Sequence record: NZ_CP018188.1
Length of the DNA: 64,000 nucleotides
Origin: a plasmid
Reading direction: 5' to 3' (one strand)
The position numbers and the translations under genes were made by a program. The notes beneath the pieces are model-generated. The model had not been told where the DNA came from. It saw nothing but the letters and a program-made list of their open reading frames with translations, and did no database searches. Below are positions 1 through 64,000 of the stretch, piece after piece. The stretch's first letter is position 1. Each line of letters begins with the position of its first letter.

Positions 1-3000
1 CACTCGCAAAGTCTAGACGAACAGCATAGCTATTTTGACCAATAATATGCAAGTCAAGCATGCGTTCTGGTTGCCAAGGTGATTTTTGTTCCAACGCACG
101 AAGGACAAAACCACGATAATGAGCAAGGGTTGTCATTTTCATATGTAGTGGATCAGAGGCAACATTCATTTGCATAGCATAGTTCAGTTGATTACCTGCA
201 ACATCTTTCTTAGTTGCTTCGTATCCATCTGGTTCAAATGTCATAACAAATGGGTTATGTTCAACCTCATATTTCTTACCATCTTCTTTTTCAACCACTT
301 CTTTCCAAGGTTTTGTCTTTTCTGCAAGCTCTTTATCCTGGACTAATAGAGAAAGTTTCTTCTCGTAATTTTCCTTATCTTTAAGGGCTTGCTTAATACG
401 TTTTTGAGACAAAGCAATATAACGTTTCCAAGCCTTACGACGATTAGACAACAACTCAAATTCGTTATCAAGTTCCATCTTAAGTTTAAGATATGGATTG
501 CCTGTCGCAATGGCTTTAAATTCAGAGGCTGAAAGTGTTTGCTCGTCAATATCCTCTGAAGCTCGCATCGGTGTACGACTGGTCATGATTTGCGTAATAT
601 AACGGAGCTTTGTTTCTTGAATCTGCCAAAGGTAGTTATCAAAACTTCCCTTGGTGATATAGTGGAAAATATTTACCTTCCGATAAATATTTCCTTGACG
701 AACCAAGCGTCCATTACGTTGGATAATGTCAGACGGTTTCCAAGGCACATCGAGATGATGAACAGCTTTCATACGACGTTGTACGTTAAGACCGGTTCCC
801 CCTTTTTCCGTTGAAGCCATGAGAATACGAATCTCACCAGCATTCATTTGACGTTGAAGTTTGAGCTTAGCCTTTTTGTTAGCAGCATCGTGAATAAAAG
901 CAATCTCTTCTTCTGGAATCCCACGTTCAACAAGCAAATCTTTCAACTCTTGGTAAACAGAGAAACCCTTGCCATTAGGAGTTCCTAGGTCAGAGAAAAT
1001 CATCTGTGTCCCTTTATGCTTAGCTTCCTTGTGATAAATCTTATCCACGCGCTCAACCACTTGCATGAGTTTATCTGCATCAGCTCTTACATAGAGCTTT
1101 GCATCAAGCAAACGCATATCTAAAGCCAACTTTCTGGCTTCACTAGTGATTTTGAGCATGTTATCTACACTAGGATCTACACTCCCATTTTTAACTCGGT
1201 CTGAGCGTTCTACAAGCTCGTCCAAATAAACCTTTTGGTTATCAGTCAACTGACTCTCAACCGCTACCTTTTCTACCATAGGAACTGGAAGATTAAGGTC
1301 TTCAGTCATTTGGATATCTGCAGTCTGACGGTAAATTGCCATCAGCTCAGGGAGATTCATAAATTTAGCAAAGCGTTTACGTGAGATGTACTTATCTCCA
1401 GTAGGATTAAGCTCGAGACTATTCTCAACAATCCCAAATGCACCAACCCAAGCGTCAAAGAAACTTACACCGAAATGTTCCATAACATCTGGTTGAAGGT
1501 AATTCATCATGGTATACATTTCACTGATAGAGTTGGAAACAGGCGTACCAGTCGCAAAAACAACATGACGTGTATCATGCTCTTCTTGAAGCACGCGCAC
1601 CTTCATTTCCATATCCATATTCTTTTTTGAGGTACGGTTGGTAATACCAGCAACGTTCCCCAAACGTGTCATAGGACGGACATTCTTGTACCCGTGAGCC
1701 TCATCAACAAAGAGCATATCAATACCAAGGCTTTCAAAGTTGATAAACTCATCAATACCAGTCTTGTTCTCAAGCAACGTTTCTAAGTTTGCCTCAAGAC
1801 TTCTACGCATAGATTGTGCTTGCTTGAATGTGATTCTGTCGTCATTAGCTTTTGCGTAACTAATGATCTCATCAAGCTCATCAATCTTTTCAGAAATAAA
1901 GGCTTGTTCACGTTCTTGTGAGACACGAACTTTCTCAAATTGAGAATGCCCAATCACAATACCATCATAGTCGCTAGTTAGAATACGAGAAACGAACAAG
2001 CGACGACGTGACTTTTCAAAATCCTGCTCAGTCGTAACAAACACTTTCTTGGTAGGATAGAAACGCATAATTTCTTGACCAAATTGTGCTGTTAGACTAG
2101 ACGGAACCACAAACAATGGTTTATGAATAAGCCCAAGCTCTTTCATTTTGAAAGCTGCTGAAATCATAGTTAGTGTCTTTCCAGTACCTACTTCGTGAGC
2201 GAGGAGTGCACGTCTCTCTTCAAGAATACGTTGGACGGCATTCTTTTGGTGAGGGCGAAGCTCTACACCTTTAGCCAAGCCATCAAATTCCAAGAGACTA
2301 CCGTCATATTGACGTGTTACATAGCGATTAAAGACTTCATTGTAGGTATCTTCAATCACTTCTTGGACTGTTGGGTTTTCATGAATAAAGTTTTTAAAAC
2401 TCTCTTGTAGCACACGTTCACACTCACGTAGGTTTGCTGTAGCCACTTCATCCACCTTACGTTGCGGGTTTTCAGTCGTACCGAAGTTACGCATGATAGT
2501 TGGTTGATTACTTGTAAGCAAGTGAGCCACAATATCTGTTGCGTGTGAGTAGCTTTTATTGTACTCATCACGTAAACCTAAACGTAGGTTAGATTGACGA
2601 TGAATATAGCGGTTTAACAATCGTTCGTTGAAACCTCGTCCAATTCTGGATTTCACTAATAGCGATTTAGCTTCATCAGAATGGAGACCAACTGGTTCAT
2701 CCAAAAGGTTACTAAACACCCATTGAGAAACGACGTTACCAGGAATCCAGCTAGAACCAATACTGAAATCAATATCAGATAAGACAACTGGTTCTGGTAC
2801 AACAGATAAAATCAATTCCAAATAACGTTCCCAATCCGCTTGTGTATCTCCTTCTTCAATAAGGGAGTTAATACAATCACGTTTAGTGAGCACATCACCT
2901 GAAAGGAATTTATCCTTAGTAACATAGTGTACCGTCTTATCATCACTATAGCGTTCCACATCAATCATCACTGTCTCACCTAGTTCTGAAATCATCATGT

Positions 3001-4879
3001 CTTCTGAGACATCTGGATAAACAGAACTCATGAGATTCAAATCAACGCCACGACCTTCCGAAAGCGATACATTCAAGGCTTCTACTGCTGACATCACTTG
3101 ATGGAGGTGTTTTTTAGGACGAATAGTTGGCTTTTTAAAAGCATCTGACTTCACAAAAACTACCTTTGAGCTGTCATTCTCGTCCAACTCCTCTAATTCA
3201 AGACTAGCGATAAGAGGATAACGATCATCTCGGTCAAAGAGGCGAGCATTCACCGCTTGATTGATATAGCCATACTTCTTCTTGAAAGTATCGTAGGCTT
3301 GATTAAGTGTTGCAAGCAGTTGTTTGAATTTACCTTCATCATAGTCTGTCGTCATTTGAATATCAATAATGGCTTGATAAGCATTTTTGATAGCAACCAT
3401 GCCACGGATACGCTTGTTTTCTGTATCCGTAAGGGGTGTTTCATAGAAATAAATACCTTTGTAAAGCCCTTTACTTTTAGCTGCTTTAGAAGGTGTTTGA
3501 CTTACCCATGTATTCGTAACAATATTAGGGTCTGCTTCTACTGCTGCTTCAAAGTCTAAAATGGCCTCTTCTTTGTATTTATCATCATATTTTACGAACT
3601 GTCCTTGTTCGTCTTGATAAAAAATCATTTCCGCTGCGCGTGAGCTAGGACGGATAGACGTGTTATCACGATAATAGACACGCCCATTTTTATCACAAGC
3701 ATACTCGTTCAATCGAATATCAAGTGAAGCAAGTAATTCTTGGTCAAGATGATTCACTTCTTCTTTAAGGATAATATCACGAGGTTCTAGTCTCTCCACT
3801 TCGAAAGGCACGGTTACTTTTGATAGTGCTTCTTGAAGCTCTGAAGCTAAATCAAAAGAGCTATCTACCACAAGATCCAGTGTTCCACCATTGAAATTAC
3901 GTACCTGATAATCACCTAGGACACAAGGATTTTTACAAATAGCATCCTGGAAGAAATAGGGATTGAGCGAGACACGTTTATCAAAGGGGAGTTTATTTCT
4001 ATCTGAAGACCAGAAGTCAATATTATTATCGGGAACAGGGATAAAAGCTCCTTTTTGGAAAAATAGGATATCTGTTACCACTCGTGTTCCAGCATCTTTA
4101 AAAGCAGTATTTGGTAAGCGGACACCACCTAAAAACTGAGTTCCGCTACGACGGAGTTCTGGCAGAATTGAACCAGCACTCTTATCTGCAGTACCAGTTG
4201 AAGTGATAGCAGCAACCATCCCATGATAGGGTACCAAATCGATAGCTTTCTTAAAGAAGTAATCATGAATACGATAAGGTTTATTATCATAAGCTTTATC
4301 GACAATGCGAACATCCGCAAATGGAACATTCGTAATGACCAAGTCAAATGGTGTCCCTTCAAAGTTTACTGTTTCAAATCCTTGGACTAAAACAGTAGCA
4401 TCTTGATGAAGGTGTTTAGCAATAGCACCAGTAATGGTATCAAGTTCAATTCCATAAAGAGTAGAATTCTTCTTGATATCCTCTGGCATTGTTTCAAAGA
4501 AGATACCAGTACCCATTGATGGATCAAGAACATTACCTCCTTTAAAACCACTTTCTACAATCTTATCCCACATTGCAGTAGCAATCTCTGGACTTGTGTA
4601 GTAAGCCGTAAGGGAGCTCATTTCCATCGCACGATATTCTTCTTTAGTGACAAGACTTTTTAGCTCATCACGTTCTTTTGCAAAACGATTAATCTTACTA
4701 TCAAAGAAATCGTTAGCAAGTCCTCCCCAACCAACATAGTTAGAGAGAATTTCTTGTTCTGCACTATCGGCTAGACGGTTATCTGCTTCGAGTGCTTTCA
4801 CAAGTTTAATGGCAGAAAGGTTATCTTGAACCTTTTCTGCTTTTGTCATTGTTTTAGTATTATTTTTTTGTTCTTCCAT
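1..4879 (-). CDS. N6-adenine DNA methyltransferase / SNF2-family helicase fusion protein (N-terminal ~1600 aa in window; 3' end beyond left edge)
   Basis: Not in the ORF track because the stop lies off the left edge. The continuous minus-strand reading frame starts at 4879 (ATG with GGAG ribosome-binding site) and gives MEEQKNNTK... The N-terminus has methyltransferase motif I ([12 protein letters not shown]) and an NPPY-like motif ([12 protein letters not shown]). Further in are SNF2/DEAD helicase motifs [12 protein letters not shown] and [10 protein letters not shown] (DEAH box). Confidence 0.8.
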
Positions 4880-4953
4880 TGTTGTTCTTTCTCCTTAAAA
4901 CTAAAAAAGACCTGGTATAATACCAAGTCTTTCTTTTTCGTTAAAGTAATTGT

Positions 4954-5301
4954 TTATCGTCTCACCAAGTTAGGATGATGATCTTCTAAAACAAATGGCT
5001 CATTATTAAGTTCTGGTATTGATATCCAATAAAAATCATCGGTATCAAAACCGTGCGTCATGGCAATTTCATGCCAGACATCTGGAGCTTTATAAGTATA
5101 GCCTAAAAGCTCTTTTCGATTTTTTCGCCCAAAATCAATTTGACGCCCTTTTAGAAAGTCTACCATACGTTCATAAGTGAATTCTGTATTCAACAGATAA
5201 TCATCTTTTCTTACAAACGTTTCTATAGTCTCACTAACCGTATCAACTAGGTATTTCCCAATCATCCTTTTGTTGTTATATATAATAATAGTCAATTTCA
5301 T
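4954..5301 (-). CDS. hypothetical protein (115 aa)
   Basis: An ORF is present. The internal ATG at 5301 follows a GGGAGGG ribosome-binding site and gives MKLTIIIYNN... No recognisable motifs. Confidence 0.4.
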   Translation of the reverse strand: MKLTIIIYNNKRMIGKYLVDTVSETIETFVRKDDYLLNTEFTYERMVDFLKGRQIDFGRKNRKELLGYTYKAPDVWHEIAMTHGFDTDDFYWISIPELNNEPFVLEDHHPNLVRR

Positions 5302-5421
5302 TACTTTTATTGTCCCTCCCTGCATTTTACTAGAGAATACATCTAATATTTTCTTTAGTATAGCACAGAAAATTCGAGATTGACTAATAACCTATTGACG
5401 ATTCTATCTTTCTCCTTTTAT

Positions 5422-6969
5422 CTAAAACTGAATGTTAAGCTTTCCACAATGGGCTAAAAATTGTTCTGCTTCTTTCTTTGCCTCTTCATCTGCGGATTTG
5501 TTCCTTTCTCCTTTCAGTTGAATGATCCTATTGTTTTTCAATTCAAGAGTATAGAGAGGGGTTTCTCTGTCAGTTTTATCACGAACAAAGACAATAATAG
5601 AAGTTCCGTAGACAAAGTGTTTTTTTGCATAACTTCCAACACAATGATGTAGGGTTTTGCCTTCTTTGACAATTTCACTTTCGTCTTTAGGAAAGATAAA
5701 AGCATACTTGTCAAATGCGGTCTGAGCCTTCATCATGTTTGTCAAACGTTTAGCTGTTTCAATCTTCAACTTCGCCTCTTTCTTTTCGTCCTCAAGGCGT
5801 TGTTTCTCTTCTCTCAAATCTCTGACAGCATTAGTTACACGTAAATATGTACCACGTGCTTGTTGATTCTCGAGAAGAGCTGAATAATTTTCTACGACCT
5901 CTGTATGTTTGTTTTCCCAATTTTTTGGGATAACTACATAATCTCCATCAAATGGAATTCCCAGAGCTTCTACCATTTCTTGATAGTCCTCATAATCACG
6001 AAGGGAGATATTGTTTTTCATCATCCAGTTAATAAAACGAATTGGTTTCACAGTGGATGGTATGATACTTTCCAAACGCTTAATTAGTGGCTTCTTGTCA
6101 GAAATCATAGCGTTTATAATCAACTCATATAACCCCTCGAAGGTTCGACCATATCGTCTACGCAAATCTTCCTCGAAAAATGCCTTTTCAACATTTATAT
6201 CCGTATTTTTTAGATACGGTTTATTCCTTTTAAGAAAGTTCATGGTAGCCTTCCCCATATTTGTATGCTTGTGCCCAAGACTATATGAGTAATATGATCT
6301 ATAAAACGTAGACCCTACCAAATCTTTGACGATTCCACGCGCCTTGATTTTTTGAGCGAATTCAATACGCTCTCTATATTTATAAAGATGAGGTAGCACT
6401 AAGCTTATCTCAAAATTATCTTTAATCACTTGTCCAAAATCTAAATATCTCAACTCAGACTTTGTTTGTAATTTCTGAATAAGACTTTCCATATCCCCAT
6501 AAAGCGTATAGACACTAAATGCACCAGAACCAAAAAAGAGAGCATTCCTCTGATTTTGGAATCCACTTCTATAGATATCTTTACCTTTTTGGGCTGAAAG
6601 AAATGGATCCCGGTGTGCTTTAACAATCTTATTGTTGGCAAGCTGATAAAAGTTGTAAAGTCTGACTTTGAACTTTTCTTTTCCTTTTTCGAAGGATTGA
6701 GTCACAGAATACATCTGCATTTCAATGCGTTTCTTTGTGACTCCCATCCAGACATAGTAAAAAGTATCACCTACAAAGGTTAAACGGCTGTTAAGTGATA
6801 AGCGTTTTGTAACCTTTTTCGAAAATTTTTTTCGGTCTGAAGAGATAATTGTCCTGGACTTATTAGTCCATTCATAGATAGGAAAATCATTCATCGCCCA
6901 CTTGAAAAATCCGTTAGGAACTTTTAGACGATTGTCAACGATTTCTTGAATAGTCATTTCTTTTGTCAT
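5422..6969 (-). CDS. PcfJ-like conjugative-plasmid protein
   Basis: 515-aa ORF with ribosome-binding site GGAGAAAAACAATG. The C-terminal region (KEGKTLHHCVGSYAKKHFVYGTSIIVFVRD...) resembles the PcfJ domain of pCF10-type conjugative plasmids. Confidence 0.55.
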   Translation of the reverse strand: MTKEMTIQEIVDNRLKVPNGFFKWAMNDFPIYEWTNKSRTIISSDRKKFSKKVTKRLSLNSRLTFVGDTFYYVWMGVTKKRIEMQMYSVTQSFEKGKEKFKVRLYNFYQLANNKIVKAHRDPFLSAQKGKDIYRSGFQNQRNALFFGSGAFSVYTLYGDMESLIQKLQTKSELRYLDFGQVIKDNFEISLVLPHLYKYRERIEFAQKIKARGIVKDLVGSTFYRSYYSYSLGHKHTNMGKATMNFLKRNKPYLKNTDINVEKAFFEEDLRRRYGRTFEGLYELIINAMISDKKPLIKRLESIIPSTVKPIRFINWMMKNNISLRDYEDYQEMVEALGIPFDGDYVVIPKNWENKHTEVVENYSALLENQQARGTYLRVTNAVRDLREEKQRLEDEKKEAKLKIETAKRLTNMMKAQTAFDKYAFIFPKDESEIVKEGKTLHHCVGSYAKKHFVYGTSIIVFVRDKTDRETPLYTLELKNNRIIQLKGERNKSADEEAKKEAEQFLAHCGKLNIQF

Positions 6970-6990
6970 TGTTTTTCTCCTTAATCAATA

Positions 6991-7015
6991 AAAAATGGCC
7001 CTAGGACCATTTTTT
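6991..7015 (-). terminator. rho-independent terminator (AAAAATGGCCCTAGGACCATTTTT)
   Basis: GC-rich imperfect palindrome flanked by an A-run and a T-run between two minus-strand genes. The same CCCTAGG-centred hairpin family recurs at 37910 and 47646. Confidence 0.5.
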
Positions 7016-7027
7016 ATTTCCTTGTTG

Positions 7028-7597
7028 TTAAAATTCCCCTTCTTCAATAGATAAATCTGAAAAAAGATCTAACTGTTCCCCAACCTCTTTAGGCATTTTC
7101 TTTGTTTTTGGGGTCTTTTTAGTCTGTTTCTTTTTAGGCTTCTTGGTTGATTCTTTGCTACCAGTAGTCATTTTACCTACTACTGATTTAGTCTCAACTT
7201 TAGGGGTTTTCTTTTTAGTTTGGCTCTTCTTTTTTGGATTTTTTGTTGGTTTCTTACTACCAGTAGACATCCTACCAAAAACAGAACCTATTTCTACTTC
7301 TTCCGCAGTAAAATACTCCTTAACCCAAGAAAAGACCGTATCATCATCAACCATGGCCCCTTGACCATTTTTATAGTCAGATTTACTGGCTTTTCTGATG
7401 CAGTAACGCATAGCATTCTTAATCGTACGATCAAGGTGTGTGAGGATTCCAGAAATCAGCTCATCATCCTCTTGATGATCAACTATCCAATTATGAATAG
7501 CATCCTCAGTCGGGGTGTGAGCTTCTGCCATTTCATCATCAAAATGGCTTACTGCCATGAAGCGGTCAAAAGCATCAATCTTAATTTTATCTGTCAT
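7028..7597 (-). CDS. Lys-rich tandem-repeat protein with C-terminal QLDLF (beta-clamp-binding-like) motif
   Basis: 189-aa ORF. It has two tandem repeats, GRMSTGSKKPTKNPKKK and GKMTTGSKESTKKPKKK, giving a histone-H1-like basic region. The C-terminus is ...GEQLDLFSDLSIEEGEF. Confidence 0.5.
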   Translation of the reverse strand: MTDKIKIDAFDRFMAVSHFDDEMAEAHTPTEDAIHNWIVDHQEDDELISGILTHLDRTIKNAMRYCIRKASKSDYKNGQGAMVDDDTVFSWVKEYFTAEEVEIGSVFGRMSTGSKKPTKNPKKKSQTKKKTPKVETKSVVGKMTTGSKESTKKPKKKQTKKTPKTKKMPKEVGEQLDLFSDLSIEEGEF

Positions 7598-7612
7598 TGT
7601 TTTTCTCCTCTT

Positions 7613-8413
7613 TTATTTAACTAAAGCTACGTTTCGTTTCCCATCTTGTCCTTGTTTCATTTCTAAAACATCATGTGGGATTAAAAAGTCATCTTGATAG
7701 GCTGTTGTAACGACACTTAATCCTGCAGCAACAGCCTTAAGTACTGCTTCTACTTCTTCTTGTGTATTAGCTTCACCGATAAACAAGACATTAGGATTAA
7801 AGCGTGGGACTAAAGTGACCAGAGCATCATAGTCCATACGGTTAACCTCATTGACTTGTAGCTGGCCAAAAGATACATCCTTAATTTCGACATGTCTTTC
7901 AATTGTCATTACTTGCCCTTCTTTAAAAGCTTCAGCAAGTATCAAGTAGGCTAAAGTCGTTTTACCAACACCTGGACAACCAGTAATGACGTGTAAGCCC
8001 GGAATGCGTACTTGTTCAAGTACGTTTTCCAAGCTACTATCAAAATCAAAGTCACGCAAAGAAACTCGATGCTCATCCCCATTGATACAATCTAATAGTC
8101 GTATAGCCATCGTTTCTAGACCTCGAAAATCGCCTACCGTTGATATCTTGATGGTGATAACTCTACCATCATCCAACGGATAGTCACAAGTACCTAGTTG
8201 CCCACGCCGTTTTTCGATTACAATCATATCAGCCATAACTTTTATATGATTAAATAGAACATCCGCATCTTCTGATGAAATGTGGTCATAGACCTGTTTG
8301 ACACCAGCTTTTCTAAATGCTACCTCGTATTCTTCACCATGTGGGAAGAAGGTAATATCTTGGATATTGTTATCGATAGCTTTTTTAAAAGCCTGTTTAA
8401 TGTAAGTAATCAT
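7613..8413 (-). CDS. compact GspE/PilT/VirB11-superfamily secretion ATPase
   Basis: Internal start MITYIKQ follows the ribosome-binding site GAGGAGAAAAACAATG. The layout is typical of T2SS-E/PilT N-terminal and Walker A regions: ...DDGRVITIKISTVGDFRGLETMAIRLL...IPGLHVITGCPGVGKTT...ERHVEI...GQLQVNE...VLFIGEANT. Confidence 0.55.
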   Translation of the reverse strand: MITYIKQAFKKAIDNNIQDITFFPHGEEYEVAFRKAGVKQVYDHISSEDADVLFNHIKVMADMIVIEKRRGQLGTCDYPLDDGRVITIKISTVGDFRGLETMAIRLLDCINGDEHRVSLRDFDFDSSLENVLEQVRIPGLHVITGCPGVGKTTLAYLILAEAFKEGQVMTIERHVEIKDVSFGQLQVNEVNRMDYDALVTLVPRFNPNVLFIGEANTQEEVEAVLKAVAAGLSVVTTAYQDDFLIPHDVLEMKQGQDGKRNVALVK

Positions 8414-8426
8414 TGTTTTTCTCCTC

Positions 8427-9890
8427 TCAGAACTCAAACAAGCTTAACTGCTCTCCTTCAGTCGTTGGTTTATCATCATGTGGCTTTCGACAAGCTACTA
8501 ATGCTTTTGGCACCTTCTCGACCTTATAAATTGGTTGCATAGCACGATAGTTCTCAAAGAACGTATCAAAAAATGCAAACAAAAGGTGTCGACATTGCCT
8601 TAAAGCCCTATACTCTAATCGAGTATAGTAAGTTGCTTCATCAGATAGCAATTCTGAATCCTTGGTATAAGTTTCAAAAACCCACCATTCAAAGCCACGT
8701 GCAAACACCTCGGTTGGTGTCAAATAATAGTCCAACTTCTTCTTAATGTGAACAGCTTGAGCTAAGTCCGTTCTGGTTTCCTCAGCTATTTGAATTAACT
8801 TCAGCAAGCTAGCCTTGTAGATATGACGAATATCTTTAAAGCTATGTGATGTAGAACTAATGATCCCAGCTTTATCATACGTATAGTCTAAATAATGTCC
8901 ATACTCATGTATGAATGATGAGGAATCTCTTACATCAACTGCCATGATATTTAATCCAGGCACATAAAGTCCGCTTGCTTTATGTTTTCCTAGCTTTCGG
9001 AATTTGAGTTCTGGCTCTACAGCCGAATGAGGTAAGTGATTACACAACTTCTCCCATTCCTTCTCTAGAACCTTGAATTTCTCCTTGTTAAAATCACTAC
9101 CTCGATAACGCTCAGTATCAACTTCAACTTTCGAAAACCCTAAATCAAGAAATGACGTGTTACTGTTCATTTCATAATCTTGAAAGATTTTATCCTCACG
9201 CACACTAGCTATCGTCTTAGTTGACTGATTAACATATTGTGCATTGAGGTTGGCTGCAAGTGCATCTTCATACTCTCTTTTAAGGACGTTAGCTATTTTT
9301 TGGATATTTCCATAATAACTACATTCCTTGTAGATACCTTCACTATGGATAGACATCAATTCAAGAAAGCTAAAAGATACTAGTCCATACCTCGTTTGAG
9401 AGCTACTCTCTCTCCAAAAATTTAGGTTTTTCTTCAACGGTACTCTAACCTTTGAATCGTCAATAATGAGAAGATACAAGGTTCGTTTGGTATCTTCTGC
9501 ACTTTTAGTAGCAGGTAATCTACTTCCATGTAGTGTGAGAAGAATCTGTTCACCAAAGAGGTGTTCTTTATTTTCTTCATCTCTCAAATTCATACCCTCG
9601 AACAGTCTTTTTAGTTTATTCGAAAAATGAGCTTGATCATAACCAATGGTTTCAATATCAGCCATAATGTCTTTGACTTTGTAGGCTGTATAGACATTTT
9701 CCTGTCCGAATACCTCTACTGCTAGTGCTCCGACTTCTTGAGATAAAAGTTCCTGACAGTGATATCTGCGAATATTCGCATAATAAGTACAAAACTTTCT
9801 CACGATATCGCAAGCTTTATCAGTCTCTTTTATCTTGGGAAAAGTGACTTTTTTAGCAGTTTTTTGTGCTACTGTTAGTAAATTGGTCAT
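8427..9890 (-). CDS. HExxH zinc-metallopeptidase-domain protein (ArdC/SprT-like) with C-terminal QLSLF motif
   Basis: 487-aa ORF with a HEYGHYLD (HExxH) motif. The C-terminus is ...TTEGEQLSLFEF. Ribosome-binding site GGAGAAAAAACAATG. Confidence 0.5.
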   Translation of the reverse strand: MTNLLTVAQKTAKKVTFPKIKETDKACDIVRKFCTYYANIRRYHCQELLSQEVGALAVEVFGQENVYTAYKVKDIMADIETIGYDQAHFSNKLKRLFEGMNLRDEENKEHLFGEQILLTLHGSRLPATKSAEDTKRTLYLLIIDDSKVRVPLKKNLNFWRESSSQTRYGLVSFSFLELMSIHSEGIYKECSYYGNIQKIANVLKREYEDALAANLNAQYVNQSTKTIASVREDKIFQDYEMNSNTSFLDLGFSKVEVDTERYRGSDFNKEKFKVLEKEWEKLCNHLPHSAVEPELKFRKLGKHKASGLYVPGLNIMAVDVRDSSSFIHEYGHYLDYTYDKAGIISSTSHSFKDIRHIYKASLLKLIQIAEETRTDLAQAVHIKKKLDYYLTPTEVFARGFEWWVFETYTKDSELLSDEATYYTRLEYRALRQCRHLLFAFFDTFFENYRAMQPIYKVEKVPKALVACRKPHDDKPTTEGEQLSLFEF

Positions 9891-9910
9891 TGTTTTTTCT
9901 CCTTCATAGC

Positions 9911-9949
9911 AAAAAGGAAGGTTAGCTCAAAGCTAATACCTTCCTCTTT
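9911..9949 (-). terminator. rho-independent terminator / attenuator between RelA-SpoT-like gene and metallopeptidase gene
   Basis: AAAAAGGAAGGTTAGCTCAAAGCTAATACCTTCCTCTTT forms a long hairpin. On the minus strand a T-run follows it. Confidence 0.5.
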
Positions 9950-10027
9950 CTCTTATATGTATTATGTACGATACACTATGCACTATACATATTATGATGT
10001 GCTATTTATCGCGTAAAAAAAGGAAAC

Positions 10028-10630
10028 CTAATTATTGTTATCAAGTTTCCTTGCGAAATCTCGTTTATGGCGTTTGTGACTCTCTATATTTCGAGAAATA
10101 TCATTCTTATCCCAGATTTGTAATTCCCAAGGATAAGAAAAATTACTTCCGTTTTTGAAATAGACATAGATACCAGTGTAGTCTTCTGTATCCTTTAAAT
10201 ACCAATTTTTAAGACCGTATTCTTCCTTCCAATCATCTAAACGATTCACCACTTCAGTAATGACAGATGTTGGCAAAATGACACGTGCTCCAAAAATATC
10301 ATTTAAAACTGAATTTACTGGATACCCTTCGGGTCTTTTAGTAAAATGCTCAATCTTATCTAAAATAGATTCAGATGTTTTCACTCGATAGAAGTAACTA
10401 ATATCGCTGACATCTGCTACCATCAAATAATCGTTGATTGACTCGTGCAGATTCAAACGATATTTTAGAATCTCATCAACTGGCACCTTAACAAAAGTGT
10501 GCTTAAGATTAACTTTAGCAAGTTTACCACTTTCAAAATACTCTTCTGAGTACTTTTTATGAATGGTGTTGATTTCAGAGATCAGTCGCTCTACTTTATT
10601 GATATCTGTCACAAGCTTATACTTCTCCAT
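10028..10630 (-). CDS. RelA/SpoT-domain nucleotidyltransferase (small alarmone synthetase-like; toxSAS candidate)
   Basis: 200-aa ORF. Motifs FYRVKTSESILDKIEHFTKRP and NDIFGARVIL (D-x-x-G-x-R-[IV]) are present. A divergent ELQIW occupies the position of the EIQIRT motif of (p)ppGpp-synthetase-fold enzymes. Confidence 0.5.
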   Translation of the reverse strand: MEKYKLVTDINKVERLISEINTIHKKYSEEYFESGKLAKVNLKHTFVKVPVDEILKYRLNLHESINDYLMVADVSDISYFYRVKTSESILDKIEHFTKRPEGYPVNSVLNDIFGARVILPTSVITEVVNRLDDWKEEYGLKNWYLKDTEDYTGIYVYFKNGSNFSYPWELQIWDKNDISRNIESHKRHKRDFARKLDNNN

Positions 10631-10662
10631 ATTTTTTCTCCATTATACCATAACCCTTTTTG

Positions 10663-11991
10663 CTACAGGTTATAGGTCTTAAATCTAATTTTTTCTTCTG
10701 GGGAAGCTTTTAAAAGAAAATCATCGATTCCCTTTTCGTGAGGCCAGATTAGAGCACGAACTGTACAAGACTGCTTAGTGACTAGATCTTTAACCATGTC
10801 ATACATACGTTCAAATACCGAGTCATTATCCTCAAAGTCTTGGTCAAATGCAAGATAAATTGGTTTAACCTTTTTGAGTTCAGTCTTTCCGATAAAGTCC
10901 GAGATAGGACGCCATGCTGCTACTCCTGCCATAGAAATAACACAGATGCTACCCAGTTGTGAGAGACGAGTGTTTTTCGCAACCGATGCGGTGATATCCC
11001 CTTTAAGCAGACCTTCAGTAACTAGAAGGTTATCAACCTTACTCATAAGATTGACTTTAGCCTTACCTTCATCAGAAAAGCGTGCTAGTTCTAAAATATC
11101 ATCTGAATAAGCAAAATGTGGAAAGGACTTAGCACTTGTTCCCTCTGGCTTATATGCTGATGATACAAAGACATATTTTTGTCCTTTTTTAAAAGTCAAC
11201 TCAAGTCCAGAACAAAACTTAACACTAGTTTCCTTAGTTGTCCCACTTGCTAGTTCATGTGATGAACCTTTAGCAAACACATACCAATTGAAGGTCCCAT
11301 CGTCATTTTGGAAGACCTTAGCAGTACGTGCATTTCGTCCCTCTTGAAAGCCTTCATTAACTTTAGCTTGATAACTAACGTTATCAAGACGTACTTGAAA
11401 GCCTACAATTTGTCCCCATGAATTGCGACATGGAATTAGGATTCCATCTTTTGATTCAAAAATAGGACATTTTGCGTTTTCGTTCCAGTAGAAGCCAGGA
11501 ACTCCACGCCATGCATCTTTAGGAAGGCCATTTGCAACAAAAAGCTTTTCCCAAATAGTTGCAGGATGAGATACTGTAGTATCAACCTGCTTCTGCCGTG
11601 TCTCTTTTGTCGATGAAGCATATCCACGTAAGGCAATAGTCTCAACAGAAAGACCTCGTTCTGCACTTGTTAAGTGCTTGACATGGTCCTTAGTCAATCC
11701 TAACACATCAATCACAAGAGAGTTCACCTTGTGAAGTGTTGAGATACTTGCCAAGGGCTGACTTTTCCAACTTGGTTCAAAAGTCACCTTTCTGGCTTTA
11801 TTTTTGTCCAATTCATAGATCGTCCCAGCACTACCAAATTGTGGTTTGTCTGGGTCAATCTTTCTAGCACAGACTGCCTTAGTCTGATCTGCAAAAACCA
11901 GACACCAATCTGGTTTTCCACAAATAGGACAAGGGTAATCACGTCCTACGCGAATTAATTCTTGATTTCCAATTGTGATTAGTTTAGTCAT
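10663..11991 (-). CDS. zinc-finger/TOPRIM primase-like protein
   Basis: 442-aa ORF. N-terminal CPICGKPDWC...C zinc-binding motif. C-terminal TOPRIM-like residues LVTEG...IYLAFDQDFEDND. Ribosome-binding site AAAGGAGAAAAAATG. Confidence 0.5.
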   Translation of the reverse strand: MTKLITIGNQELIRVGRDYPCPICGKPDWCLVFADQTKAVCARKIDPDKPQFGSAGTIYELDKNKARKVTFEPSWKSQPLASISTLHKVNSLVIDVLGLTKDHVKHLTSAERGLSVETIALRGYASSTKETRQKQVDTTVSHPATIWEKLFVANGLPKDAWRGVPGFYWNENAKCPIFESKDGILIPCRNSWGQIVGFQVRLDNVSYQAKVNEGFQEGRNARTAKVFQNDDGTFNWYVFAKGSSHELASGTTKETSVKFCSGLELTFKKGQKYVFVSSAYKPEGTSAKSFPHFAYSDDILELARFSDEGKAKVNLMSKVDNLLVTEGLLKGDITASVAKNTRLSQLGSICVISMAGVAAWRPISDFIGKTELKKVKPIYLAFDQDFEDNDSVFERMYDMVKDLVTKQSCTVRALIWPHEKGIDDFLLKASPEEKIRFKTYNL

Positions 11992-12548
11992 TTTTTCTCC
12001 TTTAAAATGTTGTTGTAAAGTTACCTTGGAAAGCCTCGAATACCTATTCGTAGCCTTTCCTCCGCCTACTGACAGTTTAGACTTGGGAACACCTGTTCCT
12101 CGCCTCTAAACATCGAGATGTCGCCTTCCTTTTTTGTCCTTCTACCCAAACTCAAAACAAAAAAAGCATAACAAAGAAGCCGGCAAGCCTTGTCTCAAAA
12201 AACAAGGATGCGCGTGCCTATGGCAAACCATAGGATAAACTTCTCGTTATGCTTAGTTGCTAATAACGTTTGTTGTAGCCTTTCAAAAACTCAAGGCAAA
12301 TTATCTCGTACGTGTTTCAAAGCGTTAAGCCCCTTTTTCTGTCTGATGGCTTAACTGATAGCTAAAAGCGAGTACGCTCCCTTTTAACCCAATTAAACAT
12401 GGTATGCTTTTCACTGGGACAGATCCAGTAATGACATCTCCTCCTCCATGTTTCCTCTTTTCTCTAGTCACGTGACCAAAGATTCACCGTTAGAGGTGTG
12501 GTGAATTGATATAAATTAAACAATTTATGTCTTTAGTATAGCAAAGAG
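11992..12548 (-). repeat. ~555-bp highly structured element, copy L (inverted copy of 43010-43566), directly 5' of the primase-like operon
   Basis: About 88% identical to the reverse complement of 43010-43566. It has many conserved local hairpins (CTTGT..ACAAG, CCTATGG..CCATAGG, GTTAAGCC..GGCTTAAC, AGCG..CGCT) and a long-range complementary pair (CACCTCTAAC ... ATTAGAGGTG). It ends at the ribosome-binding site/ATG of the downstream gene. Confidence 0.6.
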
Positions 12549-12549
12549 A

Positions 12550-13740
12550 AATTAACATTACAAGTTTATCGTTATTCGGATAATAACTTTATATACTGCT
12601 CTCAATTATATTTTTCAATACATTATATATAGCACATGATACATAGCCCATAGTTTACTACACACTATGTATCGTTTGATGGACATAATAAAATAGAGAA
12701 ACAACCCTTTCTTAGTAAAGCTTATACAAGATACAATGTTAAACTATGTATCTTATATCGTGGGCTATTCGAATCAGCCTTTTACTAATTTCTTAATTAC
12801 CTTAAGATGAATAGAATAAAAATAATGTTATATAGTTTTTAAATGTATCGTTCACTATACATAGTGGATAATCCACTATATACTATAGAACTATAGAATA
12901 TATATTATCTACAATACATTATGTATCGCTTTTTCGACTATGATAAGATAGGGAGCAATCTTCACTAGAATATACAAGATACATTATTAAACTATGTATC
13001 TTGTATCGTAGGCTATTCAAACCAAACCTTTTACTAATTTCTCAAATGTCTTAAGATGAATAGAATAATAGTCATATATAGTTTTTCTATGTATCGTTCA
13101 CAATACATCGTAGATTATCCAATATATACTATAAATATATATAATATATATATTTTACAATACATAATGTATCGGGTATTATACAACCTATGGAACATGC
13201 GAATAATTCAAATATATACGATACATTTTTATCTATCTATAGTACATTGATAATATTTATATCGTCTACGATACACTATTAAGTGTGTACGATTCTATAG
13301 TACACTATATGTAGATATACTATGTATATTATATAGTGTAATGTCTCCTGACAAATTATACTTAGTCCGTGAGATAACTAGCAGGTTTTATGTAAACTAT
13401 TTATCTCTACAATATACATAGTATATAATAAAACAGTACATCGTCTTCAATGTATTACCTTTAGGTATATATTGTATCGTGTATTATATATCACTCTAGT
13501 CAAGATTTTATTCTATGTAGTATGATTTCTTTTGACTAGCATATAGTGAACGATACACTATGTATAAGCTATTTTGGAAATAGAGTTATCCACTATGTAC
13601 TATACATAGTTTATCTTGTATTGTTTACGATATATCTTACATACTACTTGATATTAGATTTCTATATGGTATACTTTAAGTAGTTAATTATATGTATCGT
13701 TTTATTATACATAGTGTATCGTATATCGGATTGAAAGGAG
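12550..13740. repeat. AT-rich repeat region upstream of parA: two tandem ~250-bp direct repeats (about 12712-12960 and 12961-13210) plus many short (G/A)ATACATCG / TGTATCG half-sites; candidate centromere (parS-like) / regulatory array
   Basis: Direct alignment of 12722-12895 with 12971-13140. The motifs ATGTATCG and CGATACA recur about 15 or more times on both strands. No convincing ORF (13056..13250 is a repeat artefact). Confidence 0.55.
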
Positions 13741-13745
13741 TAGAT

Positions 13746-14576
13746 ATGGTTGCAAAAACAATCGTAGTCATGGATGAAAAAGGAGGGGCAGCCAAAACAA
13801 CGTTAAGTTTGTTATTGGCTCAAGCTCTAGGAAATGCTGGATATAAAACGTGTGCTGGTGACCTAGACGGCCAGTGCAATCTAACTACAGCAGCAGGAGT
13901 GAATGAAGACGAACAAGAAGGAATCTATTCCGTACTAAAAAAAGAAGTAGACATAGTTGATGCTATTATTCCAGTCGACGGATATGATTTACTTCCAGGT
14001 AGTAAACTAATGAAGAACTGGGAGAGTGAAGCATCTGGTTTAAAAGATAGGGATTTTCGTTTAAGAAACGTTGTTCAAGATATCAATGACTACTATGATT
14101 TTGTACTCTTTGACACACCTCCATTTTTCGGTGTTTCTACAACAAGTACCCTTTTTACAAATTCAAAAGTTTATGTTCTTATTCCTACAACACCAGATAA
14201 GTTTGGTATCGAAGGGGTAAAAGATACCATTGAAGATATTGAAGCTGTTCAAGAAGGATTTTCATTCTTTGGAATTGATATTGTTATAGCAGGAATCGTT
14301 ATAACTCAAGTTGATAAGGGGTCTGGTTTTAGTAAAAAATCTATAAAACAAGTTAAAGCTAGGGAAGCAGTAGCAACACTTGAGAAAATTGCTGAAGAGC
14401 ATAATACTAAAGTTTTTGAACAATACTTGTTTAATAATAAACAATACAAAGATATGATTGCTAATCAAGCAAATGTATTTACCAATACAGGTTATAGCAT
14501 CCCTCAAAAACAAATCACAAATGTTATGAATGAACTAATTAAGACGATTGGAGAACACAATGGCGAAGAAGCTTAA
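13746..14576 (+). CDS. parA: ParA/Soj-family partition ATPase
   Basis: MVAKTIVVMDEKGGAAKTT carries the deviant Walker A KGGxxKT. Ribosome-binding site AAAGGAGTAGATATG. The 13692 start in the track is an upstream in-frame extension. Confidence 0.85.
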   Translation: MVAKTIVVMDEKGGAAKTTLSLLLAQALGNAGYKTCAGDLDGQCNLTTAAGVNEDEQEGIYSVLKKEVDIVDAIIPVDGYDLLPGSKLMKNWESEASGLKDRDFRLRNVVQDINDYYDFVLFDTPPFFGVSTTSTLFTNSKVYVLIPTTPDKFGIEGVKDTIEDIEAVQEGFSFFGIDIVIAGIVITQVDKGSGFSKKSIKQVKAREAVATLEKIAEEHNTKVFEQYLFNNKQYKDMIANQANVFTNTGYSIPQKQITNVMNELIKTIGEHNGEEA

Positions 14577-15084
14577 TACAATCCAACAAAGAAATTATAA
14601 TAACCTTTTAGCAGCAGTAGAATCAAATGACCGCATAACAGCTAAAGAAGTATTTGAACGCTTTTTTAAAGGGAAAGAGATTGAAGAAGTAGTAATTGAT
14701 AAACTTAAGGAAAAGCATGATATTGCCTATCTAACTGAAGAAAGTGTAGAACCAAAAAAAGCCGTTGTTTCTCCTAAAAAAGTAAACACAGTTACTCAGA
14801 AAAAAGAAAAAAACAAAATTCTCACTAAACTGGAGCCAGCTAAAACAGCGGAAGAAAAATCGCGTGCAAATCTCAACATGACACAATTATCAATGTCACG
14901 TTTTTCTGCACTAAGAGCTGTTTTAAACAAAAAAGACCTTAAAGGAGAAAACGGGAATTATCCCAAACGTGGTGGATCTGATAAGCTATTCACTGAGATG
15001 TTAGACCAGATGTATCAACTTCTAGATCCAGAACAAAAGGAGTTGTTTAATACATTGGTAGAAACTGAAATGAGTTTCAAATAG
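14560..15084 (+). CDS. putative partition partner / centromere-binding protein (small, ParB/ParG-like role)
   Basis: Overlaps the parA 3' end. Start MAKKLNTIQ follows GGAGAACACAATG. 174 aa, Lys-rich middle region. The role is inferred from synteny only. Confidence 0.35.
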   Translation: MAKKLNTIQQRNYNNLLAAVESNDRITAKEVFERFFKGKEIEEVVIDKLKEKHDIAYLTEESVEPKKAVVSPKKVNTVTQKKEKNKILTKLEPAKTAEEKSRANLNMTQLSMSRFSALRAVLNKKDLKGENGNYPKRGGSDKLFTEMLDQMYQLLDPEQKELFNTLVETEMSFK

Positions 15085-15333
15085 AATGAATTATTCTTTA
15101 TCATACAAAAGTGTAGGTATTTCTACACTTTTTCTTTTTTAGATTACTTGTAGCTTTTTTTAAAGAACTTATTATGATTTAATGGTCTCAATTACGATTA
15201 AGAATATTTAGTAATAATAGTTTAAATAGTATTAAGTAGTATTAAGTCGTTAAGAATAGTAACTAAGTAGTTAAATATAGTTTAAGTAGTAGAACTCCTG
15301 AAACCCTTGATGTTATTGAGTTTAGCTAAACAT

Positions 15334-15570
15334 TATCCTATAAAACTGTATGTATATCCTACAAAATGGTAGGTATATCCTATAACTTTGCATGAAAGTC
15401 ACACAAAGTTGCATGTTAAGTCTACAAAAGTGTATGTATCTCATATAAAATGGTAGGTGTGTCCTACAAAACGGTAGGTATGTCCTATAAAGTTGTATGT
15501 TAAGTCTACGAAAGTGCATGGATTTCATATAAAATGGTATGTATATCCTACAAAATGGTTGTAAATTTTA
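15334..15570. repeat. iteron array (~11 x ~21-22-bp direct repeats, e.g. ATCCTACAAAATGGTAGGTAT) upstream of rep
   Basis: Visible tandem periodicity: cctataaaactgtatgtat / cctacaaaatggtaggtat / tctacaaaagtgtatgtat / cctacaaaacggtaggtat ... The ORF 15322..15528(-) is a translation artefact of the repeats. Confidence 0.6.
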
Positions 15571-15747
15571 AAAATAACTATGAAAATCAGAAAATTAGTG
15601 GTATAATGTCATACAAAAGGGCTGTAAATTAATATGTTTATACCCTGTCACATATTGCAGTAAGCAATTAGGTTATAGTAAAATAATTACTTTTATTTAA
15701 AATACAACCAATATGTATGATGAATGAACTAAGAGAGGTAGAAGCAT

Positions 15748-17211
15748 TTGGTAGAGAATAGAGAGTTCAGAGAGATCATCAAGTATGATAATAAGTTTAC
15801 CCAAATGTTCCAACTTGGAGACCTTTCGCCTCTTCAAGAAAATATGATTTACTCTATATTTGGTGAGTTGCGAGATGTTTATGACGAAAATGAAGCAGCA
15901 ATATTTTCTTATTCGAGTCTAGCAATGCTAGCAGGAAATACTTTTTTCAGTTCTAGGGAGCAAAAGATTGTTCCTAGGACTGGGAAACGATTTGAAACTA
16001 CAGTTGAGGAACTAGAGGAAAGAATGACTAAAATTGTATATCGACATCCCGAAAAAGTTGTCGATGGTAAGGTAGTCTCTTACACCTCTATTCCACTATT
16101 CAAGACCTTTAGAGTAGACCATGAAAATAAACTCATTAAAATCCACTTGTCTGATGCGGAATACACTGAGTATGAAGAAGTTACTACAGAAGATGGAACA
16201 AAAGTAAAAGTAGAGGTCAAGCGTACAGTTAAAGACCTTTTCAATAACCCTGAGTGGGGTAAAAAAGCTAAGTATATTCAGTATGGGCGTGATTACCATA
16301 ACTTATTGAAGAGTAAGTATTCTAAACGATTATTTAGGCATTTAGCGGACTGGCGTAAAACTGGGTTTGTAAAAGATACAGCTGAAGAGCTTGAACAAGA
16401 AGTTTTGATTTTGGATAGTCCTAGTTTACTTCGTTCAAAGGGGACTAAGCTGCAGCAAGCACTGGATGAAATTAATACGCTATTAGTTGATGAGCATGGC
16501 CTTCCTGTCATACAGGATTTAACAGTAGAGCGAATCAAAAAGGGGAAATCTATTACCCATTATATTTTTAGATTTAAGCCATTCGATGATGATTTGAGAC
16601 GTATTGTTGCCACAAATGATAAAGTCATAACTTTCGAGAAGAAGAAGGAATTGGACATCAAGCGTAAGATGGCTATCGTGATGGAAAAGTTCTACACAAT
16701 CTTTCCTAAAGGAAGTAAAGCAGACAACTACAATAATAAAAATCAACTAAAACATTGGCTTGAAACAATGGATCATGAACTTGTCATTGAGGCATTGGAA
16801 CGAACAGGAAGTGACGGAAACCGTACTTTTGGTTGGACAAGAACCTTGCTTAATAAATGGGAAGTAGCAGGATATACAAAACTTTCAGACTTGAGAGATA
16901 AGCATCCAACTAATAAAGATAATCGCTCATCAAATGTTCCAGACTGGTCTGAGCCAAATTATGAAAATGGAACTGATGACAAAGACCGTTTAAGACTAGT
17001 AGTAGTAGCAGTTAAATCAGCTATTAAAATGGAACTCTCTAAGACGGCAGATGAAGACAATAAGGTAAATATTAAACATTTAGCAGAGAATCTGTTACAA
17101 GAGAAACTGTCTGAACTTAGTGAGAAAGGATTGGAATCACTGTCTGAAAGTCATTTTGAAGAGACGAGAGAACAACTTTTAGCTGAGGTACTGAGTTATT
17201 TTAAAATATAA
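15748..17211 (+). CDS. plasmid-type replication initiator / replisome-organiser protein with DnaD-like C-terminal domain
   Basis: TTG start with ribosome-binding site GAGAGGT. 487 aa. The C-terminus (LETMDHELVIEALERTGSDGNRTFGWTRTLLNKWEVAGYT) resembles the DnaD/DnaB_2 domain of Firmicutes Rep/replisome organisers. It is preceded by iterons. Confidence 0.5.
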   Translation: MVENREFREIIKYDNKFTQMFQLGDLSPLQENMIYSIFGELRDVYDENEAAIFSYSSLAMLAGNTFFSSREQKIVPRTGKRFETTVEELEERMTKIVYRHPEKVVDGKVVSYTSIPLFKTFRVDHENKLIKIHLSDAEYTEYEEVTTEDGTKVKVEVKRTVKDLFNNPEWGKKAKYIQYGRDYHNLLKSKYSKRLFRHLADWRKTGFVKDTAEELEQEVLILDSPSLLRSKGTKLQQALDEINTLLVDEHGLPVIQDLTVERIKKGKSITHYIFRFKPFDDDLRRIVATNDKVITFEKKKELDIKRKMAIVMEKFYTIFPKGSKADNYNNKNQLKHWLETMDHELVIEALERTGSDGNRTFGWTRTLLNKWEVAGYTKLSDLRDKHPTNKDNRSSNVPDWSEPNYENGTDDKDRLRLVVVAVKSAIKMELSKTADEDNKVNIKHLAENLLQEKLSELSEKGLESLSESHFEETREQLLAEVLSYFKI

Positions 17212-17247
17212 CGTCAGATATGTTTTCGTAAATAGATTATACATATA

Positions 17248-17280
17248 ATAGCGATACATCGTGTATCGCTATTTTGTTTT
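17248..17280 (+). terminator. rho-independent terminator of rep (perfect palindrome ATAGCGATACATCGTGTATCGCTAT + T-run)
   Basis: 11-bp stem, 3-nt loop, followed by TTTTGTTTT. The stem carries the same CGATACA/TGTATCG motif that is enriched upstream of parA. Confidence 0.6.
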
Positions 17281-17401
17281 AGAGATTATTTATACTAGTT
17301 AAATCTTAAAAAAACATACATTTTTGTATGATATAATAGGTCTAAAAATATAAGTAGTAAACTTGTAGTTAATTGCTATCAGTGTTGAGAGGAGGGGAAT
17401 C

Positions 17402-18385
17402 ATGTCAAAACAGAAAGATAAATATCTAGCACTTAGAAGGCAATTGCCAGAACTAATAGACGAGTATATGGCTTACCTTCAAGTAGATGTTGAAGAACCT
17501 TCTCCCAAAATGGTTGAACGTTTGTCTGTGATTCAGAAATTTTTAAATAGCTATGCAATTACGATTGATAAAGAGGGTGTCTCATTATCATTGACAGACT
17601 TAGAAAAATTACCACGAGAATTTGTTCAAAAATATTTGGCAAATTTACGTCTGAAGCCAGCGGGAAAAAGATTTATTCTCTATACTTTAGCAGGATTTTG
17701 GAATTATCTTACGAATACCTCTTTTACAATTGAGAGAGGTATGCCGTTGTTTTATCGTAACGTGTTTAATGAATGGAAGATAGTTTATAAAGAGAGTTAC
17801 CACAACATAATATATTCCAAATCAAAGAAGAAGACTATTTTGTATACGCAGCAAGAGCTTGAAGGGCTACTTGATTTCATGGCAAACAGTTATGTTACAA
17901 CTCTACCAACTCAGAAAAAAGCTGATAATTGGGAAAAGGAGAAAGAGCGAAATATTGCTATATTTGCGATCATAATTGGTACTGGAGCAAGTACTCAAGA
18001 AGTTGTTAACTTGACAGTTAGGGATATTGATCTGCGTAAAAAAGGAATTTGGGTTGTTAGGAACAACGAGAAACAGTTTATCCGTTTTCTTCCTTTCACC
18101 ATTCCTTACATAGCTCCATTTGTTAAGGAACGACGTGGACGCTGGGACTTAGACCCTTCTATACCGTCATTATTTTTAACCATGTTGAAAAAGCCTATGG
18201 GGAGAAATACAATAGGTCATCTAGCAAAGAACATTGGACATGCTTATGGTAAGGTAATCACTCCTAGTATTTTAAAAGACAGCCACGCCTCTATTGTTTA
18301 TAAAGAGACAGGTGATATTAAGAAAGTTGCTGAAATTCAAGGATATAGTTTAGATAAGAATCACCTTATAAGATTTATTGATTGA
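17402..18385 (+). CDS. tyrosine recombinase (phage-integrase/Xer family)-like, possible multimer-resolution recombinase
   Basis: 327 aa. N-terminal SAM-like region and C-terminal region ending ...LKDSHASIVYKETGDIKKVAEIQGYS. The catalytic motifs are partly degenerate (HAS instead of HxxR), so activity is uncertain. Confidence 0.45.
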   Translation: MSKQKDKYLALRRQLPELIDEYMAYLQVDVEEPSPKMVERLSVIQKFLNSYAITIDKEGVSLSLTDLEKLPREFVQKYLANLRLKPAGKRFILYTLAGFWNYLTNTSFTIERGMPLFYRNVFNEWKIVYKESYHNIIYSKSKKKTILYTQQELEGLLDFMANSYVTTLPTQKKADNWEKEKERNIAIFAIIIGTGASTQEVVNLTVRDIDLRKKGIWVVRNNEKQFIRFLPFTIPYIAPFVKERRGRWDLDPSIPSLFLTMLKKPMGRNTIGHLAKNIGHAYGKVITPSILKDSHASIVYKETGDIKKVAEIQGYSLDKNHLIRFID

Positions 18386-18411
18386 TAGTATGAACTTATC
18401 TCCAGATTAGT

Positions 18412-18436
18412 TAGAAGGCCACTTAAGGCCTTTTTT
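18412..18436 (+). terminator. rho-independent terminator
   Basis: GAAGGCCACTTAAGGCCTTTTTTAT. Confidence 0.6.
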
Positions 18437-18503
18437 ATGTCACTGGGTTACGAATAGTGACTCCTAAGTCTATAATGAATTTATAGAGAATTATGGAGGT
18501 CTT

Positions 18504-19409
18504 ATGCTTAGAAAAAACAATGAAAAAAGAGGTTGTCTTGGCAGTCTGATTTGGATACCGATAGCTATTGTTGTTATGTTTTGTATAGCTGGATATGGTA
18601 TGTCCCAAGGAATTAATGTACCTGGTATTTTATCTAGTGGCTTTAATGTTATTAGTAAAGGAGAGCATGCCAATTCAAGTGATGTCGGAAAATTATTTGG
18701 GAAATTTATTCCCAAGTCAGAATCGTCGGAAACCGGGACCACTTCTTCTGAAAACAATGGAGTAAAATCAGATACTTTCAGTTATACTCCATTGCTTTTC
18801 GAAAACCATAAGCTAATGGTAAATGGAGATTTGGATAGCCTTGATAGAGCAACATATGGTCACATCAGACTAAAGTATTCAGATAAGCCACAAGATGATA
18901 GGGAAAGTAAAATTAATGTTGATCCAGTCGGCTGGCATAACTATCGTTTTAAGTACGAAGATGAGCACGGAAAAGTCAAAAAAGCTTATCTGATGAATCG
19001 TGGGCATCTTATTGGTTATCAGTTTTCTGGATTAAATTCTGAAATCAAGAATCTAGTGCCAATGACACGCTATTTGAATGCTGGAACGATGTCTGATAGT
19101 AAAACGGATGCTAATAATCCAAACGGTATGCTATACTACGAAAATGCACTAGCCAAATGGTTGAAGAAAAACCAAAATATGTACTTAGATTATTGTGTTG
19201 TTGCAAACTATACTGACAATGAGTTAGTACCTAGGACTGTAACGCTTTACTGGACATCCTTTGATGAAAATGGGACACAATATGGAGTTGAACTATCAGA
19301 AGCAGGATTAGCAACGAGTGATGGAAATGTGAGTTCGGTCACACTTCAGAATGTTTCAAAGAATGCTAACATTAACTATTTAGATGGTACAGCCACAAGT
19401 AATTCCTAA
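18504..19409 (+). CDS. membrane-anchored DNA/RNA non-specific endonuclease (EndA/NucA family)
   Basis: N-terminal transmembrane helix (LGSLIWIPIAIVVMFCIAGY). Catalytic motif NRGHLIGYQFSG (the DRGH motif of the DNA/RNA non-specific endonuclease family). Confidence 0.75.
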   Translation: MLRKNNEKRGCLGSLIWIPIAIVVMFCIAGYGMSQGINVPGILSSGFNVISKGEHANSSDVGKLFGKFIPKSESSETGTTSSENNGVKSDTFSYTPLLFENHKLMVNGDLDSLDRATYGHIRLKYSDKPQDDRESKINVDPVGWHNYRFKYEDEHGKVKKAYLMNRGHLIGYQFSGLNSEIKNLVPMTRYLNAGTMSDSKTDANNPNGMLYYENALAKWLKKNQNMYLDYCVVANYTDNELVPRTVTLYWTSFDENGTQYGVELSEAGLATSDGNVSSVTLQNVSKNANINYLDGTATSNS

Positions 19410-19466
19410 CATTGACTATAGAATGTTTTATGCTACAATAATAATCAGCGTAAGCGTTTGGACACT

Positions 19467-19495
19467 AAGAGGAAGGGGCTATTGCCTCTTTTTTG
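19467..19495 (+). terminator. probable rho-independent terminator after nuclease gene
   Basis: AGAGGaaggggctattgCCTCTTTTTTG. Confidence 0.4.
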
Positions 19496-19519
19496 TTCAT
19501 ATTTTGAAATTTGGTTACT

Positions 19520-19653
19520 AAAGTAAGGGAGGAACATAGTATTGGTTTGTCGCCTGTTCAAGAGAATTAAGGGAAGTACCTTAATTCTTCATTATCAATA
19601 TAATCTAAATATTATTGTTTTAAATAGATGCTAAAAATAGGAGATGTGGTTTG
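19520..19653 (+). pseudogene. remnant of 3' end of an AgrC/ComD-like histidine-kinase gene (duplicate of 22700-22824)
   Basis: Aligns with the last ~130 nt of the intact kinase gene: ...agagaattaagggaagtacc... versus ...agagattttagggaagtaccc..., ending ctaaaaatagGagatgtggtttga. No upstream kinase body. Confidence 0.55.
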
Positions 19654-19672
19654 ATTGAACCATATCTTTTTG
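19642..19672 (+). terminator. rho-independent terminator (copy 1 of duplicated hairpin)
   Basis: AGATGTGGTTTGATTGAACCATATCT plus a T-run. Paralogous to 22812-22843. Confidence 0.5.
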
Positions 19673-19789
19673 TTGTCCTTTGTAACAAATATCTACCCCG
19701 ATATTGGTTTTGTAAAAAACATATATGTTTAGAATAATAGAAAATTTCGGAAAAACAATTTTCTAATCTGATGATAATACTATGTGTAT

Positions 19790-19826
19790 TATATGCGAAT
19801 AAAATATGATAAATTGCTAGTAATGA
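19790..19826 (+). promoter_or_regulatory. candidate LytTR-type direct repeats (TGCGAATAAA ... 21 bp ... TGCTAGTAAT) in promoter of truncated YSIRK gene
   Basis: Two imperfect 10-bp direct repeats with 21-bp start-to-start spacing, about 100 bp upstream of the ATG. The same arrangement occurs upstream of the intact paralogue. Confidence 0.3.
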
Positions 19827-19928
19827 CAATTTTTTAACTATTTATGATTTATAACAATTTGATAGATATAGTCATGTTGAACTCTTCTGCATAGGGAAGA
19901 GTTATGAAAAAGACTAGGAGATATTATT

Positions 19929-20550
19929 ATGAAATATAGTTTTTATCAAGTTGCTCAACGTTTCTCAATTCGTATGTATTCTTTTGGTGCTGCTTCTGTG
20001 ATTTTAGGTTTTTTCCTACTTTCTGGTGTACAGACTGCTCATGCTGATGAGAAAGTGGCTGTTTCTGAATCAACTACAAGTATTACTAGTGATAATGGAG
20101 TTGTATCAGATAAAGTAACTTCTTCAAATGCTGAGATTGTTCTTTCTGAAGCTACTGTTTCAATTCCCAAGGAAAGTTTGGTACCAAGCTGACAGACAAA
20201 GTGATGGTAGCTACAAGGTTCGCATCAATGTTAGAGACCATAGGGCTGAAGCGGGCGAATACATTGTCCATCTCTATTATGTTCAAGACGGTAAGATGAT
20301 AGGTATCGGAGGCACTAGTACAACTGTTCCAGTACAAAATGCAACCCGCCACAACCTTCCATCTTTAGGTTCATATACCTTTACAGATCGTACTGGTATT
20401 AAGACTCAACCTTTGGTAGCCAACCCAGATGTTAGCTACTACGATGCTGGTAAGTCAGTAAACTATGACAAGGTCCTAACAGCTGATGACCACACCTGGT
20501 TGTCTTATGTAACCTATAGTGGTGCAAGACGCTATGTGGATATTTCTTAA
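19929..20550 (+). pseudogene. truncated/frameshifted paralogue of YSIRK-CHAP-SH3b hydrolase gene (signal peptide + last Bsp-like/SH3b repeats only)
   Basis: ORF 19929..20192 is the N-terminal 80 aa, about 90% identical to 23105 (MKYSFYQVAQRFSIRMYSFGAAS...). It then shifts frame into ORF 20128..20550, which matches the C-terminal ~140 aa of the intact protein. The internal ~1.2 kb, including the CHAP domain, is deleted. Confidence 0.7.
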
Positions 20551-20773
20551 GAGTTGTAACATCACACTCTTTTGAGGGTGGTGTTTTTTGGTGGGGTGAA
20601 GGAAAAAATATTATCATTTTAATGATATGTTCTCTTGTTAAAAATGTAATATTTTTGTAAAATAAATTAAAAGACAGATATCTCTCATTTTAGATGGAGT
20701 AAGATTAAATTTTTTATGGAGTAGAGATATCTACCTATAGTGATTTTTATTACAATTCTGAAGGAGTTAAGGT

Positions 20774-21508
20774 ATGCTTAACATCTATGTTTTAGAGGAT
20801 CATATTATCCAACAAAATCGTATTGAAGAGGTTATTCATACGATTCTTAAGAAAAATAACATTAAAGTAGGGGACTTTGAGGTTTTTGACAAACCTAATC
20901 AACTGTTAGAGTCTATTGCCGAGAGAGGATCTCATCAGCTCTTTTTCTTGGACATTCAAATTAAAGATGATACTAAAAAAGGTTTGGAAGTGGCTAAGCA
21001 GATTCGCAAGAATGATCCCTATGCCAATATTGTTTTCTTCACGACCCATTCAGAGTATCTGCCCTTGACTTTTCAATACCAACTGGCAGCTCTAGACTTT
21101 ATTGATAAGTCTTTGGAGGGAGAGGATTTTCAAAAGCGTGTGGAAAGTATTATCTTATTAACCTGCAAGAAGATACAGAGTCAGAGTCCAGAAGATGCTT
21201 TTCGGATTGAGAATGTTAAGACCGTTATTCAGGTTCCCTTTCATGATATCTTGTACTTTGAGACGTCAGATATCGTTCACAAGGTTATCCTTTATACTAA
21301 AGAGGAGCAGATTGAGTTTTATGGCAGTCTCTCTCAAATTGAAAAGAGTGACCCTAGACTGTTTAAATGCCACAAATCTTTCCTTATCAATCCAGAAAAT
21401 ATCACCAAATTAGATAAAAGTACGGGGACGGTCTATTTTGAAAATGGTGGTATCTGTTATGTTTCAAAGTTGAAACTAAAGAAATTGCTTGAGAGAATTA
21501 GCCTATGA
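20774..21508 (+). CDS. LytTR-family response regulator (AgrA/ComE/BlpR-like)
   Basis: N-terminal REC domain (IYVLEDHIIQQNR...FLDIQIKDD). C-terminal LytTR domain (...FRIENVKTVIQVPFHDILYFETSD...CHKSFLINPENI). Confidence 0.85.
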   Translation: MLNIYVLEDHIIQQNRIEEVIHTILKKNNIKVGDFEVFDKPNQLLESIAERGSHQLFFLDIQIKDDTKKGLEVAKQIRKNDPYANIVFFTTHSEYLPLTFQYQLAALDFIDKSLEGEDFQKRVESIILLTCKKIQSQSPEDAFRIENVKTVIQVPFHDILYFETSDIVHKVILYTKEEQIEFYGSLSQIEKSDPRLFKCHKSFLINPENITKLDKSTGTVYFENGGICYVSKLKLKKLLERISL

Positions 21509-22824
21509 TAGCAATCAATTTTGTGTTGGATAATCTCGACTTTTTAGTGGAGATTATCCTCTTTATTCTCATTTATCAATACATTACCTCCGAGAAGATA
21601 AAGCTAAGATGGTATATCATCATCCCCTTGATTATCCGATTTTTATTTGTGCTTTCTCCAGCTCTATCCTATGTTTTAGGGCATGCCTTCTTGGTTGTTT
21701 ATTCCCTCTACAGAAATCGTTATGGCAATAGGTTATTAGATATTTTCTATGGCTTGTTTCCAATCGTCATAGAAAGTCTTGTTCACAATCTTATTATTTA
21801 TGGGATTGCCTTAGTTATCAATCGTCATTATCTGATTGTACTTAACCATTTTCATTTAAATCTTGTCATTGGGTTGTTGGTCTTTCCCGTATTTTGGTTA
21901 ATCATTAAGACCTTAAAAGTGAATTTCAAAGCGTTGAACTATGGTTTTAGAAAGTCATTTTCAAAGTACTTTTTATTGCTTATAGATATATCAATGTTAT
22001 CTTATGCCCCGCTTCTCCAATATATTACCTTTTTTGTGCAACAGAGCCCTGGAGGAAGAGATTGGCATGTTTACCTGGTGGTGACCTATGCTTTACTCTT
22101 TCTTGCGACCCTTGTTTATATCAATGCGACCTTCAGCGAAAGACTCAAAGAAGAAGTCCTTCTCCAAAAAGATAAGCAAATGAGTGATTTGGCTCATTAT
22201 AGTCAACAAATCGAACAACTCTATACGGATCTTCGTCGCTTCAGGCACGATTACCTAAATGTTTTGTCTAGTATAAAATACGGCATTGACTCCAAGGATA
22301 TGGCTATTATTTCCGATATCTACGATAACATTCTTGAAAAAACAAAGACTCAGATTGAGGGAAAACAGTACGAAATTGCCAACTTGATTAATATTAAAGA
22401 TGAAGCTGTTAAAGGTGTCTTGGCTAGTAAAATCTTGGAAGCACAAGGTCAGTCCATTACCATTCACCTTGAGGTCAGTGATATCTTTGAAGTATCGAGG
22501 ATGGAATTGTTGGATTTCATAACAGTGCTGTCCATTTTTTTGGATAATGCTATTGAAGCTAGTCTGGATAGCAGTACTAAAGAAGTAAACATTGCTCTTA
22601 TCAGTGGAGAGACAAAGGTAGTAATAGTAGAGAATACCATTGCTCAAGAATCTATCAATACAGTCGGTATCTTTAAACTTGGTCGCTCAAGTAAAGGAGA
22701 AGGACGTGGTATAGGTCTGTCCACTGTTCGAGAGATTTTAGGGAAGTACCCTAATTGTTCTTTGTCAACACAATCTAAAGACTATCGTTTTAAACAGACA
22801 CTAAAAATAGAAGATGTGGTTTGA
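21505..22824 (+). CDS. AgrC/ComD/BlpH-like (HPK10) membrane sensor histidine kinase
   Basis: Overlaps the response-regulator stop (ATGA). About 6 N-terminal transmembrane helices. The C-terminus has the GHKL ATPase region (...GRSSKGEGRGIGLSTVREIL). Confidence 0.8.
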   Translation: MIAINFVLDNLDFLVEIILFILIYQYITSEKIKLRWYIIIPLIIRFLFVLSPALSYVLGHAFLVVYSLYRNRYGNRLLDIFYGLFPIVIESLVHNLIIYGIALVINRHYLIVLNHFHLNLVIGLLVFPVFWLIIKTLKVNFKALNYGFRKSFSKYFLLLIDISMLSYAPLLQYITFFVQQSPGGRDWHVYLVVTYALLFLATLVYINATFSERLKEEVLLQKDKQMSDLAHYSQQIEQLYTDLRRFRHDYLNVLSSIKYGIDSKDMAIISDIYDNILEKTKTQIEGKQYEIANLINIKDEAVKGVLASKILEAQGQSITIHLEVSDIFEVSRMELLDFITVLSIFLDNAIEASLDSSTKEVNIALISGETKVVIVENTIAQESINTVGIFKLGRSSKGEGRGIGLSTVREILGKYPNCSLSTQSKDYRFKQTLKIEDVV

Positions 22825-22843
22825 TTGAACCGCATCTTTTTTT
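22812..22843 (+). terminator. rho-independent terminator (copy 2)
   Basis: AGATGTGGTTTGATTGAACCGCATCTTTTTTTG, overlapping the kinase stop codon. Confidence 0.55.
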
Positions 22844-22964
22844 GTCCTTTGAAAACAAGTACCTGATCCTATATTTGTTTATTTAAATATATATATATAT
22901 ATCCAGAATACTTGCAAAGTTTCCAAAAAACTGACTTTCTAATCTCAATGAAAGAAATATTTAT

Positions 22965-23003
22965 ATTTTGTGTGAATAAATATAATAAATTTGTAATAGT
23001 GAC
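22965..23003 (+). promoter_or_regulatory. candidate LytTR-type direct repeats (TTTGTGTGAATA ... 21 bp ... TTTGTAATAGTG) upstream of CHAP hydrolase gene
   Basis: Imperfect direct repeats with 21-bp periodicity, followed by an AT-rich -10 region. Paralogous to 19790-19826. Confidence 0.3.
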
Positions 23004-23104
23004 AATTTTTAGACTTTTTGCGATTTATATTAATTTGATAGTCATAGTCGTGCTATACTTTTTTGCATAGGAGAGAGTTATGAAAAAGACTAGGAGATAT
23101 TATT

Positions 23105-24946
23105 ATGAAATTTAGTTTTTATCAAGTTGCTCAACGTTTCTCAATTCGTAAGTATTCTTTTGGTGCTGCTTCTGTGCTTTTAGGGGTTTTCCTACTTTCT
23201 GGTGTACAGACTGCTCATGCTGATGAGAAAGTGGCTGTTTCTGAATCAACTACAAATATTACTAGCGATAATGGAGTTGTATCAGATAAAGTAACTTCTT
23301 CAAACGCTGAGATTGTTCTTTCTGAAGCTACTGTTTCAGTTCCAAAGGAAAGTTTGGCACCTGCAGAAGCACCCTCAAGTGCTGTGACACCAGAAAAGAC
23401 AAGTGAGAGCTCTAAGCATGTTGAAACAGTTACTGCGGATGAAACTCACAAAGTTGAAAATACTTCAGAACCAATATCAACAGTAGAAGAAAAGGTTAAC
23501 GTAGCGACAAATACTGATAAGGTATCTGATAAAAAAGTTACTACTCCAAACATTCCAAATGAGCCAAATAAAAAAATTGAGTCGGAGGTACATGAAGATA
23601 AGGAGACTGAAAAAGCAACTGTAACAGAGAAAATTTCTGAACCAAAAGTTCCTGAAATTATAACAGATAATAACTCATCAACACCAAGCACTGGTTATTC
23701 GAGGTTATTTAGTGTTGGAAATATTAGACGACCTTTGTCTAATAATTCTAGAATCGGTGATGACTATCCAGTGGCTTGGCGTAATAATCCGGAGGAATGG
23801 GATAGCTGGGGTTATGCAACTGCTTATTGTACTTCCTTTGTTGCTAATAGACTCTACCAAGTTAATAAATTGGATACACCTAGAGGTTTAGGTCATGCTA
23901 GACAATGGGGTGGAAATGCAAGAAGTATGGGATATAGAGTTGATAATATTCCTACTAGAGGCTCTGTAGCATATTTGGACGATGGTCTTTATGGTCACGT
24001 TGCTTGGGTGTCAGCCGTCAAAGGTGATAATGTAGAAATCGAGGAGTATAACTATGGGTCAACCTATCGGTTCCGTTATCATAGTCGTGTGGTTCCCAAA
24101 AATTCATTCACTGGTTACATCCACTTTAAAGATTTAAAAAGTAGCAATACAAGTATCCCTGATACTCCAACACCAACAGATAATACAGGAAGTAATTTAG
24201 CTTCTTCAGGATTTTATCAATTTACAGAGAGAGTAAGCATTAAAGCTGAACCAAAAATGTCTGCCCCAGAACTTGCCTATTATGAAGCAGGAAATACTGT
24301 CAATTATGATAAAACACTCCAAGCAGACGGTTATGTCTGGATTTCTTATCTATCATATGCAGGAAACCGTCGCTATATTCCAGTACAAAAACTTTCAACG
24401 GAGGTAAAACCAGAGGTTAAAGGAACCATTAATGTTTTAAATAAGAATGACCAGTCAGGTACCTTTGATGTTGTGATTTCAAATGTTTCAAGTAATGTTG
24501 GACTAAAAGAAGTTCAAGTTCCAATCTGGTCAGCAAAAAATGGGCAAGATGATTTGAAATGGTATAAAGCTGTTAAACAATCTGATGGTACCTATAAGAC
24601 TTCTGTAAAAATCAGTGATCATAAGAATGACAGAGGAGAATATCTTATCCATCTCTATTATGTTACTGATAGTGGTAAACAAATTGGTGTAGGTGGGACA
24701 ACGACAACTGTAGAAAGTGCTTCAACTACATCTAATCCTTCTAAACCATCAATTCCTAATAGTGGTGTTTATACTTTCAAAGGCCATGCAAGTATCAAAG
24801 CAGAACCAAAGATTTCTGCACCTGAGTTGGCATATTATGATGCTGGAAATACAGTAAATTATGATACCCTTATTCAGGCAGATGGTCACTATTGGATTTC
24901 TTACTTATCATATTCAGGTGCTCGTCGTTATATTGCGATTAACTAA
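23105..24946 (+). CDS. secreted YSIRK-signal CHAP-domain peptidoglycan hydrolase with Bsp-like and SH3b-type C-terminal repeats
   Basis: YSIRK-G/S signal (FSIRKYSFGAASVLLG). CHAP Cys/His (ATAYCTSFVANR ... YGHVAWV). Two C-terminal ~50-aa repeats (SIKAEPK(M/I)SAPELAYY(E/D)AGNTVNYD...) and a GBS Bsp-like repeat (WYKAVKQSDGTYKTSVKISDHKNDRGEYLIHLYYV). Confidence 0.8.
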   Translation: MKFSFYQVAQRFSIRKYSFGAASVLLGVFLLSGVQTAHADEKVAVSESTTNITSDNGVVSDKVTSSNAEIVLSEATVSVPKESLAPAEAPSSAVTPEKTSESSKHVETVTADETHKVENTSEPISTVEEKVNVATNTDKVSDKKVTTPNIPNEPNKKIESEVHEDKETEKATVTEKISEPKVPEIITDNNSSTPSTGYSRLFSVGNIRRPLSNNSRIGDDYPVAWRNNPEEWDSWGYATAYCTSFVANRLYQVNKLDTPRGLGHARQWGGNARSMGYRVDNIPTRGSVAYLDDGLYGHVAWVSAVKGDNVEIEEYNYGSTYRFRYHSRVVPKNSFTGYIHFKDLKSSNTSIPDTPTPTDNTGSNLASSGFYQFTERVSIKAEPKMSAPELAYYEAGNTVNYDKTLQADGYVWISYLSYAGNRRYIPVQKLSTEVKPEVKGTINVLNKNDQSGTFDVVISNVSSNVGLKEVQVPIWSAKNGQDDLKWYKAVKQSDGTYKTSVKISDHKNDRGEYLIHLYYVTDSGKQIGVGGTTTTVESASTTSNPSKPSIPNSGVYTFKGHASIKAEPKISAPELAYYDAGNTVNYDTLIQADGHYWISYLSYSGARRYIAIN

Positions 24947-25078
24947 GTTTTAAAGGCTATCCAATTTTAGAAGATGGCAGAAAAATATTTCTATATTATT
25001 TTATGTAACGGTATTGAAATATAGAAATAAAAATGTTATATTTACAACGTAAAAAATTTATTAAAAGGAACATAAATT

Positions 25079-25732
25079 ATGAAAACTACAAGTAAGCTTA
25101 TTGGTTCATTCTTGGCTCTCATTATTGTTATTCTTGCCATCTTCCTTGTGACTAAGTTTAACAGCCATGAATCTGCACGTGTTAGTACAAGTAGCAGCCA
25201 AACTAAAATTGTTAAGAAATCATCTATAAGCTCAAGTAAATCTACTAAGAACGATAAGAAAAATTCAAACCCGCATGTAAAAAATGAAGACACAAAAGAT
25301 GAAACAGTTGAGGTTAGTGAGTCTTCTGTTGCCAAAGATTCTCCAACTAAATACACTGATGAAACGGTCTTATCTTCAGGAGGAGTTGCTGAGCCTACAA
25401 AAGAAAAAACAGGAGAAGAAACACAATCATCATCATCGTTTAATGGGAAGCAACTAAGTTCAGGTGATTATAGTTCAATCGCTGGTACTTGGACAAACTC
25501 TCGAGGAGAATTTGTCACAATTTCACCAGATGGCACAGTACAAAATGGGAGTGGTTATACTTATCATCTCTATTCTGTACATTTAAATAATGGAAATTTT
25601 TCAGGAACAATTGCTTCTGATATTGATAGCGCAGCTTTTTGGGCTATTCCTGGAACTAGTAATGGCGATTCAGACCATCTTGTTATTGGTCAAAGTGAGG
25701 ATGCAGAAAATTATCCATTTTATCGTAATTAA
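25079..25732 (+). CDS. membrane-anchored Ser/Lys-rich protein with C-terminal globular domain (hypothetical; possible lysin-immunity/accessory)
   Basis: N-terminal transmembrane helix, low-complexity S/K/T linker, conserved-looking C-terminal ~100 aa. No catalytic motifs. Confidence 0.4.
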   Translation: MKTTSKLIGSFLALIIVILAIFLVTKFNSHESARVSTSSSQTKIVKKSSISSSKSTKNDKKNSNPHVKNEDTKDETVEVSESSVAKDSPTKYTDETVLSSGGVAEPTKEKTGEETQSSSSFNGKQLSSGDYSSIAGTWTNSRGEFVTISPDGTVQNGSGYTYHLYSVHLNNGNFSGTIASDIDSAAFWAIPGTSNGDSDHLVIGQSEDAENYPFYRN

Positions 25733-26199
25733 CATGAAAAAAGATTGCTATTTATTTAGTAATCTTTTTACTTTTGCTTTTATTGGAAAAACAACGAAAA
25801 TGTAAGTATAAGTTGGTCATTTTTTCGATTATTACGAAAATCGGACAGAGAGAAATAAAAATATGAAACGAGAAAAATCTTTATCCTCAATTTGTCAATT
25901 CGAGTGAAACAAGGTCGTTTCTCTGATTAAGTGAGAATCTTTTAAACTGTTTTTTTGAGGTTTGATAGCTCGTATTCGTCGTAAACGGTTGTAATCTTCA
26001 TACCAGGAGAGGTTTGCAAAAAAGAAGAGAATCTCATTCAAAACCAGTATGAAGTGTCCTAACCAATGGAAAAGTGTTATACGGCCATGCCAGAATTTTC
26101 CATACCAACAAGGAGTAAGAAAACTCTCTCTGTTGCTAGTATACTGACCCCAAAAAGTTAGAAATTTAAATAGTTTATTTATGACGAAGTTTTTAGTAA

Positions 26200-26885
26200 T
26201 GATAAATTGGAAGAATAAGTGCAACACTTACTTGAACTCATCCTCTAGAGCTTCATAAGCAGTTCAATAAGCTAAACATTTTCGTGGTCTGTGATTGATA
26301 TCATATAAGGCCTTGTTCAAAGCATCATCAGAGATAGCGGCTAAATCTGTTTTCTTTGGGAAATATTCTCTTAGTAAGCCACTTGCGTTTTCATTGCTTC
26401 CTTTCTGCTAGGATGAATAGGCGTCCGCAAAGAAAAAAGAAATTCCTAAATTCTCTACCAGAGGATAGCAGACAAACTCTTTTCCCCTGTCTGAAGTGAA
26501 GGTTTTAAAAGTTACATTGGCTTTTGTTCAAGCTGATAGTGGCCATAAATCCGTTCAGGCAATCAGGAGGATTTTAAACTGTTCTCAATTTCCTTTTTCA
26601 ACTTTGGTGTCAAACAAGACTTCTGACCTTTTTGCTTAACCCTACGTTTGTACTGTTCCTGTGTTAAGACTGCGGAATAACCATTTTGGCATCGTCTTAA
26701 TTCTCTTGAAATGGTAGACTTATGGACGTCAAGTTTACTTGCAATTTGGCAAGGTTTCAAACCTAATTTTAGGTAGGTTTCTATCTTTATTCGGTCGGTT
26801 ATGGTAAGCTGGGAACAGCTCATAGTTTTTCCTCGGGTTCTGTTTGTGTGGTTACTTACAGTTTACATCAATGAAACGCTATGAG
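26200..26885 (-). mobile_element. degenerate IS30-family insertion sequence (transposase pseudogene)
   Basis: An intact N-terminal HTH ORF lies at 26563..26823 (LTITDRIKIETYLKLGLKPCQIASKLDVHKSTISRELRR). The downstream minus-strand frames contain IS30-like segments (e.g. ...HRPRKCLAY*...) broken by stops and frameshifts. The ORF 25895..26227 just beyond is an unassigned, possibly transposase-derived fragment. Confidence 0.55.
26230..26823 (-). pseudogene. IS30-family transposase, disrupted
   Basis: See the mobile_element entry. Multiple in-frame stops lie after the HTH region. Confidence 0.5.
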
Positions 26886-27326
26886 TTTTTTGTTGCACTA
26901 TATTTTACAATTTATCATTTTAAAAATAAATTCAGTTGAAATTTTCTCTGTAATTTCATTATTTCAAGTTCTATTTTGCTATCTTATAAAAATATTAATA
27001 CTAATCCAACGAATAATCCATGACCCCTTGATTATCATTCACAAACTTTTATATAAACCACATGTGAATGTATTTTCCAAAAGTAGTTTATGTCTATTAC
27101 AATTAAAGAATATATGTCGATTAGAATTTATCTTATTAATGCCTGTTTTGAACTTTTAAAGAAGTGATAACAATGAATATTCCATTTTTAAGGTTTGAAA
27201 CTAACTATTGACTCATGTAATAGGATTTATCGATTTTATTCTAATATTTTGGGGCTCTCTAGCCTTGCATTGATATCAAAAATCTATATAATAATTAATA
27301 AAGAGCCAGTAGAAAGGGTGAGAATT

Positions 27327-27470
27327 ATGTTTATGATCTTGGTTCTATTACTTACATTAGCGAGTTTCTTATACGTTGTCATCGGTATTGCCAAGAAAAT
27401 CTTTTCAATTTTCGCCTTAATTACACCAATTGTAGTCTTGTGTGTCGGGCTTCTTATCGCAATGAATTAA
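27327..27470 (+). CDS. small hydrophobic membrane peptide (47 aa)
   Basis: Ribosome-binding site AGAAAGGGTGAG + ATG. MFMILVLLLTLASFLYVVIGIAKKIFSIFALITPIVVLCVGLLIAMN. Followed by a terminator. Confidence 0.3.
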   Translation: MFMILVLLLTLASFLYVVIGIAKKIFSIFALITPIVVLCVGLLIAMN

Positions 27471-27484
27471 CAAAAGTCAAGGGG

Positions 27485-27516
27485 GGTCACTATCTTACAG
27501 GTAGTGACCTTTTTTG
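27485..27516 (+). terminator. rho-independent terminator
   Basis: GGTCACTATCTTACAGGTAGTGACCTTTTTTG. Confidence 0.6.
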
Positions 27517-27557
27517 TTATGCTTTTAATGTCAAAAAAGACATTAAAGGAGAAAAAT

Positions 27558-28889
27558 ATGAAAGCACTTAAACTTATAAGAGAGGACGGTTATGAAAACG
27601 TCCATTATGCTAGTTTAGGGGAGCAAAAATTTAAAACATTGGTTGTTGCAGATAGGAAAGATGAACAAGATCAATGGTTTGAGCAACCAGAAATTGAATG
27701 TGTTCCAGAAGAAGTTTCAGATATCATTCGAAACTACACACTCCCATATATTGATCTCGGAAATACTGAAGATGAGTATTTGTTAGAACAAGCAACTAAT
27801 AAGGTTGTATCAGTTGTGGTAGAGAATGTACTTGAAACACAGCCATTTATACCTAGAAATAGAAATGGTCGCCCTATCGGTGAAGGTGTAGCTTTTTGTG
27901 ATATGTTAGTAGGGCGTATCCAAAATGGAGAACTTGCTGGAACAGCTGTTTATATTAAACAAACTGAATCTGGCTTCCGTCAGCCAAAAGATTTCTTTAA
28001 AATGGTTGGACGGATTTTTCCTTGTAAATTAACTGACATCCATATCCAAACTATCGACAATTATAAACTCACAATCAATAACCCATCAAACTATGTTGTT
28101 GAAGGTAGTATTGAGTTAGCTGAGTGGTTAACTAATTATCAACTTCTTCAGCAAATTGAAAAGAGTAAAGATAACTCTTCACGTAATCGAGATAGAAAAA
28201 ATATCTTAGAGCGTACTCATGAAGGTATTGTATCAGCCGTTATTAACAATGGTAGCAATGCAGGTATCATGGTAATAACCAAAAAATTACAAACGGTATT
28301 CATTCCTAAACATAGGGTAAGTTATGAGTGTGATTCTTCTTTTGTTAACCTAGACGAAGTAGTATCAGTTTTTGATAGGGTGGAATTAAAAATCACTGGA
28401 GCTAATACCCAAAAGCCAAGTCCAAATCAAAGAGAACGTCACATTATCCATGACTATATTCGTATCGAAGGGGATATGAAAGTTCTCGAAGAAGCACCTC
28501 AAGATGCTTTGATTGAGATGATTGATAATAAGAAAGTCATAGGACGATTGTTTAAAGTGCGATTTATCAGTTTTGATCCACAGAGTCTACATACAGTAGA
28601 GTTGGTTGACTTTCCAGGTATCAAAATTAAAATGAAGGACTCAGGCTCCTTAAATCGGGTTCCTTTTAAGCAAGGAGATGAAATTTCAGTTGTTATACTA
28701 GATGCTCATTATCGCTGGGTAGACGCAAATAGCAGAGGGCGTCGAGTGGCCAAAAAAACTGAAGAAGTGAGCATTAATTCACAGAATATGGAAGAGAAAA
28801 AATGTCTGTTTCGTATCAAATCACGTTTCAATAGTTTCTATCCAAAACGAGTGAACAGTAAAATCTTATCAAGTTTTTTTACTAGTTGA
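27558..28889 (+). CDS. hypothetical protein (443 aa)
   Basis: Start MKALKLIRED follows AAAGGAGAAAAATATG (the track start 27504 overlaps the terminator). No recognisable motifs. Confidence 0.45.
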   Translation: MKALKLIREDGYENVHYASLGEQKFKTLVVADRKDEQDQWFEQPEIECVPEEVSDIIRNYTLPYIDLGNTEDEYLLEQATNKVVSVVVENVLETQPFIPRNRNGRPIGEGVAFCDMLVGRIQNGELAGTAVYIKQTESGFRQPKDFFKMVGRIFPCKLTDIHIQTIDNYKLTINNPSNYVVEGSIELAEWLTNYQLLQQIEKSKDNSSRNRDRKNILERTHEGIVSAVINNGSNAGIMVITKKLQTVFIPKHRVSYECDSSFVNLDEVVSVFDRVELKITGANTQKPSPNQRERHIIHDYIRIEGDMKVLEEAPQDALIEMIDNKKVIGRLFKVRFISFDPQSLHTVELVDFPGIKIKMKDSGSLNRVPFKQGDEISVVILDAHYRWVDANSRGRRVAKKTEEVSINSQNMEEKKCLFRIKSRFNSFYPKRVNSKILSSFFTS

Positions 28890-28963
28890 GTCAAATATAG
28901 TTCCCTCTGAAATGGGAACTTTTTGTTTACGTTCGAAACAGAGAAACAAAACAAGGAGGGAAC

Positions 28964-29452
28964 ATGAACCATCATAATATCAATGCTATTGTCTATTATC
29001 TGATAGTCTTTATTCGGTATGTATTACCTATTACCTTGGTTTTTATCGGTATTGGTAGGTGGAGTTATGCGAAATCTATCAATAATCCAGAGAAGCAAAT
29101 CATGGGAGTAAGTTTTGCCTTAAAATCAATTTTATTCTTATATATCGTTACATTTGTCCCCATATTCATCATCTATGGACTTGCAATGATATCAAAGGGA
29201 GGCGTACATAGTGGTGACTTCTCTATGATTAGTTTCGTAGAAGTCTTTACCTTAATAGAAATTCTAGCAGTTGGAATATTGCCTGCATATGGTTTTATAC
29301 AGGGGTATATATATCACTATCAATGGTTGATTACAGAAGGTAAGAAAACAACAAGTTTACCACGACGTAACCTATTCATTAGACTTGGAATAATAAGTCC
29401 GATTGCTATTGTTGTATTTATGGAATTCTTGAAAAAAATGTTTGCTTACTAG
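28964..29452 (+). CDS. integral membrane protein (hypothetical)
   Basis: Four predicted transmembrane helices. Ribosome-binding site AAGGAGGGAACATG. Confidence 0.4.
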   Translation: MNHHNINAIVYYLIVFIRYVLPITLVFIGIGRWSYAKSINNPEKQIMGVSFALKSILFLYIVTFVPIFIIYGLAMISKGGVHSGDFSMISFVEVFTLIEILAVGILPAYGFIQGYIYHYQWLITEGKKTTSLPRRNLFIRLGIISPIAIVVFMEFLKKMFAY

Positions 29453-29463
29453 AGAGGTGCTTT

Positions 29464-32400
29464 ATGCGAAAAATCTTGAAATTATTTTTTAATCGTTATT
29501 ATACGAATGGTAAGCGAACAATAGATATCTTACTTTATTGTTGGCGAAAATATATCGATTGGGTATATCATATATCTTTTGGATTATTTGCTTTCAATAT
29601 TATTATGTTTATCTTTAGATGGCGTTTGCCTAATTGGGTATTTATATCTTTATTTTTATTTTTGTTCGTTAATATGGCTTTAGTTTTATACATTGGGGTA
29701 TGGCACACTAATGTTACAAGTCGTCAAATTTTCGTGTTATTTGAAAAATACGACACCTTAAAACGAGCAGAACGAAAGAAGATTATTGGTAAGTATGCCA
29801 TAAGAGCAGCACTAGCAGCAGTACTTATATCTTCTGGATTATATGTACTAACAATCAATAATTTTATCTTATCCCTCATCAATCGTATGTATGATGTGGC
29901 AGATAATTATCTCAAATATATGCCTTGGTCAATACCAAATGGAAGTCAGACAGGTATTGTTTTAAGTTATCATACCCTCAAACCTTTAATAGGAGCGGAC
30001 TGGTTCAACAGTTTATTATTGTTGACTCCGATAGGAGCAATTGGTCTTATTTTTTATAATAGTTATGCCACTGGTATTGCTGAAAAAACCTATGAGAAGC
30101 TTGTTGAGCAATGGCTAGGTGGACGTTACTTCCAAGACAGTGTATTAAGTAATATCGTTCATAATCAAGATGAAAAAGGTCAAGCGAATTTGGTTATGGG
30201 GCGTAACTCTAAGACTGGAGAGCAAGTGATTTTACATGCTAATGAGAGGACTTATCACACTATTATCTTTGGTTTGATTGGTACTGGTAAATCGGCAACG
30301 ATTCTGATTCCAGCAATGCTACAGGATATGGAAAATATGAAATATTATCTCCTATCCTATCGTAAGTATTTGATGAAAATAGATGAAGAACTGGAAGAAG
30401 AATTCTTTAGCACAGAGTTTGAACGGAAGAAAAAAAGACGTGAATTGTTGGAACAGTGGTATAACAATGGTTATGCTGCAGAGCTTACAAATGGTATTTA
30501 CATGACCGAACCATCAGGTTCGATGTATGGCACAATTGTTAAGTACGCTCATAAAATGGGATTCCCTGATGAAATGATTTGGACTCTAGATCCTACTAAC
30601 CCAGGAACTGGTGCAATTAATATTTTAGATGGAGATACGACTCAGGTAAAAGGGGCGGTTCGAGACTTATTTAAACGATTTAGTGATCCAAGTGGGACTG
30701 GTTCTTCTTTCTTCCTTAATCAAGAAGGACAACTTACTGATAATATCATTACTGTCATTAAAGAGGTAGCGTTGATACCAGATGCACCAATAAACTATAT
30801 GTTAAAAGGTAAATCTCCAACCCTAACTGAATTCTCAAACATGTTACGTTCTAGCGATTGGATTGAAGCCTATATTGCCGTTTTTGAACAATTACTTAAT
30901 CGAAAGAAAAGGCTTTTTGAAGAAACGTTGAAAAAGCATGAAGAGTTCTTAGAGCAGGAAAAAGAAAAGTGGTTAGAGGAATCAGAGTACAATCGTGAAC
31001 ACGAACAACTCTTTGATACTATCCTTAGACCAGAGAAAGTTCATGAAGCTATTAACGCATTTAATGATGAAAGAAATAAACTTGAAAACCTCCAAAGCTC
31101 TTATGATTATTTCATCAATGCTCATCAATTAAATTCGTACACAGAGGAATATTATTATACCTTTGATGCTAACGTGTCTGGTCTAAAAGCAGTCATTGAT
31201 GACCTGTCATCTTCACCAGAAATTCGTCGTGTATTTTTCTCTCAAAGCACCAAAGATTTGGATATTGTTTTGAAAACGGGTGGGATGATTTTGGTCAATT
31301 CTGCAAAAGGTGTTCTTGGTAAAGAGAAGTCTCGAATGGTAGCACAGATGGTAACATTAGTTATGCAAAATGCTGCTCAAAGGCGTCTCCCAGATAAGTC
31401 ACCATTCTTTGCTTTTTATGAAGACGAAAAGAATGGTTATTTGATGCCAGGTAATGATAGTAACTTCCTTGATGAGTCTCGTAAGTTCCATGTTCCAGTT
31501 ATGCATGCTTATCAACATGACGAACAAATTAGGGACTCTATTGGCGAATCTGGAGCTGATGCAATCAAGATGTCTTATCGTAATGCCTTTACCTTCCAAC
31601 AAGCCTCAACAAAGGTTGTAGAGTTCATTAATCTCCGATCAGGAGGAAAACATTATGCTCTTAAAGAAACTAAACGTGCAGCAAATGATGACCTCTTAGC
31701 AGGGAATCGAGGTAACTCAAGTGCGACTTCAGAGGAAGTAGTAGAAGAAGATAACTTCACTGCTAGAGATGCAAATAACCTAGAGAAATTCCAACTTGCT
31801 GGTGTTATCGTCAGTGATGATGAAATCTCAAAAATGATTTATTTAACAAAATCTCCGCATTTTGAAATGGATATTTCAAAGGACTCTTTTGTCTCACATG
31901 CACCTTTCAATAAGGTATATGGGCTTGGAGAAGAAGAGCCGGAAATTGCAAAAGCCTATAAGTTGTGGAGAGCAGAAGTAATAGAATATTATGCCCAAAA
32001 AGAGTCTGAGAGCCACCTCTATGAAAGTGATTTTACTGAAGAAGAATGGCAAGCAATCATGGATGTCAAAGTGCCAAATGTTAATAGTAATGTAAATGAT
32101 ACGGTTGGCAAAAAGGATGATTCCCCATCAGTTAAAAGAACAATCCTAGTCAACGAAAGTATGACAGAACATAGAGAAAACACTTCAATTAGAGAAGAGG
32201 CAACAGAGGGTACTGAGCAAATAGAGGAGAACAATATCTCTGAAATCCCTACAGTTGTTGAAGAAAAACAAACTGTAAATAACAATAATGATATCGTTGA
32301 ATTGAAGGACGAAGAAATAACTCAAAGAGTGATCCTAGCTCCATCATCTACACCCGAAACAGTTGATACTCAAAATATTCAAGCACCTAATCAAGAGTTT

Positions 32401-32499
32401 GAATTACCTCAAGAGCTATCTCGTGTAGCACGTGAGAAAGCACCTAAAACTTTAAAAAGTAATGTAGAACAAATGGCTATTGATGAAGAAGGTTTTTAG
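29464..32499 (+). CDS. type IV secretion coupling protein (VirD4/TraG/TraD family, PcfC-like) with long acidic C-terminal tail
   Basis: N-terminal transmembrane helices, Walker A IIFGLIGTGKSATILIPAML, 1011 aa, Glu/Thr-rich C-terminus. Confidence 0.55.
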   Translation: MRKILKLFFNRYYTNGKRTIDILLYCWRKYIDWVYHISFGLFAFNIIMFIFRWRLPNWVFISLFLFLFVNMALVLYIGVWHTNVTSRQIFVLFEKYDTLKRAERKKIIGKYAIRAALAAVLISSGLYVLTINNFILSLINRMYDVADNYLKYMPWSIPNGSQTGIVLSYHTLKPLIGADWFNSLLLLTPIGAIGLIFYNSYATGIAEKTYEKLVEQWLGGRYFQDSVLSNIVHNQDEKGQANLVMGRNSKTGEQVILHANERTYHTIIFGLIGTGKSATILIPAMLQDMENMKYYLLSYRKYLMKIDEELEEEFFSTEFERKKKRRELLEQWYNNGYAAELTNGIYMTEPSGSMYGTIVKYAHKMGFPDEMIWTLDPTNPGTGAINILDGDTTQVKGAVRDLFKRFSDPSGTGSSFFLNQEGQLTDNIITVIKEVALIPDAPINYMLKGKSPTLTEFSNMLRSSDWIEAYIAVFEQLLNRKKRLFEETLKKHEEFLEQEKEKWLEESEYNREHEQLFDTILRPEKVHEAINAFNDERNKLENLQSSYDYFINAHQLNSYTEEYYYTFDANVSGLKAVIDDLSSSPEIRRVFFSQSTKDLDIVLKTGGMILVNSAKGVLGKEKSRMVAQMVTLVMQNAAQRRLPDKSPFFAFYEDEKNGYLMPGNDSNFLDESRKFHVPVMHAYQHDEQIRDSIGESGADAIKMSYRNAFTFQQASTKVVEFINLRSGGKHYALKETKRAANDDLLAGNRGNSSATSEEVVEEDNFTARDANNLEKFQLAGVIVSDDEISKMIYLTKSPHFEMDISKDSFVSHAPFNKVYGLGEEEPEIAKAYKLWRAEVIEYYAQKESESHLYESDFTEEEWQAIMDVKVPNVNSNVNDTVGKKDDSPSVKRTILVNESMTEHRENTSIREEATEGTEQIEENNISEIPTVVEEKQTVNNNNDIVELKDEEITQRVILAPSSTPETVDTQNIQAPNQEFELPQELSRVAREKAPKTLKSNVEQMAIDEEGF

Positions 32500-32506
32500 A
32501 TAACGT

Positions 32507-32535
32507 AAAAAGCAACGGATTTCCGTTGCTTTTGT
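32507..32535. terminator. bidirectional rho-independent terminator
   Basis: AAAAGCAACGGATTTCCGTTGCTTTTGTT between convergent genes. Confidence 0.6.
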
Positions 32536-32536
32536 T

Positions 32537-32845
32537 CTAATTTTGAGAGTCATTATATGTTTCTTTGTTAGTCTTCTGAGCCTCCTTTCTTGCTTTTTCT
32601 TCTGCTTTTTTACTCTTAATTTCTTTCTTTACCCCTTTAACCTTATTTTGTGTTTCAACAACTAAATCATCAATAGATAAATCTGGATTTTCTAGTTTTT
32701 TCAATTCGAAATAGAGCTGACCTAGTTTATCAGTTTGTGATTTTTGATAGGCTTTAAGTTGCTCTGTAGCTTCTCTTTTTTGTTGTTCTAACGCTTCAAG
32801 TTCCTTAATAAAATCTGATTCAGTTTTTTTGTTTTTTCCTGCCAT
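32537..32845 (-). CDS. coiled-coil Lys/Glu-rich protein (hypothetical)
   Basis: Start MAGKNKK follows GAGGAG (the upstream in-frame ATG at 32863 lacks a ribosome-binding site). Confidence 0.4.
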   Translation of the reverse strand: MAGKNKKTESDFIKELEALEQQKREATEQLKAYQKSQTDKLGQLYFELKKLENPDLSIDDLVVETQNKVKGVKKEIKSKKAEEKARKEAQKTNKETYNDSQN

Positions 32846-33384
32846 AATTTGCTCCTCATTCATTAGTTATATCTAATAGTATAGAGTGAAAACATTAAAA
32901 GTCAACCCATGTCACTCCCTTGAAAATAATCTATTCTTGGGTATACTGAACACTATAGCGACCTATTATAAATGAATCCTAGTTGTAGCCTTTAAGTGCT
33001 TAAAACCCCATAAAACTGGTTGTTGTAAGTATTATGTCATACCCAGATTTTATGAATGAAAGTATACAGTGAACAATAGTCTAAGAGTTTACTGTATTTA
33101 TAGGGATGATGACTAATATTAGAAACACGTAAAGTATAAATGAGTAAATGTCGAGTATTACATAGCTAGAATAAACTATGTTTTAGAGGGTTATCGTTAT
33201 AACAGCATACTACGATTATATGAATGAGAGGAGATGAAAGTATCAATCAGCATTTTACGGGTATAAGAGAATACTTGTGTAGGGCAATAGTAAAGGCATA
33301 ACACGACTTTAAAAGTAATAGCTGCACTCTTCGAAAAAAGACTAGACTATATACCCTATTGATTGACTATTTTAGAACTACAAA

Positions 33385-34653
33385 ATGCAAGATATAAAAA
33401 ATAGAGATTTTACCTCACTTATTTCAAATAAAAAAAATAAAATTCATTACACTCAGAGAAATAAAATAGCTACTTATTTTGTTTCCAAAAATCAAAATAT
33501 CTCACTGTCATTTTCAGAAGAGGAGCTTATCATCTTTTATCATTTACTAAGGTTTGGTTATTTTGATAAGGAAATAGTAGACCTCATTTATACAGCAGTA
33601 ACCCGAAAATTCAAAACGCCTAATTCATGGTTTTATCGTCTTGTTGGAAAGGTTAATCATCCTATTTCAGCATGTTCGGATGCTAGAAGCGGTAAGAGAA
33701 AGCTGTATTATCTGAACAAAGGTTTTAGTACCTGGTTGCTTACTATGATTAAGGGGATTGAGAAAATTCGGTTGCTAACGACAACGACAGAATATGATAG
33801 GTCAGTATATAGCATTGTCACTAATAATCTATTAGGAGGGAAACCTCAAACCGTAAATATTCATGATCTAGAGACCAGACGATTAGTTGCTAAAATCTTA
33901 AACAAGCTTTTTGTAAAAAATAAAGACAAGTCAGTTTATGACCTAAACATCCAAGTCGTATTTCCGATTAGTCGTGTTAACCTTCTAATGGTTCCTGATG
34001 CTGTCATCTTCGTAAACGATAACCCTTTTTTTATTGAGTATGACCGAGCAACAGAACGCCAAACAATTCTACTTTCTAAAATATTTGGTTACGCAGAAGA
34101 ACCAGCATTCGAAAATTCTAGTTTATTTTTCGTTTTCGAGAGTAGTCGTAAAGATAATACGCAAGTATCTAAACGTTTAATGAACTTTTTGGAATATGTA
34201 AATGAGGTCGAGGTTGAAGGTGTGACTGGATATGACATGTTAAAGCTTAAAAATATTTCTTTATTCAGTCAAACAACAACAAATGCTTCTGACGTTATTG
34301 TCGAAATCATTCAAGAAAAGATGTTTTCAAATCATAAAGATTGGTGTGATTGCGAGGCTTATGATTTTTCTGAACTACATAAAATAGATTATCTTGTAAA
34401 GGAGATATCAGAACCTTTAGATGATGATAAATTCCAGTTATCAGCTATTGTTGAAACAGACTCCTGGGAATTGAAAGAGTACCCTATGATACCTATGGCA
34501 TATATCAAAAGTGACTTGATTCCACATTTAACTAGTCTATATGAAGAATTCTCAATAGAGTATGAACATATGATCATTGTATTCCCAAAAGAAGTCTTGC
34601 CAGAAAAAATCAAACTCCCTTTTGATGATTATTTCTTTATTGTTTATAGATAG
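33385..34653 (+). CDS. replication-relaxation (Replic_Relax)-like protein, putative
   Basis: 422 aa. Central FFIEYDRATE motif (E-x-D-R-x-T-E) is reminiscent of the Replic_Relax/PD-(D/E)xK-like family. Weak assignment. Confidence 0.3.
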   Translation: MQDIKNRDFTSLISNKKNKIHYTQRNKIATYFVSKNQNISLSFSEEELIIFYHLLRFGYFDKEIVDLIYTAVTRKFKTPNSWFYRLVGKVNHPISACSDARSGKRKLYYLNKGFSTWLLTMIKGIEKIRLLTTTTEYDRSVYSIVTNNLLGGKPQTVNIHDLETRRLVAKILNKLFVKNKDKSVYDLNIQVVFPISRVNLLMVPDAVIFVNDNPFFIEYDRATERQTILLSKIFGYAEEPAFENSSLFFVFESSRKDNTQVSKRLMNFLEYVNEVEVEGVTGYDMLKLKNISLFSQTTTNASDVIVEIIQEKMFSNHKDWCDCEAYDFSELHKIDYLVKEISEPLDDDKFQLSAIVETDSWELKEYPMIPMAYIKSDLIPHLTSLYEEFSIEYEHMIIVFPKEVLPEKIKLPFDDYFFIVYR

Positions 34654-34670
34654 AGTAAAGGAGTTTGTGA

Positions 34671-35033
34671 ATGGATTATTTGGAATACTTAGGAAGAAGA
34701 CTTGTATGGTTAGTTGTTTCGCTTGTAGTTGTAATCGTAGTAAAAAGACCAAGACTTTTGAAAGGATTGGCCCTAGTAAGTGATGAAGTTATCGGTAAAA
34801 TCAACTACTTTATTTTCTTAACGATTGCTTGGCTAGTTCTTGTTACATATTTTATTTTGTACTTGTTTACGGTAGTTACTTTTTTCCTATCATGGCATTC
34901 GCTAACCGTGAATAATGTGCTGGAAATGATTTTACAAACCGTATTAATCATCCCAACACTCTATACGTTATTTGTTCCGCACAACGAGGTTATCAAGAAG
35001 GTTGATGACTTCTTATCAGCGAAAAAAGAATAA
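34671..35033 (+). CDS. membrane protein (hypothetical)
   Basis: Three transmembrane segments. Confidence 0.4.
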   Translation: MDYLEYLGRRLVWLVVSLVVVIVVKRPRLLKGLALVSDEVIGKINYFIFLTIAWLVLVTYFILYLFTVVTFFLSWHSLTVNNVLEMILQTVLIIPTLYTLFVPHNEVIKKVDDFLSAKKE

Positions 35034-35173
35034 GTCACGCGTAGCAACTGCAACATATAATCATTATCTCAACTATTTAAAAATATGTAAGAAAGTCACA
35101 TGATTGTTTGAATTTGTTGTAAGTATCAGGTGTTGTTTTAAAGATAAAAAAGATTGAAAGGTAACGGTAATTA

Positions 35174-35971
35174 ATGAAAATAAAAATTGAATCTGCTTGG
35201 AAAACCCTTTGTGATGCATTCCCCAAGTTAAAGGATAATCCTCTTTACAAGGGTTGGTATATTAGCTATGCGATCCTTGTGACGTTATCTATTTTGACGG
35301 TGGTTGTAGTGAACCATAGGGTTGTCTATGCATTTCCGTTTGATTGGTTTGGTTTGCTTTTTGGAATTATCTTACCTTGGGTTCTTACGACCTTTTATAT
35401 CGTATATCAAGGTGTGGACCATGCCCACCAGTTTACATCGACTAAAGTTGTTCTTGGGTTATTTATGTTACCTGTAATTCTGATTGGTTTTACCTCTAGT
35501 TATAAGAATGAATACAGTTATAGTAATCGTATGGTTACGACGGTTTTTGATCAGGAACTCACGCAACAAAGTTTCCACGCAACAAAGATTACATCAAACC
35601 AGCTTGATTATTTTAAAGAAGATAATATCATTTTTCCTTATAAGAAGAATACAGATTCAGAGATATATGTGTTCTTTCGACCTGATTGCCCTTACTGTCA
35701 AAAATCAATTCCAGTACTCAATAAGAGCTTAACTGAAAAAGAACGAAACAAGATTATCTATGTTAATGTTCTTGACGAAAGTGGTAAGGATTTAGCTAAA
35801 GCTATGGGAGTAGAGAAAGCAGCAACAGCAGTTATCTATCATAAGGATATGACTTCTGGTGGATGGTCCAAACGAATTGAACGAATGGCAGGAGGGAAAC
35901 ATGAAGCACCTCGTCTTGATGAGGATGCTATCCATGATATTGTGTCAGTTGCAAAGGAGGAAACAAAATAA
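35174..35971 (+). CDS. membrane-anchored thioredoxin-fold thiol-disulfide oxidoreductase (CPYC motif)
   Basis: N-terminal transmembrane helices. VFFRPDCPYCQKSIP active-site motif. Confidence 0.5.
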   Translation: MKIKIESAWKTLCDAFPKLKDNPLYKGWYISYAILVTLSILTVVVVNHRVVYAFPFDWFGLLFGIILPWVLTTFYIVYQGVDHAHQFTSTKVVLGLFMLPVILIGFTSSYKNEYSYSNRMVTTVFDQELTQQSFHATKITSNQLDYFKEDNIIFPYKKNTDSEIYVFFRPDCPYCQKSIPVLNKSLTEKERNKIIYVNVLDESGKDLAKAMGVEKAATAVIYHKDMTSGGWSKRIERMAGGKHEAPRLDEDAIHDIVSVAKEETK

Positions 35972-36603
35972 TGTATTTATCAAAAAAAGATATTTCAGAA
36001 TGGATTGCTAGCCTAAAAGTAGGTGACGAGGTTGCTATCCAAATAACACGAATGGATGGTGTCATAGTTTCTAGTGAGCGTGGCATTGTCGACAAGTGGT
36101 TAGGAAAGAGACTTATAGTTGTTAACGGAAAGCATTTTGTTCCTAGCACTGGTTTGAGACAAAGTAATGCTTTTGTCCCTGGTCAAAAAACAATCGTGGA
36201 ACAACTTTTTCCATTGGATGCTTTGCTTTTAGATGAGGAAGAACTTGCCAAAAGAGACACCATTATTCAAAAGTTGAAAGAGTCTGCAGAACTTCTAGAG
36301 CACGCGCAGACTTATTCTTCATTAGTCGTTTCTAGGGTTCTTCGTAAGCTATCAGTCCTAGACGTTGGTGATGTATATGATCTAAATGAACTACGTTCCT
36401 CTAGTAACACAGAAGACTTAGAAGATAGTGCTTTATTGGATAGACGGAAACTCTCAGAGAAGAAACGTTGTCTAAAGACTCTGGATCGTATGCTTGCCAA
36501 TTTAAGTCAAGATAATACCTTGGGTGCTTTTAAGTTAATCTCTCTTTTGGGAGATGTAGCTTCTGAATTTACTGATGCTGAAAATGAGGTAAGTGAATGT
36601 TAG
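35971..36603 (+). CDS. hypothetical protein
   Basis: Start overlaps the upstream stop (ATAATG). No motifs. Confidence 0.4.
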   Translation: MYLSKKDISEWIASLKVGDEVAIQITRMDGVIVSSERGIVDKWLGKRLIVVNGKHFVPSTGLRQSNAFVPGQKTIVEQLFPLDALLLDEEELAKRDTIIQKLKESAELLEHAQTYSSLVVSRVLRKLSVLDVGDVYDLNELRSSSNTEDLEDSALLDRRKLSEKKRCLKTLDRMLANLSQDNTLGAFKLISLLGDVASEFTDAENEVSEC

Positions 36604-37289
36604 CCTATGTTATTATGTTTGTAGTTATGTTTGCCATCAAGTGTGTTACTCTTACCTTTGTGAAGAATAAAGAGTCTACAGTAGTCAGTACTTTTCTGAG
36701 TGGCACGAATCAGATTTTTCTTAATACGATTGTCTGGTTTTTACGACTAACAGCCATGTTCCAGTTTTATCTTTTGGTGGTAGACAATAACCTAACTGTT
36801 ACCCCTATAATTGTTGGTTTCATTCTACCTAATGTCTTGTTCTTGTTTAAGGGAATCAAAGCTTCTTTATCGGATTTGCTTGTACGTTGGTTAAAATCAT
36901 TTATTGGTCATAAGTATAGAACATGCCCATTTTGTCATGAATCACATTTATTCTTTCGATACACAGAAGACCGCACAGCTGCTTATTACTATCTCTTGAC
37001 AGAAGAAGATAGTCTTGTGGCCATTGGAGATTTTGATAATAGTGATCATCCTGCACGTTTCTTTTTAAGTAACGATGAATCACATTTTGATGAGCTGGTT
37101 GATACCATGCTACCTTATATGTTGCCTGGAATGGAAGAGGTGGTCTATGTAGGTGGGCGACAACAGCGATTGGCTAGAGAATTGTATTGTGTCGATTGCC
37201 AGGAACGAGTCAGTGAAGATAGTGGGGTACAATTTGGTGAAGTACTTTTAAGTGAGCATAGGCATGAAGATCATAAAGCTCTTGTTTAA
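36597..37289 (+). CDS. membrane protein with C-terminal Cys-rich (CPFCHE...CVDCQE) zinc-ribbon-like region
   Basis: ORF with N-terminal transmembrane helices and two CxxC pairs. Confidence 0.4.
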   Translation: MLAYVIMFVVMFAIKCVTLTFVKNKESTVVSTFLSGTNQIFLNTIVWFLRLTAMFQFYLLVVDNNLTVTPIIVGFILPNVLFLFKGIKASLSDLLVRWLKSFIGHKYRTCPFCHESHLFFRYTEDRTAAYYYLLTEEDSLVAIGDFDNSDHPARFFLSNDESHFDELVDTMLPYMLPGMEEVVYVGGRQQRLARELYCVDCQERVSEDSGVQFGEVLLSEHRHEDHKALV

Positions 37290-37573
37290 TTTATTACCAA
37301 TACTGTACTCTAGCTATGCTGTGTTCGAAATTACTAAAAAAGAACTTAAATGCGTAGCTCCTGCAAGGTACACTAATTTTCCTACATTTCATGCAAGTTT
37401 TTTAGTTAGTGACTAAAAGTGAGAATGTATATTATCGACAAATTTTGGGGGAAATGAACGTATATTTTATTGACAAAAACTTTGACAAAATGTATATTAA
37501 AATTATATATTCAATTTAATATTTACTTGTTAAAATAAGAAAGTCCCTAATTGTATTGAGGAGAGGAGAAAAA

Positions 37574-37741
37574 ATGAATCTTTGGTTAATATTAATTTTA
37601 CTTGGTGTGGTTGCTGTTATTGGGGGTGGTGTGGCCGCTGCTATTGGCTTTGGAAGACATCAAAAACGTGCTAATGAAAGAGCTATTAGAGAGGCCCTAG
37701 AATTAGCAACTAAAGATAGAACTCAAAGAGAACAAGAATAA
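37574..37741 (+). CDS. small membrane protein (55 aa)
   Basis: Ribosome-binding site GAGGAGAGGAGAAAAAATG. MNLWLILILLGVVAVIGGGVAAAIGFGRHQKR... A tandem TTGACA-containing promoter region lies upstream (37440-37540). Confidence 0.4.
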   Translation: MNLWLILILLGVVAVIGGGVAAAIGFGRHQKRANERAIREALELATKDRTQREQE

Positions 37742-37756
37742 GAACGAATACATGTA

Positions 37757-37783
37757 AACACTAGCTATGCTGGTGTTTTTTTA
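37757..37783 (+). terminator. rho-independent terminator
   Basis: AACACTAGCTATGCTGGTGTTTTTTT. Confidence 0.5.
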
Positions 37784-37909
37784 TACCAGTTTAAGTATCA
37801 AGAAATTTCAAGGAATAAAGATTTTTACGAAATTTTTGCATCTTTTTCAGAGAAATGGATTAGCACGCGCGTGAGAAGTGTCTATTGTAACTTTCAAACA
37901 CAAAAAAAA

Positions 37910-37931
37910 CTAGGGCCATCGCCCTAGTTTT
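37910..37931. terminator. bidirectional hairpin terminator (CTAGGGCCATCGCCCTAG)
   Basis: Perfect 7-bp GC-rich stem flanked by A8 and T4. Confidence 0.45.
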
Positions 37932-38373
37932 AAAGGAGGTTTGTTCACATCTGGGTTTGTAGGAGATTATGATGTGAACTGGATTAGGAGTCTCTATTTC
38001 TATTAGGAGGATTAGAGACTGAACTGAAAGTATTAATTTTCGAGTGTAGTTTCATCGAACTACAAGAAAATTATATCAGTTTATGAGAATGGATACAATG
38101 GAGTTAAGGGGTGTCACACCCCCTATTATTAGAGAATAACTGACTTAAGGTGTAGTGGTATGTTTTATTGTGTGCTATCCTATAATTAGGCTAATAAATA
38201 ATATGACTAACGAAGGAAAAATGATTATGGTTAGAAGTAAAGAACATGCTTTAGATAGAGACAGAGAATTAATGATTATTCCCAAAGTTATCAATTTTTC
38301 AAGTGAAGACGGTCATGAGTAAAAATTTTTACTGGCAGTAGACGCTTGTAATAGATTTGCTACGGCAATCGAT

Positions 38374-38961
38374 ATGAGTAATAGAACGTCACTAGAAGTG
38401 CTAGAACATAGTTACTTGATTGATATTAATGAGTATCCAAATGCGATTGATAAAGTAATTAAGAAGTCACTTATTTTAAAGGAAGCTATGCAATTGTTTC
38501 CAAAGTTGGTAACAGTTTATGAATTTGTAAATAATAGAGCCCTATCTTATGGCTGGAGGTTTGGTTTTCAGAACCAAAAATTTGCAACCTCAGAGATAAA
38601 TTTGGAATTAGTGGGACGTATAAATAAAGAACTAGCTTTACGAAAATCATACCTTAAACGTTTCATATCAAATAGAGAAATTGAGGAAGTAGTGTTTCTT
38701 CAAGATCTTAGAGAGGGCTTAATTGGGGGAACGATTTCTGAAGGAGTTGACCAATTAGGCTTTTATCCATTAGAACCTATTACTTTTGAAGAAGAAATTC
38801 CATTTTATTGGCCAAGATTTATATTATTTGGTCAAAGAGTTCGAAGACTTAAGGCTTATGGTTATCCTCTGATTGAGAATGAGACGACAAACACTTACTT
38901 AGATTTTGTTACTGAAGTACTATCAGTTTATGATGAGGCTACAGGCTCAGACCTTATATAA
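38374..38961 (+). CDS. hypothetical protein (195 aa)
   Basis: ORF only. Confidence 0.4.
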   Translation: MSNRTSLEVLEHSYLIDINEYPNAIDKVIKKSLILKEAMQLFPKLVTVYEFVNNRALSYGWRFGFQNQKFATSEINLELVGRINKELALRKSYLKRFISNREIEEVVFLQDLREGLIGGTISEGVDQLGFYPLEPITFEEEIPFYWPRFILFGQRVRRLKAYGYPLIENETTNTYLDFVTEVLSVYDEATGSDLI

Positions 38962-39116
38962 AAGATTTAAAGGGTTTTATTTTTATAGTGAACCTTCCAT
39001 TGTAGAGTGCTATAATATCAATCGAAGAGAATTGTCTTAATGACATAAAGTATCTAACAGCAATACCTCATTATTTTTCTTCACTTTAGTCTTTTGTTAT
39101 TTAAAGAGGTAGAAAT

Positions 39117-40010
39117 ATGAATTTTGTAGCTAGAATTAACTTGAAAACTGACACACCTTATCGTGAAGAATTAATCGATTTTTGTTTAAAAGGAAAACAA
39201 CAGTATTTGGCTATTGGTTGGAGCCGAATATATGGTGAGGGAGAAGCATTAACTTATTCTGAATTTTATGAACGACTTCGTCAAGAGCCTGGTCGATTAA
39301 ATACTGTGTTGAATATCTTTAAGGATACACATGAAGATAATTTGTTTTGGACACGTGATTTAGATGGTAATTATTGGATATGTAGAGCTAAAGGAGAGGT
39401 GCTTACAAGGTGTGACAAAAGATTAGACATAGGAGCACTTTTACCGATAGATGCTTATAAATTCGGTATGCAAGTGCCAGGACAAATCAAGGCAGCATTT
39501 AACAGAGCTAATGCTGGAACGGCTCAAAAAATTTATGATGCTATTATAGTTGAGTACTCAAAAGCAATTTATAATAAACTATCTCAAACGAATCACTACG
39601 ACGTTGCTCGATTAGAAGGTAGTTTATTGGACAACCTGCCTGATTTTGATTTGGAAGAGCTAGTGATTTCCTATATACAGGTAAAACAAGACTATTATGT
39701 TCTTTCGAATTCTATTGCAAGTAAATCGACGACTATAAAAGTCGAATGCGAGTTTTTATCTAGAGATCCTAAACGGGTGAGAAAGGCAGTTGTTCAAGTA
39801 AAAGGTAGAAAAGCAGAAGCACTTGATGCATTACAATTTACTGATTTTACCCAGAATGGTTATGAAGTGTTCCTCTTTGCACCAGAAGTATTGAATGCTG
39901 ATAAGGTGGATAATATTGTCGTTATTACGCCAAATGAATTAATTGACTTTTACGAGAATTACAAAGTAATACTTCCAGACTCAATCACGCAGTGGGAGAA
40001 TTTATACTAA
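39117..40010 (+). CDS. hypothetical protein (297 aa), possible PD-(D/E)xK-like motif (VECEF...VQVKGRK)
   Basis: ORF with ribosome-binding site AGAGGTAGAAATATG. The motif assignment is speculative. Confidence 0.4.
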   Translation: MNFVARINLKTDTPYREELIDFCLKGKQQYLAIGWSRIYGEGEALTYSEFYERLRQEPGRLNTVLNIFKDTHEDNLFWTRDLDGNYWICRAKGEVLTRCDKRLDIGALLPIDAYKFGMQVPGQIKAAFNRANAGTAQKIYDAIIVEYSKAIYNKLSQTNHYDVARLEGSLLDNLPDFDLEELVISYIQVKQDYYVLSNSIASKSTTIKVECEFLSRDPKRVRKAVVQVKGRKAEALDALQFTDFTQNGYEVFLFAPEVLNADKVDNIVVITPNELIDFYENYKVILPDSITQWENLY

Positions 40011-40153
40011 TTTTACTATTTGTAAATCATCAATTATGAGTAATACTTGAACTCATTTTCTTTGACACATATGGCACTATTAGGTACTTGATGTTAGTAT
40101 GATTTGATAGACATGTTCTGGAAGAATAATATCTAACCAAAGGAGATGTCTAA

Positions 40154-40255
40154 ATGTCACAAAAATACACTAAATAATTCAAAGAAACTATTGCTCAATT
40201 GCATGAGTCAGGAAATTCAGTCTCAGAGCTTGTTAAGGATGGGATTGAATAATAG
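40154..40255 (+). pseudogene. remnant of IS3-family transposase orfA N-terminus
   Basis: MSQKYTK* then, shifted by one frame, FKETIAQLHESGNSVSELVKDGIE**. This matches the conserved N-terminus of IS3-family OrfA (MS.KYT.EFKE..V.LY..G.SV.EL....G.). Confidence 0.4.
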
Positions 40256-40316
40256 CAAGCTCTTTCCTAGGGACGAAGCAACTTGTCTCTAATGATTTAC
40301 AAGGTAAGGAGAACAA

Positions 40317-41045
40317 TTGGAAATAATCAAAGATAACTTGAAGCGTTGTGATGCATTTTATAAAAGTGATTTTTACCAATTTCTAGAGAATCATCACCCA
40401 AACTATATTCCGTATCTATTTGACCACTTATGTGGGGATCCAGATGCTAGAGATGTTAGTTTATACCAAGATTTAAGTAAAAAATTTCAATTATCTGCTA
40501 GAAAAGATCATTTGATAGATTTGGTTGAAGGACGGAAGATTCGACTTGCAGCCGATATAATTTGTGGTAGAAAGCAAATTGCCGATTTTCATAACAATGA
40601 TTATGAAAAGTGGAGAAAAGATTATGAGCTTGTTCGTTCTAATTTAAACCTTCATTTTTTGTGGCCTAAACATAAGGCTCCAACGATCAATACTTATCGC
40701 TACACTAAATATTTAGATAGGATTGATTGTTTACTTTTTGATTTAAAATCTTATTTTAGAGGACAAGAGACTCCGATGATGGCTGCCTATCAAAGTGAAG
40801 AAACATACATTTGGTTAAGGCAGTTTAATAGAGATTTCAAGTACTTTATTGATAAGATGAAGTTACAGGCTTTTGTTAATGACAACTATGATGTTTTAGA
40901 TATCAGTACAGGTCAAACTGAGATTATACGGGATATCATTTCTAGAAAAGAGATATCAGAAACACTAAATCTTTACATGGAAAGTTTGTTAAAGTTAAAT
41001 AGGCAAAATGTCTTTAATAAAGAGTGTCCCCCAATCCAAGATTAA
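40317..41045 (+). CDS. hypothetical protein (242 aa)
   Basis: TTG start after AAGGAGAACAA. Confidence 0.4.
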   Translation: MEIIKDNLKRCDAFYKSDFYQFLENHHPNYIPYLFDHLCGDPDARDVSLYQDLSKKFQLSARKDHLIDLVEGRKIRLAADIICGRKQIADFHNNDYEKWRKDYELVRSNLNLHFLWPKHKAPTINTYRYTKYLDRIDCLLFDLKSYFRGQETPMMAAYQSEETYIWLRQFNRDFKYFIDKMKLQAFVNDNYDVLDISTGQTEIIRDIISRKEISETLNLYMESLLKLNRQNVFNKECPPIQD

Positions 41046-41369
41046 TTTGATAATTCAAGAGACAAAAATTTTGCAAATATTGCCGAATTAGAAGATTGAT
41101 AGTTGAGAGGTGGTACTTAAGTGAGGTTACATAAATACTTTAGGTTCTTATTATTAGTAGGAAATGTTTTGTCATGGGTGGTCATCTTGATGATAGTATC
41201 GAATAACTCCATCGAAACAAGCAAATTGTCTTTATCCGTGTGTGTGATACTTGTTACTTACTTAATTGGATTGAAAATGAAACAGTATAATGACATACTA
41301 TGATATATTAGGGACTAGGTCTATATAGCAAAATAGCCAGGATAATTTCTTAGAGAAAGGAGTAGGAGA

Positions 41370-42662
41370 GTGTATACTTTAGAGATCCCTTTGAATACCA
41401 AAGGTTATGATGATTTTCTAGCCAAACGTTTTAAATATGGCTACAAGTTAAAACGAGCCGTAACAAATTGGATCAACTGTCAAGAACATCGTCGTGTTAG
41501 TTCAGAGGAATATAAGTCTTTGTCTATACGTACTAAACAGCTAGCAGAGTTAAAGGAAGCCATATCTAAAGAGAAAGACAAGACAAAAAAACTCTCTATG
41601 AAGGAAACTCATAAGGAGCTTTCAGCGACACTTAAAGCTGATTGGATAGCCTTAAATGATAGATTTGGCCTTAATAGTGGTAAATTCATCCGATATAAAG
41701 AATTAGGCCAAGCAACTGCCATGTATAAAAGGTATGCAGAAGAAGGAATAATCCACTGGTCTACTATGGAAATTATTGCTCAGACAGTTAAAGGAGCATA
41801 TCTTCAGCGTCGTAAACAAGGAGAAAGTAGCAACCATGTATCAATTGGTCGCTTAACGAATTTTACGACTTTATGGTACCGTAAATGCAATAACAACGTG
41901 ACTGATGAAGGGGTATTCTTTGAGACTGGGAAAGGCAGAAACGACAAGCTGTTTATCCCTTTTGCTTTTCGCCGAGAACAAGAGATTAAGGTTGCCTATG
42001 CACTAGAATTCCCAAAATTAGCGTTATATGCTATTAAGCGAACTCTTGTTAAGGGAAATATTTGGAAATACAGTATTTTATTAGTTTTTGATGGTGTTCC
42101 TTATGGATTGGACCATGAGCTACCAAATAAAGGAAACGTGGAAATTAAGTTATCTGTTGAGCAGATGGCGATTACAGCTGCGCGTGATAATGAGACTATT
42201 GTTTATGATCTCTCCAATGATTTTGGGTATAGTAAACGGTTGGCGGACTTGGATAGAGCTATAGAAAGTAAGCGTCAAGCCTTAAACCCAGACAACTACG
42301 ATGAAAATGGTGTTCCGAAAAAAGGGAAGAGAGCATGGGTGCAGGACTCAGCCTATAAGAAACTTCTAGACCAAAAACGTTATATCTGGCATAAGGTAAA
42401 ACAAGCACGAAAGAACCGTTTTGGACGGATTGCTAATCAGATCTTGATGTTGGGTGATACCTTTACTCTTTATCAAGAGGACTTCAAATCCTTGCAATCC
42501 CGTAAGGATTATAACCCAGAAGAGATGTCTTGGTTTGACCATCGAAAACAAAAAGGCTTTGAAATTATGTTTAATGCTCCATATGAATTTGTGGCTATTT
42601 TAGAGAATAAACTCTCTTTCAAAGACCTAAAACTGAACAAGATTAAACATAAGAAAAAGTGA
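41370..42662 (+). CDS. TnpB/Cas12-family-like protein lacking C-terminal zinc-finger and RuvC-III (430 aa; probably nuclease-inactive, TldR-like architecture)
   Basis: GTG start after AAAGGAGTAGGAGA. The N-terminus (LEIPLNTKGYDDFLAKRFKYGYKLKRAVTNW) follows the TnpB pattern F+LYP...Q...L......R.VYN. The sequence IVYDLSNDFGY (D280) sits in RuvC-I position. KKLLDQKRYIWHKVKQARKNRFGRIANQILMLGDTFTLYQEDFKSL (E370) parallels TnpB K.L.+.+.KIAN.R+DFLHK....LV......IVVEDLNVK.M. The protein ends about 60 aa after E370 with no CxxC pairs and no D-x-NAA-NI motif. Confidence 0.45.
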   Translation: MYTLEIPLNTKGYDDFLAKRFKYGYKLKRAVTNWINCQEHRRVSSEEYKSLSIRTKQLAELKEAISKEKDKTKKLSMKETHKELSATLKADWIALNDRFGLNSGKFIRYKELGQATAMYKRYAEEGIIHWSTMEIIAQTVKGAYLQRRKQGESSNHVSIGRLTNFTTLWYRKCNNNVTDEGVFFETGKGRNDKLFIPFAFRREQEIKVAYALEFPKLALYAIKRTLVKGNIWKYSILLVFDGVPYGLDHELPNKGNVEIKLSVEQMAITAARDNETIVYDLSNDFGYSKRLADLDRAIESKRQALNPDNYDENGVPKKGKRAWVQDSAYKKLLDQKRYIWHKVKQARKNRFGRIANQILMLGDTFTLYQEDFKSLQSRKDYNPEEMSWFDHRKQKGFEIMFNAPYEFVAILENKLSFKDLKLNKIKHKKK

Positions 42663-42685
42663 TATCGGGTTCATTGCTTGATTTC

Positions 42686-42713
42686 TTGCCTCAAATGATA
42701 AATATGTTATAAT
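42686..42713 (+). promoter_or_regulatory. sigma70-type promoter (TTGCCT-16-TATAAT) driving leader + mini-array transcript
   Basis: Located between the stop of the 430-aa ORF and the repeats. A ~110-nt leader with two AAGGTT/AACCTT hairpins follows. Confidence 0.4.
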
Positions 42714-42824
42714 GACTAAAAGGTTTATTTAGGAACCTTCAAGGTAATTATGAATAACCTTGTAAATACCAGATAGCCTAACCGGAAGCTAAGGCAAGAA
42801 GGTCGGGAGCTGGTCCATGTTGAG

Positions 42825-42926
42825 GTTTTGTTACTGTTCTATTTGACATGGTACTAAAACTTAGAGGAAGGTTAACCTTTAAAGTACATGGTTTTGTTAC
42901 TGTTCTATTTGATATGGGACTAAAGC
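42825..42926 (+). CRISPR. minimal CRISPR-like array: repeat (36 bp) - spacer (30 bp) - degenerate repeat (36 bp)
   Basis: R1 42825-42860 GTTTTGTTACTGTTCTATTTGACATGGTACTAAAAC. Spacer 42861-42890 TTAGAGGAAGGTTAACCTTTAAAGTACATG. R2 42891-42926 GTTTTGTTACTGTTCTATTTGATATGGGACTAAAGC (4 mismatches at the 3' end, as in terminal repeats). The 36/30 geometry and GTTTT...AAAAC ends match type II/V-style repeats. No cas1/cas2/cas9 in the window. Confidence 0.5.
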
Positions 42927-42943
42927 ATAAAATGTATATCATG

Positions 42944-42968
42944 CACCTTTTAGGTGTTTTTTTTGTTT
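42944..42968 (+). terminator. rho-independent terminator after mini-array
   Basis: CACCTTTTAGGTG plus T12. Confidence 0.45.
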
Positions 42969-43009
42969 TACTGTAAGTCACCTTTAATCTAAAGTTGCTA
43001 TTTTTTCAT

Positions 43010-43566
43010 GCGTTTGCTATACTAAAGACATAAATTGTTTAATTTATATCTAATTCACCACCTCTAACGGTGAACCTTTGGTCACGTGACTAAAGAAAAG
43101 AGAAGCATGGAGGAGGAGATGTCATTACTGGTTCTGTCCCAGCAATCGGCATACCATGTTTTATAAGGGGTTAAAAGGGAGCGTACTCGCTTTTAGCTAT
43201 CAGTTAAGCCATCAGATAGAAGAAGAGGCTTAACGCTTATAACAGGTACGAGATATTTGCCTTTACTTACTTTGAAAGGCTACAACAAACGTTATTAGCA
43301 ACTAAGCATAACGAGAAGTTTATCCTATGGTTTGCCATAGGCACGCGCAATCTTGTTTTTTGAGACAAGGCTTGCCGGCTTCTTTGTTATGCTTTTTTTG
43401 TTTTGAGTTTGGGTAGTTGGACAAAAAGAAAGGCGACATCTCGATGATTAGAGGTGAGGAACAGGTGTTCCCAAATCTAAATGGTCGTCATGCGGAGGAA
43501 AGTCTATGAGCAGGTGTTCGAGGCTTTCCAAGGTCACTTTACAACAACAATTTTTAAAGGAGAAAG
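43010..43566 (+). repeat. ~555-bp highly structured element, copy R (inverted copy of 11992-12548), directly 5' of the ssb-containing operon
   Basis: See copy L. It ends in the ribosome-binding site AAAGGAGAAAGACAATG of the first gene. Confidence 0.6.
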
Positions 43567-43569
43567 ACA

Positions 43570-43890
43570 ATGAGAAATTCTTTCAAAACAAGCTCTACTT
43601 ATAGAGCAGCAAGAAAACAACAAATGACAGCATCAAAAAATACTTTTTTTGATGCTGACGGCATGGTGATTTCTGCTTCAGATTGGGCTACTTTAGTTCT
43701 ATCTGGGGAGGTAGATCCTAAGACTTCTTGGTCTAATGATAATGTTAAAGGGAAACTTGAGAGAGTTTCCCCACGTAGCCATTGGACTAAGAAAGGCTTC
43801 AGAGAGTACCTTGGTAAATCAAGGTATGTCTCTAAACAAGATACTCAAGCAGAAGTTCTCGAGATGATGGATCTCGAGTTAGTTTTTTAA
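43570..43890 (+). CDS. small hypothetical protein, paralogue A (106 aa)
   Basis: About 60% identical to the next gene ([13 protein letters not shown](D/E)GM(V/M)(I/V)SAS(D/E)[10 protein letters not shown](D/N)PK.SWSND.VKG...SPRSH(W/F)TKKG). Confidence 0.5.
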   Translation: MRNSFKTSSTYRAARKQQMTASKNTFFDADGMVISASDWATLVLSGEVDPKTSWSNDNVKGKLERVSPRSHWTKKGFREYLGKSRYVSKQDTQAEVLEMMDLELVF

Positions 43891-43902
43891 AGGAGAAAGA
43901 CA

Positions 43903-44271
43903 ATGAGAAAATCAATGACGAAAAAAATGAGAATGGTTGATACCTATTCTCCAAAACACTTCAGAACAAGCTCTACTTACAGAGCAGCACGAAAAAAACA
44001 GAAAACGGCAACAAGAAAGTCGTTCTTTGATGCAGAGGGCATGATGGTCTCTGCTTCAGAATGGGCTACTTTAGTTCTTTCTGGGGAGGTAAATCCTAAA
44101 AATTCATGGTCTAATGATCATGTTAAGGGGTATATCGATTATTTATCCCCACGTAGCCATTTCACCAAGAAAGGTTACAAAGAATTTTGTGGAAAAAGCC
44201 ATAAGTTTTCTGATGGATTAGATGAAGGGGAAATCGTATTCCTCGACATTGAAGTCGTAGCAGAGGATTAA
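43903..44271 (+). CDS. small hypothetical protein, paralogue B (122 aa)
   Basis: Tandem duplicate of 43570..43890 with an identical ribosome-binding site. Confidence 0.5.
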
Positions 44272-44285
44272 GAAAGGAGAAAGCA

Positions 44286-44714
44286 ATGATTAATAAAGTA
44301 ATTCTAACAGGACGTCTTGTAGACGCTCCAGAACTACGCTACACACCTTCTAACAAGGCGGTGGCGACGGCTCGAATCGCATGTCCCCGAGATTATAAAA
44401 ATCAAAACGGGGAGCGAGAGACAGACTTTATTTCTCTCGTAATCTGGGACAAAAAAGCAGAGAATTTCTCAAACTGGATCAAGAAAGGATATCTTGTGAC
44501 AGTTGAGGGACGTTTGCAAACTCGTTCTTATGAAAACCAACAAGGTCAGCGTGTATATGTGACCGAGGTTAATGTGTCAAATTTTGACAACTTACAGCCT
44601 CGTGATCATAGTAACACTTCTTCGCAAAGTCCAGATTTTGGACCTGCAGAAGGGGGCTTTCCTGGTGGCGGAGAACCGTTAGATGCTTCTATATTTGAAA
44701 ATATTCCTTTCTAG
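44286..44714 (+). CDS. ssb: single-stranded DNA-binding protein
   Basis: OB-fold SSB N-terminus ([32 protein letters not shown]...). Gly/Pro-rich tail ending in the acidic tip [10 protein letters not shown]. Confidence 0.85.
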
Positions 44715-44787
44715 ATAGCAAGGTCTTTAGAAGAAAATAGAGAGAGTTCAGTCATACTGAGCTCTTTTTGTTTATGAAAGGAGAAAA

Positions 44788-45636
44788 ATGATAGAAGAAG
44801 TAGCAATTCTACCTCCATTGACAGAGGATAATTACTACCAAGATAGGCATTACATGTCTACTTCTCGTTTTAAGGAGTACATCAAATGTCCCTTAAGGCA
44901 GGAAGTTGTTGACTTGGGCTTTTTGCCTGAGAAAACAGAGACAGAAAGCCTACTTGTTGGTAATTATGTTCATTCTTATTTTGAGAATAAAGAAGCTCAT
45001 GAAGCTTTCTTGGAAATGAATCAAGATAAGATCATAAGTCAACGAGGAAAAACCGCTGGCCAAGTAAAAGCCCCTTTCAAACAAGCAGATAAGATGATTG
45101 CTGCTTTAGAAAAAGAGGAGCTATTTAATCGTTTGTATCATGGTACAGATGATGAAATGGTGGAGAAAGAACGGATTATCACTGGTACGTTAGAAGGGAT
45201 TCCCTTCAAGTGCAAAATTGATAGTCTGAATCTTTCAGGCGGTTATTTCATAGACCTGAAAACGATGGAGAGTCTTCAGTCAGAAAAATATTCGACGACA
45301 CTTCATCGTTATACGAAGTCTCTTCTCTATAACATTGTAGAATATCAGTATACGCTACAAATGTACGTATATCAGGAGTTGCTGAAGCAAACCTACGGTT
45401 ATGAGTTTACACCTTATATTATGGCAGTTTCAAAAGAACCTGTTCCAGATAAGGAGTTAATTATGATTGATGATACTATCATTGAAATGGGGAGAGACAT
45501 CTTCTATGGGCATCTTGAAGTACTTAAAGATGCTTTAGCACATAAGTCTGTCGAAGGATGCGGTCACTGTGATTACTGTTTAACGAATAAGTCGTTGGTT
45601 ACAGCAAAAACAGTGGCAGAATTTTTACAACAATAA
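44788..45636 (+). CDS. PD-(D/E)xK-superfamily nuclease with C-terminal Cys cluster (Cas4/RecB-like exonuclease)
   Basis: IDLKTMESL (D-x-K). C-terminal GCGHCDYCLTNK Fe-S/Zn-type cysteines. Confidence 0.5.
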   Translation: MIEEVAILPPLTEDNYYQDRHYMSTSRFKEYIKCPLRQEVVDLGFLPEKTETESLLVGNYVHSYFENKEAHEAFLEMNQDKIISQRGKTAGQVKAPFKQADKMIAALEKEELFNRLYHGTDDEMVEKERIITGTLEGIPFKCKIDSLNLSGGYFIDLKTMESLQSEKYSTTLHRYTKSLLYNIVEYQYTLQMYVYQELLKQTYGYEFTPYIMAVSKEPVPDKELIMIDDTIIEMGRDIFYGHLEVLKDALAHKSVEGCGHCDYCLTNKSLVTAKTVAEFLQQ

Positions 45637-45690
45637 TAAATAGGAAATAAAGTGGTCTCTTGATCACTTTTTATAATTAAGGAGAAAACA

Positions 45691-46698
45691 ATGACTGTAA
45701 ATACTGAAACTATGGTAAATGAAATCATCGAGGCAAAGGTGGCTCTAGCTAAGGCTGAAATGCAACTAGAATGGCAAAAGGCTGATCAAGCTAAAAAAGA
45801 CCATTCTAAACAGGAGCCAGAGGTTATGGCTCCGCTGTTTGAAGCTTGGGCCAAGGCTCAAGCTGAGTTTGAGTCGGTAACTGCGACAAGTAGAGTCACG
45901 TTTAAGAACGTTGACTTTAAGTTCGCACCTCTATCAGAGATTTTAGGGGCTGTACGTCCAGCACTCAATAAGCATGGTCTAACTTTGACGCAGCAAACCA
46001 AACATATCCCGTTTGGTAATGCCAATGGACTCAAAGTTGTGACGACACTACTTCACGAAAGTGGTGCCTCTTACGCTATTGAGTCTGTTCCTGTGTTCTA
46101 CAATGTCAATGACATTAAGAACCTGGGAGCTCAGGTGACTTACCTGCGTCGATACGAGGTCAAAACGCTTCTTGGTATTGAGGCTGATAGCGAAGAACTA
46201 GATATGGACAATGTGCCAAATCATTCGCAATCAACACAAGAGACTGGTAATTATGGTAGTAATCATACTTATCAGTCAAATGCCCAGGCGAGAACACCTC
46301 GCAAACCAACGGGTGCTCGTTATGGGAAGTCAGCCAAGTCTGCGTCAGTTGCGTTTTCTTTGAGTAGCAGTGAACAGACATCACTAAGTGAGGTGACATC
46401 AGCTGCTAACAAAGTTGCAAGCGAGAGTGTATCACAGGCAACTAGTGAAGCTGAAGTAGCTACTCAAACGAGTGAAACAGCTACTCTAGAGCCAAAAGGG
46501 ACAAAGGCAAATGTTTGTAACGATGATCAACTGATTCAAATGGTTGCTCGTGGTGAAGAAGCGGCCATGTCTCTTGGAGCCACAGAAAGCCAGCTGCTTG
46601 AGTGGTCGGAACTAGGCGAAAGTAAAGGGTTGACTGTTCAACTCAAAGCTTTATCTGATTTTGTTGCCAAACAACGTCAACAAGCACAACAACAATAG
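45691..46698 (+). CDS. ERF-family single-strand annealing protein (recombinase)
   Basis: LFEAWAKAQAEFESV...FKFAPLSEILGAVRPALNKHGLTLTQQ matches the ERF N-terminal core. Low-complexity S/T/Q-rich C-terminus. Confidence 0.5.
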   Translation: MTVNTETMVNEIIEAKVALAKAEMQLEWQKADQAKKDHSKQEPEVMAPLFEAWAKAQAEFESVTATSRVTFKNVDFKFAPLSEILGAVRPALNKHGLTLTQQTKHIPFGNANGLKVVTTLLHESGASYAIESVPVFYNVNDIKNLGAQVTYLRRYEVKTLLGIEADSEELDMDNVPNHSQSTQETGNYGSNHTYQSNAQARTPRKPTGARYGKSAKSASVAFSLSSSEQTSLSEVTSAANKVASESVSQATSEAEVATQTSETATLEPKGTKANVCNDDQLIQMVARGEEAAMSLGATESQLLEWSELGESKGLTVQLKALSDFVAKQRQQAQQQ

Positions 46699-47236
46699 GT
46701 GTAGAACAAAAAGTGGTCAGGATTTATTACGGCAACAAAATAAGAGAAATGTTCATTAGTGCCATTATCTGATTGGCATTAAGTGAACATTATCCAGAGG
46801 GTGGAACTATCCCTGGGTGAGAAAGAGTATGATATAATAGGATGAGAATTATACAACATGATCTTATAAGAATGAAGGTAGGAATGGATATGCAAAACAT
46901 TAACGATCTTTTTGAAGCATATATCGCAGAAGAGGACTCTATTAAGAAGGAGTCTTTGCTAAATATGTACAACCATGCTTTGCAACAGAAGCAAAAAGAG
47001 GTGATTAGTCGTGACTACTTTGTCAGATAGACAATCACGAGTCTTTTAGATCTTTTCCATTCAAACCGAACTTATGTCGAACAACAAGTTTGGTACACTT
47101 TCTCTAAACAGACACATCCAGAATTGTTATTTATTGGGTTTGTGGCCATTCTAGACTATTTTTTCCTATGTAACTTGCTTCGCAACAAATTGGTTTTTAA
47201 CCTGTAGTTGCCGTAGTATTTCTAATTCTCATTCTT

Positions 47237-47641
47237 TTGATAGAAGGGATTCAACACCTTTTTGTAGTTGGACAAAGGAAGGAGACGTCTATTATTAATA
47301 TACTGTGTTTTTTAGAGGGTGCCCATAAGCCAAAAAAACATAGGCAATGTATGGCTAAAGTGTGTACTTATCTAAAGAACGACGGGCATAAGGTTCGAGT
47401 AGGGTATGTTTCACTAGCAGGTCTTGAAGCTTTGGATAACAGAGGAGTCAATACAATGAGTGAAGCTGTCCCCGGAAAAAGAGTCTGGTTAATCGTTTAT
47501 GATGAAGATCGTCCCTGTAAATCCTATACGAATGAAGATATTCATTACTACAAGGAATTTGTGGATTTGTTTTCGTCACGTCTGAAACGGAGACTTTACT
47601 ACGAAGCCATGCTTAACGAACTGACAGTCCTCAAAACATGA
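47237..47641 (+). CDS. hypothetical protein
   Basis: ORF only. The start is uncertain. Confidence 0.3.
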   Translation: MIEGIQHLFVVGQRKETSIINILCFLEGAHKPKKHRQCMAKVCTYLKNDGHKVRVGYVSLAGLEALDNRGVNTMSEAVPGKRVWLIVYDEDRPCKSYTNEDIHYYKEFVDLFSSRLKRRLYYEAMLNELTVLKT

Positions 47642-47645
47642 ACAG

Positions 47646-47672
47646 AAAAATGGTCCTAGGGGCCATTTTTTT
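47646..47672 (+). terminator. hairpin terminator (AAAAATGGTCCTAGGGGCCATTTTTTT)
   Basis: Member of the same CCTAGG-centred hairpin family as 6991 and 37910. Confidence 0.45.
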
Positions 47673-47694
47673 ATTTTATAAAGGAGAAAAAACA

Positions 47695-48003
47695 ATGACA
47701 AAAAGAGAAAAAGCCTTGTGGTTACAAGAGCACTACAAGAACTACTCCCTTAAATGGTACCTAGAGAATGATGCCAGATTAAATGCGATGTTTAGAAAAG
47801 CTTATCATCGTTATATGACTGACCTGAATGTACGCGCTTCGAAAGCGCAATTGTCTCATATTGAGGACCTGGGCAAACGTATGCGAGAGGTATACGAAGA
47901 TGTCTACGGTACTAATTTTGATAGCGATTGTCGCTTAGACCGTGCAGAAACGAATCGAAAGGTGCAAGCTATCCGCTCTATGTGGGTAGTAGCACCAGCC
48001 TAG
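47695..48003 (+). CDS. hypothetical protein (102 aa)
   Basis: Ribosome-binding site AAAGGAGAAAAAACAATG. Confidence 0.45.
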   Translation: MTKREKALWLQEHYKNYSLKWYLENDARLNAMFRKAYHRYMTDLNVRASKAQLSHIEDLGKRMREVYEDVYGTNFDSDCRLDRAETNRKVQAIRSMWVVAPA

Positions 48004-48015
48004 GAGGAGGTCGTT

Positions 48016-48192
48016 ATGGATAGAATCAGTATTCTGCTAGAAGCACTTCCTCGAAAAAGTACCATTTCGGTTTTGTATAAGGGTAGTACTGCTGTTGTAG
48101 TTGCAAGAGATGATCAAGAGCGTTTGCTTTTTAAAGTAAGCACAACAGTAACTGTCGCTATGCAACTGCAGGAAAAATGGCTTGTGGTTTAA
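48016..48192 (+). CDS. small hypothetical protein (58 aa; below ORF-track cutoff)
   Basis: Strong ribosome-binding site TAGGAGGAGGTCGTTATG. The coding-like frame gives MDRISILLEALPRKS... Confidence 0.35.
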   Translation: MDRISILLEALPRKSTISVLYKGSTAVVVARDDQERLLFKVSTTVTVAMQLQEKWLVV

Positions 48193-48211
48193 CAGGTAAA
48201 GGAGAAAAACA

Positions 48212-48868
48212 ATGACAGAAACAATTACTAGGAGACAAGTTAGACATCCAAAAGACTTTGGTGATAGAGAGCTATTCAAAAGGGCTTTCACTCACTGGAT
48301 TCCTTCAGAAAAGGTTGATGCCTTGTATTCTGAATTGCAAGGAGATTTTAAGAAGGTCTTTAAGAAGGTCTGTGAGTTAAGTATCGAGGAGTTAAAACAT
48401 TATGGATTAACTCAGAGAGATGCTATTGCCTTTCTTTCAATGCTTGAACTTTTCAAACGTTCAGAAGGTGAGGAAGAAAAGCCAACTTGTGTCACTGGGA
48501 CTGGATATTTTGCTCAAAGTATCCAAAAAGCCTATGGACATAAGAAACAAGAGCATCTTGTAGTGTGGTACTTGGATGTGCATTGTAACGTTATCGAGGA
48601 GCGAGTAGTTTTCATCGGTAGCGTTCATCGTAGTATGGCGTGTCCAAGAGAGATTTTTCACTATGCAGTGAAGAATTTAGCTCGCTACGTGCTGGTAGCT
48701 CATAACCATCCTTCTGGGAGTGTGTTTCCTTCCAGTAATGATATTAATGTTACTGAGGCCCTTGAAGATGCTGCAAAGCTCTTTGAAATGGAGGTCTTAG
48801 ACCATGTTATCGTAACGAAGGATAATTACTATTCTTTTAGAGATAACGGAAGAATGCGTTGTTTCTAG
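48212..48868 (+). CDS. RadC-like JAB/MPN-domain protein
   Basis: LVAHNHPSGSVFPSSNDINVT (H-x-H-P-S-G...S-x-x-D JAMM motif). Confidence 0.8.
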   Translation: MTETITRRQVRHPKDFGDRELFKRAFTHWIPSEKVDALYSELQGDFKKVFKKVCELSIEELKHYGLTQRDAIAFLSMLELFKRSEGEEEKPTCVTGTGYFAQSIQKAYGHKKQEHLVVWYLDVHCNVIEERVVFIGSVHRSMACPREIFHYAVKNLARYVLVAHNHPSGSVFPSSNDINVTEALEDAAKLFEMEVLDHVIVTKDNYYSFRDNGRMRCF

Positions 48869-48883
48869 GAAAGGAGAAAAAGA

Positions 48884-49372
48884 ATGGGAAATATCTCTAA
48901 TGCCTTTGGCAAGGTAACTATTTCCGCACCAACAATGTCAGATATTGAGGTGCTTGTGGCTACTCATAGGGTAATCAATGAAAAAGCTTGGATCCCAACG
49001 ACTCTAAAAGGTCATCCAAGAAAAGCAGATTGTATCACAACTGAAGAAGGACTTGTCTCAGTGACACTTCCTTTTACAGCTTGTGGGAACTGGAATATTC
49101 GAGAGAATATCGATAGCTTTTTGACTAACATCTTAAAGCAAGATACCACTCTTAGCGATATCCCAATGTCTGCCACATTTGATTATGTAGATGCAGAGTC
49201 TGGCGTGAACTTTATTTATAAAGCAACCGTTATGACTCGCAATGTCCCAGGTAAAGGGGTAACCACTGAACTCTTAACAGATGAAGACCTTGGGGATTAC
49301 TCAGAGTCTTATCTAAAAGAGCTAGAGGAAGCCTATGATCAAGAGCTTGCTTTAGGCCGACTGTCTATCTAA
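48884..49372 (+). CDS. hypothetical protein (162 aa)
   Basis: Ribosome-binding site AAAGGAGAAAAAGAATG. Confidence 0.45.
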   Translation: MGNISNAFGKVTISAPTMSDIEVLVATHRVINEKAWIPTTLKGHPRKADCITTEEGLVSVTLPFTACGNWNIRENIDSFLTNILKQDTTLSDIPMSATFDYVDAESGVNFIYKATVMTRNVPGKGVTTELLTDEDLGDYSESYLKELEEAYDQELALGRLSI

Positions 49373-49424
49373 AAATGGTGTTATAATAGACATAAAGAAA
49401 AACATGTTGGCGAGGAAACAGAGC

Positions 49425-49868
49425 ATGAAAGAGACATTCTTTTGGAACTTTAGTTCAGATGCAATCTCGACCTTATCTGATTTGACGTCAGAAGGTTTTG
49501 AAGTTGATTGGACGGTAAGGAGTTCATCTAATGCTATTACCAGTGGTTTTGTGATTCAAGGGGAGGTTTCTGGAATGATTGAGTTCACTCCAGAGCCAAG
49601 TGATGCATACACCTTTGTTCATAAGTTAGAGGTTCGTATGGACAAGAAAAATCAAGGGATAGCAGGGCTTTTGTTAGCACATGTTGCCCAAGATGCTCTC
49701 AATCGTGGTTTTGAGGGGGTCATGATGTGTCTTTCAAAGACTGCTCTTTTAGACTACTACGTGCGTCGCTATGGATGCAGTCGTATTGCAAACACCAACC
49801 GTGTGATATTTCATACGGCAGCATGCCAGTTGCTTATTGACCGCTTTTTGAAGGAAGGAGTAGACTAA
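49425..49868 (+). CDS. hypothetical protein (possible GNAT-like fold)
   Basis: Start MKETFFWN follows GAGGAAACAGAGC. Weak GNAT-like C-terminus. Confidence 0.35.
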   Translation: MKETFFWNFSSDAISTLSDLTSEGFEVDWTVRSSSNAITSGFVIQGEVSGMIEFTPEPSDAYTFVHKLEVRMDKKNQGIAGLLLAHVAQDALNRGFEGVMMCLSKTALLDYYVRRYGCSRIANTNRVIFHTAACQLLIDRFLKEGVD

Positions 49869-49870
49869 CC

Positions 49871-50050
49871 ATGAGGATAGTAGAACAATTTAAGGCCGAT
49901 TGGAAGTCTTTAGGTTTACCAGAAAAACCATACAAGACACCAGAGGAGATTGAAATGATCAAGAACGGTAATCTTGTGTGGGCTGCGCGTGTTGAAGAAA
50001 AATTGGGGCGTAAGTTAAGCCCACGAGAACTTGATGAGATGCAGTGGTAA
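49871..50050 (+). CDS. small hypothetical protein (59 aa)
   Basis: ATG is 2 nt after the upstream stop, within a GGAGG-containing context. The track shows an overlapping antisense ORF instead. Confidence 0.3.
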   Translation: MRIVEQFKADWKSLGLPEKPYKTPEEIEMIKNGNLVWAARVEEKLGRKLSPRELDEMQW

Positions 50051-50167
50051 TTCACATCTATAAATAGTATATCGTGTAAGATACATCGTATACTGGATAT
50101 ATAAGAGAAAGAGGAAGGTAGTAATTCTAGGTTACACCTCCTCTTTTTTCTATGGAGGAGAAAAACA

Positions 50168-50524
50168 ATGACAAAAAAACATATCTATATTTATAAAAAT
50201 AAAAAAACACAGGAAGTCTTTGCAGATCTTTTTGCTAAAGACCTTCTTGAAGGCGTTACAACATTCCCTCGGATTGATAACGCTCAATCTTATTCATTTT
50301 TGGAACTCTCTTGTCTTTATCTCAAGAGAATTCTAGAAATGAAGGAGCGTAAGGTTCAAACCTTATTCGTTGAGGGAAAACCTGAACCAGCACTTGCTTC
50401 AGCATTGTTACAAGCACGTGTTATGGGACTGAATGTTGTCATCGAATTGATGACAACTGAAAGCAATAGCGAGACACAAGAAGAGTTCAAGGAGCTCGGT
50501 CTTGACGATGTTGTAATGGCGTGA
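50168..50524 (+). CDS. hypothetical protein (118 aa)
   Basis: Ribosome-binding site GGAGGAGAAAAACAATG. Confidence 0.45.
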   Translation: MTKKHIYIYKNKKTQEVFADLFAKDLLEGVTTFPRIDNAQSYSFLELSCLYLKRILEMKERKVQTLFVEGKPEPALASALLQARVMGLNVVIELMTTESNSETQEEFKELGLDDVVMA

Positions 50525-50548
50525 TTGGAATCAAGAAGGAGAAAAACA

Positions 50549-51175
50549 ATGACAGGAATCACTCAAGGTCTCTACTATATTGAAAAGGTTCACCAATATA
50601 ATACGAATATTGGTGGCTTTCCGTCAGACTTAATCAATGATCGAATTTCAGCGATTATTGCTAGTAACAAGACGGATATGCAACAAAGTTTGCGATTCAG
50701 ACCCGTTAGAAACGTGGTTTTGAATCGAGAGGGTGTATCTAATCTTCCACCTATTGAAATCCCGTTTGAATCTTCACTTTATTATGAAGTTGAAGAAATA
50801 AATCCGGGGTTATCCAAGCTAGTTGTTACAGCGGAACATGCCGCAGCCTTTCAAGAATCGGATATTCGCATGTTGGAAGCTCGCTTAACTATGTTACAGC
50901 GTGCCAAAGAATGTGGAAATTTTACGACAAGTAATTTTCCGAGTCGTTTTCCAAAGGAAGCAAGAGATGATTTAAGTCAGTTAGATCTTCTAGCTTGGGA
51001 AACAAAAGATATGCCAACATATCTTTTCTGTTTGATGGAATCAGCATTAGATAGTTACCGGGGATTTTATTCCTTGAGAGACCTAATGGAGGATGCTAAC
51101 GGCACCCTTCAGCAAGGTTATGATAAAGCTGTTTACTGGCTCTATAGTGGAGTCAAAGGACAATATGAATATTAG
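50549..51175 (+). CDS. hypothetical protein (208 aa)
   Basis: Ribosome-binding site AAGGAGAAAAACAATG (the track start 50525 is an upstream extension). Confidence 0.45.
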   Translation: MTGITQGLYYIEKVHQYNTNIGGFPSDLINDRISAIIASNKTDMQQSLRFRPVRNVVLNREGVSNLPPIEIPFESSLYYEVEEINPGLSKLVVTAEHAAAFQESDIRMLEARLTMLQRAKECGNFTTSNFPSRFPKEARDDLSQLDLLAWETKDMPTYLFCLMESALDSYRGFYSLRDLMEDANGTLQQGYDKAVYWLYSGVKGQYEY

Positions 51176-51186
51176 AAGGAGAAAAA

Positions 51187-51348
51187 ATGACTAAACATAG
51201 TTATACAGCAACATTTAAGCGTAAAGATGAAACCGTCTTTACGAAAACGTTTCTAGCTTCAGATTTGTTTGAAGCTGATGACCACGCATTGCAGTTTGCT
51301 ACTAAGCGAGATATTCTCTATCTCGACTTAGGGCCTGCAGTTCAGTAA
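51187..51348 (+). CDS. small hypothetical protein (53 aa)
   Basis: Ribosome-binding site GAAGGAGAAAAAATG. MTKHSYTATFKRKDETVF... Confidence 0.3.
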   Translation: MTKHSYTATFKRKDETVFTKTFLASDLFEADDHALQFATKRDILYLDLGPAVQ

Positions 51349-51354
51349 AAAGTT

Positions 51355-51383
51355 AAGCTACGTATTTTATACGTGGCTTTTTT
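51355..51383 (+). terminator. rho-independent terminator ending the long + strand operon
   Basis: AAGCTACGTATTTTATACGTGGCTTTTTT. Confidence 0.55.
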
Positions 51384-51550
51384 AAAAGGGTTAAACGATC
51401 TACTGGTTTTTATCGCTTGCCAAAAACTCGTGCTTTGGTGGCATCCTTATTGAAGAAATTAAACCCGAAATAGTTGATAAAAAAGAAATAAAATGCTAAC
51501 ATTTAATAAAAGTGTTAGCATTTTATTTCTTACGAAAGGATAGTGCTATT

Positions 51551-52141
51551 ATGAATAATATTGAAATGATTATGGCTTCTTTTCAACAACATCAAGGATT
51601 TTTGACCTTTCAACAAGTACTTGAAGAGAAATTACCTTACAAAATGTTGCTGAGAATGATTGATGAGGGACAAGTAGAGGTTGAAGGAAAGGGGTTATAT
51701 CGCCTCCCTGATACTTATCTGGACGAATGGTTCGTGGCGCAGCAACGTTTTTCAAAAGGAATTTTTTCTTTAGAAACAGCTCTTTGGTTACATGGATTAT
51801 CACTAACAGTTCCCTTTGAGATGACCATGAGCTTCCCTTATGGAACCAATACAAAAAATGTTAAATCAGAAGGTATACGTCCGATAGTTCTTCGTTCTTA
51901 TTACGATGAAGGAATTATTGAGCTTGAGCGACAAGTGGGTCAGAAGATTAAGGTGTACGAGCCGGAGAGGGTTTTAGCAGAGTGTTTAAGACCAGTTTAT
52001 CATGTTGATGTTCAAGTTATAGCTCCTGCATTTAAGATGTATTTTCAAAATCACAAAGTTAACTATTCAAAACTGTTTCACTATGCACAGTTATTCAAGG
52101 TGACTAACAAGTTGCAATCTTACATGGAGGTATTAACCTAA
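51551..52141 (+). CDS. abiEi: AbiEi-family antitoxin/transcriptional regulator
   Basis: N-terminal wHTH (FLTFQQVLEEKLPYKMLLRMIDEGQVEVEGKGLYRL) and C-terminal AbiEi_4-like region. The TAATG overlap with the toxin gene is the typical AbiE arrangement. Confidence 0.65.
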   Translation: MNNIEMIMASFQQHQGFLTFQQVLEEKLPYKMLLRMIDEGQVEVEGKGLYRLPDTYLDEWFVAQQRFSKGIFSLETALWLHGLSLTVPFEMTMSFPYGTNTKNVKSEGIRPIVLRSYYDEGIIELERQVGQKIKVYEPERVLAECLRPVYHVDVQVIAPAFKMYFQNHKVNYSKLFHYAQLFKVTNKLQSYMEVLT

Positions 52142-52977
52142 TGTTTTCCAATGCAAATAGCTTTAAGGCAAAGATTAAGAATATGGCTAAGGATAGAGGT
52201 ATTCCTGCCCAGCAGCTTCAGCAAAACTTCCTGATTGAACAGGTATTGAAATTGATTGCTAAAAGTTCCTATAAGGACTCTTTCATTGTTAAAGGTGGCT
52301 ATCTAATAGGACAGTTGATAGGACTAGATAAGCGAACGACAATGGATTTAGATGTGACGCTTAAAGGGACTACACTTAGCCAAGAAAATCTGATTGCCAT
52401 CTTCGAAGAGATTCTTTCGGATTCGGATGATGTCTTTTCATTTGAAGTAGATAAACTAGAGCCGATTCGCCAAGATGACGAATACGGGGGATTTTCTCTA
52501 AAACTCAATGCTACATTTGATACTTTAAGAGAGGTTGTTTTCATCGACATTACAACGGGTGATAAGATTACACCTAGAGAAATTACTTATTCGATGCCAT
52601 CTCTGTTTGCAAATGAAACCATTGAGGTTTGGACTTATAATTTGGAAACTGTCCTAGCTGAAAAATTGGAAACGATCATTAGCCGAGGAGTAGCATCAAC
52701 ACGTCCTCGTGATCGTTATGACCTTTTTACCTTGTATCATATCAGAAAAGATGAGATAAATTTCGATGTGTTGCGTGAAGCCCTGGCCAATACTGTAGAA
52801 AAACGAGGAAGTAAAGAGGCTATTGATATTTGGGAAAGTCAGCTAAATAGTATTGAGACTGATGAGTATCAAAAGCAACTTTGGACACGTTATCAAAGAC
52901 AATTCAAATATGCACAAGATATTTCTTTTGAGAAATCAGTTCAGATTGTTAGAGAACTCATGACAACTATTATGTAA
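52141..52977 (+). CDS. abiEii: AbiEii/AbiGii-family nucleotidyltransferase toxin (DUF1814)
   Basis: N-terminus MFSNANSFKAKIKNMAKDRGIPAQQLQQNFLIEQVLKLIAKSSYKDSFIVKGGYLI matches the AbiEii signature (SxKARLKN.A...G...Q...Y..ERFL.R...S.Y.D.FILKGG). Confidence 0.8.
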   Translation: MFSNANSFKAKIKNMAKDRGIPAQQLQQNFLIEQVLKLIAKSSYKDSFIVKGGYLIGQLIGLDKRTTMDLDVTLKGTTLSQENLIAIFEEILSDSDDVFSFEVDKLEPIRQDDEYGGFSLKLNATFDTLREVVFIDITTGDKITPREITYSMPSLFANETIEVWTYNLETVLAEKLETIISRGVASTRPRDRYDLFTLYHIRKDEINFDVLREALANTVEKRGSKEAIDIWESQLNSIETDEYQKQLWTRYQRQFKYAQDISFEKSVQIVRELMTTIM

Positions 52978-53284
52978 TATATAACGGTTCATTACCATAT
53001 ATTGGGTAGTGAACCGTTTTTTGTCTCTAATCCTTTTGGTAAAAGGAACATTCATATTCATTCGCTCGAAGGTTGTTATTAGGTATCCAGTTAGGTGCTA
53101 TACCCATTAGACTTGCTATATCTTCAAGAGGTCTTTATCACACTCAATGATGACTTCATCATTAAGGAGTTGCTATGTATTGGTGGTAGTGTAAAATAAG
53201 TTGTGTAAACACAAAATTATTGATAGTATCCGATGATTTTAAGATATAGAGTAGTTAGAAATGAATTAAGGATAGTGGTTTAAA

Positions 53285-54244
53285 GTGGAAAAAGAAACGA
53301 TTATATTTCAGCGTAATGAGTTTGATAATTATTATAGAAGTGTGTTAAATGGTGGTAAATATGTTGATCCTGATTGTAGAGAGGACATTGATACACCCTA
53401 CTATAATTTTTTAACGGAATTTTTAAGAAAAAGAGAGAGTGAAAGTAATTATAAAAATAAATATTCTTTTATTCCCCCTAAACTTGCTAAACTAACTAGT
53501 GAGAGTGAGAAAAAGATCAAAGATAATGATAAATATAAAATTGTTGTGAAGCAAAATGCCGAATTGCTGTTCAGACTTACTTCAGATCAATTTGGTTTTT
53601 CGGGAGATGAATATGTATATCAGCAATCCTATGGTCATCTCAAGTATCCTTTAGCTAGAATTAATTATTTATCTAAAAATGAATCTATTGATGAGAGAGA
53701 GAGGATTTTAAATAAACTAATTAATTATGTGAAAAATACAAGAACGCTTGGTGGATCTTTTATCTGGCCTACGCCTAAGAAAAGTGAAGGTTTTCGAAAT
53801 AGCAAATATAATATGAGTCGTGGTGTAGGTTCTTATATAGAAGATCGAGTAGATTTAACTCTTTTAGAGATTAAACATGCACTAGATGGGGAATATCATA
53901 AATCTCAACATAAAGATGATATTCTATATACTCTTTATATTAATAACACAGATGGTATACGAACATGGTTGGACCATTTTGAGACATTTGAGAAATTTGT
54001 TGATTATTTTATGTTTAATAATTTTATTGAAAATGGAATGCCACTTAACATCTTGACAGGTAAGGCTATTTGTGAAGAAGAAGTAAAAAAATATAAAAAT
54101 AAAACATGTCAGATCAAGAATCTCAAATTAAGTGAACTGTTAGAGATGATTGAGAGATTAGAAAACATGATAATTAATAGAACATGTCTGATGGAAGAAC
54201 ATATAAAGGATTATATATTGCATGTTCATCATAATATTTTTTAG
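53285..54244 (+). CDS. hypothetical protein (319 aa), very low GC
   Basis: GTG start. No motifs. Confidence 0.35.
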   Translation: MEKETIIFQRNEFDNYYRSVLNGGKYVDPDCREDIDTPYYNFLTEFLRKRESESNYKNKYSFIPPKLAKLTSESEKKIKDNDKYKIVVKQNAELLFRLTSDQFGFSGDEYVYQQSYGHLKYPLARINYLSKNESIDERERILNKLINYVKNTRTLGGSFIWPTPKKSEGFRNSKYNMSRGVGSYIEDRVDLTLLEIKHALDGEYHKSQHKDDILYTLYINNTDGIRTWLDHFETFEKFVDYFMFNNFIENGMPLNILTGKAICEEEVKKYKNKTCQIKNLKLSELLEMIERLENMIINRTCLMEEHIKDYILHVHHNIF

Positions 54245-54387
54245 ATTCCTTTCATATCAAGGGGTTAGCCCTTGTTTGTTACTTTTTGATGCCTTATTCT
54301 TTAAAAATTATCAAAGGCAGAAGCTACCTCTTTTTGTTGAGTTGGGAATAAATGTGAGTATACATTTATTGTTGTGTTGATAGAGCT

Positions 54388-54915
54388 GTGTCCAAGACGT
54401 TTCATAAGTGTGAAGAAAATATAGTCCTTCCCCTCTCCATTTCTAAGACCTTGAAAGAAATAGAAGTCGGTGAGCATAAACGAGTTAGTGAATCGCTACA
54501 ATTTTTAGTTGAACTTTTTCATGGTGAGTTTGGAGGAAAAATAACTAATTACAAAGAATCACGTCTAATGGCTAAAATAATTAAGATAGAAGATAGTTTT
54601 AATAAAATAAAAGAACGACTTGATGAGGAATTTGATTATGTCGAAGTTAATAATGGAGATGAAAGTTTACTCATTAAGTATTTGGAGAATATCGCTGATA
54701 AATTAGTTAAAGATTCGTCTAGGCATTTTAAATCATTCATACTTGCTAATCTATATGAAGATTGGGATATACATTGTAAAAAAGGCTCTTTTTATGATAA
54801 GTTTGATATTGAGTTCCTCAAGTTTAAAGCAGAAATGGAAAATCAAATAAGTAATTTTGTGGAGGAAAAGCAGTTTTCCGATTTAGATAAGTTGTTACTA
54901 AATGAATACTTATAA
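54388..54915 (+). CDS. hypothetical protein (175 aa), very low GC
   Basis: GTG start. It is preceded by a 9-bp perfect inverted repeat, AATAAATGT-n6-ACATTTATT. Confidence 0.35.
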   Translation: MSKTFHKCEENIVLPLSISKTLKEIEVGEHKRVSESLQFLVELFHGEFGGKITNYKESRLMAKIIKIEDSFNKIKERLDEEFDYVEVNNGDESLLIKYLENIADKLVKDSSRHFKSFILANLYEDWDIHCKKGSFYDKFDIEFLKFKAEMENQISNFVEEKQFSDLDKLLLNEYL

Positions 54916-54989
54916 TAATAGGTATTATAGTCCAGAGAATTGACTGTTATTTTGAAAGTCATTCCTGAAGATTAATGAGGAGAGTGGTA

Positions 54990-55112
54990 ATGCAAGGTTT
55001 TTGTATGGTGAAATTGCTTATCTTGATGAATAAGCTGTTTTTGAGTTCTTCTAAAAAATCAGCTGTCTTAGAATATCAGTCACTGTGTTTGGTGCGGAAA
55101 ATTAAAAATTGA
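54990..55112 (+). CDS. small Cys-containing peptide ORF (40 aa), candidate signalling/precursor peptide
   Basis: Ribosome-binding site GAGGAGAGTGGTAATG. MQGFCMVKLLILMNKLFLSSSKKSAVLEYQSLCLVRKIKN. Followed by a strong 13-bp-stem terminator. Confidence 0.25.
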   Translation: MQGFCMVKLLILMNKLFLSSSKKSAVLEYQSLCLVRKIKN

Positions 55113-55171
55113 TCTAAAAATATGATTTTAGGTCTTTGCGAGCTCAGACAGTATATACACACTATCGAAAA

Positions 55172-55228
55172 AATAATCATCAGCAAAAGTTAGATCGACA
55201 CTTTTGAGCTGATGATTATTTTATATTT
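55172..55228 (+). terminator. rho-independent terminator (13-bp perfect stem AATAATCATCAGC ... GCTGATGATTATT)
   Basis: Long perfect inverted repeat followed by a T-rich tract. Confidence 0.55.
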
Positions 55229-55400
55229 TGGTGAGTGTTTCCCAATCCCTTATAAAATAAAAATTTTATCAAACAAAATATTTTACTATTTACTACACTC
55301 AAAACAACATAATAATACAAATGAAATTTTATCTTAACAATTTAAGGTATACTATAACCATCAACAGAGATGTTGAAATAATTCAAAGGAGGAAGCTATC

Positions 55401-55511
55401 ATGCTTAAATTTTCTACAAAGAAAACCAAAAAGGCAGGCTGTGTGAGTGTAGGTGCACTAGTTTCAGTTTCAATTGGTCACTACATTAAAGAAGTTAAGA
55501 GTACGGTATAG
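55401..55511 (+). CDS. candidate RiPP precursor peptide (36 aa)
   Basis: Strong ribosome-binding site AAAGGAGGAAGCTATCATG. MLKFSTKKTKKAGCVSVGALVSVSIGHYIKEVKSTV. Followed by a hairpin attenuator and then the CPBP/radical-SAM/ABC genes. Confidence 0.35.
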   Translation: MLKFSTKKTKKAGCVSVGALVSVSIGHYIKEVKSTV

Positions 55512-55644
55512 CTTACTTTTTGAGTATCGGAGAAGTACAGAGAAATGTTTGTAGTGATGGAAATTGTTAAAAATCATCATTGTTGAAGTATTATGCTTAA
55601 TTATTTCTTGTTACAAAAATTTCTATGTACAATCAATCGTTTAG

Positions 55645-55675
55645 GTAGGCAATTGTAAAATTAGCCTACTTTTTA
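55645..55675 (+). terminator. hairpin terminator/attenuator between precursor and downstream operon
   Basis: GTAGGCAATTGTAAAATTAGCCTAC plus T5. Confidence 0.5.
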
Positions 55676-55687
55676 TTTAAAGTTGCT

Positions 55688-56254
55688 ATGAAAGAAAATA
55701 GAAAACTCCAGATATTAGTACAGTGTTTATTTCAAGTAATGATTTCGAATATTTGCTTGATATTATATGTCTTATTTTGTTCAGTTTTTTTAAAAACTCA
55801 GAGCATACTGTTATCATTAAGTGCCCCTACAATGGTCGCTTTGGTAGTGCAGCCAATATGTTTAGAAAAAATTTTGTTTAAAAGTAAAGTCAATTATTCC
55901 CAACATATTATTGTTGTTATATCGGCCTTAATAATTATTTTGTTTTGTTCCCTTGTTAACATACCTGAAAAAACTATATTGATTTTACATTTTATTTTGA
56001 TAGGCTTTTCTGAAGAAATATTATATAGAATGATTATCTTAGATAGGATGAAGTCTTCTTATAATATCTTAGAATCGATAGTGATTACTGCGCTTATCTT
56101 TGCCTTTTTAGGTCATATATCGGAACCTATTTTAGATAATCTAATGGTAAGATTTCCTTTGGGAATATTTTTAGCATTTATAAGAATAAAGTTTAATAAT
56201 ATTGGAATTCCAACGATTATTCATACTTTATATAATGTTTTAGTAACTTTTTAG
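55688..56254 (+). CDS. CPBP-family intramembrane metalloprotease / bacteriocin self-immunity (Abi/CAAX) protein
   Basis: Motifs EEILYR (EExxxR), FAFLGHISE (FxxxH) and HTLYNVLV (HxxxN) in a polytopic membrane protein. Confidence 0.65.
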   Translation: MKENRKLQILVQCLFQVMISNICLILYVLFCSVFLKTQSILLSLSAPTMVALVVQPICLEKILFKSKVNYSQHIIVVISALIIILFCSLVNIPEKTILILHFILIGFSEEILYRMIILDRMKSSYNILESIVITALIFAFLGHISEPILDNLMVRFPLGIFLAFIRIKFNNIGIPTIIHTLYNVLVTF

Positions 56255-56266
56255 AAGAGGTTTTTT

Positions 56267-56695
56267 ATGAAAATTAAATTGGGTTCAATATTTTTATTTT
56301 GCTTACTTATTTTGACATTCATCAATTATAATTTTATTTCAACTTATAATTTGTTTACGTTTTATATATTGTTGATGCTTCTTCCTTCAATTTTGTATTC
56401 AAATTGTTGTGTGATTCTCTTAAGACACTTCCATAAAGGGACAACAAGATATTACTTTTTATCAACCATTTTACATTTTTTATTGAATTGGATGATAATT
56501 CACCGATTGTTGACAAAGGAAGTGTTTAATAGCCTTGTCGAAAATACAATGAAAATTAATCCTAATGTAGGTAACAATATTTCATTAGACTTGAGTATAT
56601 CGTCATTTTTTGTTATTAGTCTATTTGTATTTTTGTTAATGCTTATTGAAAATTATTTTATAAGAAAAGTTGAGGAGAAATATGTTTCTAAATGA
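56267..56695 (+). CDS. integral membrane protein (hypothetical)
   Basis: Multiple transmembrane helices. Confidence 0.4.
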   Translation: MKIKLGSIFLFCLLILTFINYNFISTYNLFTFYILLMLLPSILYSNCCVILLRHFHKGTTRYYFLSTILHFLLNWMIIHRLLTKEVFNSLVENTMKINPNVGNNISLDLSISSFFVISLFVFLLMLIENYFIRKVEEKYVSK

Positions 56696-57099
56696 TAATA
56701 TTTCAGTAATGAAAACAGACGAAATGTACCTACTATTCAATTTTAGCAACGGGATAGTTGCTGGGGTAGATAGTCAAGCAATTGAATTTCTAAAACGAGT
56801 AAAAAATTATCAGTTAAATTGTAACGATTTAACAGATGAAGAAAAAGAATTTTTTGCCTATCTTGTAGAAAATGATTTCATTTCTGATGTAGAATTTAAG
56901 AATGAGCAAACCCCAATAACTGCCTATCTACATTTAACTAATAAATGTAATTTGCATTGTGTAGGTTGTTATTCTTTCGATGAGCGAAGAAATAGATGTG
57001 AAGATCTATCAACAGAAGAGATATTAAATGCAATTGACCAACTTTCTGATGTTGGAATTCAAAACCTAGTATTCTCTGGAGGAGAACCTTTATTAAGAA
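56682..57099 (+). pseudogene. radical SAM/SPASM maturase gene, 5' part (interrupted by IS)
   Basis: CNLHCVGCY (CxxxCxxC) and the SGGEPLLR motif run directly up to the IS inverted repeat at 57100. Confidence 0.7.
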
Positions 57100-57180
57100 G
57101 GCTATGTCACAACAAACAGTTGATAAATAGCCATTTTTATAGGGGAGTATCAGAACTCCCCTACAAACTGTTATTTGCAG

Positions 57181-57675
57181 TTATCTATACTCATTTGGAA
57201 TTTCGATATGAAGTGTCTCACACAATAACTTCACATCATGTGCATCATTTTCATCAAACTCGTATCCCAGATGGAACATTACTTGACTATATGGTTCAAT
57301 ACAGGAAACCTCTATTTCCTCAATTCTTCCTTTACCCGAAAAAGTTTCTACCGGAAAACAATCCCCATCATAAAGAATTTCACCTTCGTCCGTATATTCA
57401 AAACAATGCAAATCAATAATTCTGTTTTTCAAATCTTCCCATACAGTATGGTTCAATGTTGTATATTCCATCTTAATCTCATAAAAGCCATTAGCTTTCA
57501 TTATTTCTATAAAGTTCTGATAATCGTTCTTTTCTACAAAAATGTCAATATCATTATGGGCTCTTGACTGATATCCAAGAAGAGCATCTACACCCCAGCC
57601 ACCATCAAGAAAGACTTTAATCTCCGCATCTATTGCAAATTGAAGAATCTGTTTTACATCTGTTATATTGACCAT
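57181..57675 (-). CDS. lnu(C): lincosamide nucleotidyltransferase Lnu(C)-like (164 aa)
   Basis: MVNITDVKQILQFAIDAEIKVFLDGGWGVDALLGYQSRAHNDIDIFV... is a nucleotidyltransferase-fold protein. It lies immediately downstream of the IS1595 transposase inside the IS, as described for ISSag10. Confidence 0.7.
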   Translation of the reverse strand: MVNITDVKQILQFAIDAEIKVFLDGGWGVDALLGYQSRAHNDIDIFVEKNDYQNFIEIMKANGFYEIKMEYTTLNHTVWEDLKNRIIDLHCFEYTDEGEILYDGDCFPVETFSGKGRIEEIEVSCIEPYSQVMFHLGYEFDENDAHDVKLLCETLHIEIPNEYR

Positions 57676-57698
57676 CTTATCATCTCCACAAATTCTAA

Positions 57699-58742
57699 TT
57701 AGGCGACCAGAGGAACTGCTGGTCTGTTTGATAAATCTCTGCATTTAGCAGTTTTCAATGTTGCCAAAACGAAAGTTAAGAAGATGTTCCTTTTCTCCAT
57801 GTCGCTTTCTTTGGCGTAATTTACAAGGTTATTCCACACAAGATAGTTGTTCAGATACTTGGTAGAAACACCGTTAAAGCCACGCATAAACCTCTTTAGC
57901 TGGCTATGGTAGCTATTGATATGTTGGATATTATAAATGCCTTTCTTGGCTTTGCCAGTCTTTAACTGCACAAGGTCAATGCCATTGGCATTTGTAAATC
58001 TCACATAGGAGTTCATCTTGTCCGTAACAAGAGTGGAATTGGTCTTAATCCTACCATCATAAATATGATGTAAATCTCTTGTAGAAACTCTACCAGTATT
58101 CGTAATCTTGGAGATAGACAAGCCATTCCTATTAACCGCACAAGGAACACATACCTTTTCTTGGGACAAGCCTCTGATATGTGTAGAATGACCACGCTTA
58201 TGAGCCTTGCGTGGCATAGCAAATGTCTTACTCTTGCTATGATTGCCCTTGTACGAGATGGCGAAAAAAGTTTCGTCAGCCTCAATAATGCCGTCAAGGG
58301 TAACATCGTCTGCCATATTCTGAAGTGCATCCAAAATCTTGTGTCTCCAAAGGAATGCGGTGTTTCTGTGAATCCCACAAGCAACAGCAGTCTTACGAAT
58401 GGATAAGCCATTCATCATACAATCAATGTACTGCTCCCACACGGACAAGTCTTTTCTTGTACCAGACACAATGGAGTTCGTAGCAATCACGAAGGACTTG
58501 CCACAATCCTTACATACATATCGCTGTGTGCCATCTTTACGATGACCATTGCGAACCACATGGATACAGCCACAAAGAGGGCATACACGACCATTTGCAA
58601 AGCGTTCCTTTGCTACGAAATCTTCAATATTCAAAGACTTTACAAAGGCAGGACTTAAAAGCATTGTTTTAAGGCTTTCCTGCTCTGCGACAGTCAACTT
58701 ACCGATAATATCTAATGCGTCTTTGATAGTAGGCATATCCAA
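57699..58742 (-). CDS. IS1595-family transposase
   Basis: N-terminal zinc finger (CPLCGCIHVVRNGHRKDGTQRYVCKDCGKSF) and a DDE-type catalytic region. 347 aa. Confidence 0.85.
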   Translation of the reverse strand: MDMPTIKDALDIIGKLTVAEQESLKTMLLSPAFVKSLNIEDFVAKERFANGRVCPLCGCIHVVRNGHRKDGTQRYVCKDCGKSFVIATNSIVSGTRKDLSVWEQYIDCMMNGLSIRKTAVACGIHRNTAFLWRHKILDALQNMADDVTLDGIIEADETFFAISYKGNHSKSKTFAMPRKAHKRGHSTHIRGLSQEKVCVPCAVNRNGLSISKITNTGRVSTRDLHHIYDGRIKTNSTLVTDKMNSYVRFTNANGIDLVQLKTGKAKKGIYNIQHINSYHSQLKRFMRGFNGVSTKYLNNYLVWNNLVNYAKESDMEKRNIFLTFVLATLKTAKCRDLSNRPAVPLVA

Positions 58743-58821
58743 TTACCTCCTTCGGTGGTACTGTTTCTTACTATTATTATACGCTATTTCTCGTCAAAAT
58801 CAACCATTTGTTGTGACAGAG

Positions 58822-59643
58822 CCATTAAGAAAAAACATTCTTCAAATAGTGGAATATGCTAAAATAGTTGCTAAAATTCCAAATGTAATATTAATAACTA
58901 ATGGAACTATTTTTAATAAAAATATACTTTCAGAACTATCAAAATTTGTGGATACTGTTTCTGTTTCATTAGATACATACTGTTCGGATAGTGAACCATA
59001 TCTCAGAGATAAAGGAATATTTGACAAGATTATGCGGTCAATTTCTTGGTTAAAAGAATCGGGAAATAATGTCAATATTATTCCAACAATTCATCACTTG
59101 AATTCAAGTAATCTCCTTGAGTATGTAAAACTTGCAAAGGAAATAGGAACAACGATTAGTTTCAGTATTCTCAGTGCATGTTTTGAAGGCGAGTTAATGT
59201 CATATCTTCCCGATAACACTGATTTAATAAATATTAGTAAGTTTATGATTGAATCTGATGCACCAATCAATGATAGTGCCCTAGAGGATAAAACTTTAGT
59301 AGCTAGGAATTACTGTGGAGCTGGGACCTCAATGATTGCCATAGGCACTCAAGGTAATGTCTATCCGTGCCACATGTTGATGTATGATGAGTACTGTATA
59401 GGAAATATAAAGTACGATTCAATAAACAAGATGCGAGAGAAATCTGCTAATGCAAGGTTATTCAAATCATTGAATGTAGATAAAATAGAGGGTTGTTCAC
59501 AATGTCAATTCCGATATCTATGTGGAGGAGGCTGCAGAGCTCGTTCAAAATTGAAATTTGACGTAGTAGATAAAGTAGATCCATATTGTCGATTATTTAA
59601 AGCATACTATAATAAAGTTGCGGCGGAAATTATTTCTGATTAG
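58822..59643 (+). pseudogene. radical SAM/SPASM maturase gene, 3' part (SPASM domain)
   Basis: Continues the frame after the target-site duplication. Auxiliary-cluster cysteines are present (CGAGTSMIAIGTQGNVYPCHM ... CSQCQFRYLCGGGCRARS). The track ORF 58549.. is an artefactual upstream extension through the IS end. Confidence 0.7.
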
Positions 59644-59654
59644 GGAGAATGTCT

Positions 59655-61352
59655 ATGAAAAGGGTCTTAAGGGAAGAACGAAATAAAATAGTAGTATTTA
59701 TTATCTCTACGTTTATATTGGGATTAGTTGAAGTATCGTTTGCTACAATAATTCAAAAATTCATTGATTCCCTAGAGTCATCAGATATTACAAAGTTTAA
59801 ATTAGCAATTTTTTCCTTTACAGTTTTTCTTGTAGTAAACTATATCTTGAATCTTTTTGTAATATGGATTCAATCAGTGCTTACTAAGAATATTCATCTG
59901 TATTTAAAATCAAATTTAGCTAAATATTTTTTATCGCTTGGTTATTGTGATTTTTCTGAAACAACTACGGGTGAAAAGATGAATTGCTTTGATTATAAAA
60001 TATCGCTAATTGAACAGTATTTTTTAGATAGCATTTTTTCAATGATACAATCAACTTTGATGTTGATTATTGCGAGTGTTTATTTATATCAAATTAGCCC
60101 GTTGATTTGCATAATTGTATTTGCTTTAGGGATTGTATCTATGCTGGTTCCCTTGTTACTTGGTAAAAAATTAAATGATTTAGTTTCTGAAAATGTAGTT
60201 CTAAGCGGAGAGTATCTACATTTTATAAAAGAGATGTTTCAAGGAATACTGGCGGTCAAGACCTTTCAGAAGGAGCGGACATTTTTTGAGAAATTTGAAG
60301 AGAAGTTATTTAAATTTGAACAGAATGCTCAATTGTTAAATGTAAAAAATGGTGAGTATAATCAAATCAGTGGTTTTTTTCAGTATGTAATCATTATTTC
60401 TTGTTTATGCTTTGGTGGATTTTTAGTGTTGAATCAAGGCTTGACATTAGGAAAGATGATTGCGGTTACACAAATTTCAAATTTGATAGTTGGTCCAATT
60501 CAACAGATTGGTTCTTCAGTTATTGATATTTTGGCTAGTAAGGATATAACGAAAGAAATGTCAGATATTTTTTTAAAACAATCAATCGTTTTAGATAAAA
60601 AAGTATATCAAAAAGGTTTTGATAATATAAGGATTTCTACTTGTAGTGTCACAAAAGATAATAAAAAGCTCTTGGGTGGTGTTAATATATCTCTTGAATA
60701 TGGTAAAAAATATTGTATTATTGGTCCAAATGGTAGCGGAAAAACTACATTTGGACGATTAATGTTAAATTTGTTAAATGATGTTGAAGAACGAGTATTT
60801 ATAGATAGAGAAGCTAGTAATTTAGAAGATGTCGCCAAATTGATTTCATATGTACCGCAAAATAGTATTGCTTTTAAAGGTACTTTGAAAGATAATATTA
60901 CATTGTTTGAACGCTACGATGATAAAATTATTGATGAGGTAATTAGAGACGTTAATTTAAACAATAAAAGTAAAGAGATTCAAATGATTTCGGAAAACGG
61001 TGACAATATTTCTGGTGGAGAATTGAGAAAAGTCAATATAGCTAGAGCATTTTTAGAGGATAGACCAATAATACTAGTTGATGAATTTGAGTCAGCTCTG
61101 GATGAAGAATCATCAAAACTAATAGCTGATAAATTTTTGAGTTCAGAAAAAACGGTGATAATGATTTCTCACAATTTAGAGCAGTCATTTTTACAAAGGT
61201 TTGATTCCATAATTTTTATAGAAAATGGGGAAGTTACTGCAATGGGAAAATACGAAGTATTATTAAAAAATTGTGATAACTTCTATAAATATTTAATTCA
61301 AACTGCCCCTAGTGGAGGTAATATTCATGAATACAATACTACGAGCGTGTAA
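59655..61352 (+). CDS. ABC transporter, fused permease/ATP-binding protein (peptide exporter-type)
   Basis: Six N-terminal transmembrane helices. Walker A GPNGSGKTT, signature ISGGELRKVNIARAF, Walker B ILVDE. Confidence 0.75.
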   Translation: MKRVLREERNKIVVFIISTFILGLVEVSFATIIQKFIDSLESSDITKFKLAIFSFTVFLVVNYILNLFVIWIQSVLTKNIHLYLKSNLAKYFLSLGYCDFSETTTGEKMNCFDYKISLIEQYFLDSIFSMIQSTLMLIIASVYLYQISPLICIIVFALGIVSMLVPLLLGKKLNDLVSENVVLSGEYLHFIKEMFQGILAVKTFQKERTFFEKFEEKLFKFEQNAQLLNVKNGEYNQISGFFQYVIIISCLCFGGFLVLNQGLTLGKMIAVTQISNLIVGPIQQIGSSVIDILASKDITKEMSDIFLKQSIVLDKKVYQKGFDNIRISTCSVTKDNKKLLGGVNISLEYGKKYCIIGPNGSGKTTFGRLMLNLLNDVEERVFIDREASNLEDVAKLISYVPQNSIAFKGTLKDNITLFERYDDKIIDEVIRDVNLNNKSKEIQMISENGDNISGGELRKVNIARAFLEDRPIILVDEFESALDEESSKLIADKFLSSEKTVIMISHNLEQSFLQRFDSIIFIENGEVTAMGKYEVLLKNCDNFYKYLIQTAPSGGNIHEYNTTSV

Positions 61353-62193
61353 TTTAAGTAAATCATTTGGTTTACAAGAGGTGTTAACTAATATCAATTT
61401 TGACATTCAATCAGGAGATATAGTTGGCTTGATTGGAAAAAATGGCTGTGGAAAGACTACTCTAATGAAGATGATATTGGGTTTTACATCACAAACCAAG
61501 GGTTATATCCAATTTGAAGGTGATCCGAATTATCATACTAAAAGGAAGACATTAAATAAAATCGGTTTCCTCCTAGATTGTAGGCTGTTTGAAGATTTCT
61601 CTGCATATGATAATTTGAAATTATTCTCTATGTACTCTTCAACAGTTAATGAAGAAAATTTAGATGACCGAATTGAGAGGTTGTTAAAGTTTGTTGGTTT
61701 AGATAATAGTAAAAAACTAGTAAAATCTTATTCTTTTGGTATGAAACAGAGATTGGGTTTGGCACTGGCATTACTAGATGATCCTGAATTTTTGATTTTA
61801 GACGAACCATTTGTCGGTTTGGATCCCACCGGAGTTAGAGTTCTTCTAGATTATATTGTAAAGTTACGTCGGGAAAAGGGTGTTACGATACTAATCTCAT
61901 CACATCAGTTACATGAAATTGAAGAAATTTGTGACTATTTCTTATTTATAAATGAAAAGAGTATTGAAAAACATTCTAAACTAGGGGAAAATCAAATAGT
62001 TATTACTTTGGGACATCTAGTACCAGAGTTGGAACAGGACTTAAGAGATATGATTGATATGAAAGAAGGTCAGATAACTTTACCAAAGGATATGTCGTTG
62101 CTGAATTCAACATTAAAGCTTATTTACAAGTATAATAGTGAATTAAAAGATATCACAATAAATGATTCTACAGAAGAGTTATTTAGGGGGTGA
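61327..62193 (+). CDS. ABC transporter ATP-binding protein (ABC-2 type)
   Basis: GKNGCGKTTLMKMI Walker A. YSFGMKQRLGLALALL signature. Ribosome-binding site GGAGG. Confidence 0.8.
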   Translation: MNTILRACNLSKSFGLQEVLTNINFDIQSGDIVGLIGKNGCGKTTLMKMILGFTSQTKGYIQFEGDPNYHTKRKTLNKIGFLLDCRLFEDFSAYDNLKLFSMYSSTVNEENLDDRIERLLKFVGLDNSKKLVKSYSFGMKQRLGLALALLDDPEFLILDEPFVGLDPTGVRVLLDYIVKLRREKGVTILISSHQLHEIEEICDYFLFINEKSIEKHSKLGENQIVITLGHLVPELEQDLRDMIDMKEGQITLPKDMSLLNSTLKLIYKYNSELKDITINDSTEELFRG

Positions 62194-62197
62194 AAAA

Positions 62198-62950
62198 ATG
62201 CAATCGATAATATTAGCAGAACTATATAAATTACTGAAACGGAAAAATTTTATCATATTAGCAGTGTTATCTTTGTGGTCGTTAATTTACGGATTAGGCG
62301 CTTTTTTACATTGGGATTTTGTAAAAATTGGTGCTAAGTTGGATTTAGTTACCTTTATTACAACGATGTGGACGTTTTTATTGATATTAACTATTCCACT
62401 ATTATTAATTTTGTACACTGCTTCCTTTATTTTAGGAGGAGAAATCCAAGGAGGGCAAATTTTACTAGAAGTAAACCGAGTATCTAGTAAGAAAACGTTG
62501 ATTATTTCTAAGTATATAGTTGTCATCTTATCAATCTTATTTTTGTATGTACTGAACTGCTTATCATCACTCATCACTTATATTTGTTTTTTATCTCGAA
62601 GTGAGTTTGGTTACGTACATTTTTGGGAACTGCATTCTACAAATATGCAATCAATAATAATTAGTTTGGTAAATTTAAGTTTCATTATTTTATTGGCTAG
62701 TGTAGCCTTTTACTTATCGTTATATGTTTCGGCAATAGTAGCCGCATTTGCAAGTTTAGGTGTTTATTTTTTATGTCAACTTTTGTCATATATTGCTATT
62801 ATTTCTAAATTTGTTCCGGGATACTTTTTTATTGTATCGAATTATCGTTTTTCATTGGAATTATCTATAGTTCACTTGTTAGGTTATTTCTTGATTTGTC
62901 TGTTATTATTGATTGCTACTACGAAAGGATTTGAAAAGAAAGCATTATGA
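62198..62950 (+). CDS. ABC-2-type transporter permease
   Basis: Polytopic membrane protein translationally coupled to the ATPase. Confidence 0.6.
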   Translation: MQSIILAELYKLLKRKNFIILAVLSLWSLIYGLGAFLHWDFVKIGAKLDLVTFITTMWTFLLILTIPLLLILYTASFILGGEIQGGQILLEVNRVSSKKTLIISKYIVVILSILFLYVLNCLSSLITYICFLSRSEFGYVHFWELHSTNMQSIIISLVNLSFIILLASVAFYLSLYVSAIVAAFASLGVYFLCQLLSYIAIISKFVPGYFFIVSNYRFSLELSIVHLLGYFLICLLLLIATTKGFEKKAL

Positions 62951-62987
62951 GTGATATAATATTTCAAAAAGGAATTCATGAAAGCAC

Positions 62988-63716
62988 ATGTATAAAATAG
63001 CAATTTGTGATGATGATAGTCTACAAGTTAGTCATTTAGAAACTCAAATTTCAAAGTATTTTGATGAGATTAATGTTCACTATGAGATTGATGGCTATTA
63101 TAAAGGAAATCGTCTAGTAAAGGCGATGAGCACTCAGGCAGATAACTATCAATTGATATTTTTAGATATTGAAATGGAGGAAATTAATGGTATTGAAACT
63201 GCAAAATTATTGAGAAATTTAGATAAGAGTTTCGTCTTAATCTATGTTACAAGTTATGAGCAATATGCTTTAGAGAGTTTTGAAGTATCTCCGTTTCGTT
63301 ATCTTATAAAACCTGTATCTACTGAAAAATTGAGAGACGTTCTTAGTGATGTTCTCGTAGAATTAACTGCTAAACAGAAATTCTTATTTTATCAAGTAGG
63401 TATGGAACATTTTCAAGTAATCTTAGATAATATTGTGTGCTTATATTCTGAATTTGGTCGAAAAATCCACCTTGAGTTGGTTAATGATAATAGCGTGTTG
63501 TTTTATGGAAAAATATCAACACTTGAAGAAGAGTTACCTCAAACACATTTTATTAGAGTCAATAGCGGGGCAATAATTAATCTAGACTATGTTGTATCTT
63601 TTAATAGAAATGAAGTAACGATGATAAATGGTGACTGTATTACTATTAGTAGAAGTCGAAAGAAAACAGTAGTAGCAACTTACAATCATTTTATTGAGAG
63701 GAGTTTTGGATTATGA
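62988..63716 (+). CDS. LytTR-family response regulator
   Basis: REC domain (KIAICDDDSLQV...FLDIEMEEINGIE) plus a C-terminal LytTR DNA-binding domain. Confidence 0.8.
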   Translation: MYKIAICDDDSLQVSHLETQISKYFDEINVHYEIDGYYKGNRLVKAMSTQADNYQLIFLDIEMEEINGIETAKLLRNLDKSFVLIYVTSYEQYALESFEVSPFRYLIKPVSTEKLRDVLSDVLVELTAKQKFLFYQVGMEHFQVILDNIVCLYSEFGRKIHLELVNDNSVLFYGKISTLEEELPQTHFIRVNSGAIINLDYVVSFNRNEVTMINGDCITISRSRKKTVVATYNHFIERSFGL

Positions 63717-64000
63717 TTGATTTGTTTAAAACAATTGGAATCCTCTCTCTTTTTTTATTTCAAAGCTTTGTTATTTGGATTTATTTACTACATTTTTTTG
63801 TTGTCAGAATACCTAAAATGAGATTTTATTGTTTTATTTTTTGTATTTATTTTGTTGGTAGAACATCAATAACAGTGGATCAGACCACGTTTATTGATTT
63901 AAAAATTTTTTCTTTATTTTGTACTTTCTTGATTCTTTTCTTCTTTTTATCTGGGGAGGTAATGAAAAAAGTATTTCATTTCTTATTTCTGACTTTTTGG
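63713..64000 (+). CDS. membrane sensor protein, probable cognate histidine kinase (5' partial)
   Basis: ATGA overlap with the response-regulator stop. N-terminal hydrophobic helices. The rest lies beyond the window. Confidence 0.35.
   Translation, partial: MIDLFKTIGILSLFLFQSFVIWIYLLHFFVVRIPKMRFYCFIFCIYFVGRTSITVDQTTFIDLKIFSLFCTFLILFFFLSGEVMKKVFHFLFLTFW

Follow-up and report, generated by a model that had tools for sequence, protein, structure and literature searches.

A lone FpRel2-type small RelA/SpoT homologue on a megaplasmid of Streptococcus salivarius

Background

How can a bacterium carry a relative of a potent toxin when nothing beside it would hold that toxin in check? The question is raised by a small RelA/SpoT homologue (RSH) gene in the window, a stretch of 64,000 nucleotides from a Streptococcus salivarius megaplasmid. 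The initial annotation of this DNA saw a toxSAS-like enzyme there. It proposed two roles, an early-expressed effector of an incoming element or an orphan toxin neutralised in trans. Here we place the gene in its family, compare the places in which the family is found and weigh the possible functions.

Results

Fold and closest relatives

The RSH ORF (Table 1) encodes an intact small synthetase-fold enzyme of a tightly conserved family. The protein is identical to WP_156247137.1, annotated in databases as "GTP pyrophosphokinase", and as far as the window itself is concerned the gene is largely ordinary, an accessory gene that has already been annotated. A GGAG RBS at 10638-10641 is situated 7 nt 5' of its start codon.

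Both synthetase motifs first read from the translation are present, as R82-V-K84-x3-S88-x3-K92 and D111-I-F-G114-A-R116-V-I. The third one, ELQIW, is there as well (E169-L-Q171-I-W173), but it is not the idiosyncratic divergence it was taken for: it is invariant family-wide, and the toxSAS FaRel2 itself has EIQF. Donor-site residues of the window protein are R82, K84, S88, K92, H95 (R in the family), D111 and R116; further on come the G-loop Y151, then Y155 (H in the family), E169 and Q171. The catalytic set of R82, K84, S88, K92, D111, G114, R116, Y151, E169 and Q171 is kept in the window allele and is invariant or near-invariant throughout the family.

The suggested profile check against RelA_SpoT (PF04607) gave a divided answer: residues 82-173 are matched, but the window allele stays under the curated cut-off (E 1.6e-4, 22.3 bits versus GA 27). 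Most of 854 homologues have a precomputed PF04607 match. An NCBIfam search with the RSH protein returned no match, and a single-sequence search of PDB returned only CheA, which we judged a chance match. When a profile of 27 family members was compared with PDB, FaRel2 was the sole RSH match (E 4.9e-7). With the AlphaFold2 model (pLDDT 81.2), Foldseek likewise ranked FaRel2 best (8pu4, E 5.6e-7), followed by RelQ, RelP, Rel and Tas1, all five with probabilities of 0.97-1.0; the TM-scores are modest (0.48 and 0.58), and at the sequence level only about 25% of positions are identical to FaRel2. Family profile and predicted fold together support the initial view of a RelA/SpoT synthetase fold with FaRel2 as nearest characterised relative.

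FaRel2 of Coprobacillus sp. D7 (PDB 8pu1, 8pu3, 8pu4) is a toxin, a tRNA 3'-CCA pyrophosphokinase, and it has the same size as the RSH family (206 versus 186-200 aa). Following the residue functions given for FaRel2 (PMC11782079), its R64/K66/S70/K74/R77 become R82/K84/S88/K92/R95 in window numbering, and D90, R95, Y128 and E145 become D111, R116, Y151 and E169. The mapped positions are invariant or at least 98% conserved across 183 family sequences; judged by this alignment, the ATP-donor, Mg2+ and G-loop residues of FaRel2 are all conserved in the family. FaRel2 and the family also share an E-x-Q motif without the "RT" of EIQIRT. In both FaRel2 and the window protein, N-terminal helices precede the core, and window K43/H44 align with the tRNA-binding K28/R29 of FaRel2. 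The isoelectric point is non-discriminating (6.6 for the window protein, 7.8 as family median, 6.6 for the FaRel2 core).

RelQ and RelP possess the same fold and ATP-donor motifs and represent second-tier Foldseek matches, but the family profile did not detect them at the sequence level. Unlike the RSH family, they have EIQIRT and a C-terminal tetramerisation bundle, and they are core genes whereas the RSH family is mobile cargo.

Identity with FpRel2

There is a strong case that the RSH family is FpRel2, a subfamily named by Atkinson et al. 2011 (PMC3153485) and Jimmy et al. 2020 (PMC7229694), an assignment made by distribution and not with the HMMs of these authors. In the supplement of Atkinson et al., S. 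mutans, S. agalactiae 2603V/R and S. equi appear as carriers of fpRel2, and we found family members in S. mutans and in prophage Javan5 of S. agalactiae 2603V/R. The overall range of the family, Firmicutes plus beta-proteobacteria (including Neisseria), agrees with the fpRel2 distribution. FpRel2 and the window protein are both single-domain RSH synthetases of about 190 aa, and none of the defining features that were tested told them apart. TA-like operons have been reported for other subfamilies but not for FpRel2. The window copy resides on a megaplasmid, whereas toxSAS are generally not plasmid-localised according to Jimmy et al. (PMC7229694). FpRel2, PhRel2 and FaRel2 are reported to be monophyletic; the FpRel2 branch is named in the literature but has never been characterised.

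An optional cassette in a conserved operon

Table 1. Features of the RSH gene and its operon (positions in the window)
Feature	Position	Strand	Remarks
Upstream gene	10663-11991	minus	zinc finger + DUF3854 (Toprim-like), 442 aa; first gene of operon
Spacer, DUF3854 stop to RSH start codon	10631-10662	minus	32 nt; GGAG RBS and TGGTATAAT extended -10-like box
RSH ORF, FpRel2-type small RelA/SpoT homologue	10028-10630	minus	200 aa, ATG to stop, intact
Terminator-like hairpin 1	10020-10052	minus	13-bp stem, 7-nt loop, then U7; overlaps RSH stop codon
Operator-like motif GTATCGT-N5-ATACA	9958-9974	minus	exact copy; between hairpins 1 and 2
Terminator-like hairpin 2	9911-9947	minus	GGAAGGU...ACCUUCC then U5; just 5' of HExxH-gene RBS
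Downstream gene	8427-9890	minus	HEYGH motif, weak LPD1 (polyvalent-protein domain) match, 487 aa
Rest of operon	5422-8437	minus	ComGA/T2SSE-like ATPase, PcfK-like, PcfJ
ComGA/T2SSE-like ATPase	7613-8437	minus	
PcfK-like protein	7028-7597	minus	sister-plasmid annotation: Cas9 inhibitor AcrIIA9 family
PcfJ	5422-6969	minus	

The operon that hosts the RSH gene is conserved among S. salivarius megaplasmids. In the megaplasmid of S. salivarius ATCC 25975, the same operon, HExxH gene included, occurs without the RSH gene, its RBS and hairpin 1, and retains the operator-like motif and hairpin 2. The RSH gene is thus optional: together with its RBS and its own terminator hairpin it makes up a cassette of about 0.66 kb between the DUF3854 and HExxH/LPD1 genes, and the spacer preceding the ORF forms the 5' edge of this cassette. 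Because hairpin 2 is found both with and without the RSH gene, it is native to the operon. The attenuator hairpin described earlier between the RSH gene and the next one is real as a structure, but there are two terminator-like hairpins and not one. The hairpin region exceeds shuffled sequences in stability (z = -6.5; none of 200 shuffles folded as well), and sister plasmids share it. Apart from the copy in Table 1, the operator-like motif clusters at 12.8-13.6 kb, upstream of parA.

It had been proposed that RSH is an orphan toxSAS whose neutraliser is the downstream HExxH protein or another plasmid factor in trans. The two genes are adjacent in the window, and pairs of a Zn-peptidase and an HTH protein are known antitoxin-type modules. 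However, between the genes lie two terminator-like hairpins and an operator-like site; the ATCC 25975 plasmid, which has no RSH gene, retains HExxH all the same, with an HTH gene adjoining; and RSH occurs without HExxH in every non-megaplasmid context. Since the sister megaplasmid has the operon without the RSH gene, the HExxH protein is not supported as the antitoxin, and we consider neutralisation by it or by another factor in trans very improbable.

Contexts of the family and the absence of a partner

Hosts of the family include streptococci, Pasteurellaceae, Neisseriaceae, plasmids of Bacillus and Lactococcus, and streptococcal prophages and satellites. In GBS prophages the genes follow the order cI-RSH-small ORF-int, all on one strand, and in phage satellites the order repressor-X-RSH-Fic-int. 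In Pasteurellaceae, RSH is inserted as a single gene into the tsaD-cyaY-recQ, rfbD-rfbC and metE-like/pepB operons, the gaps measuring -4 to +30 nt. The streptococcal parE-parC island with RSH also carries type IIG and type II restriction-modification, AbiH and Fic (PADLOC PDC-S04); a search for the Fic motif in the window found none. PHROG 4012, an entry of unknown function, matches the RSH family with E 6e-75. PADLOC contains no model for RSH and gave a single match, to the candidate PDC-S33; as this match is weak, RSH is not a catalogued defence gene.

A conserved neighbour gene was sought in 86 loci and in phage and plasmid records, and none was found. The genes upstream and downstream in the 86 loci belong to at least 10 unrelated types, and flanking DNA differs between contexts with no conservation. 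A fused antitoxin was sought as well, but no extra domain appeared, the relatives found being about 200-230 aa long. With about 90 loci lacking a conserved partner, we conclude that there is no cognate antitoxin. In the window, a small coding-strand ORF adjoining the RSH gene is absent, as the initial annotation had stated. An Rfam search of 4-16 kb (E up to 0.1) returned no match, leaving the gene without a flanking RNA antitoxin or riboswitch of any known kind. A literature search for antitoxin-less toxSAS found nothing.

Several neighbours were tried as shared antitoxin and rejected. Three small ones recurred neither in another context nor in the window: an upstream ORF of 63 aa in S. mutans, a downstream ORF of 67 aa in GBS prophages and an upstream Cys-rich protein in B. 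thuringiensis. ANT(6), which stands directly upstream throughout the mitis group, and DUF1232 in S. suis are lineage-specific.

The lack of a partner sets the family apart from known systems. FaRel2 is always paired with the antitoxin ATfaRel2, which blocks its ATP site, and it is highly toxic; the RSH family has no partner, and housekeeping operons tolerate it as a lone gene. PhRel2 (B. subtilis la1a, Bacillus phages), a member of the reported clade with FpRel2, and PhRel gp29 of mycobacteriophage Phrann are prophage-borne small RSH toxins, and the RSH family is also found in prophage lysogeny modules; PhRel2 and gp29, however, each have an adjacent cognate antitoxin. Gp29 has been implicated in exclusion of superinfecting phages. 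The fused toxin-antitoxin defence toxSAS CapRelSJ46, a prophage-associated and phage-triggered tRNA pyrophosphokinase, is likewise a single polypeptide with no separate antitoxin gene. It belongs to a separate clade (CapRel+PhRel) and possesses a C-terminal pseudo-zinc-finger antitoxin/sensor domain, whereas the RSH protein is a bare domain of about 190 aa.

An early-expressed plasmid effector?

The gene content near RSH (AcrIIA9/PcfK-family, PcfJ, LPD1 and an SNF2-related gene, which lies beyond PcfJ and runs off the window start) is reminiscent of regions for establishment and anti-defence. Such neighbours on plasmids would fit a counter-defence role equally well.

RSH might, as first proposed, be an early-expressed effector for counter-defence or host takeover in a leading region, perhaps pyrophosphorylating host tRNA or an immune signalling nucleotide. 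Besides the operon shared with AcrIIA9-family PcfK-like, PcfJ, LPD1-like HExxH and SNF2 proteins, two observations favour this. Firstly, in S. equinus plasmids the RSH homologue follows ssb-ERF-RadC-RelBE-LPD11 and precedes a pLS20-like T4SS. Secondly, sister megaplasmids carry the same T4SS-type array. But the RSH gene is optional in its operon, a relaxase/T4SS scan of ten large window ORFs gave a weak Replic_Relax match only, with no oriT or relaxase placed, and MOB typing classifies the plasmid as non-mobilizable. A literature search on transfer of S. salivarius megaplasmids found nothing. Moreover, entry-phase anti-defence makes little sense for homologues in a cI-to-int transcript, chromosomal defence islands or housekeeping operons. 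These locations are better suited to a role on the host side or in defence, and an early plasmid effector is distinctly unlikely.

Selection and the window allele

Between contexts dS is saturated and omega amounts to 0.03-0.15; within the megaplasmid clade omega rises to 0.2-0.38. The window allele carries three rare substitutions at ATP-site positions that are 94-98% conserved in the family: R95H (in 0 of 181 other sequences), H155Y (4 of 182) and Y165S (1 of 182). R95, the equivalent of FaRel2 R77 that holds the ATP triphosphate, is replaced by H or C in four sampled alleles of the megaplasmid clade, and R116 once by S.

The three substitutions, the recurrent changes at R95 and R116, the raised omega and the Pfam score under cut-off could mean that the copy in the window no longer functions, being an allele in decay or already inactivated. 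We regard this as quite improbable, since the ORF is intact and equipped with RBS and terminator, omega is still far below 1, exactly this allele is present on 10 contigs, and the catalytic D111, R116, Y151, E169 and Q171 are kept. The three substitutions hint weakly that the window allele may be a hypomorph, an attenuated enzyme.

Discussion

The RSH gene is most likely an antitoxin-free conflict or defence enzyme. As the best explanation overall we propose, with middling confidence, that it is an antitoxin-free FpRel2 conflict enzyme of mobile elements that would pyrophosphorylate the CCA end of tRNA. By analogy with its relatives, the enzyme would take the beta,gamma-pyrophosphate from ATP and attach it to an adenosine acceptor at the 3'-OH, a step we propose with moderate confidence. 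With similar confidence, the acceptor is most likely the tRNA CCA end, as in the two characterised sister groups, and a (pp)pNpp product is less likely. Because, according to the literature, tRNA-modifying and nucleotide-modifying SAS cannot be told apart by a sequence signature, this acceptor is assigned by clade membership alone. Also with moderate confidence, we suggest that RSH would act as a self-contained conflict gene, an effector of phage or MGE exclusion expressed from the operon of its carrier, and that intrinsically low activity, self-inhibition or dependence on a trigger would render it harmless, instead of a dedicated antitoxin.

The relatives FaRel2 and PhRel2 are extremely potent toxins, and the antitoxin-free tolerance of the family in constitutive housekeeping operons may mean a different, benign activity.

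One could thus imagine a benign small alarmone synthetase whose low, regulated production of (p)ppGpp, pGpp or (pp)pApp tunes host physiology. PGAP and UniRef names ("GTP pyrophosphokinase"), the complete donor site with its G-loop tyrosine, the tolerance of a lone gene within housekeeping operons and the strong purifying selection all agree with this. Yet the sole RSH sequence match in PDB is the tRNA-specific FaRel2, and not RelQ, RelP or Rel, and characterised members of the clade modify tRNA without alarmone synthesis. In S. mutans, although fpRel2 is listed there, (p)ppGpp production is reportedly already accounted for by relA, relP and relQ (Lemos et al. 2007). Finally, the patchy distribution linked to mobile elements is unlike that of a housekeeping regulator. 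On balance we find a benign synthetase unlikely.

The conflict-enzyme explanation can be extended, though only tentatively. FpRel2 would then be an antitoxin-free tRNA-pyrophosphorylating toxSAS serving as a one-gene immune or counter-immune effector under intramolecular or trigger-dependent control. It would spread as a cassette, a promoter-less unit consisting of the ORF only that lands at the 3' end of resident operons; possible landing sites are prophage lysogeny modules, plasmid establishment regions, the streptococcal parE-parC island and housekeeping operons of Pasteurellaceae. The ATP-site substitutions that recur in the S. salivarius megaplasmid clade might, for such a one-gene effector, represent tuning of dosage or toxicity.

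Conclusions

Two of the most potent translation-blocking toxins known have an uncharacterised sister in FpRel2. Unlike these toxins it comes without antitoxin, and it is widespread among streptococci of the mouth and airways, Pasteurellaceae and Neisseria, as well as in their prophages and plasmids. S. salivarius megaplasmids, with their natural presence/absence polymorphism and an allelic series at the ATP site, offer ready test material. If antitoxin-free control, intramolecular or trigger-dependent, proves true, it would represent a new regulatory logic for toxSAS. Knowing how FpRel2 is restrained and what it targets would extend the rules of toxSAS control past antitoxin binding, and might reveal a new one-gene function in phage exclusion or plasmid establishment.

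Identity of the RSH protein

The gene for a small RelA/SpoT homologue (RSH) is a real feature of the window. Its ATG is preceded at 7 nt by a GGAG ribosome-binding site (RBS), and the three motifs quoted in the initial annotation are all present: R82-V-K84...S88...K92, D111-I-F-G-A-R116-V-I and E169-L-Q-I-W173. The Pfam RelA_SpoT match spans residues 82-173 (E 1.6e-4) and scores 22.3 bits, under the curated threshold of 27 bits, and no NCBIfam model matches the protein. The exact protein is recorded as WP_156247137.1, "GTP pyrophosphokinase (plasmid) [Streptococcus salivarius]", and was found on 10 contigs, the longest of 188 kb.

Its 854 homologues (E <= 1e-3) are about 186-200 aa long and strikingly conserved, with 59-71% identity among those of Streptococcus, Pasteurellaceae and Neisseria. 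When a 27-member family profile was compared with the whole PDB, FaRel2 was the only RSH protein matched (E 4.9e-7). An AlphaFold2 model (pLDDT 81) likewise found FaRel2 as its top Foldseek match (E 5.6e-7; TM 0.48 and 0.58), followed by RelQ, RelP, Rel and Tas1, so the recognition as toxSAS-like was correct. With residue roles taken from PMC11782079, profile alignment gives each donor-site, metal and acceptor residue of FaRel2 a family counterpart: R64/K66/S70/K74/R77 correspond to R82/K84/S88/K92/R95, D90 to D111, R95 to R116, Y128 to Y151 and E145 to E169. The ELQIW motif, previously regarded as divergent, is invariant across the family; because FaRel2 itself has EIQF where classical RSH enzymes have EIQIRT, it is the normal state of the clade. 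Alignment and model show the protein as an RSH-fold enzyme of the FaRel2-like clade, its catalytic apparatus intact.

The fpRel2 subfamily was defined by Atkinson et al. 2011 (PMC3153485) from Firmicutes plus beta-proteobacteria, and their supplement places it in S. mutans, S. agalactiae 2603V/R and S. equi. Because the present family occurs in S. mutans, in prophage Javan5 of S. agalactiae 2603V/R and in Neisseria, we equate it with FpRel2, by distribution and not by the HMMs of those authors. Kurata et al. (preprint) recover FpRel2, PhRel2 and FaRel2 as a supported clade, of which PhRel2 and FaRel2 act on tRNA, pyrophosphorylating its CCA end. In our literature search FpRel2 was scarcely mentioned and had no assigned function; the window protein, which already has a database annotation, belongs to a named but uncharacterised subfamily.

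Coordinates of features (window positions, unless a collected locus, L, is named)
Feature	Position	Strand	Remark
RSH ORF, 200 aa	10630 down to 10028	minus	ATG and RBS
GTATCGT-N5-ATACA, exact copy	9958-9974		between two hairpins downstream of RSH gene
GTATCGT-N5-ATACA, further copy	50069
ComGA/T2SSE-like ATPase, short, 274 aa	7613-8437	minus
PcfK-like protein	7028-7597	minus	sister-plasmid annotation: Cas9 inhibitor AcrIIA9 family
YSIRK-signal CHAP/SH3_5/Bsp-repeat cell-wall hydrolase	23105-24946
ERF gene	45691-46698		inside array region 44788-46698
Radical-SAM/SPASM gene, then ABC transporter	58549-61352
Fic near RSH gene	L088 4760-5386; L089 1399-2001		also L011, L013, L065; ORF cluster c7, 26 loci

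An optional cassette in a megaplasmid operon

The region shares 89-94.5% identity with megaplasmids, 126-237 kb in size, from Streptococcus salivarius and S. equinus. The minus-strand operon reads DUF3854, RSH, HExxH/LPD1, ComGA-like ATPase, PcfK-like, PcfJ, hypothetical, SNF2-related. Its RSH neighbours are as initially described, a zinc-finger/DUF3854 (Toprim-like) protein upstream and an HExxH protein (487 aa, HEYGH motif, weak LPD1 match) downstream. The attenuator hairpin reported before the HExxH gene exists as well, not as a single structure but as two terminator-like hairpins, which as a pair give a much more stable fold than shuffled sequence does (z = -6.5) and are kept in sister plasmids.

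The megaplasmid of S. salivarius ATCC 25975 (NZ_CP015284.1; locus L093, 4383-7676) carries the same operon from DUF3854 to SNF2 without the RSH gene. In the alignment, the window has in addition a 32-nt leader with RBS, the ORF and hairpin 1, while hairpin 2 and an operator-like element, GTATCGT-N5-ATACA, are common to both plasmids. The operon therefore carries the RSH gene as optional cargo, of which the HExxH gene is independent; the RSH gene is shown to be autonomous, and to be mobile as a cassette of the ORF alone. The proposal that the HExxH protein neutralises a toxic RSH is largely refuted. The comparison with ATCC 25975 also speaks against the related idea of a Zn-peptidase/HTH antitoxin, since it is this RSH-less plasmid that has an additional gene for an HTH regulator, placed next to the HExxH/LPD1 gene and before the ATPase gene.

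GTATCGT-N5-ATACA has 12 matches (0.24 expected), about 10 of them upstream of parA at 12.8-13.6 kb, and looks like a shared operator or centromere-like site through which partition would be linked to the distal genes of the operon. A dense AT-rich repeat array lies upstream of parA at 12600-13720; ACTATGTAT occurs there 9 times versus 0.7 expected. In NCBIfam the short ATPase scores best against the competence pilus ATPase ComGA, with 162 bits where the cut-off is 300, and plasmid pSAL813 has a gene for Paratox (L094 37542-37724). Host competence or CRISPR may be targets of interference by the plasmid. The radical-SAM/SPASM gene and ABC transporter look like a RiPP or bacteriocin-type cluster.

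The window ORFs searched contained no relaxase or oriT, only a weak Replic_Relax match, and MOB-suite types the megaplasmids as non-mobilizable. A pLS20-type array of ssb, ERF, JAB/RadC, Clp-ATPase and VirB2 is found in pSAL813 (L094, 72-94 kb); a pLS20-like array including a p028 family protein is common to megaplasmids and 86-kb S. equinus plasmids (L090, p1_CNU_G6). Despite the typing, both are probably conjugative. The RSH homologue of the S. equinus plasmids (70% identity) sits within the array, after RelBE and an LPD11 protein and before the T4SS genes; the L. lactis homologue comes after an FtsK/SpoIIIE gene. On plasmids, the RSH gene accompanies establishment and polyvalent-protein-type genes. 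In this company the counter-defence role suggested in the initial annotation, as an anti-defence effector of the plasmid's entry phase, is a possible rival reading.

Genomic contexts and the antitoxin question

In mitis-group, suis, mutans and anginosus-group streptococci, the RSH gene is the last before parC in a variable parE-parC island (loci L009-L086). Directly upstream, mitis-group species have a streptomycin-adenylyltransferase-like ANT(6) gene and S. suis has a DUF1232 gene; elsewhere the island holds Fic (PADLOC candidate PDC-S04), GNAT, DUF6261, AbiH, a type IIG enzyme together with its specificity subunit, and a methylase/endonuclease pair of type II. Because of its Fic, GNAT, AbiH, type IIG and type II content, the island looks like a defence hotspot. 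An "ant-like gene" marks viridans-derived parE-parC mosaics in pneumococci (PMC3323274), and is part of the same island.

In Pasteurellaceae chromosomes (L006, L015-L018, L025, L042, L062, L080) RSH stands alone as an insert, spaced by -4 to +30 nt from the adjoining genes, in the housekeeping arrangements tsaD-X-cyaY-recQ, rfbD-X-rfbC and metE-like-X-pepB (X being RSH), an unusual residence for a toxin-clade gene. Pasteurellaceae, Neisseria and streptococci, all RSH host groups, are naturally transformable. GBS prophages carry the gene 1 nt past a CI-like repressor gene and ahead of the integrase, all on the same strand, and satellite phages have the order repressor-X-RSH-Fic-integrase. In four settings unrelated to one another (the streptococcal island, satellite phage Javan292, S. 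danieliae and a 350-kb B. thuringiensis plasmid) a Fic-domain protein is encoded no more than about 2 kb from RSH, which may reflect a functional link or else just shared defence cargo; the window has no Fic motif. Two 2.17-Mb N. gonorrhoeae records in the plasmid collection (NZ_CP119142.1, NZ_CP119140.1) contain a 57%-identical RSH copy with no gene listed, probably a pseudogene or unlisted gene of the gonococcal chromosome.

A one-genome-per-species scan gave 300 genomes with a relative. Clustering the ORFs of the best 80 loci, together with S. mutans and Actinobacillus loci, revealed no conserved neighbour of the RSH gene, and none of the candidate small neighbours was common to different contexts. 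Flanking DNA is unrelated from context to context. Across a 1.8 billion-sequence library every relative measures about 200-230 aa, and none has a fused domain. The FpRel2-type family is therefore autonomous. In the window, as initially noted, no small coding-strand ORF adjoins the gene. An adjacent antitoxin is the defining feature of toxSAS toxin-antitoxin modules, and the present family lacks it.

Selection and the window allele

Between contexts, synonymous sites are saturated and dN is only 0.08-0.28 (omega about 0.03-0.15), which indicates strong purifying selection on the family. Omega values inside the megaplasmid clade are 0.2-0.38. In a comparison with 182 other sequences, the window allele departs from the at least 90% consensus at four positions, three departures being important: R95H (0/181 others; R95 equals the triphosphate ligand R77 of FaRel2), H155Y (4/182) and Y165S (1/182). 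Among the megaplasmid-clade alleles compared (P0001, P0009, P0013, P0273, P0281, P0283, P0284), R116 became S once and H155Y is linked to Y165S in S. salivarius. R95 is lost in four sampled alleles of the clade, to H in the window and P0284 and to C in P0001 and P0009. Outside this clade the ATP-site positions R95, R116, H155 and Y165 are 94-98% invariant. The R95 losses and R116S suggest that selection on ATP binding is relaxed or attenuating in the megaplasmid lineage. The window allele may be a hypomorph, although its ORF is unbroken and keeps the core catalytic residues; an inactive allele is a rival reading.

Proposed role

We suggest that the enzyme would catalyse ATP-dependent 3'-pyrophosphorylation, with the tRNA CCA end as the most likely acceptor. 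It would be a self-contained conflict or exclusion gene serving its carrier element, held in check by properties of its own and not by an antitoxin. A benign alarmone synthetase is a rival reading. Work by Lemos in 2007 (reference 28 in PMC3153485) reportedly accounted for the (p)ppGpp of S. mutans by relA, relP and relQ, which argues against a major (p)ppGpp role for RSH.

The antitoxin-free life-style of the FpRel2 branch is both interesting and testable, and so are the natural allelic series and the RSH presence/absence polymorphism offered by the S. salivarius megaplasmids.

Follow-up and report, generated by a model that had tools for sequence, protein, structure and literature searches.

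Two inverted copies of a promoter and structured-leader element of approximately 570 bp head two operons of a Streptococcus salivarius megaplasmid (sequence record NZ_CP018188.1), of which a stretch of 64,000 nucleotides, hereafter the window, was analysed (Table 1). The left operon encodes a DUF3854 protein, followed by a RelA/SpoT-like protein, an LPD1 protein, a T2SSE ATPase, PcfK (annotated as AcrIIA9 in relatives), PcfJ and an SNF2 protein. The right operon opens with an AcrIIIA2 homologue and its paralogue, continues with SSB, a PD-(D/E)XK nuclease, ERF, RadC and AbiEii, and ends near position 52977. The product of its first gene matches AcrIIIA2 in the PDB (9nq7_T) with an E-value of 2.6e-37; AcrIIIA2 is an inhibitor of type III-A CRISPR in S. 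thermophilus (PMC13575424). By gene content both are establishment/anti-defence operons, in agreement with the leading-region-like character assigned to them in an earlier reading of the letters alone (the sequence-only reading). The gene content listed in that reading also stands in broad terms, although its 'metallopeptidase' corresponds to a weak LPD1 match in Pfam, and its paralogous small proteins are the AcrIIIA2 homologues. This last identity rules out the first-gene product of the right operon as a ConAn1-like antiterminator. An HTH regulator annotated in the left operon of relatives was likewise dismissed as a universal repressor; the left operon of the window has no room for such a gene, since ORFs 8427-9890 and 7613-8437 overlap. 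Strong terminator-like hairpins are located inside the operons, on the coding strand.

The inverted repeat comprises positions 12004-12568 and 42990-43553, which are 82-97% complementary per block, and blastn gives 90.7% identity over 559 nt between the left and right leader copies. The near-identical inverted pair of the sequence-only reading, there put at ~88%, is therefore real, with an identity of ~90%. Homology between the copies starts approximately 30 nt upstream of the -35 box and stops at the ribosome-binding site (RBS); as had been noted, each copy adjoins the ATG of the first gene of its operon. The GC content of the element (0.39-0.42) is not markedly raised over that of its flanks (0.31-0.41). 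In Rfam 15 the window has no match at the gathering threshold, with only noise at E-values up to 10, and seven distant leaders (described below) are likewise without a match.

Table 1. Positions of promoter, leader and operon features in the window
Feature	Position	Strand	Remarks
Terminator-like hairpin inside operon	10052-10020		coding strand
First gene, left operon: DUF3854 protein	10663-11991	-	Pfam PF12965
Left predicted leader RNA	11992-12528	-	90.7% identical to right copy; same helices
Left U-run	12153-12165	-	177 nt before ATG
Left Y-shaped terminator domain	12166-12253	-	88 nt, -36.8 kcal/mol, two hairpin tips
Left promoter, sigma-A-type	12535-12563	-	TTGTAA-17-(TG)cTATACT; promoter scan
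Right promoter, sigma-A-type	42995-43023	+	TTGCTA-17-(TG)cTATACT; promoter scan
H1	43028-43049	+	AT-rich hairpin/palindrome at predicted transcription start
Right predicted leader RNA	43030-43569	+	~540 nt; start inferred from -10 position
5′ domain	43054-43234	+	hairpins H2 to H6
H2	43054-43074	+	5′ domain
H3	43076-43095	+	5′ domain
H4	43105-43159	+	5′ domain
H5	43169-43198	+	5′ domain
H6	43203-43234	+	5′ domain
Right Y-shaped (three-way-junction) terminator domain	43305-43392	+	88 nt, -35.7 kcal/mol, two hairpin tips
Right U-run	43393-43405	+	TTTTTTTGTTTTG; 180 nt before ATG
3′ segment	43448-43529	+	hairpins H8 and H9
H8	43448-43480	+	C-AGGU-G loop
H9	43494-43529	+	C-AGGU-G loop
RBS and ATG of first gene, right copy	43556-43572	+	RBS AAAGGAGAAA
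First gene, right operon: AcrIIIA2 homologue	43570-43890	+	matches phrog_25846
Second gene, right operon: paralogue	43903-44271	+	matches phrog_25846
Terminator-like hairpin inside operon	47644-47672		coding strand
Terminator-like hairpin inside operon	52983-53018		coding strand

The element is present twice in each of eight S. salivarius/equinus megaplasmids of 126-236 kb; neither the phage collection nor IMG/VR contains a copy. A single metagenome scan yielded 94 stretches, among them 83 full-length copies with 77 distinct sequences; these are close relatives, with a mean column identity of 86%. Related copies lying away from operon starts, which the sequence-only reading had named as evidence against itself, were not seen: all 77 end at the RBS of a first gene, this being one of three (DUF3854, an AcrIIIA2 homologue or SSB), with DUF3854 counted 21 times, a ~106-aa protein 26 times and SSB 28 times.

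A predicted promoter with an extended -10 element is located at the outer edge of each copy. Its general form is TTGnnA-17-TGCTATACT, in which the TTG of the -35 box and TGCTATACT are invariant in 77/77 copies. The RNA predicted to start from it folds at -176 kcal/mol on the sense strand (z -6.5) and at -148 kcal/mol on the antisense strand (z -5.8), which is structure far beyond chance and bears out the description of the element as hairpin-rich. The consensus leader structure has 121 pairs, with 99.6% of cells paired. At its start lies H1, which may be a DNA operator instead of an RNA structure; the hairpins of the 5′ domain follow, and the haplotypes seen there differ by compensatory and G-U-preserving changes. 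Double-sided compensation within the close family is confined to H9 in the 3′ segment, where it amounts to four pairs. The promoter scan revealed no antisense promoter motif for a countertranscript inside either copy.

Some of the pairings proposed earlier do not hold across the family. The supposed loop differences between the copies, CTTGTctcaaaaaaACAAG vs CTTGTtttttgagACAAG, are one hairpin read on opposite strands and not a variation. The long-range pairing thought to close the element, CACCTCTAAC/ATTAGAGGTG, is present in the window but is not conserved: CACCTCAAAC is the form seen in most of the 77 copies, and the partner varies (GGTG, GGCG, GACG, GATG or GCAG) without compensation. Three further candidate features were rejected. 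A mini-ORF after GGAGGAGGAG, considered as a leader peptide, loses its ATG in several copies (to AAG or TAAG) and varies in the position of its stop; a 29-codon ORF inside the core, considered as coding, is not conserved in the diverged leader L102; and kissing of the H2 loop (CACCUC) with the AGGU loops is possible in S. salivarius, with the partner absent from other lineages. A possible resemblance of short stretches of the leader to type III CRISPR repeat tags was likewise set aside.

The substitutions among the 77 copies inform on which strand is constrained. RNAalifold gives -101.8 kcal/mol, with 122 pairs, for the sense strand and -67.5 kcal/mol, with 91 pairs, for the antisense strand. 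For an unbiased test the majority consensus was folded with G-U pairs forbidden, such that the resulting structure is strand-symmetric and blind to the variants. In the 145 pairs common to the folds of both strands, the variant cells comprise 312 G-U vs 129 A-C combinations (33 vs 13 when counted as pairs with such variants in at least two sequences). Transitions that make G-U pairs are in excess at paired columns (53 vs 23 sites) and not at unpaired ones (39 vs 48; Fisher p = 0.0016), so a mutation bias does not explain the G-U excess. The preference is alike in copies before DUF3854 and in those before AcrIIIA2/SSB. Judged from these substitutions, the mRNA-sense strand is the strand under constraint in both copies, with the proviso that gene conversion between copies could carry a sense-strand bias from one to the other. 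The core of the leader is uninformative on covariation, since it is nearly invariant.

The Y-shaped domain sits in this core, the best-conserved ~150 nt of the element, and is itself nearly invariant in the 77 copies. A closing stem of ~14 bp surrounds two hairpins, and U7 follows directly; a stable stem with an immediate U-run on the transcribed strand is the hallmark of an intrinsic terminator, and only the two enclosed hairpins are out of the ordinary, branched terminators being unusual. When the other 171 T-runs of the window were put through the same procedure as a control, two comparable two-hairpin domains were found. The conservation of the ~150-nt core is near 100%, more than a stem requires. 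The promoter scan found no promoter-like site between the terminator and the RBS in either copy, which suggests that expression of the operons should depend on read-through. Homology and conserved structure extend 160 nt beyond the terminator, up to the RBS. We found no conserved alternative (antiterminator) pairing; one candidate, 43096-43106 paired with the 3′ arm of the terminator, is lost in most copies.

More distant relatives were represented by the regions upstream of DUF3854 homologues (37-67% identity) on other streptococcal plasmids. L102 is the only diverged leader that is still alignable to the S. salivarius element. Its closing stem is kept by compensation (GCATAAC/GTTATGC to GCACAAC/GTTGTGC), and one of the inner hairpins has been swapped for an unrelated one. 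The leaders that cannot be aligned have the same layout: a promoter of the form TTGnnA-17-TGnTATACT or TATAAT that precedes the ATG by 505-578 nt, an AT-rich hairpin directly after the -10 box, hairpins with C-AGGU-G loops and G-U pairs in their stems (CAGGTG is found 14 times on the sense strand, its complement not once), and a run of U6-8 located 159-209 nt before the ATG. In eight of nine leaders, which represent at least five sequence-diverged groups, a closed two-hairpin domain of 82-122 nt lies directly before this U-run and folds at -33 to -43 kcal/mol. Three of the leaders (L104, L108 and L149) are mutually alignable; their sense strand has 18 pairs with double-sided compensation, and the covariation term is 9.6 for the sense vs 2.0 for the antisense strand. 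At 16 remote Clostridial DUF3854 loci no comparable upstream leader was found.

The arrangement as an inverted pair also recurs. The 86-kb S. equinus plasmid p1_CNU_G6 carries a leader that is unalignable to that of S. salivarius and forms an inverted pair of its own, 96.5% identical over 608 nt, with one copy before DUF3854 and the other before ssb; the pair brackets the replication/partition/coupling-protein arc, and the ssb-headed co-directional array runs for ~38 kb, through the T4SS genes. Within a plasmid the copies are therefore kept alike, whereas those of different lineages cannot be aligned; this is suggestive of gene conversion, of a plasmid-specific reader of the leader shared by the copies, or of both. 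The likeness of the copies within a plasmid would fit one such reader.

The closest described system is EGeRS1 of the pLS20-family Bacillus plasmids (Val-Calvo et al. 2021), a hairpin-rich, multi-copy element of 420-750 bp that ends at the RBS of establishment operons and blocks read-through only in its native orientation (PMC8708921). The S. salivarius element agrees with it in being multi-copy, in its length, in ending at the RBS of establishment operons and in its many inverted repeats; in both, the copies are near-identical and cluster within a plasmid, and the predicted fold is very stable. The S. salivarius leader has no sequence similarity to EGeRS1 and the same Y-shaped terminator design. 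In four pLS20 EGeRS1 copies a closed two-hairpin domain of 126 nt (-54 to -62 kcal/mol) is followed by U5, and it lies in the 3′ part that was found sufficient to block transcription (PMC8708921); in EGeRS1-B it occupies approximately 45828-45953 on the minus strand of pLS20. Searches of the whole pLS20 plasmid, which includes EGeRS1, conAn2 and cATT, gave chance-level matches only (nhmmer and blastn), so the element falls short of the >60% identity to pLS20 EGeRS1 expected of a member of that family. The two differ further in three respects. EGeRS1 is markedly GC-rich (51% vs 38%), which the S. salivarius element is not; reporter tests of EGeRS1 gave no sign of a constitutive sigma-A promoter, whereas the S. 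salivarius element has an invariant consensus-like motif; and EGeRS1 is present on pLS20 as five co-directional copies as opposed to two inverted ones.

A second point of comparison on pLS20 is cATT, a zipper-type transcription attenuator in the 456-nt leader of the conjugation operon (PMC13401043). There too, a long operon of a Gram-positive conjugative plasmid is preceded by a long leader with long imperfect stems, an intrinsic terminator lies close upstream of the first gene, and control is exerted at the elongation step. In cATT, a long stem-loop can be extended through pairing of an upstream weak hairpin and the 5′ arm of the terminator, in the manner of a zipper (PMC13401043). Here the architecture is different: cATT has a simple terminator hairpin beside the extendable stem-loop, before conAn1, whereas in the S. 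salivarius leader the terminator stem itself closes a three-way junction, and no competing antiterminator pairing, conAn1 homologue or sequence similarity was found.

Attenuation driven by a countertranscript is known for the rep genes of pIP501 and pT181. The same holds for prgQ of pCF10 (PMC13401043). In these systems a plasmid-specific trans factor decides whether the leader terminator forms, and a factor of this kind would explain why the copies within a plasmid are identical; their leaders are much shorter, with simple terminators, and the S. salivarius copies differ in having no antisense promoter motif.

Of the three options put forward in the sequence-only reading, the large structured 5′ RNA leader is the one that our results favour: it is supported by the conserved double-stranded-DNA sigma-A-type promoter, by conservation of pairing specific to the sense strand, by the constant spacing between a terminator-like domain and the ATG, and by a layout that is kept in diverged relatives. 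On balance we consider it somewhat more likely than not that the leader acts in cis as an attenuator-type regulator and places both anti-defence/establishment operons under common control. In this model, transcription from a constitutive-looking sigma-A promoter would produce a highly folded leader RNA of ~540 nt, and the Y-shaped intrinsic terminator, ~370 nt into the leader, would halt most transcripts. Only RNA polymerase that reads through would reach the RBS 180 nt downstream, upon which the operon would be expressed (AcrIIIA2/ssb/ERF/RadC on the right, and DUF3854/PcfK(AcrIIA9)/PcfJ/SNF2 on the left). A trans factor specific to the plasmid, either protein or RNA, probably reads the leader; the choice between termination and read-through would then depend on this factor being absent from a fresh recipient, or being present under some signal. 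The promoter, the start site and termination itself are predictions, and the conditional nature of termination and its signal are inferred.

The other two options treat the element as single-stranded DNA acting on the transferred strand, as an Frpo-like promoter or as a single-strand origin or primosome site (sso/ssi). Single-stranded-DNA promoters of the Frpo/ssi type were reportedly described by Masai and Arai in 1997 for F-like and IncI plasmids. The position upstream of ssb, anti-defence and establishment genes on a transmissible plasmid and the abundance of hairpins are a fitting context, compared by description, and stable folds are obtained for each DNA strand (z -5.75 and -4.53); moreover, Frpo is used by the leading-region genes of many plasmids (PMC11541004). 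A promoter of the Frpo type depends on the template strand folding into a stem in which the -35 and -10 boxes are rebuilt (PMC11541004). In the elements studied here no such stem is seen: the best promoter/leader duplex is no better than in shuffles (seven leaders, z -1.4 to +0.8), folding either strand with DNA parameters leaves the promoter unpaired, and the folded, constrained strand is the non-template strand. A canonical double-stranded-DNA promoter is present, the element is ~555 nt long as opposed to 50-350 nt for Frpo (PMC11541004), and for EGeRS1, the analogous element, it is the non-template strand that serves as T-strand (PMC8708921). Divergent operons cannot share one T-strand template, and each inverted copy is constrained on its own sense strand, which one T-strand cannot explain. 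The latter also makes an sso unlikely, because an sso would be constrained on one physical strand and not on the sense strands of both copies. Origins of the ssoA/U/T/W type are orientation-dependent folded single-stranded DNA with a conserved CS-6-like loop, TAGCGT; TAGCG is absent from either strand of the leader consensus. Nor is there support for the idea that one copy per orientation would guarantee function whichever strand is transferred, each copy being sense-oriented to its own operon. A role on the transferred strand is, in our view, very improbable.

Among explanations that act through RNA, the leader could bind its own RNA polymerase and confer resistance to terminators, as do canT of Tn916, EAR and put; the polymerase would then pass the leader's own terminator and those inside the operon. 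Such processive antitermination can coexist with attenuation, for which cATT plus conAn of pLS20 is a precedent. Structured cis-acting antiterminator RNAs of 340-450 nt are found in Gram-positive conjugative elements (PMC11658703; PMC8191782), and canT in particular resembles the S. salivarius leader, compared by description, in being a structured, orientation-specific RNA of that length, located upstream of terminators and long operons in a streptococcal/enterococcal conjugative element (PMC11658703). The terminator-like hairpins inside the operons (Table 1) are circumstantial evidence in the same direction, the ~38-kb array of p1_CNU_G6 is of a length that would suit such a mechanism, and the near invariance of the core would be in keeping with contact to a host enzyme that is itself conserved. 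Conversely, the activity of canT is experimental whereas the present element is known from its sequence, in which there is no sign of antitermination activity; the element has its own terminator and promoter, and it is similar neither to Rfam families including EAR nor to conAn2/cATT of pLS20. The core sequences are wholly different between plasmid lineages, which is easier to reconcile with a plasmid-specific partner than with the host RNA polymerase. We regard processive antitermination as unlikely. Still less probable, to our mind, is a stand-alone non-coding RNA gene of ~375 nt acting in trans, for example in regulating plasmid functions or on host defence, with the operons expressed only by leaky read-through. 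A promoter and an efficient-looking terminator do make a discrete unit, its core is extremely conserved and its two copies are kept alike, but homology and structure run 160 nt past the terminator to the RBS, no copy of the unit occurs away from the three first genes, and the operons have no other promoter motif. Finally, the repeat may have no dedicated function and be a duplicated promoter region kept similar by recombination, with the inverted repeats flipping the central 30-kb segment. The mosaic pattern between the left and right copies and the reciprocal flank/gene combinations of four metagenome copies are what recombination would produce; this reading is nonetheless highly unlikely, as the layout is kept in lineages with unalignable sequences, the substitutions are strand-specific and pairing-preserving, and the repeat always spans exactly from promoter to RBS.

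At stake more widely is the timing, in Gram-positive conjugative plasmids, of anti-CRISPR, anti-restriction and ssDNA-handling genes, for which the ssDNA-promoter model of F-like plasmids does not fit pLS20. The megaplasmids of S. salivarius carry the bacteriocin loci of probiotic strains, and their transfer in vivo has been reported (PMC3681767). The S. salivarius leader is a second sequence family, unrelated to EGeRS1, with the same placement and a branched terminator, and it adds a promoter and many natural variants. It is tempting, if still doubtful, to regard leaders with Y-shaped terminators, including EGeRS1 of pLS20, as a general RNA-level switch for 'zygotic induction' of establishment and anti-defence operons in Gram-positive conjugative plasmids. 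If this is true, a plasmid-specific factor made only in established hosts would lock the junction in its terminating form, a burst of operon expression would follow immediately upon arrival in a new host, and the leaders would be the RNA-level counterpart of the ssDNA promoters in F-like plasmids.

Four element copies on metagenome stretches (L034, L038, L083 and L085) have the flank of one copy joined to the gene of the other, with the parA-side flank leading into AcrIIIA2 and, reciprocally, the orf430-side flank leading into DUF3854. Such reciprocal junctions are expected if the inverted copies recombine with each other and thereby flip the central segment of about 30 kb, although the same junctions could be assembly chimeras formed across the repeat.

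Coordinates of repeats, hairpins and related features (window positions unless another sequence is named)
Feature	Position	Strand	Remarks
Copies with swapped flank and gene	L034:172-777; L038:4172-4776; L083:1731-2336; L085:3644-4255		metagenome stretches
Tandem direct repeats, n = 2, ~248 bp, 83-86% identical	12723-13174		between left copy's promoter and parA (13692-14576)
Iteron-like direct repeats, 21 bp, in a run	15338-15568		upstream of replication initiator gene (15748-17211)
Direct repeats, 200-300 nt, 76-90% identical	19529-20101 and 22699-23277		about 3.2 kb apart
Direct repeats, n = 2, 40 nt, 90% identical	42824-42929		66 nt apart
Terminator-like hairpin AAAAATGGTCCTAGGGGCCATTTTTTT, then RBS-like AAAGGAG	6969-7014; 47646-47691	-; +	
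ssb-headed co-directional array, about 38 kb	NZ_CP046630 (L153), 33000-71300	-	S. equinus plasmid
Closed two-hairpin domain of pLS20 EGeRS1	L006:45828-45953	-	126 nt, then U5

Several direct repeats are also present in the window. For the ~248-bp pair, a role as partition site or as regulatory region is possible. The 40-nt pair, closely followed by a terminator (42943-42957) and the promoter of the right copy, could represent protein-binding sites. The widely spaced 200-300-nt repeats bracket response-regulator and histidine-kinase genes.

The terminator-like hairpin occurs once within each operon, both times on the coding strand. Second in the left operon is a gene (10028-10630, minus strand) for a small RelA/SpoT-like (alarmone synthetase-like) protein with a weak Pfam match; relatives carry it annotated as GTP pyrophosphokinase, and some (CP015284) lack it. 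In the right operon, the AcrIIIA2 homologue (43570-43890) and a paralogue (43903-44271), both on the plus strand, stand in tandem ahead of ssb, and their carrier is a plasmid, not a phage. The array of the S. equinus plasmid includes ERF, RadC, a toxin-antitoxin pair, T4SS genes (VirB2-like, pLS20_p028 family and CHAP), Paratox, topoisomerase IA and the surface-exclusion protein PgrA; even so, MOB-suite types these plasmids as non-mobilizable.

The pLS20 EGeRS1 copies, hairpin-rich sequences preceding the establishment operons of that plasmid, have a 126-nt closed domain of exactly two hairpins followed by U5, which is the arrangement of a Y-shaped terminator; in the other copies U-runs lie at equivalent sites (about 49050, 51976 and 53902 of NC_015148). 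EGeRS1-B is reported to block read-through in an orientation-specific manner (PMC8708921), a property which the predicted Y-shaped terminator may explain.

Follow-up and report, generated by a model that had tools for sequence, protein, structure and literature searches.

A cross-phylum radical-SAM/SPASM peptide cluster interrupted by the lnu(C) transposon tISSag10 on a Streptococcus salivarius-type megaplasmid

The sactipeptide and ranthipeptide synthases CteB, StsB, PapB, AlbA and GggB/QmpB combine an RRE-like domain with a radical-SAM barrel and a SPASM domain, and a short Cys-containing precursor is encoded alongside them. The cluster described here, which lies in a 64,000-nucleotide stretch of plasmid DNA (the window), shares this organization. 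The thioether synthase CteB is the top match of its maturase both by sequence and by fold, in an alignment that starts at residue 7, and among curated models StsB, a Cys-to-Gly sactionine synthase (PMC10288494), scores highest. In contrast to those systems, the enzyme does not come near the cut-off of any family and its chemistry is therefore assigned by inference. The leader, very short at ~12-13 residues, always opens with MLF, the streptococcal peptide carries one Cys, and the enzyme is linked to a protease of the CPBP family and an ABC pair of the protection type. The repeated C-x3-G units of the family would permit unnested rings, a likeness to the type-2 sactipeptides.

Small radical-SAM/SPASM operons of the same genus encode the shp/rgg streptococcal peptides (streptide, tryglysin, streptosactin, TQQ, NxxC, RRR and QMP), and the exporter found here is distantly like the streptosactin exporter GggC (128 bits versus a cut-off of 750). 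However, no shp or rgg gene is present, control is assigned to a LytTR regulator and an AgrC-like kinase, and the precursor motif fits none of the named subfamilies. The sequence-only reading had called the locus typical of streptococci; it is not of the shp/rgg-regulated kind, and the cluster is a member of a cross-phylum family that reaches far beyond them. A parallel in gene content is the epeXEPAB operon (yydFGHIJ) of Bacillus subtilis, with its short peptide, radical-SAM enzyme, membrane protease, and ABC ATPase and permease for self-protection. The peptides are nonetheless unrelated, EpeE is a weak fold match (rank 50), and the invariant Cys of the present family points to cross-linking rather than epimerisation. 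The epe operon protease belongs to a different family from the CPBP protease. Lantibiotic LanFE(G)/LanRK modules also bear comparison: the ATPase is best matched by a lantibiotic-protection ABC subunit, and an ABC pair and a two-component system end the operon and survive deletion of the biosynthetic genes. They differ in that the ATPase here is below the cut-off (191 versus 310), the regulator is LytTR/AgrA-like instead of OmpR-like, and the cluster has no lanthipeptide enzymes.

The RiPP cluster is real, and the resistance transposon that recently disabled it is a known one. As a whole, the locus is quite probably a cluster that makes a small ribosomal peptide and modifies it with a radical-SAM/SPASM enzyme, and this copy lost its function recently when tISSag10 (MTnSag1) transposed into the enzyme gene; we infer the chemistry and role of the product. 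With the element removed, the window matches intact clusters at 99.5-99.8% identity and shows zero gaps or indels, which indicates that the knock-out is recent. The cluster is undamaged outside the insertion, and the genes listed in the sequence-only reading are all present at or near the coordinates given there. Insertion of an lnu(C) element is ordinary, but no description was found for the widespread family of which the cluster is a member.

The precursor gene (55401-55511, +) encodes a 36-aa peptide, MLKFSTKKTKKAGCVSVGALVSVSIGHYIKEVKSTV. That this ORF is a genuine precursor in a RiPP-type cluster had been proposed from the letters alone, and comparison with uninterrupted orthologous clusters bears this out. 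The identical peptide adjoins intact enzymes in loci L007, L008 and L088-L097, and an identical or near-identical one is found beside every intact streptococcal copy. In the 81% identical cluster L003, the precursor differs by 5 synonymous versus 3 conservative changes. Two enterococcal precursors are 78% and 69% identical, whereas their enzymes are merely 56% and 47% identical.

Relatives of the precursor adjoin the homologous enzyme at 33 of 80 loci, in Enterococcus, Staphylococcus, Bacillus, Clostridia and Eggerthellaceae. All 45 family members at these loci are on the same strand as the enzyme, at a median distance of 346 bp (by chance, 25% of short ORFs would satisfy the family's distance range and strand), and several tandem copies often adjoin the enzyme. 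The family follows the pattern M-L-[F/K]-x8-10-C-x3-G-x3-5-[C]-x3-G, in which M, L, Cys and two Gly do not vary; all 32 precursors aligned, which come from two phyla, have the first Cys and the Gly at +4. Neither Pfam nor NCBIfam has a model for the family, and no description of it was found in the literature searched; the earlier statement that the core matches none of the streptide, streptosactin and tryglysin families agrees with the profile search. The single Cys noted earlier is correct for the streptococcal form, but most members have two, and the streptococcal state is derived by loss of the second Cys from the usual two-Cys motif. The residue at the lost position is S, Q, A or P, so that some of the ancestral chemistry is gone.

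The promoter ahead of the precursor gene has a weak -35 and a good -10 (TATACT, 55348-55353). Upstream of these lies a conserved motif, TACTATTTACTACA (55284-55297, +), a putative operator of the LytTR regulator. The core of this motif, TTACTACA, is invariant 5' of the precursor in six loci (streptococcal ones and two from Enterococcus), as it is in the FDAARGOS_192 deletion variant. It occurs once in the window, and a repeat search found no repeated LytTR-type half-sites. The strong ribosome-binding site proposed for the 36-aa ORF can be read as AAAGGAGG (55385-55392, +), 8 nt ahead of the ATG. A terminator-like hairpin with a U-run (55644-55675, +) separates the precursor gene from the downstream genes, its stem-loop (55644-55670, -11 kcal/mol) being followed by TTTTTATTT directly 5' of the CPBP gene. 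This hairpin, also part of the earlier description, is thus present though a strict terminator scanner did not flag it, and it is kept, stem changes included, in L009 (-15.1) and L003.

The maturase gene is interrupted. Its 5' part (56682-57099, +) comprises codons 1-139 with the RRE-like domain, CxxxCxxC and the GGE motif, and its 3' part (58832-59643, +) comprises the remaining barrel and the SPASM domain. The sequence-only reading placed the break after GGEPLLR, and it falls one base past codon R139 of ...SGGEPLLR. Excision of the element in silico, joining 56682-57099 to 58832-59643, restores an open frame of 409 aa, to which intact homologues in many streptococci are 98-99% identical. Pfam recognizes Radical_SAM, Fer4_12 and SPASM domains, and CxxxCxxC and seven C-terminal Cys are invariant among 31 aligned homologues. 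In the AlphaFold model (pLDDT = 89.8), three strands come first and helices follow; the N-terminal peptide-recognition domain is RRE-like. For no characterised maturase in NCBIfam did the score come near the cut-off of the model (bits/cut-off: StsB 137/625, PapB 109/340, SCIFF maturase 84/425, AlbA 75/850). Thus, the reaction type is a guess from distant similarity and the invariant Cys.

The interrupting element, tISSag10/MTnSag1 (57100-58823, -), has the published features of MTnSag1 (PMC5704250). As in this S. agalactiae lnu(C) mobilizable transposon of the IS1595 family, it is of the 1.7 kb size class and has 25-bp terminal inverted repeats, an 8-bp duplication of an AT-rich target, an IS1595 DDE transposase and lnu(C); the sole difference is the insertion site, here inside a radical-SAM maturase gene on an S. 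salivarius-type megaplasmid. Two details of the sequence-only reading needed correction. The element is 1724 bp long, not 1714 bp, and its inverted repeats (57100-57124 and 58799-58823) are imperfect, with 22/25 nt matching; over the first 18 nt the match is 16/18, in contrast to the perfect 18-bp repeats described. In contrast, the 8-bp target-site duplication, ATTAAGAA, is exact in both copies (57092-57099 and 58824-58831). The identity of the element as an lnu(C)-bearing member of the IS1595 family also stands, with both genes above curated cut-offs: the 164-aa lincosamide nucleotidyltransferase lnu(C) (57181-57675, -; NF000141, 380 bits versus 300) and the uninterrupted ISSag10 transposase (57699-58736, -; NF033547, 196 bits versus 75), which is likewise annotated on matching plasmids. 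Copies of ISSag10/lnu(C) on plasmids of Glaesserella, Cetobacterium and Ligilactobacillus are 99.8-99.9% identical to this one.

The CPBP, ABC ATPase and permease, and exporter genes are linked to the enzyme in many Firmicutes genera. The first encodes a 188-aa, Rce1-like intramembrane protease (55688-56254, +; PF02517, E 7.9e-14) and accompanies the enzyme in most Firmicutes loci. Its family had been named correctly, while the immunity role given to it is just one possibility; the motifs EEilYR, FlgH and HtlyN are legible in the translation, and with all three catalytic motifs intact the protein could be a leader protease. A hydrophobic membrane protein of 142 aa (56267-56695, +) follows, with no match in Pfam or NCBIfam and a conserved position directly 5' of the enzyme in Streptococcus, Enterococcus, Staphylococcus caeli and Kandleria loci. 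Downstream of the maturase is a 567-aa ABC exporter (59649-61352, +) with fused membrane and ATPase domains (ABC_membrane and ABC_tran) and no peptidase domain; its NCBIfam matches are bacteriocin exporters and GggC, each below cut-off. Both ABC transporters of the earlier description are present, but the second resembles a two-part lantibiotic-protection (immunity) transporter more than another exporter. It is composed of an ATPase (61327-62193, +; top NCBIfam model TIGR03740), kept with the enzyme across Firmicutes, and a 250-aa permease (62198-62950, +) without a family match that adjoins the ATPase in related loci. The LytTR regulator and partial kinase were likewise found as described: a response regulator with Response_reg and LytTR domains (62988-63716, +), and the membrane part of a histidine kinase (63713-64000, +), of which 96 hydrophobic codons precede the window end. 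Full-length homologues of the kinase have 417 aa and a GHKL HATPase_c_5 domain.

From this organization, a working model can be proposed. A single promoter would drive the operon, and a leaky terminator 3' of the precursor gene would leave precursor transcript in excess. The RRE-like domain may bind the short leader through its invariant MLF/MLK start, and the enzyme would then form a bond between the invariant Cys and a carbon of the backbone or of a side chain. The likeliest acceptor would be the invariant Gly four residues past the Cys, giving a small thioether ring; two such rings would be possible in most relatives and one in the streptococcal form. The CPBP protease may trim the peptide, shield the producer, or both, the exporter would secrete the product, and the lantibiotic-protection-like ABC pair would confer self-protection. 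The AgrC-like kinase and LytTR regulator are predicted to turn the operon on, possibly by sensing the product itself. The insertion leaves the SAM-cluster part of the enzyme cut off from its barrel and SPASM part; no modified peptide should then be made, and lnu(C) is gained.

It is unlikely that the enzyme forms a product other than a thioether, be it an epipeptide-like epimerisation or a carbon-carbon or ether cross-link. The parallel with epeXEPAB would suit this, as would the failure of all thioether-synthase models to reach cut-off, the additional matches to MftC (115 bits) and WgkB (109 bits), the His-Tyr pair past the motif in peptides of streptococci and enterococci, and the Ser that replaces the second Cys in some members. 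However, the lost-Cys position is not kept as Ser, the first Cys and its Gly are never replaced, and CteB heads the matches with the epimerase EpeE only at rank 50 (E 1.5e-9). Seven, rather than eight, invariant Cys in the SPASM half would also fit an open iron site for a substrate thiol. A separate alternative concerns what the product is for. A peptide that serves mainly as a pheromone for the AgrC-like kinase and LytTR regulator, and not as an antimicrobial, is a tentative possibility that does not conflict with the biosynthetic reading. In its favour, the kinase is a GHKL/HATPase_c_5 protein of the kind that senses peptides, the regulator is LytTR, a separate pheromone gene is not visible in the operon, one conserved promoter motif precedes the precursor, and a megaplasmid variant without the biosynthetic genes retains the promoter, ABC pair, regulator and kinase. 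The two-component system is nevertheless linked in part of the family, whereas the protection-type ABC pair and CPBP protease, which are typical of toxic peptides, are linked far more widely, and the top model of the ATPase is a lantibiotic-protection transporter.

A chance 36-aa ORF beside a radical-SAM enzyme of non-RiPP function, such as an anaerobic sulfatase maturase (anSME) or an enzyme of cofactor synthesis, is highly improbable and is contradicted by the precursor conservation, as the peptide family is kept beside the enzyme in two phyla, commonly in tandem copies. The SPASM half does resemble anSME (Foldseek E ~1e-17), and heme and mycofactocin enzymes are among the NCBIfam matches, but these are far below cut-off (AhbD 123/500, MftC 115/265). 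Identity as an anSME was rejected at 90 bits versus 349 for TIGR03942 and on the N-terminal RRE-like domain, which anSME enzymes do not have, in keeping with the earlier assignment as a RiPP maturase; no sulfatase gene was found nearby.

The cluster is the cargo of a decayed integrative mobilizable element on an S. salivarius-type megaplasmid. The ~7.4 kb of mobilisation genes found in L088-L097 are absent here, and a tyrosine-integrase 3' end with an att-like element end (54210-54477, -) is left, 90-93% identical to the integrase ends of L088, L090 and L091, in which the element is intact. This remnant belongs to the type of integrative element that carries the cluster in other loci and contains a 58-aa ORF with the C-terminus ...GHSSINTTINVYSHL.

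The radical-SAM/SPASM maturase gene of the cluster lies in two pieces (56682-57099 and 58832-59643) on the same strand as the precursor. The sequence-only reading had placed the split after GGEPLLR, and this is confirmed: the break falls directly after R139 in SGGEPLLR, and removal of the inserted element together with one copy of its target duplication restores an open frame of 409 aa. The 8-bp duplication claimed for the insertion is exact (ATTAAGAA) and is found on both flanks. The size and ends of the element required correction. It spans 57100-58823 and measures 1724 bp rather than 1714 bp, and in place of perfect 18-bp inverted repeats there are 25-nt terminal repeats that match at 22/25 positions, with 16/18 matching over the first 18 nt. 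Its gene content is limited to lnu(C) (57181-57675, minus strand; NF000141, 380 bits with a cut-off of 300) and an uninterrupted IS1595-family DDE transposase (57699-58736; NF033547, 196 bits with a cut-off of 75). With both genes above their curated cut-offs, the identification as an lnu(C)-bearing IS1595-family element stands.

Published descriptions give MTnSag1, which is the same as tISSag10, a length of 1.7 kb, 25-bp inverted repeats, 8-bp duplications and a preference for AT-rich targets, with mobilisation by Tn916 (PMC5704250; PMC6233522). Over its full length, the inserted element is 99.8-99.9% identical to annotated ISSag10/lnu(C) plasmid copies in Glaesserella, Cetobacterium and Ligilactobacillus. 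Its gene content, size, repeats, target duplication and AT-rich target agree with the described MTnSag1 and, with the near-identity to reference copies, identify it as a standard, full member of tISSag10/MTnSag1; the insertion itself is ordinary. An insertion site shared with the Enterococcus faecalis plasmid pL8 was considered and rejected because the pL8 duplication differs (TTTTATAA) and the flanks are unrelated; the extension of the pL8 match by 12 and 16 bp past the element ends is an AT-rich resemblance only. With lnu(C) on a mobilizable transposon, a megaplasmid of a human oral/gut commensal is a plausible reservoir of lincosamide resistance.

A search for uninterrupted orthologous clusters, which the sequence-only reading had proposed, recovered intact maturases of up to 98-99% identity, with an identical 36-aa peptide called beside them in many contigs. 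The intact maturase P0001, a representative of 554 sequences, is 98% identical, and copies in species genomes are 99% (S. raffinosi), 96% (S. ovuberis) and 94% (S. orisratti) identical. The truncated 245-aa product is known from a single database record, from a 188-kb plasmid of Streptococcus salivarius, where it is annotated as hypothetical. With the resistance element set aside, the window is 99.5-99.8% identical to intact clusters with zero gaps, which argues that the insertion is recent and is the only lesion. The locus is a clean, recent instance in which a resistance element has destroyed a competition or signalling trait.

From Pfam analysis, the maturase contains Radical_SAM (PF04055, E 1.5e-24), SPASM (PF13186, E 7e-8) and Fer4_12 domains. 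The CxxxCxxC motif (C89/C93/C96) is invariant among 31 maturase homologues, as are C301, C319, C361, C364, C370, C374 and C392 of the C-terminal region. The predicted structure (pLDDT 89.8) begins with three strands (7-11, 16-20 and 25-29) followed by two helices (31-41 and 52-63). From fold and alignment, this arrangement is predicted to have the shape of an RRE (peptide-recognition) domain; no PqqD match was obtained from Pfam. CteB, a thioether synthase, is the nearest solved protein on both sequence profile and fold, with an alignment that starts at residue 7, and the next matches are to anSME, SuiB, PqqE and SkfB. Among curated models, the best score was to StsB, a Cys-to-Gly sactionine synthase (137 bits with a cut-off of 625), and the maturase also fell below the cut-offs of PapB (109 and 340), WgkB (109 and 650), the SCIFF/CteB maturase (84 and 425) and AlbA (75 and 850). 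Membership in the StsB family was rejected given this score and an StsB precursor pattern (CxCxC...GxGxG hairpin) that is unlike the cluster precursor. The sequence-only reading had allowed that a full-length comparison might place the enzyme in a non-RiPP family such as the anaerobic sulfatase maturases. While anSME is among the solved-protein matches, the score to the corresponding model, TIGR03942, is 90.5 bits with a cut-off of 349, and an RRE-like domain, which is atypical of anaerobic sulfatase maturases, is present. A non-RiPP enzyme is also contradicted by the conservation of the precursor and maturase and is highly improbable. Being far below the cut-off of every characterised family and having an RRE-like domain, the enzyme belongs with the RiPP maturases but outside every characterised subfamily.

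The 36-aa precursor ORF (55401-55511) is preceded by the ribosome-binding site AAAGGAGG with 8-nt spacing to the start. In a cluster that is 81% identical at the DNA level, the precursor ORF differs by five synonymous and three conservative changes, and the adjoining spacer is indel-rich. A survey of all short ORFs in 80 loci encoding homologous maturases identified 45 family members in 33/80 loci. All are on the maturase strand at a median distance of 346 bp, where the chance rate for that range and strand is 25% of short ORFs. Members occur in Enterococcus, Kandleria, Staphylococcus, Bacillus, Lysinibacillus, Thermoanaerobacter, Clostridia and Eggerthellaceae, and the genes are often in tandem, with two to four per locus. 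An alignment of 32 sequences has an invariant M, L, Cys, Gly (+4) and second Gly within the family pattern M-L-[F/K]-x8-10-C-x3-G-x3-5-[C]-x3-G. Two cysteines are present in 28/32 of the aligned precursors; the second position is S, Q, A or P in the common streptococcal peptides and remains Cys in a rarer streptococcal-type variant. The precursors are also better conserved than the maturases (78% against 56% identity in E. canintestini and 69% against 47% in E. termitis). The expected conservation of the precursor beside intact clusters is thus borne out and, from these comparisons, the 36-aa ORF is a real precursor.

Clostridia-type loci present three or four tandem precursors, which are identical in one contig (L021 14934-15331) and diverged in three others (L039 11230-11697; L020 2521-3129; L038 11282-11849). 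Ser replaces the second Cys in some of these paralogues, as in the streptococcal peptides. In Eggerthellaceae (Coriobacteriia; loci within L022-L087), the maturase and MLF-type peptides occur without a nearby CPBP protease, ABC pair or exporter, suggesting that in this phylum export takes another route or the system has another role.

Searches of Pfam and NCBIfam gave no match for any member of the precursor family, the annotations in the source databases are only "hypothetical" or "uncharacterised", and a full-text literature search with the family motif strings returned no relevant paper. Named subfamilies of streptococcal radical-SAM peptides are TQQ, WGK/tryglysin, streptide Lys-Trp, GGG, RRR, QMP and NxxC, and the precursor matches none of their listed motifs (PMC9389541), which agrees with the earlier placement of the precursor outside known families. 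The known streptococcal network is defined by shp/rgg genes (PMC9389541). These are missing from the cluster; no Rgg-type gene was found from 53000 to the window end, where a LytTR regulator and a kinase are present instead. In enzyme plan, and by likeness in its working, the cluster resembles sactipeptide and ranthipeptide systems, yet it lies outside every characterised maturase family. The epipeptide operon has a similar gene logic, but its peptide and enzyme are not close to those of the cluster. The pneumococcal 'streptosactin' cluster is also of low GC; it is composed of ssaA, ssaCD, ssaX1-3 and ssaP and has its closest relatives in S. intermedius and Parvimonas (PMC6120550). It was rejected as the same locus since its gene list and closest relatives differ. 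The streptococcal precursor cluster is found on >1,600 contigs, including those of S. salivarius and S. anginosus. The cluster is thus a member of a widespread peptide family for which no model or description was found in the databases and literature searched, with a prior listing in the large radical-SAM RiPP atlases being possible. Relatives occur in many gut genera. The gene set is compact and testable, and offers a way to look for new radical-SAM chemistry or for a new signalling peptide.

The other parts of the cluster named in the sequence-only reading are all present, at or near the positions given there; apart from minor numerical corrections its observation is confirmed, and its interpretation is supported. 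All are on the same strand as the precursor. Just before the CPBP gene is a hairpin of -11 kcal/mol followed by a U-run (55644-55670); a strict terminator scan flagged no site at this position, and the hairpin was revealed by folding and cross-species comparison. The CPBP/Rce1-like protease (55688-56254; PF02517, 52 bits with a cut-off of 22.4) keeps all three catalytic motifs, with EExxxR, FxxxH and HxxxN/D represented by EEILYR, FLGH and HTLYN in the translation. A truncation of the CPBP gene in the metagenome contig L090 was considered and rejected, the shorter call being a different choice of start. Next is a 142-aa membrane protein (56267-56695) that also occurs in Streptococcus, Enterococcus, Staphylococcus caeli and Kandleria loci. 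Beyond the maturase are an ABC exporter without a peptidase domain (59649-61352), an ABC ATPase (61327-62193), an ABC permease (62198-62950), a LytTR response regulator (62988-63716) and the first 96 codons of a kinase that is cut by the window end. The best match of the ATPase is the lantibiotic-protection model TIGR03740, where 190.9 bits with a cut-off of 309.75 makes it a non-member; it may nonetheless work like a lantibiotic-protection subunit. Across Firmicutes, the CPBP protease, the ABC ATPase and permease, and the exporter accompany the maturase and so belong to the core of the system. The LytTR regulator and kinase do so in only part of the family.

Upstream of the precursor is a 14-mer with the core TTACTACA, whose conservation extends from Streptococcus to Enterococcus. 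There is a single copy in the window, a count that is not significant in itself, and it precedes a good -10 element, TATACT (55348-55353), by about 50 nt. A good -35 element is absent. This arrangement fits an activator-dependent promoter with the 14-mer as a candidate operator. A repeat search of the promoter identified no direct repeats or half-sites typical of LytTR operators, and Rfam identified no RNA families anywhere in the window. Further upstream, a perfect 15-nt inverted repeat (AAAATAATCATCAGC / GCTGATGATTATTTT) with a T-run (55170-55222) is likely a terminator that isolates the cluster promoter from upstream genes. The FDAARGOS_192, S. ovuberis and S. orisratti loci share this conserved repeat.

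Two further variants of the cluster are affected in production functions. In the megaplasmid-like locus of Streptococcus sp. FDAARGOS_192 (L002 6001-6104, NZ_CP020429.2), the precursor promoter and ribosome-binding site lead straight into the ABC ATPase gene, with the permease, regulator and kinase after it. The junction falls in similar RBS-to-ATG sequences, GGAGGAAGCTAT-CATG (55388-55403) and GGAGGTAATATTCATG (61314-61329), and looks like a deletion from precursor to exporter that kept the protection and sensing genes. In one metagenome copy (L088 12523-14220), the ABC exporter gene has a premature stop at codon 111. Together with the insertion, the exporter nonsense codon and the apparent FDAARGOS_192 deletion bring the independent losses of production functions to three. 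This pattern could reflect a loss of production with protection kept.

From the gene content, the precursor-maturase pairing, the maturase domain plan, the structure of the insertion and the integrity of the remainder, all of which are demonstrated, a scheme for the working of the intact cluster may be proposed. The RRE-like domain would bind the short MLF/MLK leader, and the maturase would form a link from the invariant Cys to a carbon, the likeliest being that of the invariant Gly at +4, giving one small ring in the streptococcal product and two in most relatives. The maturase may instead perform another type of reaction; this is considered unlikely. The CPBP protease would trim the peptide or protect the cell, the exporter would secrete the product and the ABC pair would protect the producer. 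The kinase and regulator would induce the operon, perhaps on sensing the product. A product that serves mainly in signalling and not as an antimicrobial is possible, if doubtful: the kinase and regulator are in keeping with it, the presumed protective role of the ABC pair speaks for an antimicrobial, and it is compatible with the biosynthetic reading. In the present strain, the break divides the maturase into a SAM-cluster half and a barrel/SPASM half, so that no modified peptide could be made, and the strain would gain lincosamide inactivation through lnu(C).

The biosynthetic reading can be extended to a single account in which the MLF...C-x3-G...C-x3-G peptides and their enzymes constitute a RiPP family of their own, undescribed as far as was found, that spans Firmicutes and Eggerthellaceae and is frequent in S. 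salivarius and S. anginosus from humans, with small Cys-to-Gly(+4) rings or a new link. The single-ring streptococcal product would double as an autoinducer for an AgrC-like kinase and the LytTR regulator, and the production genes would be repeatedly lost by insertion, nonsense mutation and deletion with the sensing and protection genes kept. As a whole this account is speculative and rather improbable. If true, it would describe a radical-SAM-modified pheromone that is read by a two-component system instead of Rgg.

S. salivarius megaplasmids match positions 30500-54200 of the window at 90-93% identity. Backbone genes in 5422-17211 and 33385-34653, namely a Rep3-type initiator (15748-17211) and PcfJ-like, DUF3854 and Replic_Relax proteins, fit a megaplasmid. 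The GC content of the cluster is 26-31% (55000-57000 and 59500-64000) against about 37% in the backbone (50000-52500), consistent with a foreign origin. In ten metagenome contigs (52-356 kb; L088-L097), presumably from human infant-gut studies as the sample names suggest, the cluster is preceded by a module of a tyrosine integrase, a DUF3173 protein, Rep and an FtsK-like protein. An att-like repeat follows the kinase gene, and the att-like repeats adjoin a ybaB-like gene. From this make-up, the cluster elsewhere is the cargo of an integrative mobilizable element (about 1400-9500 and 18280-18510 in L090). The window keeps only 244 bp of the integrase end (54210-54453), in a 58-aa ORF that runs to 54477. 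This remnant is joined to DNA 945 bp upstream of the precursor, and the mobilisation part of about 7.4 kb is gone. Directly upstream of the remnant is a DUF6994-family gene (53285-54244) that chromosomal versions of the element lack. Elsewhere in the window, 20774-24946 encodes a 244-aa ORF and a 439-aa kinase with a GHKL HATPase_c_5 domain, likely a second LytTR-type pair, followed by a 613-aa secreted protein. The latter has a YSIRK signal and CHAP, SH3_5 and GBS_Bsp-like domains and may be a regulated cell-wall hydrolase or a large bacteriocin.
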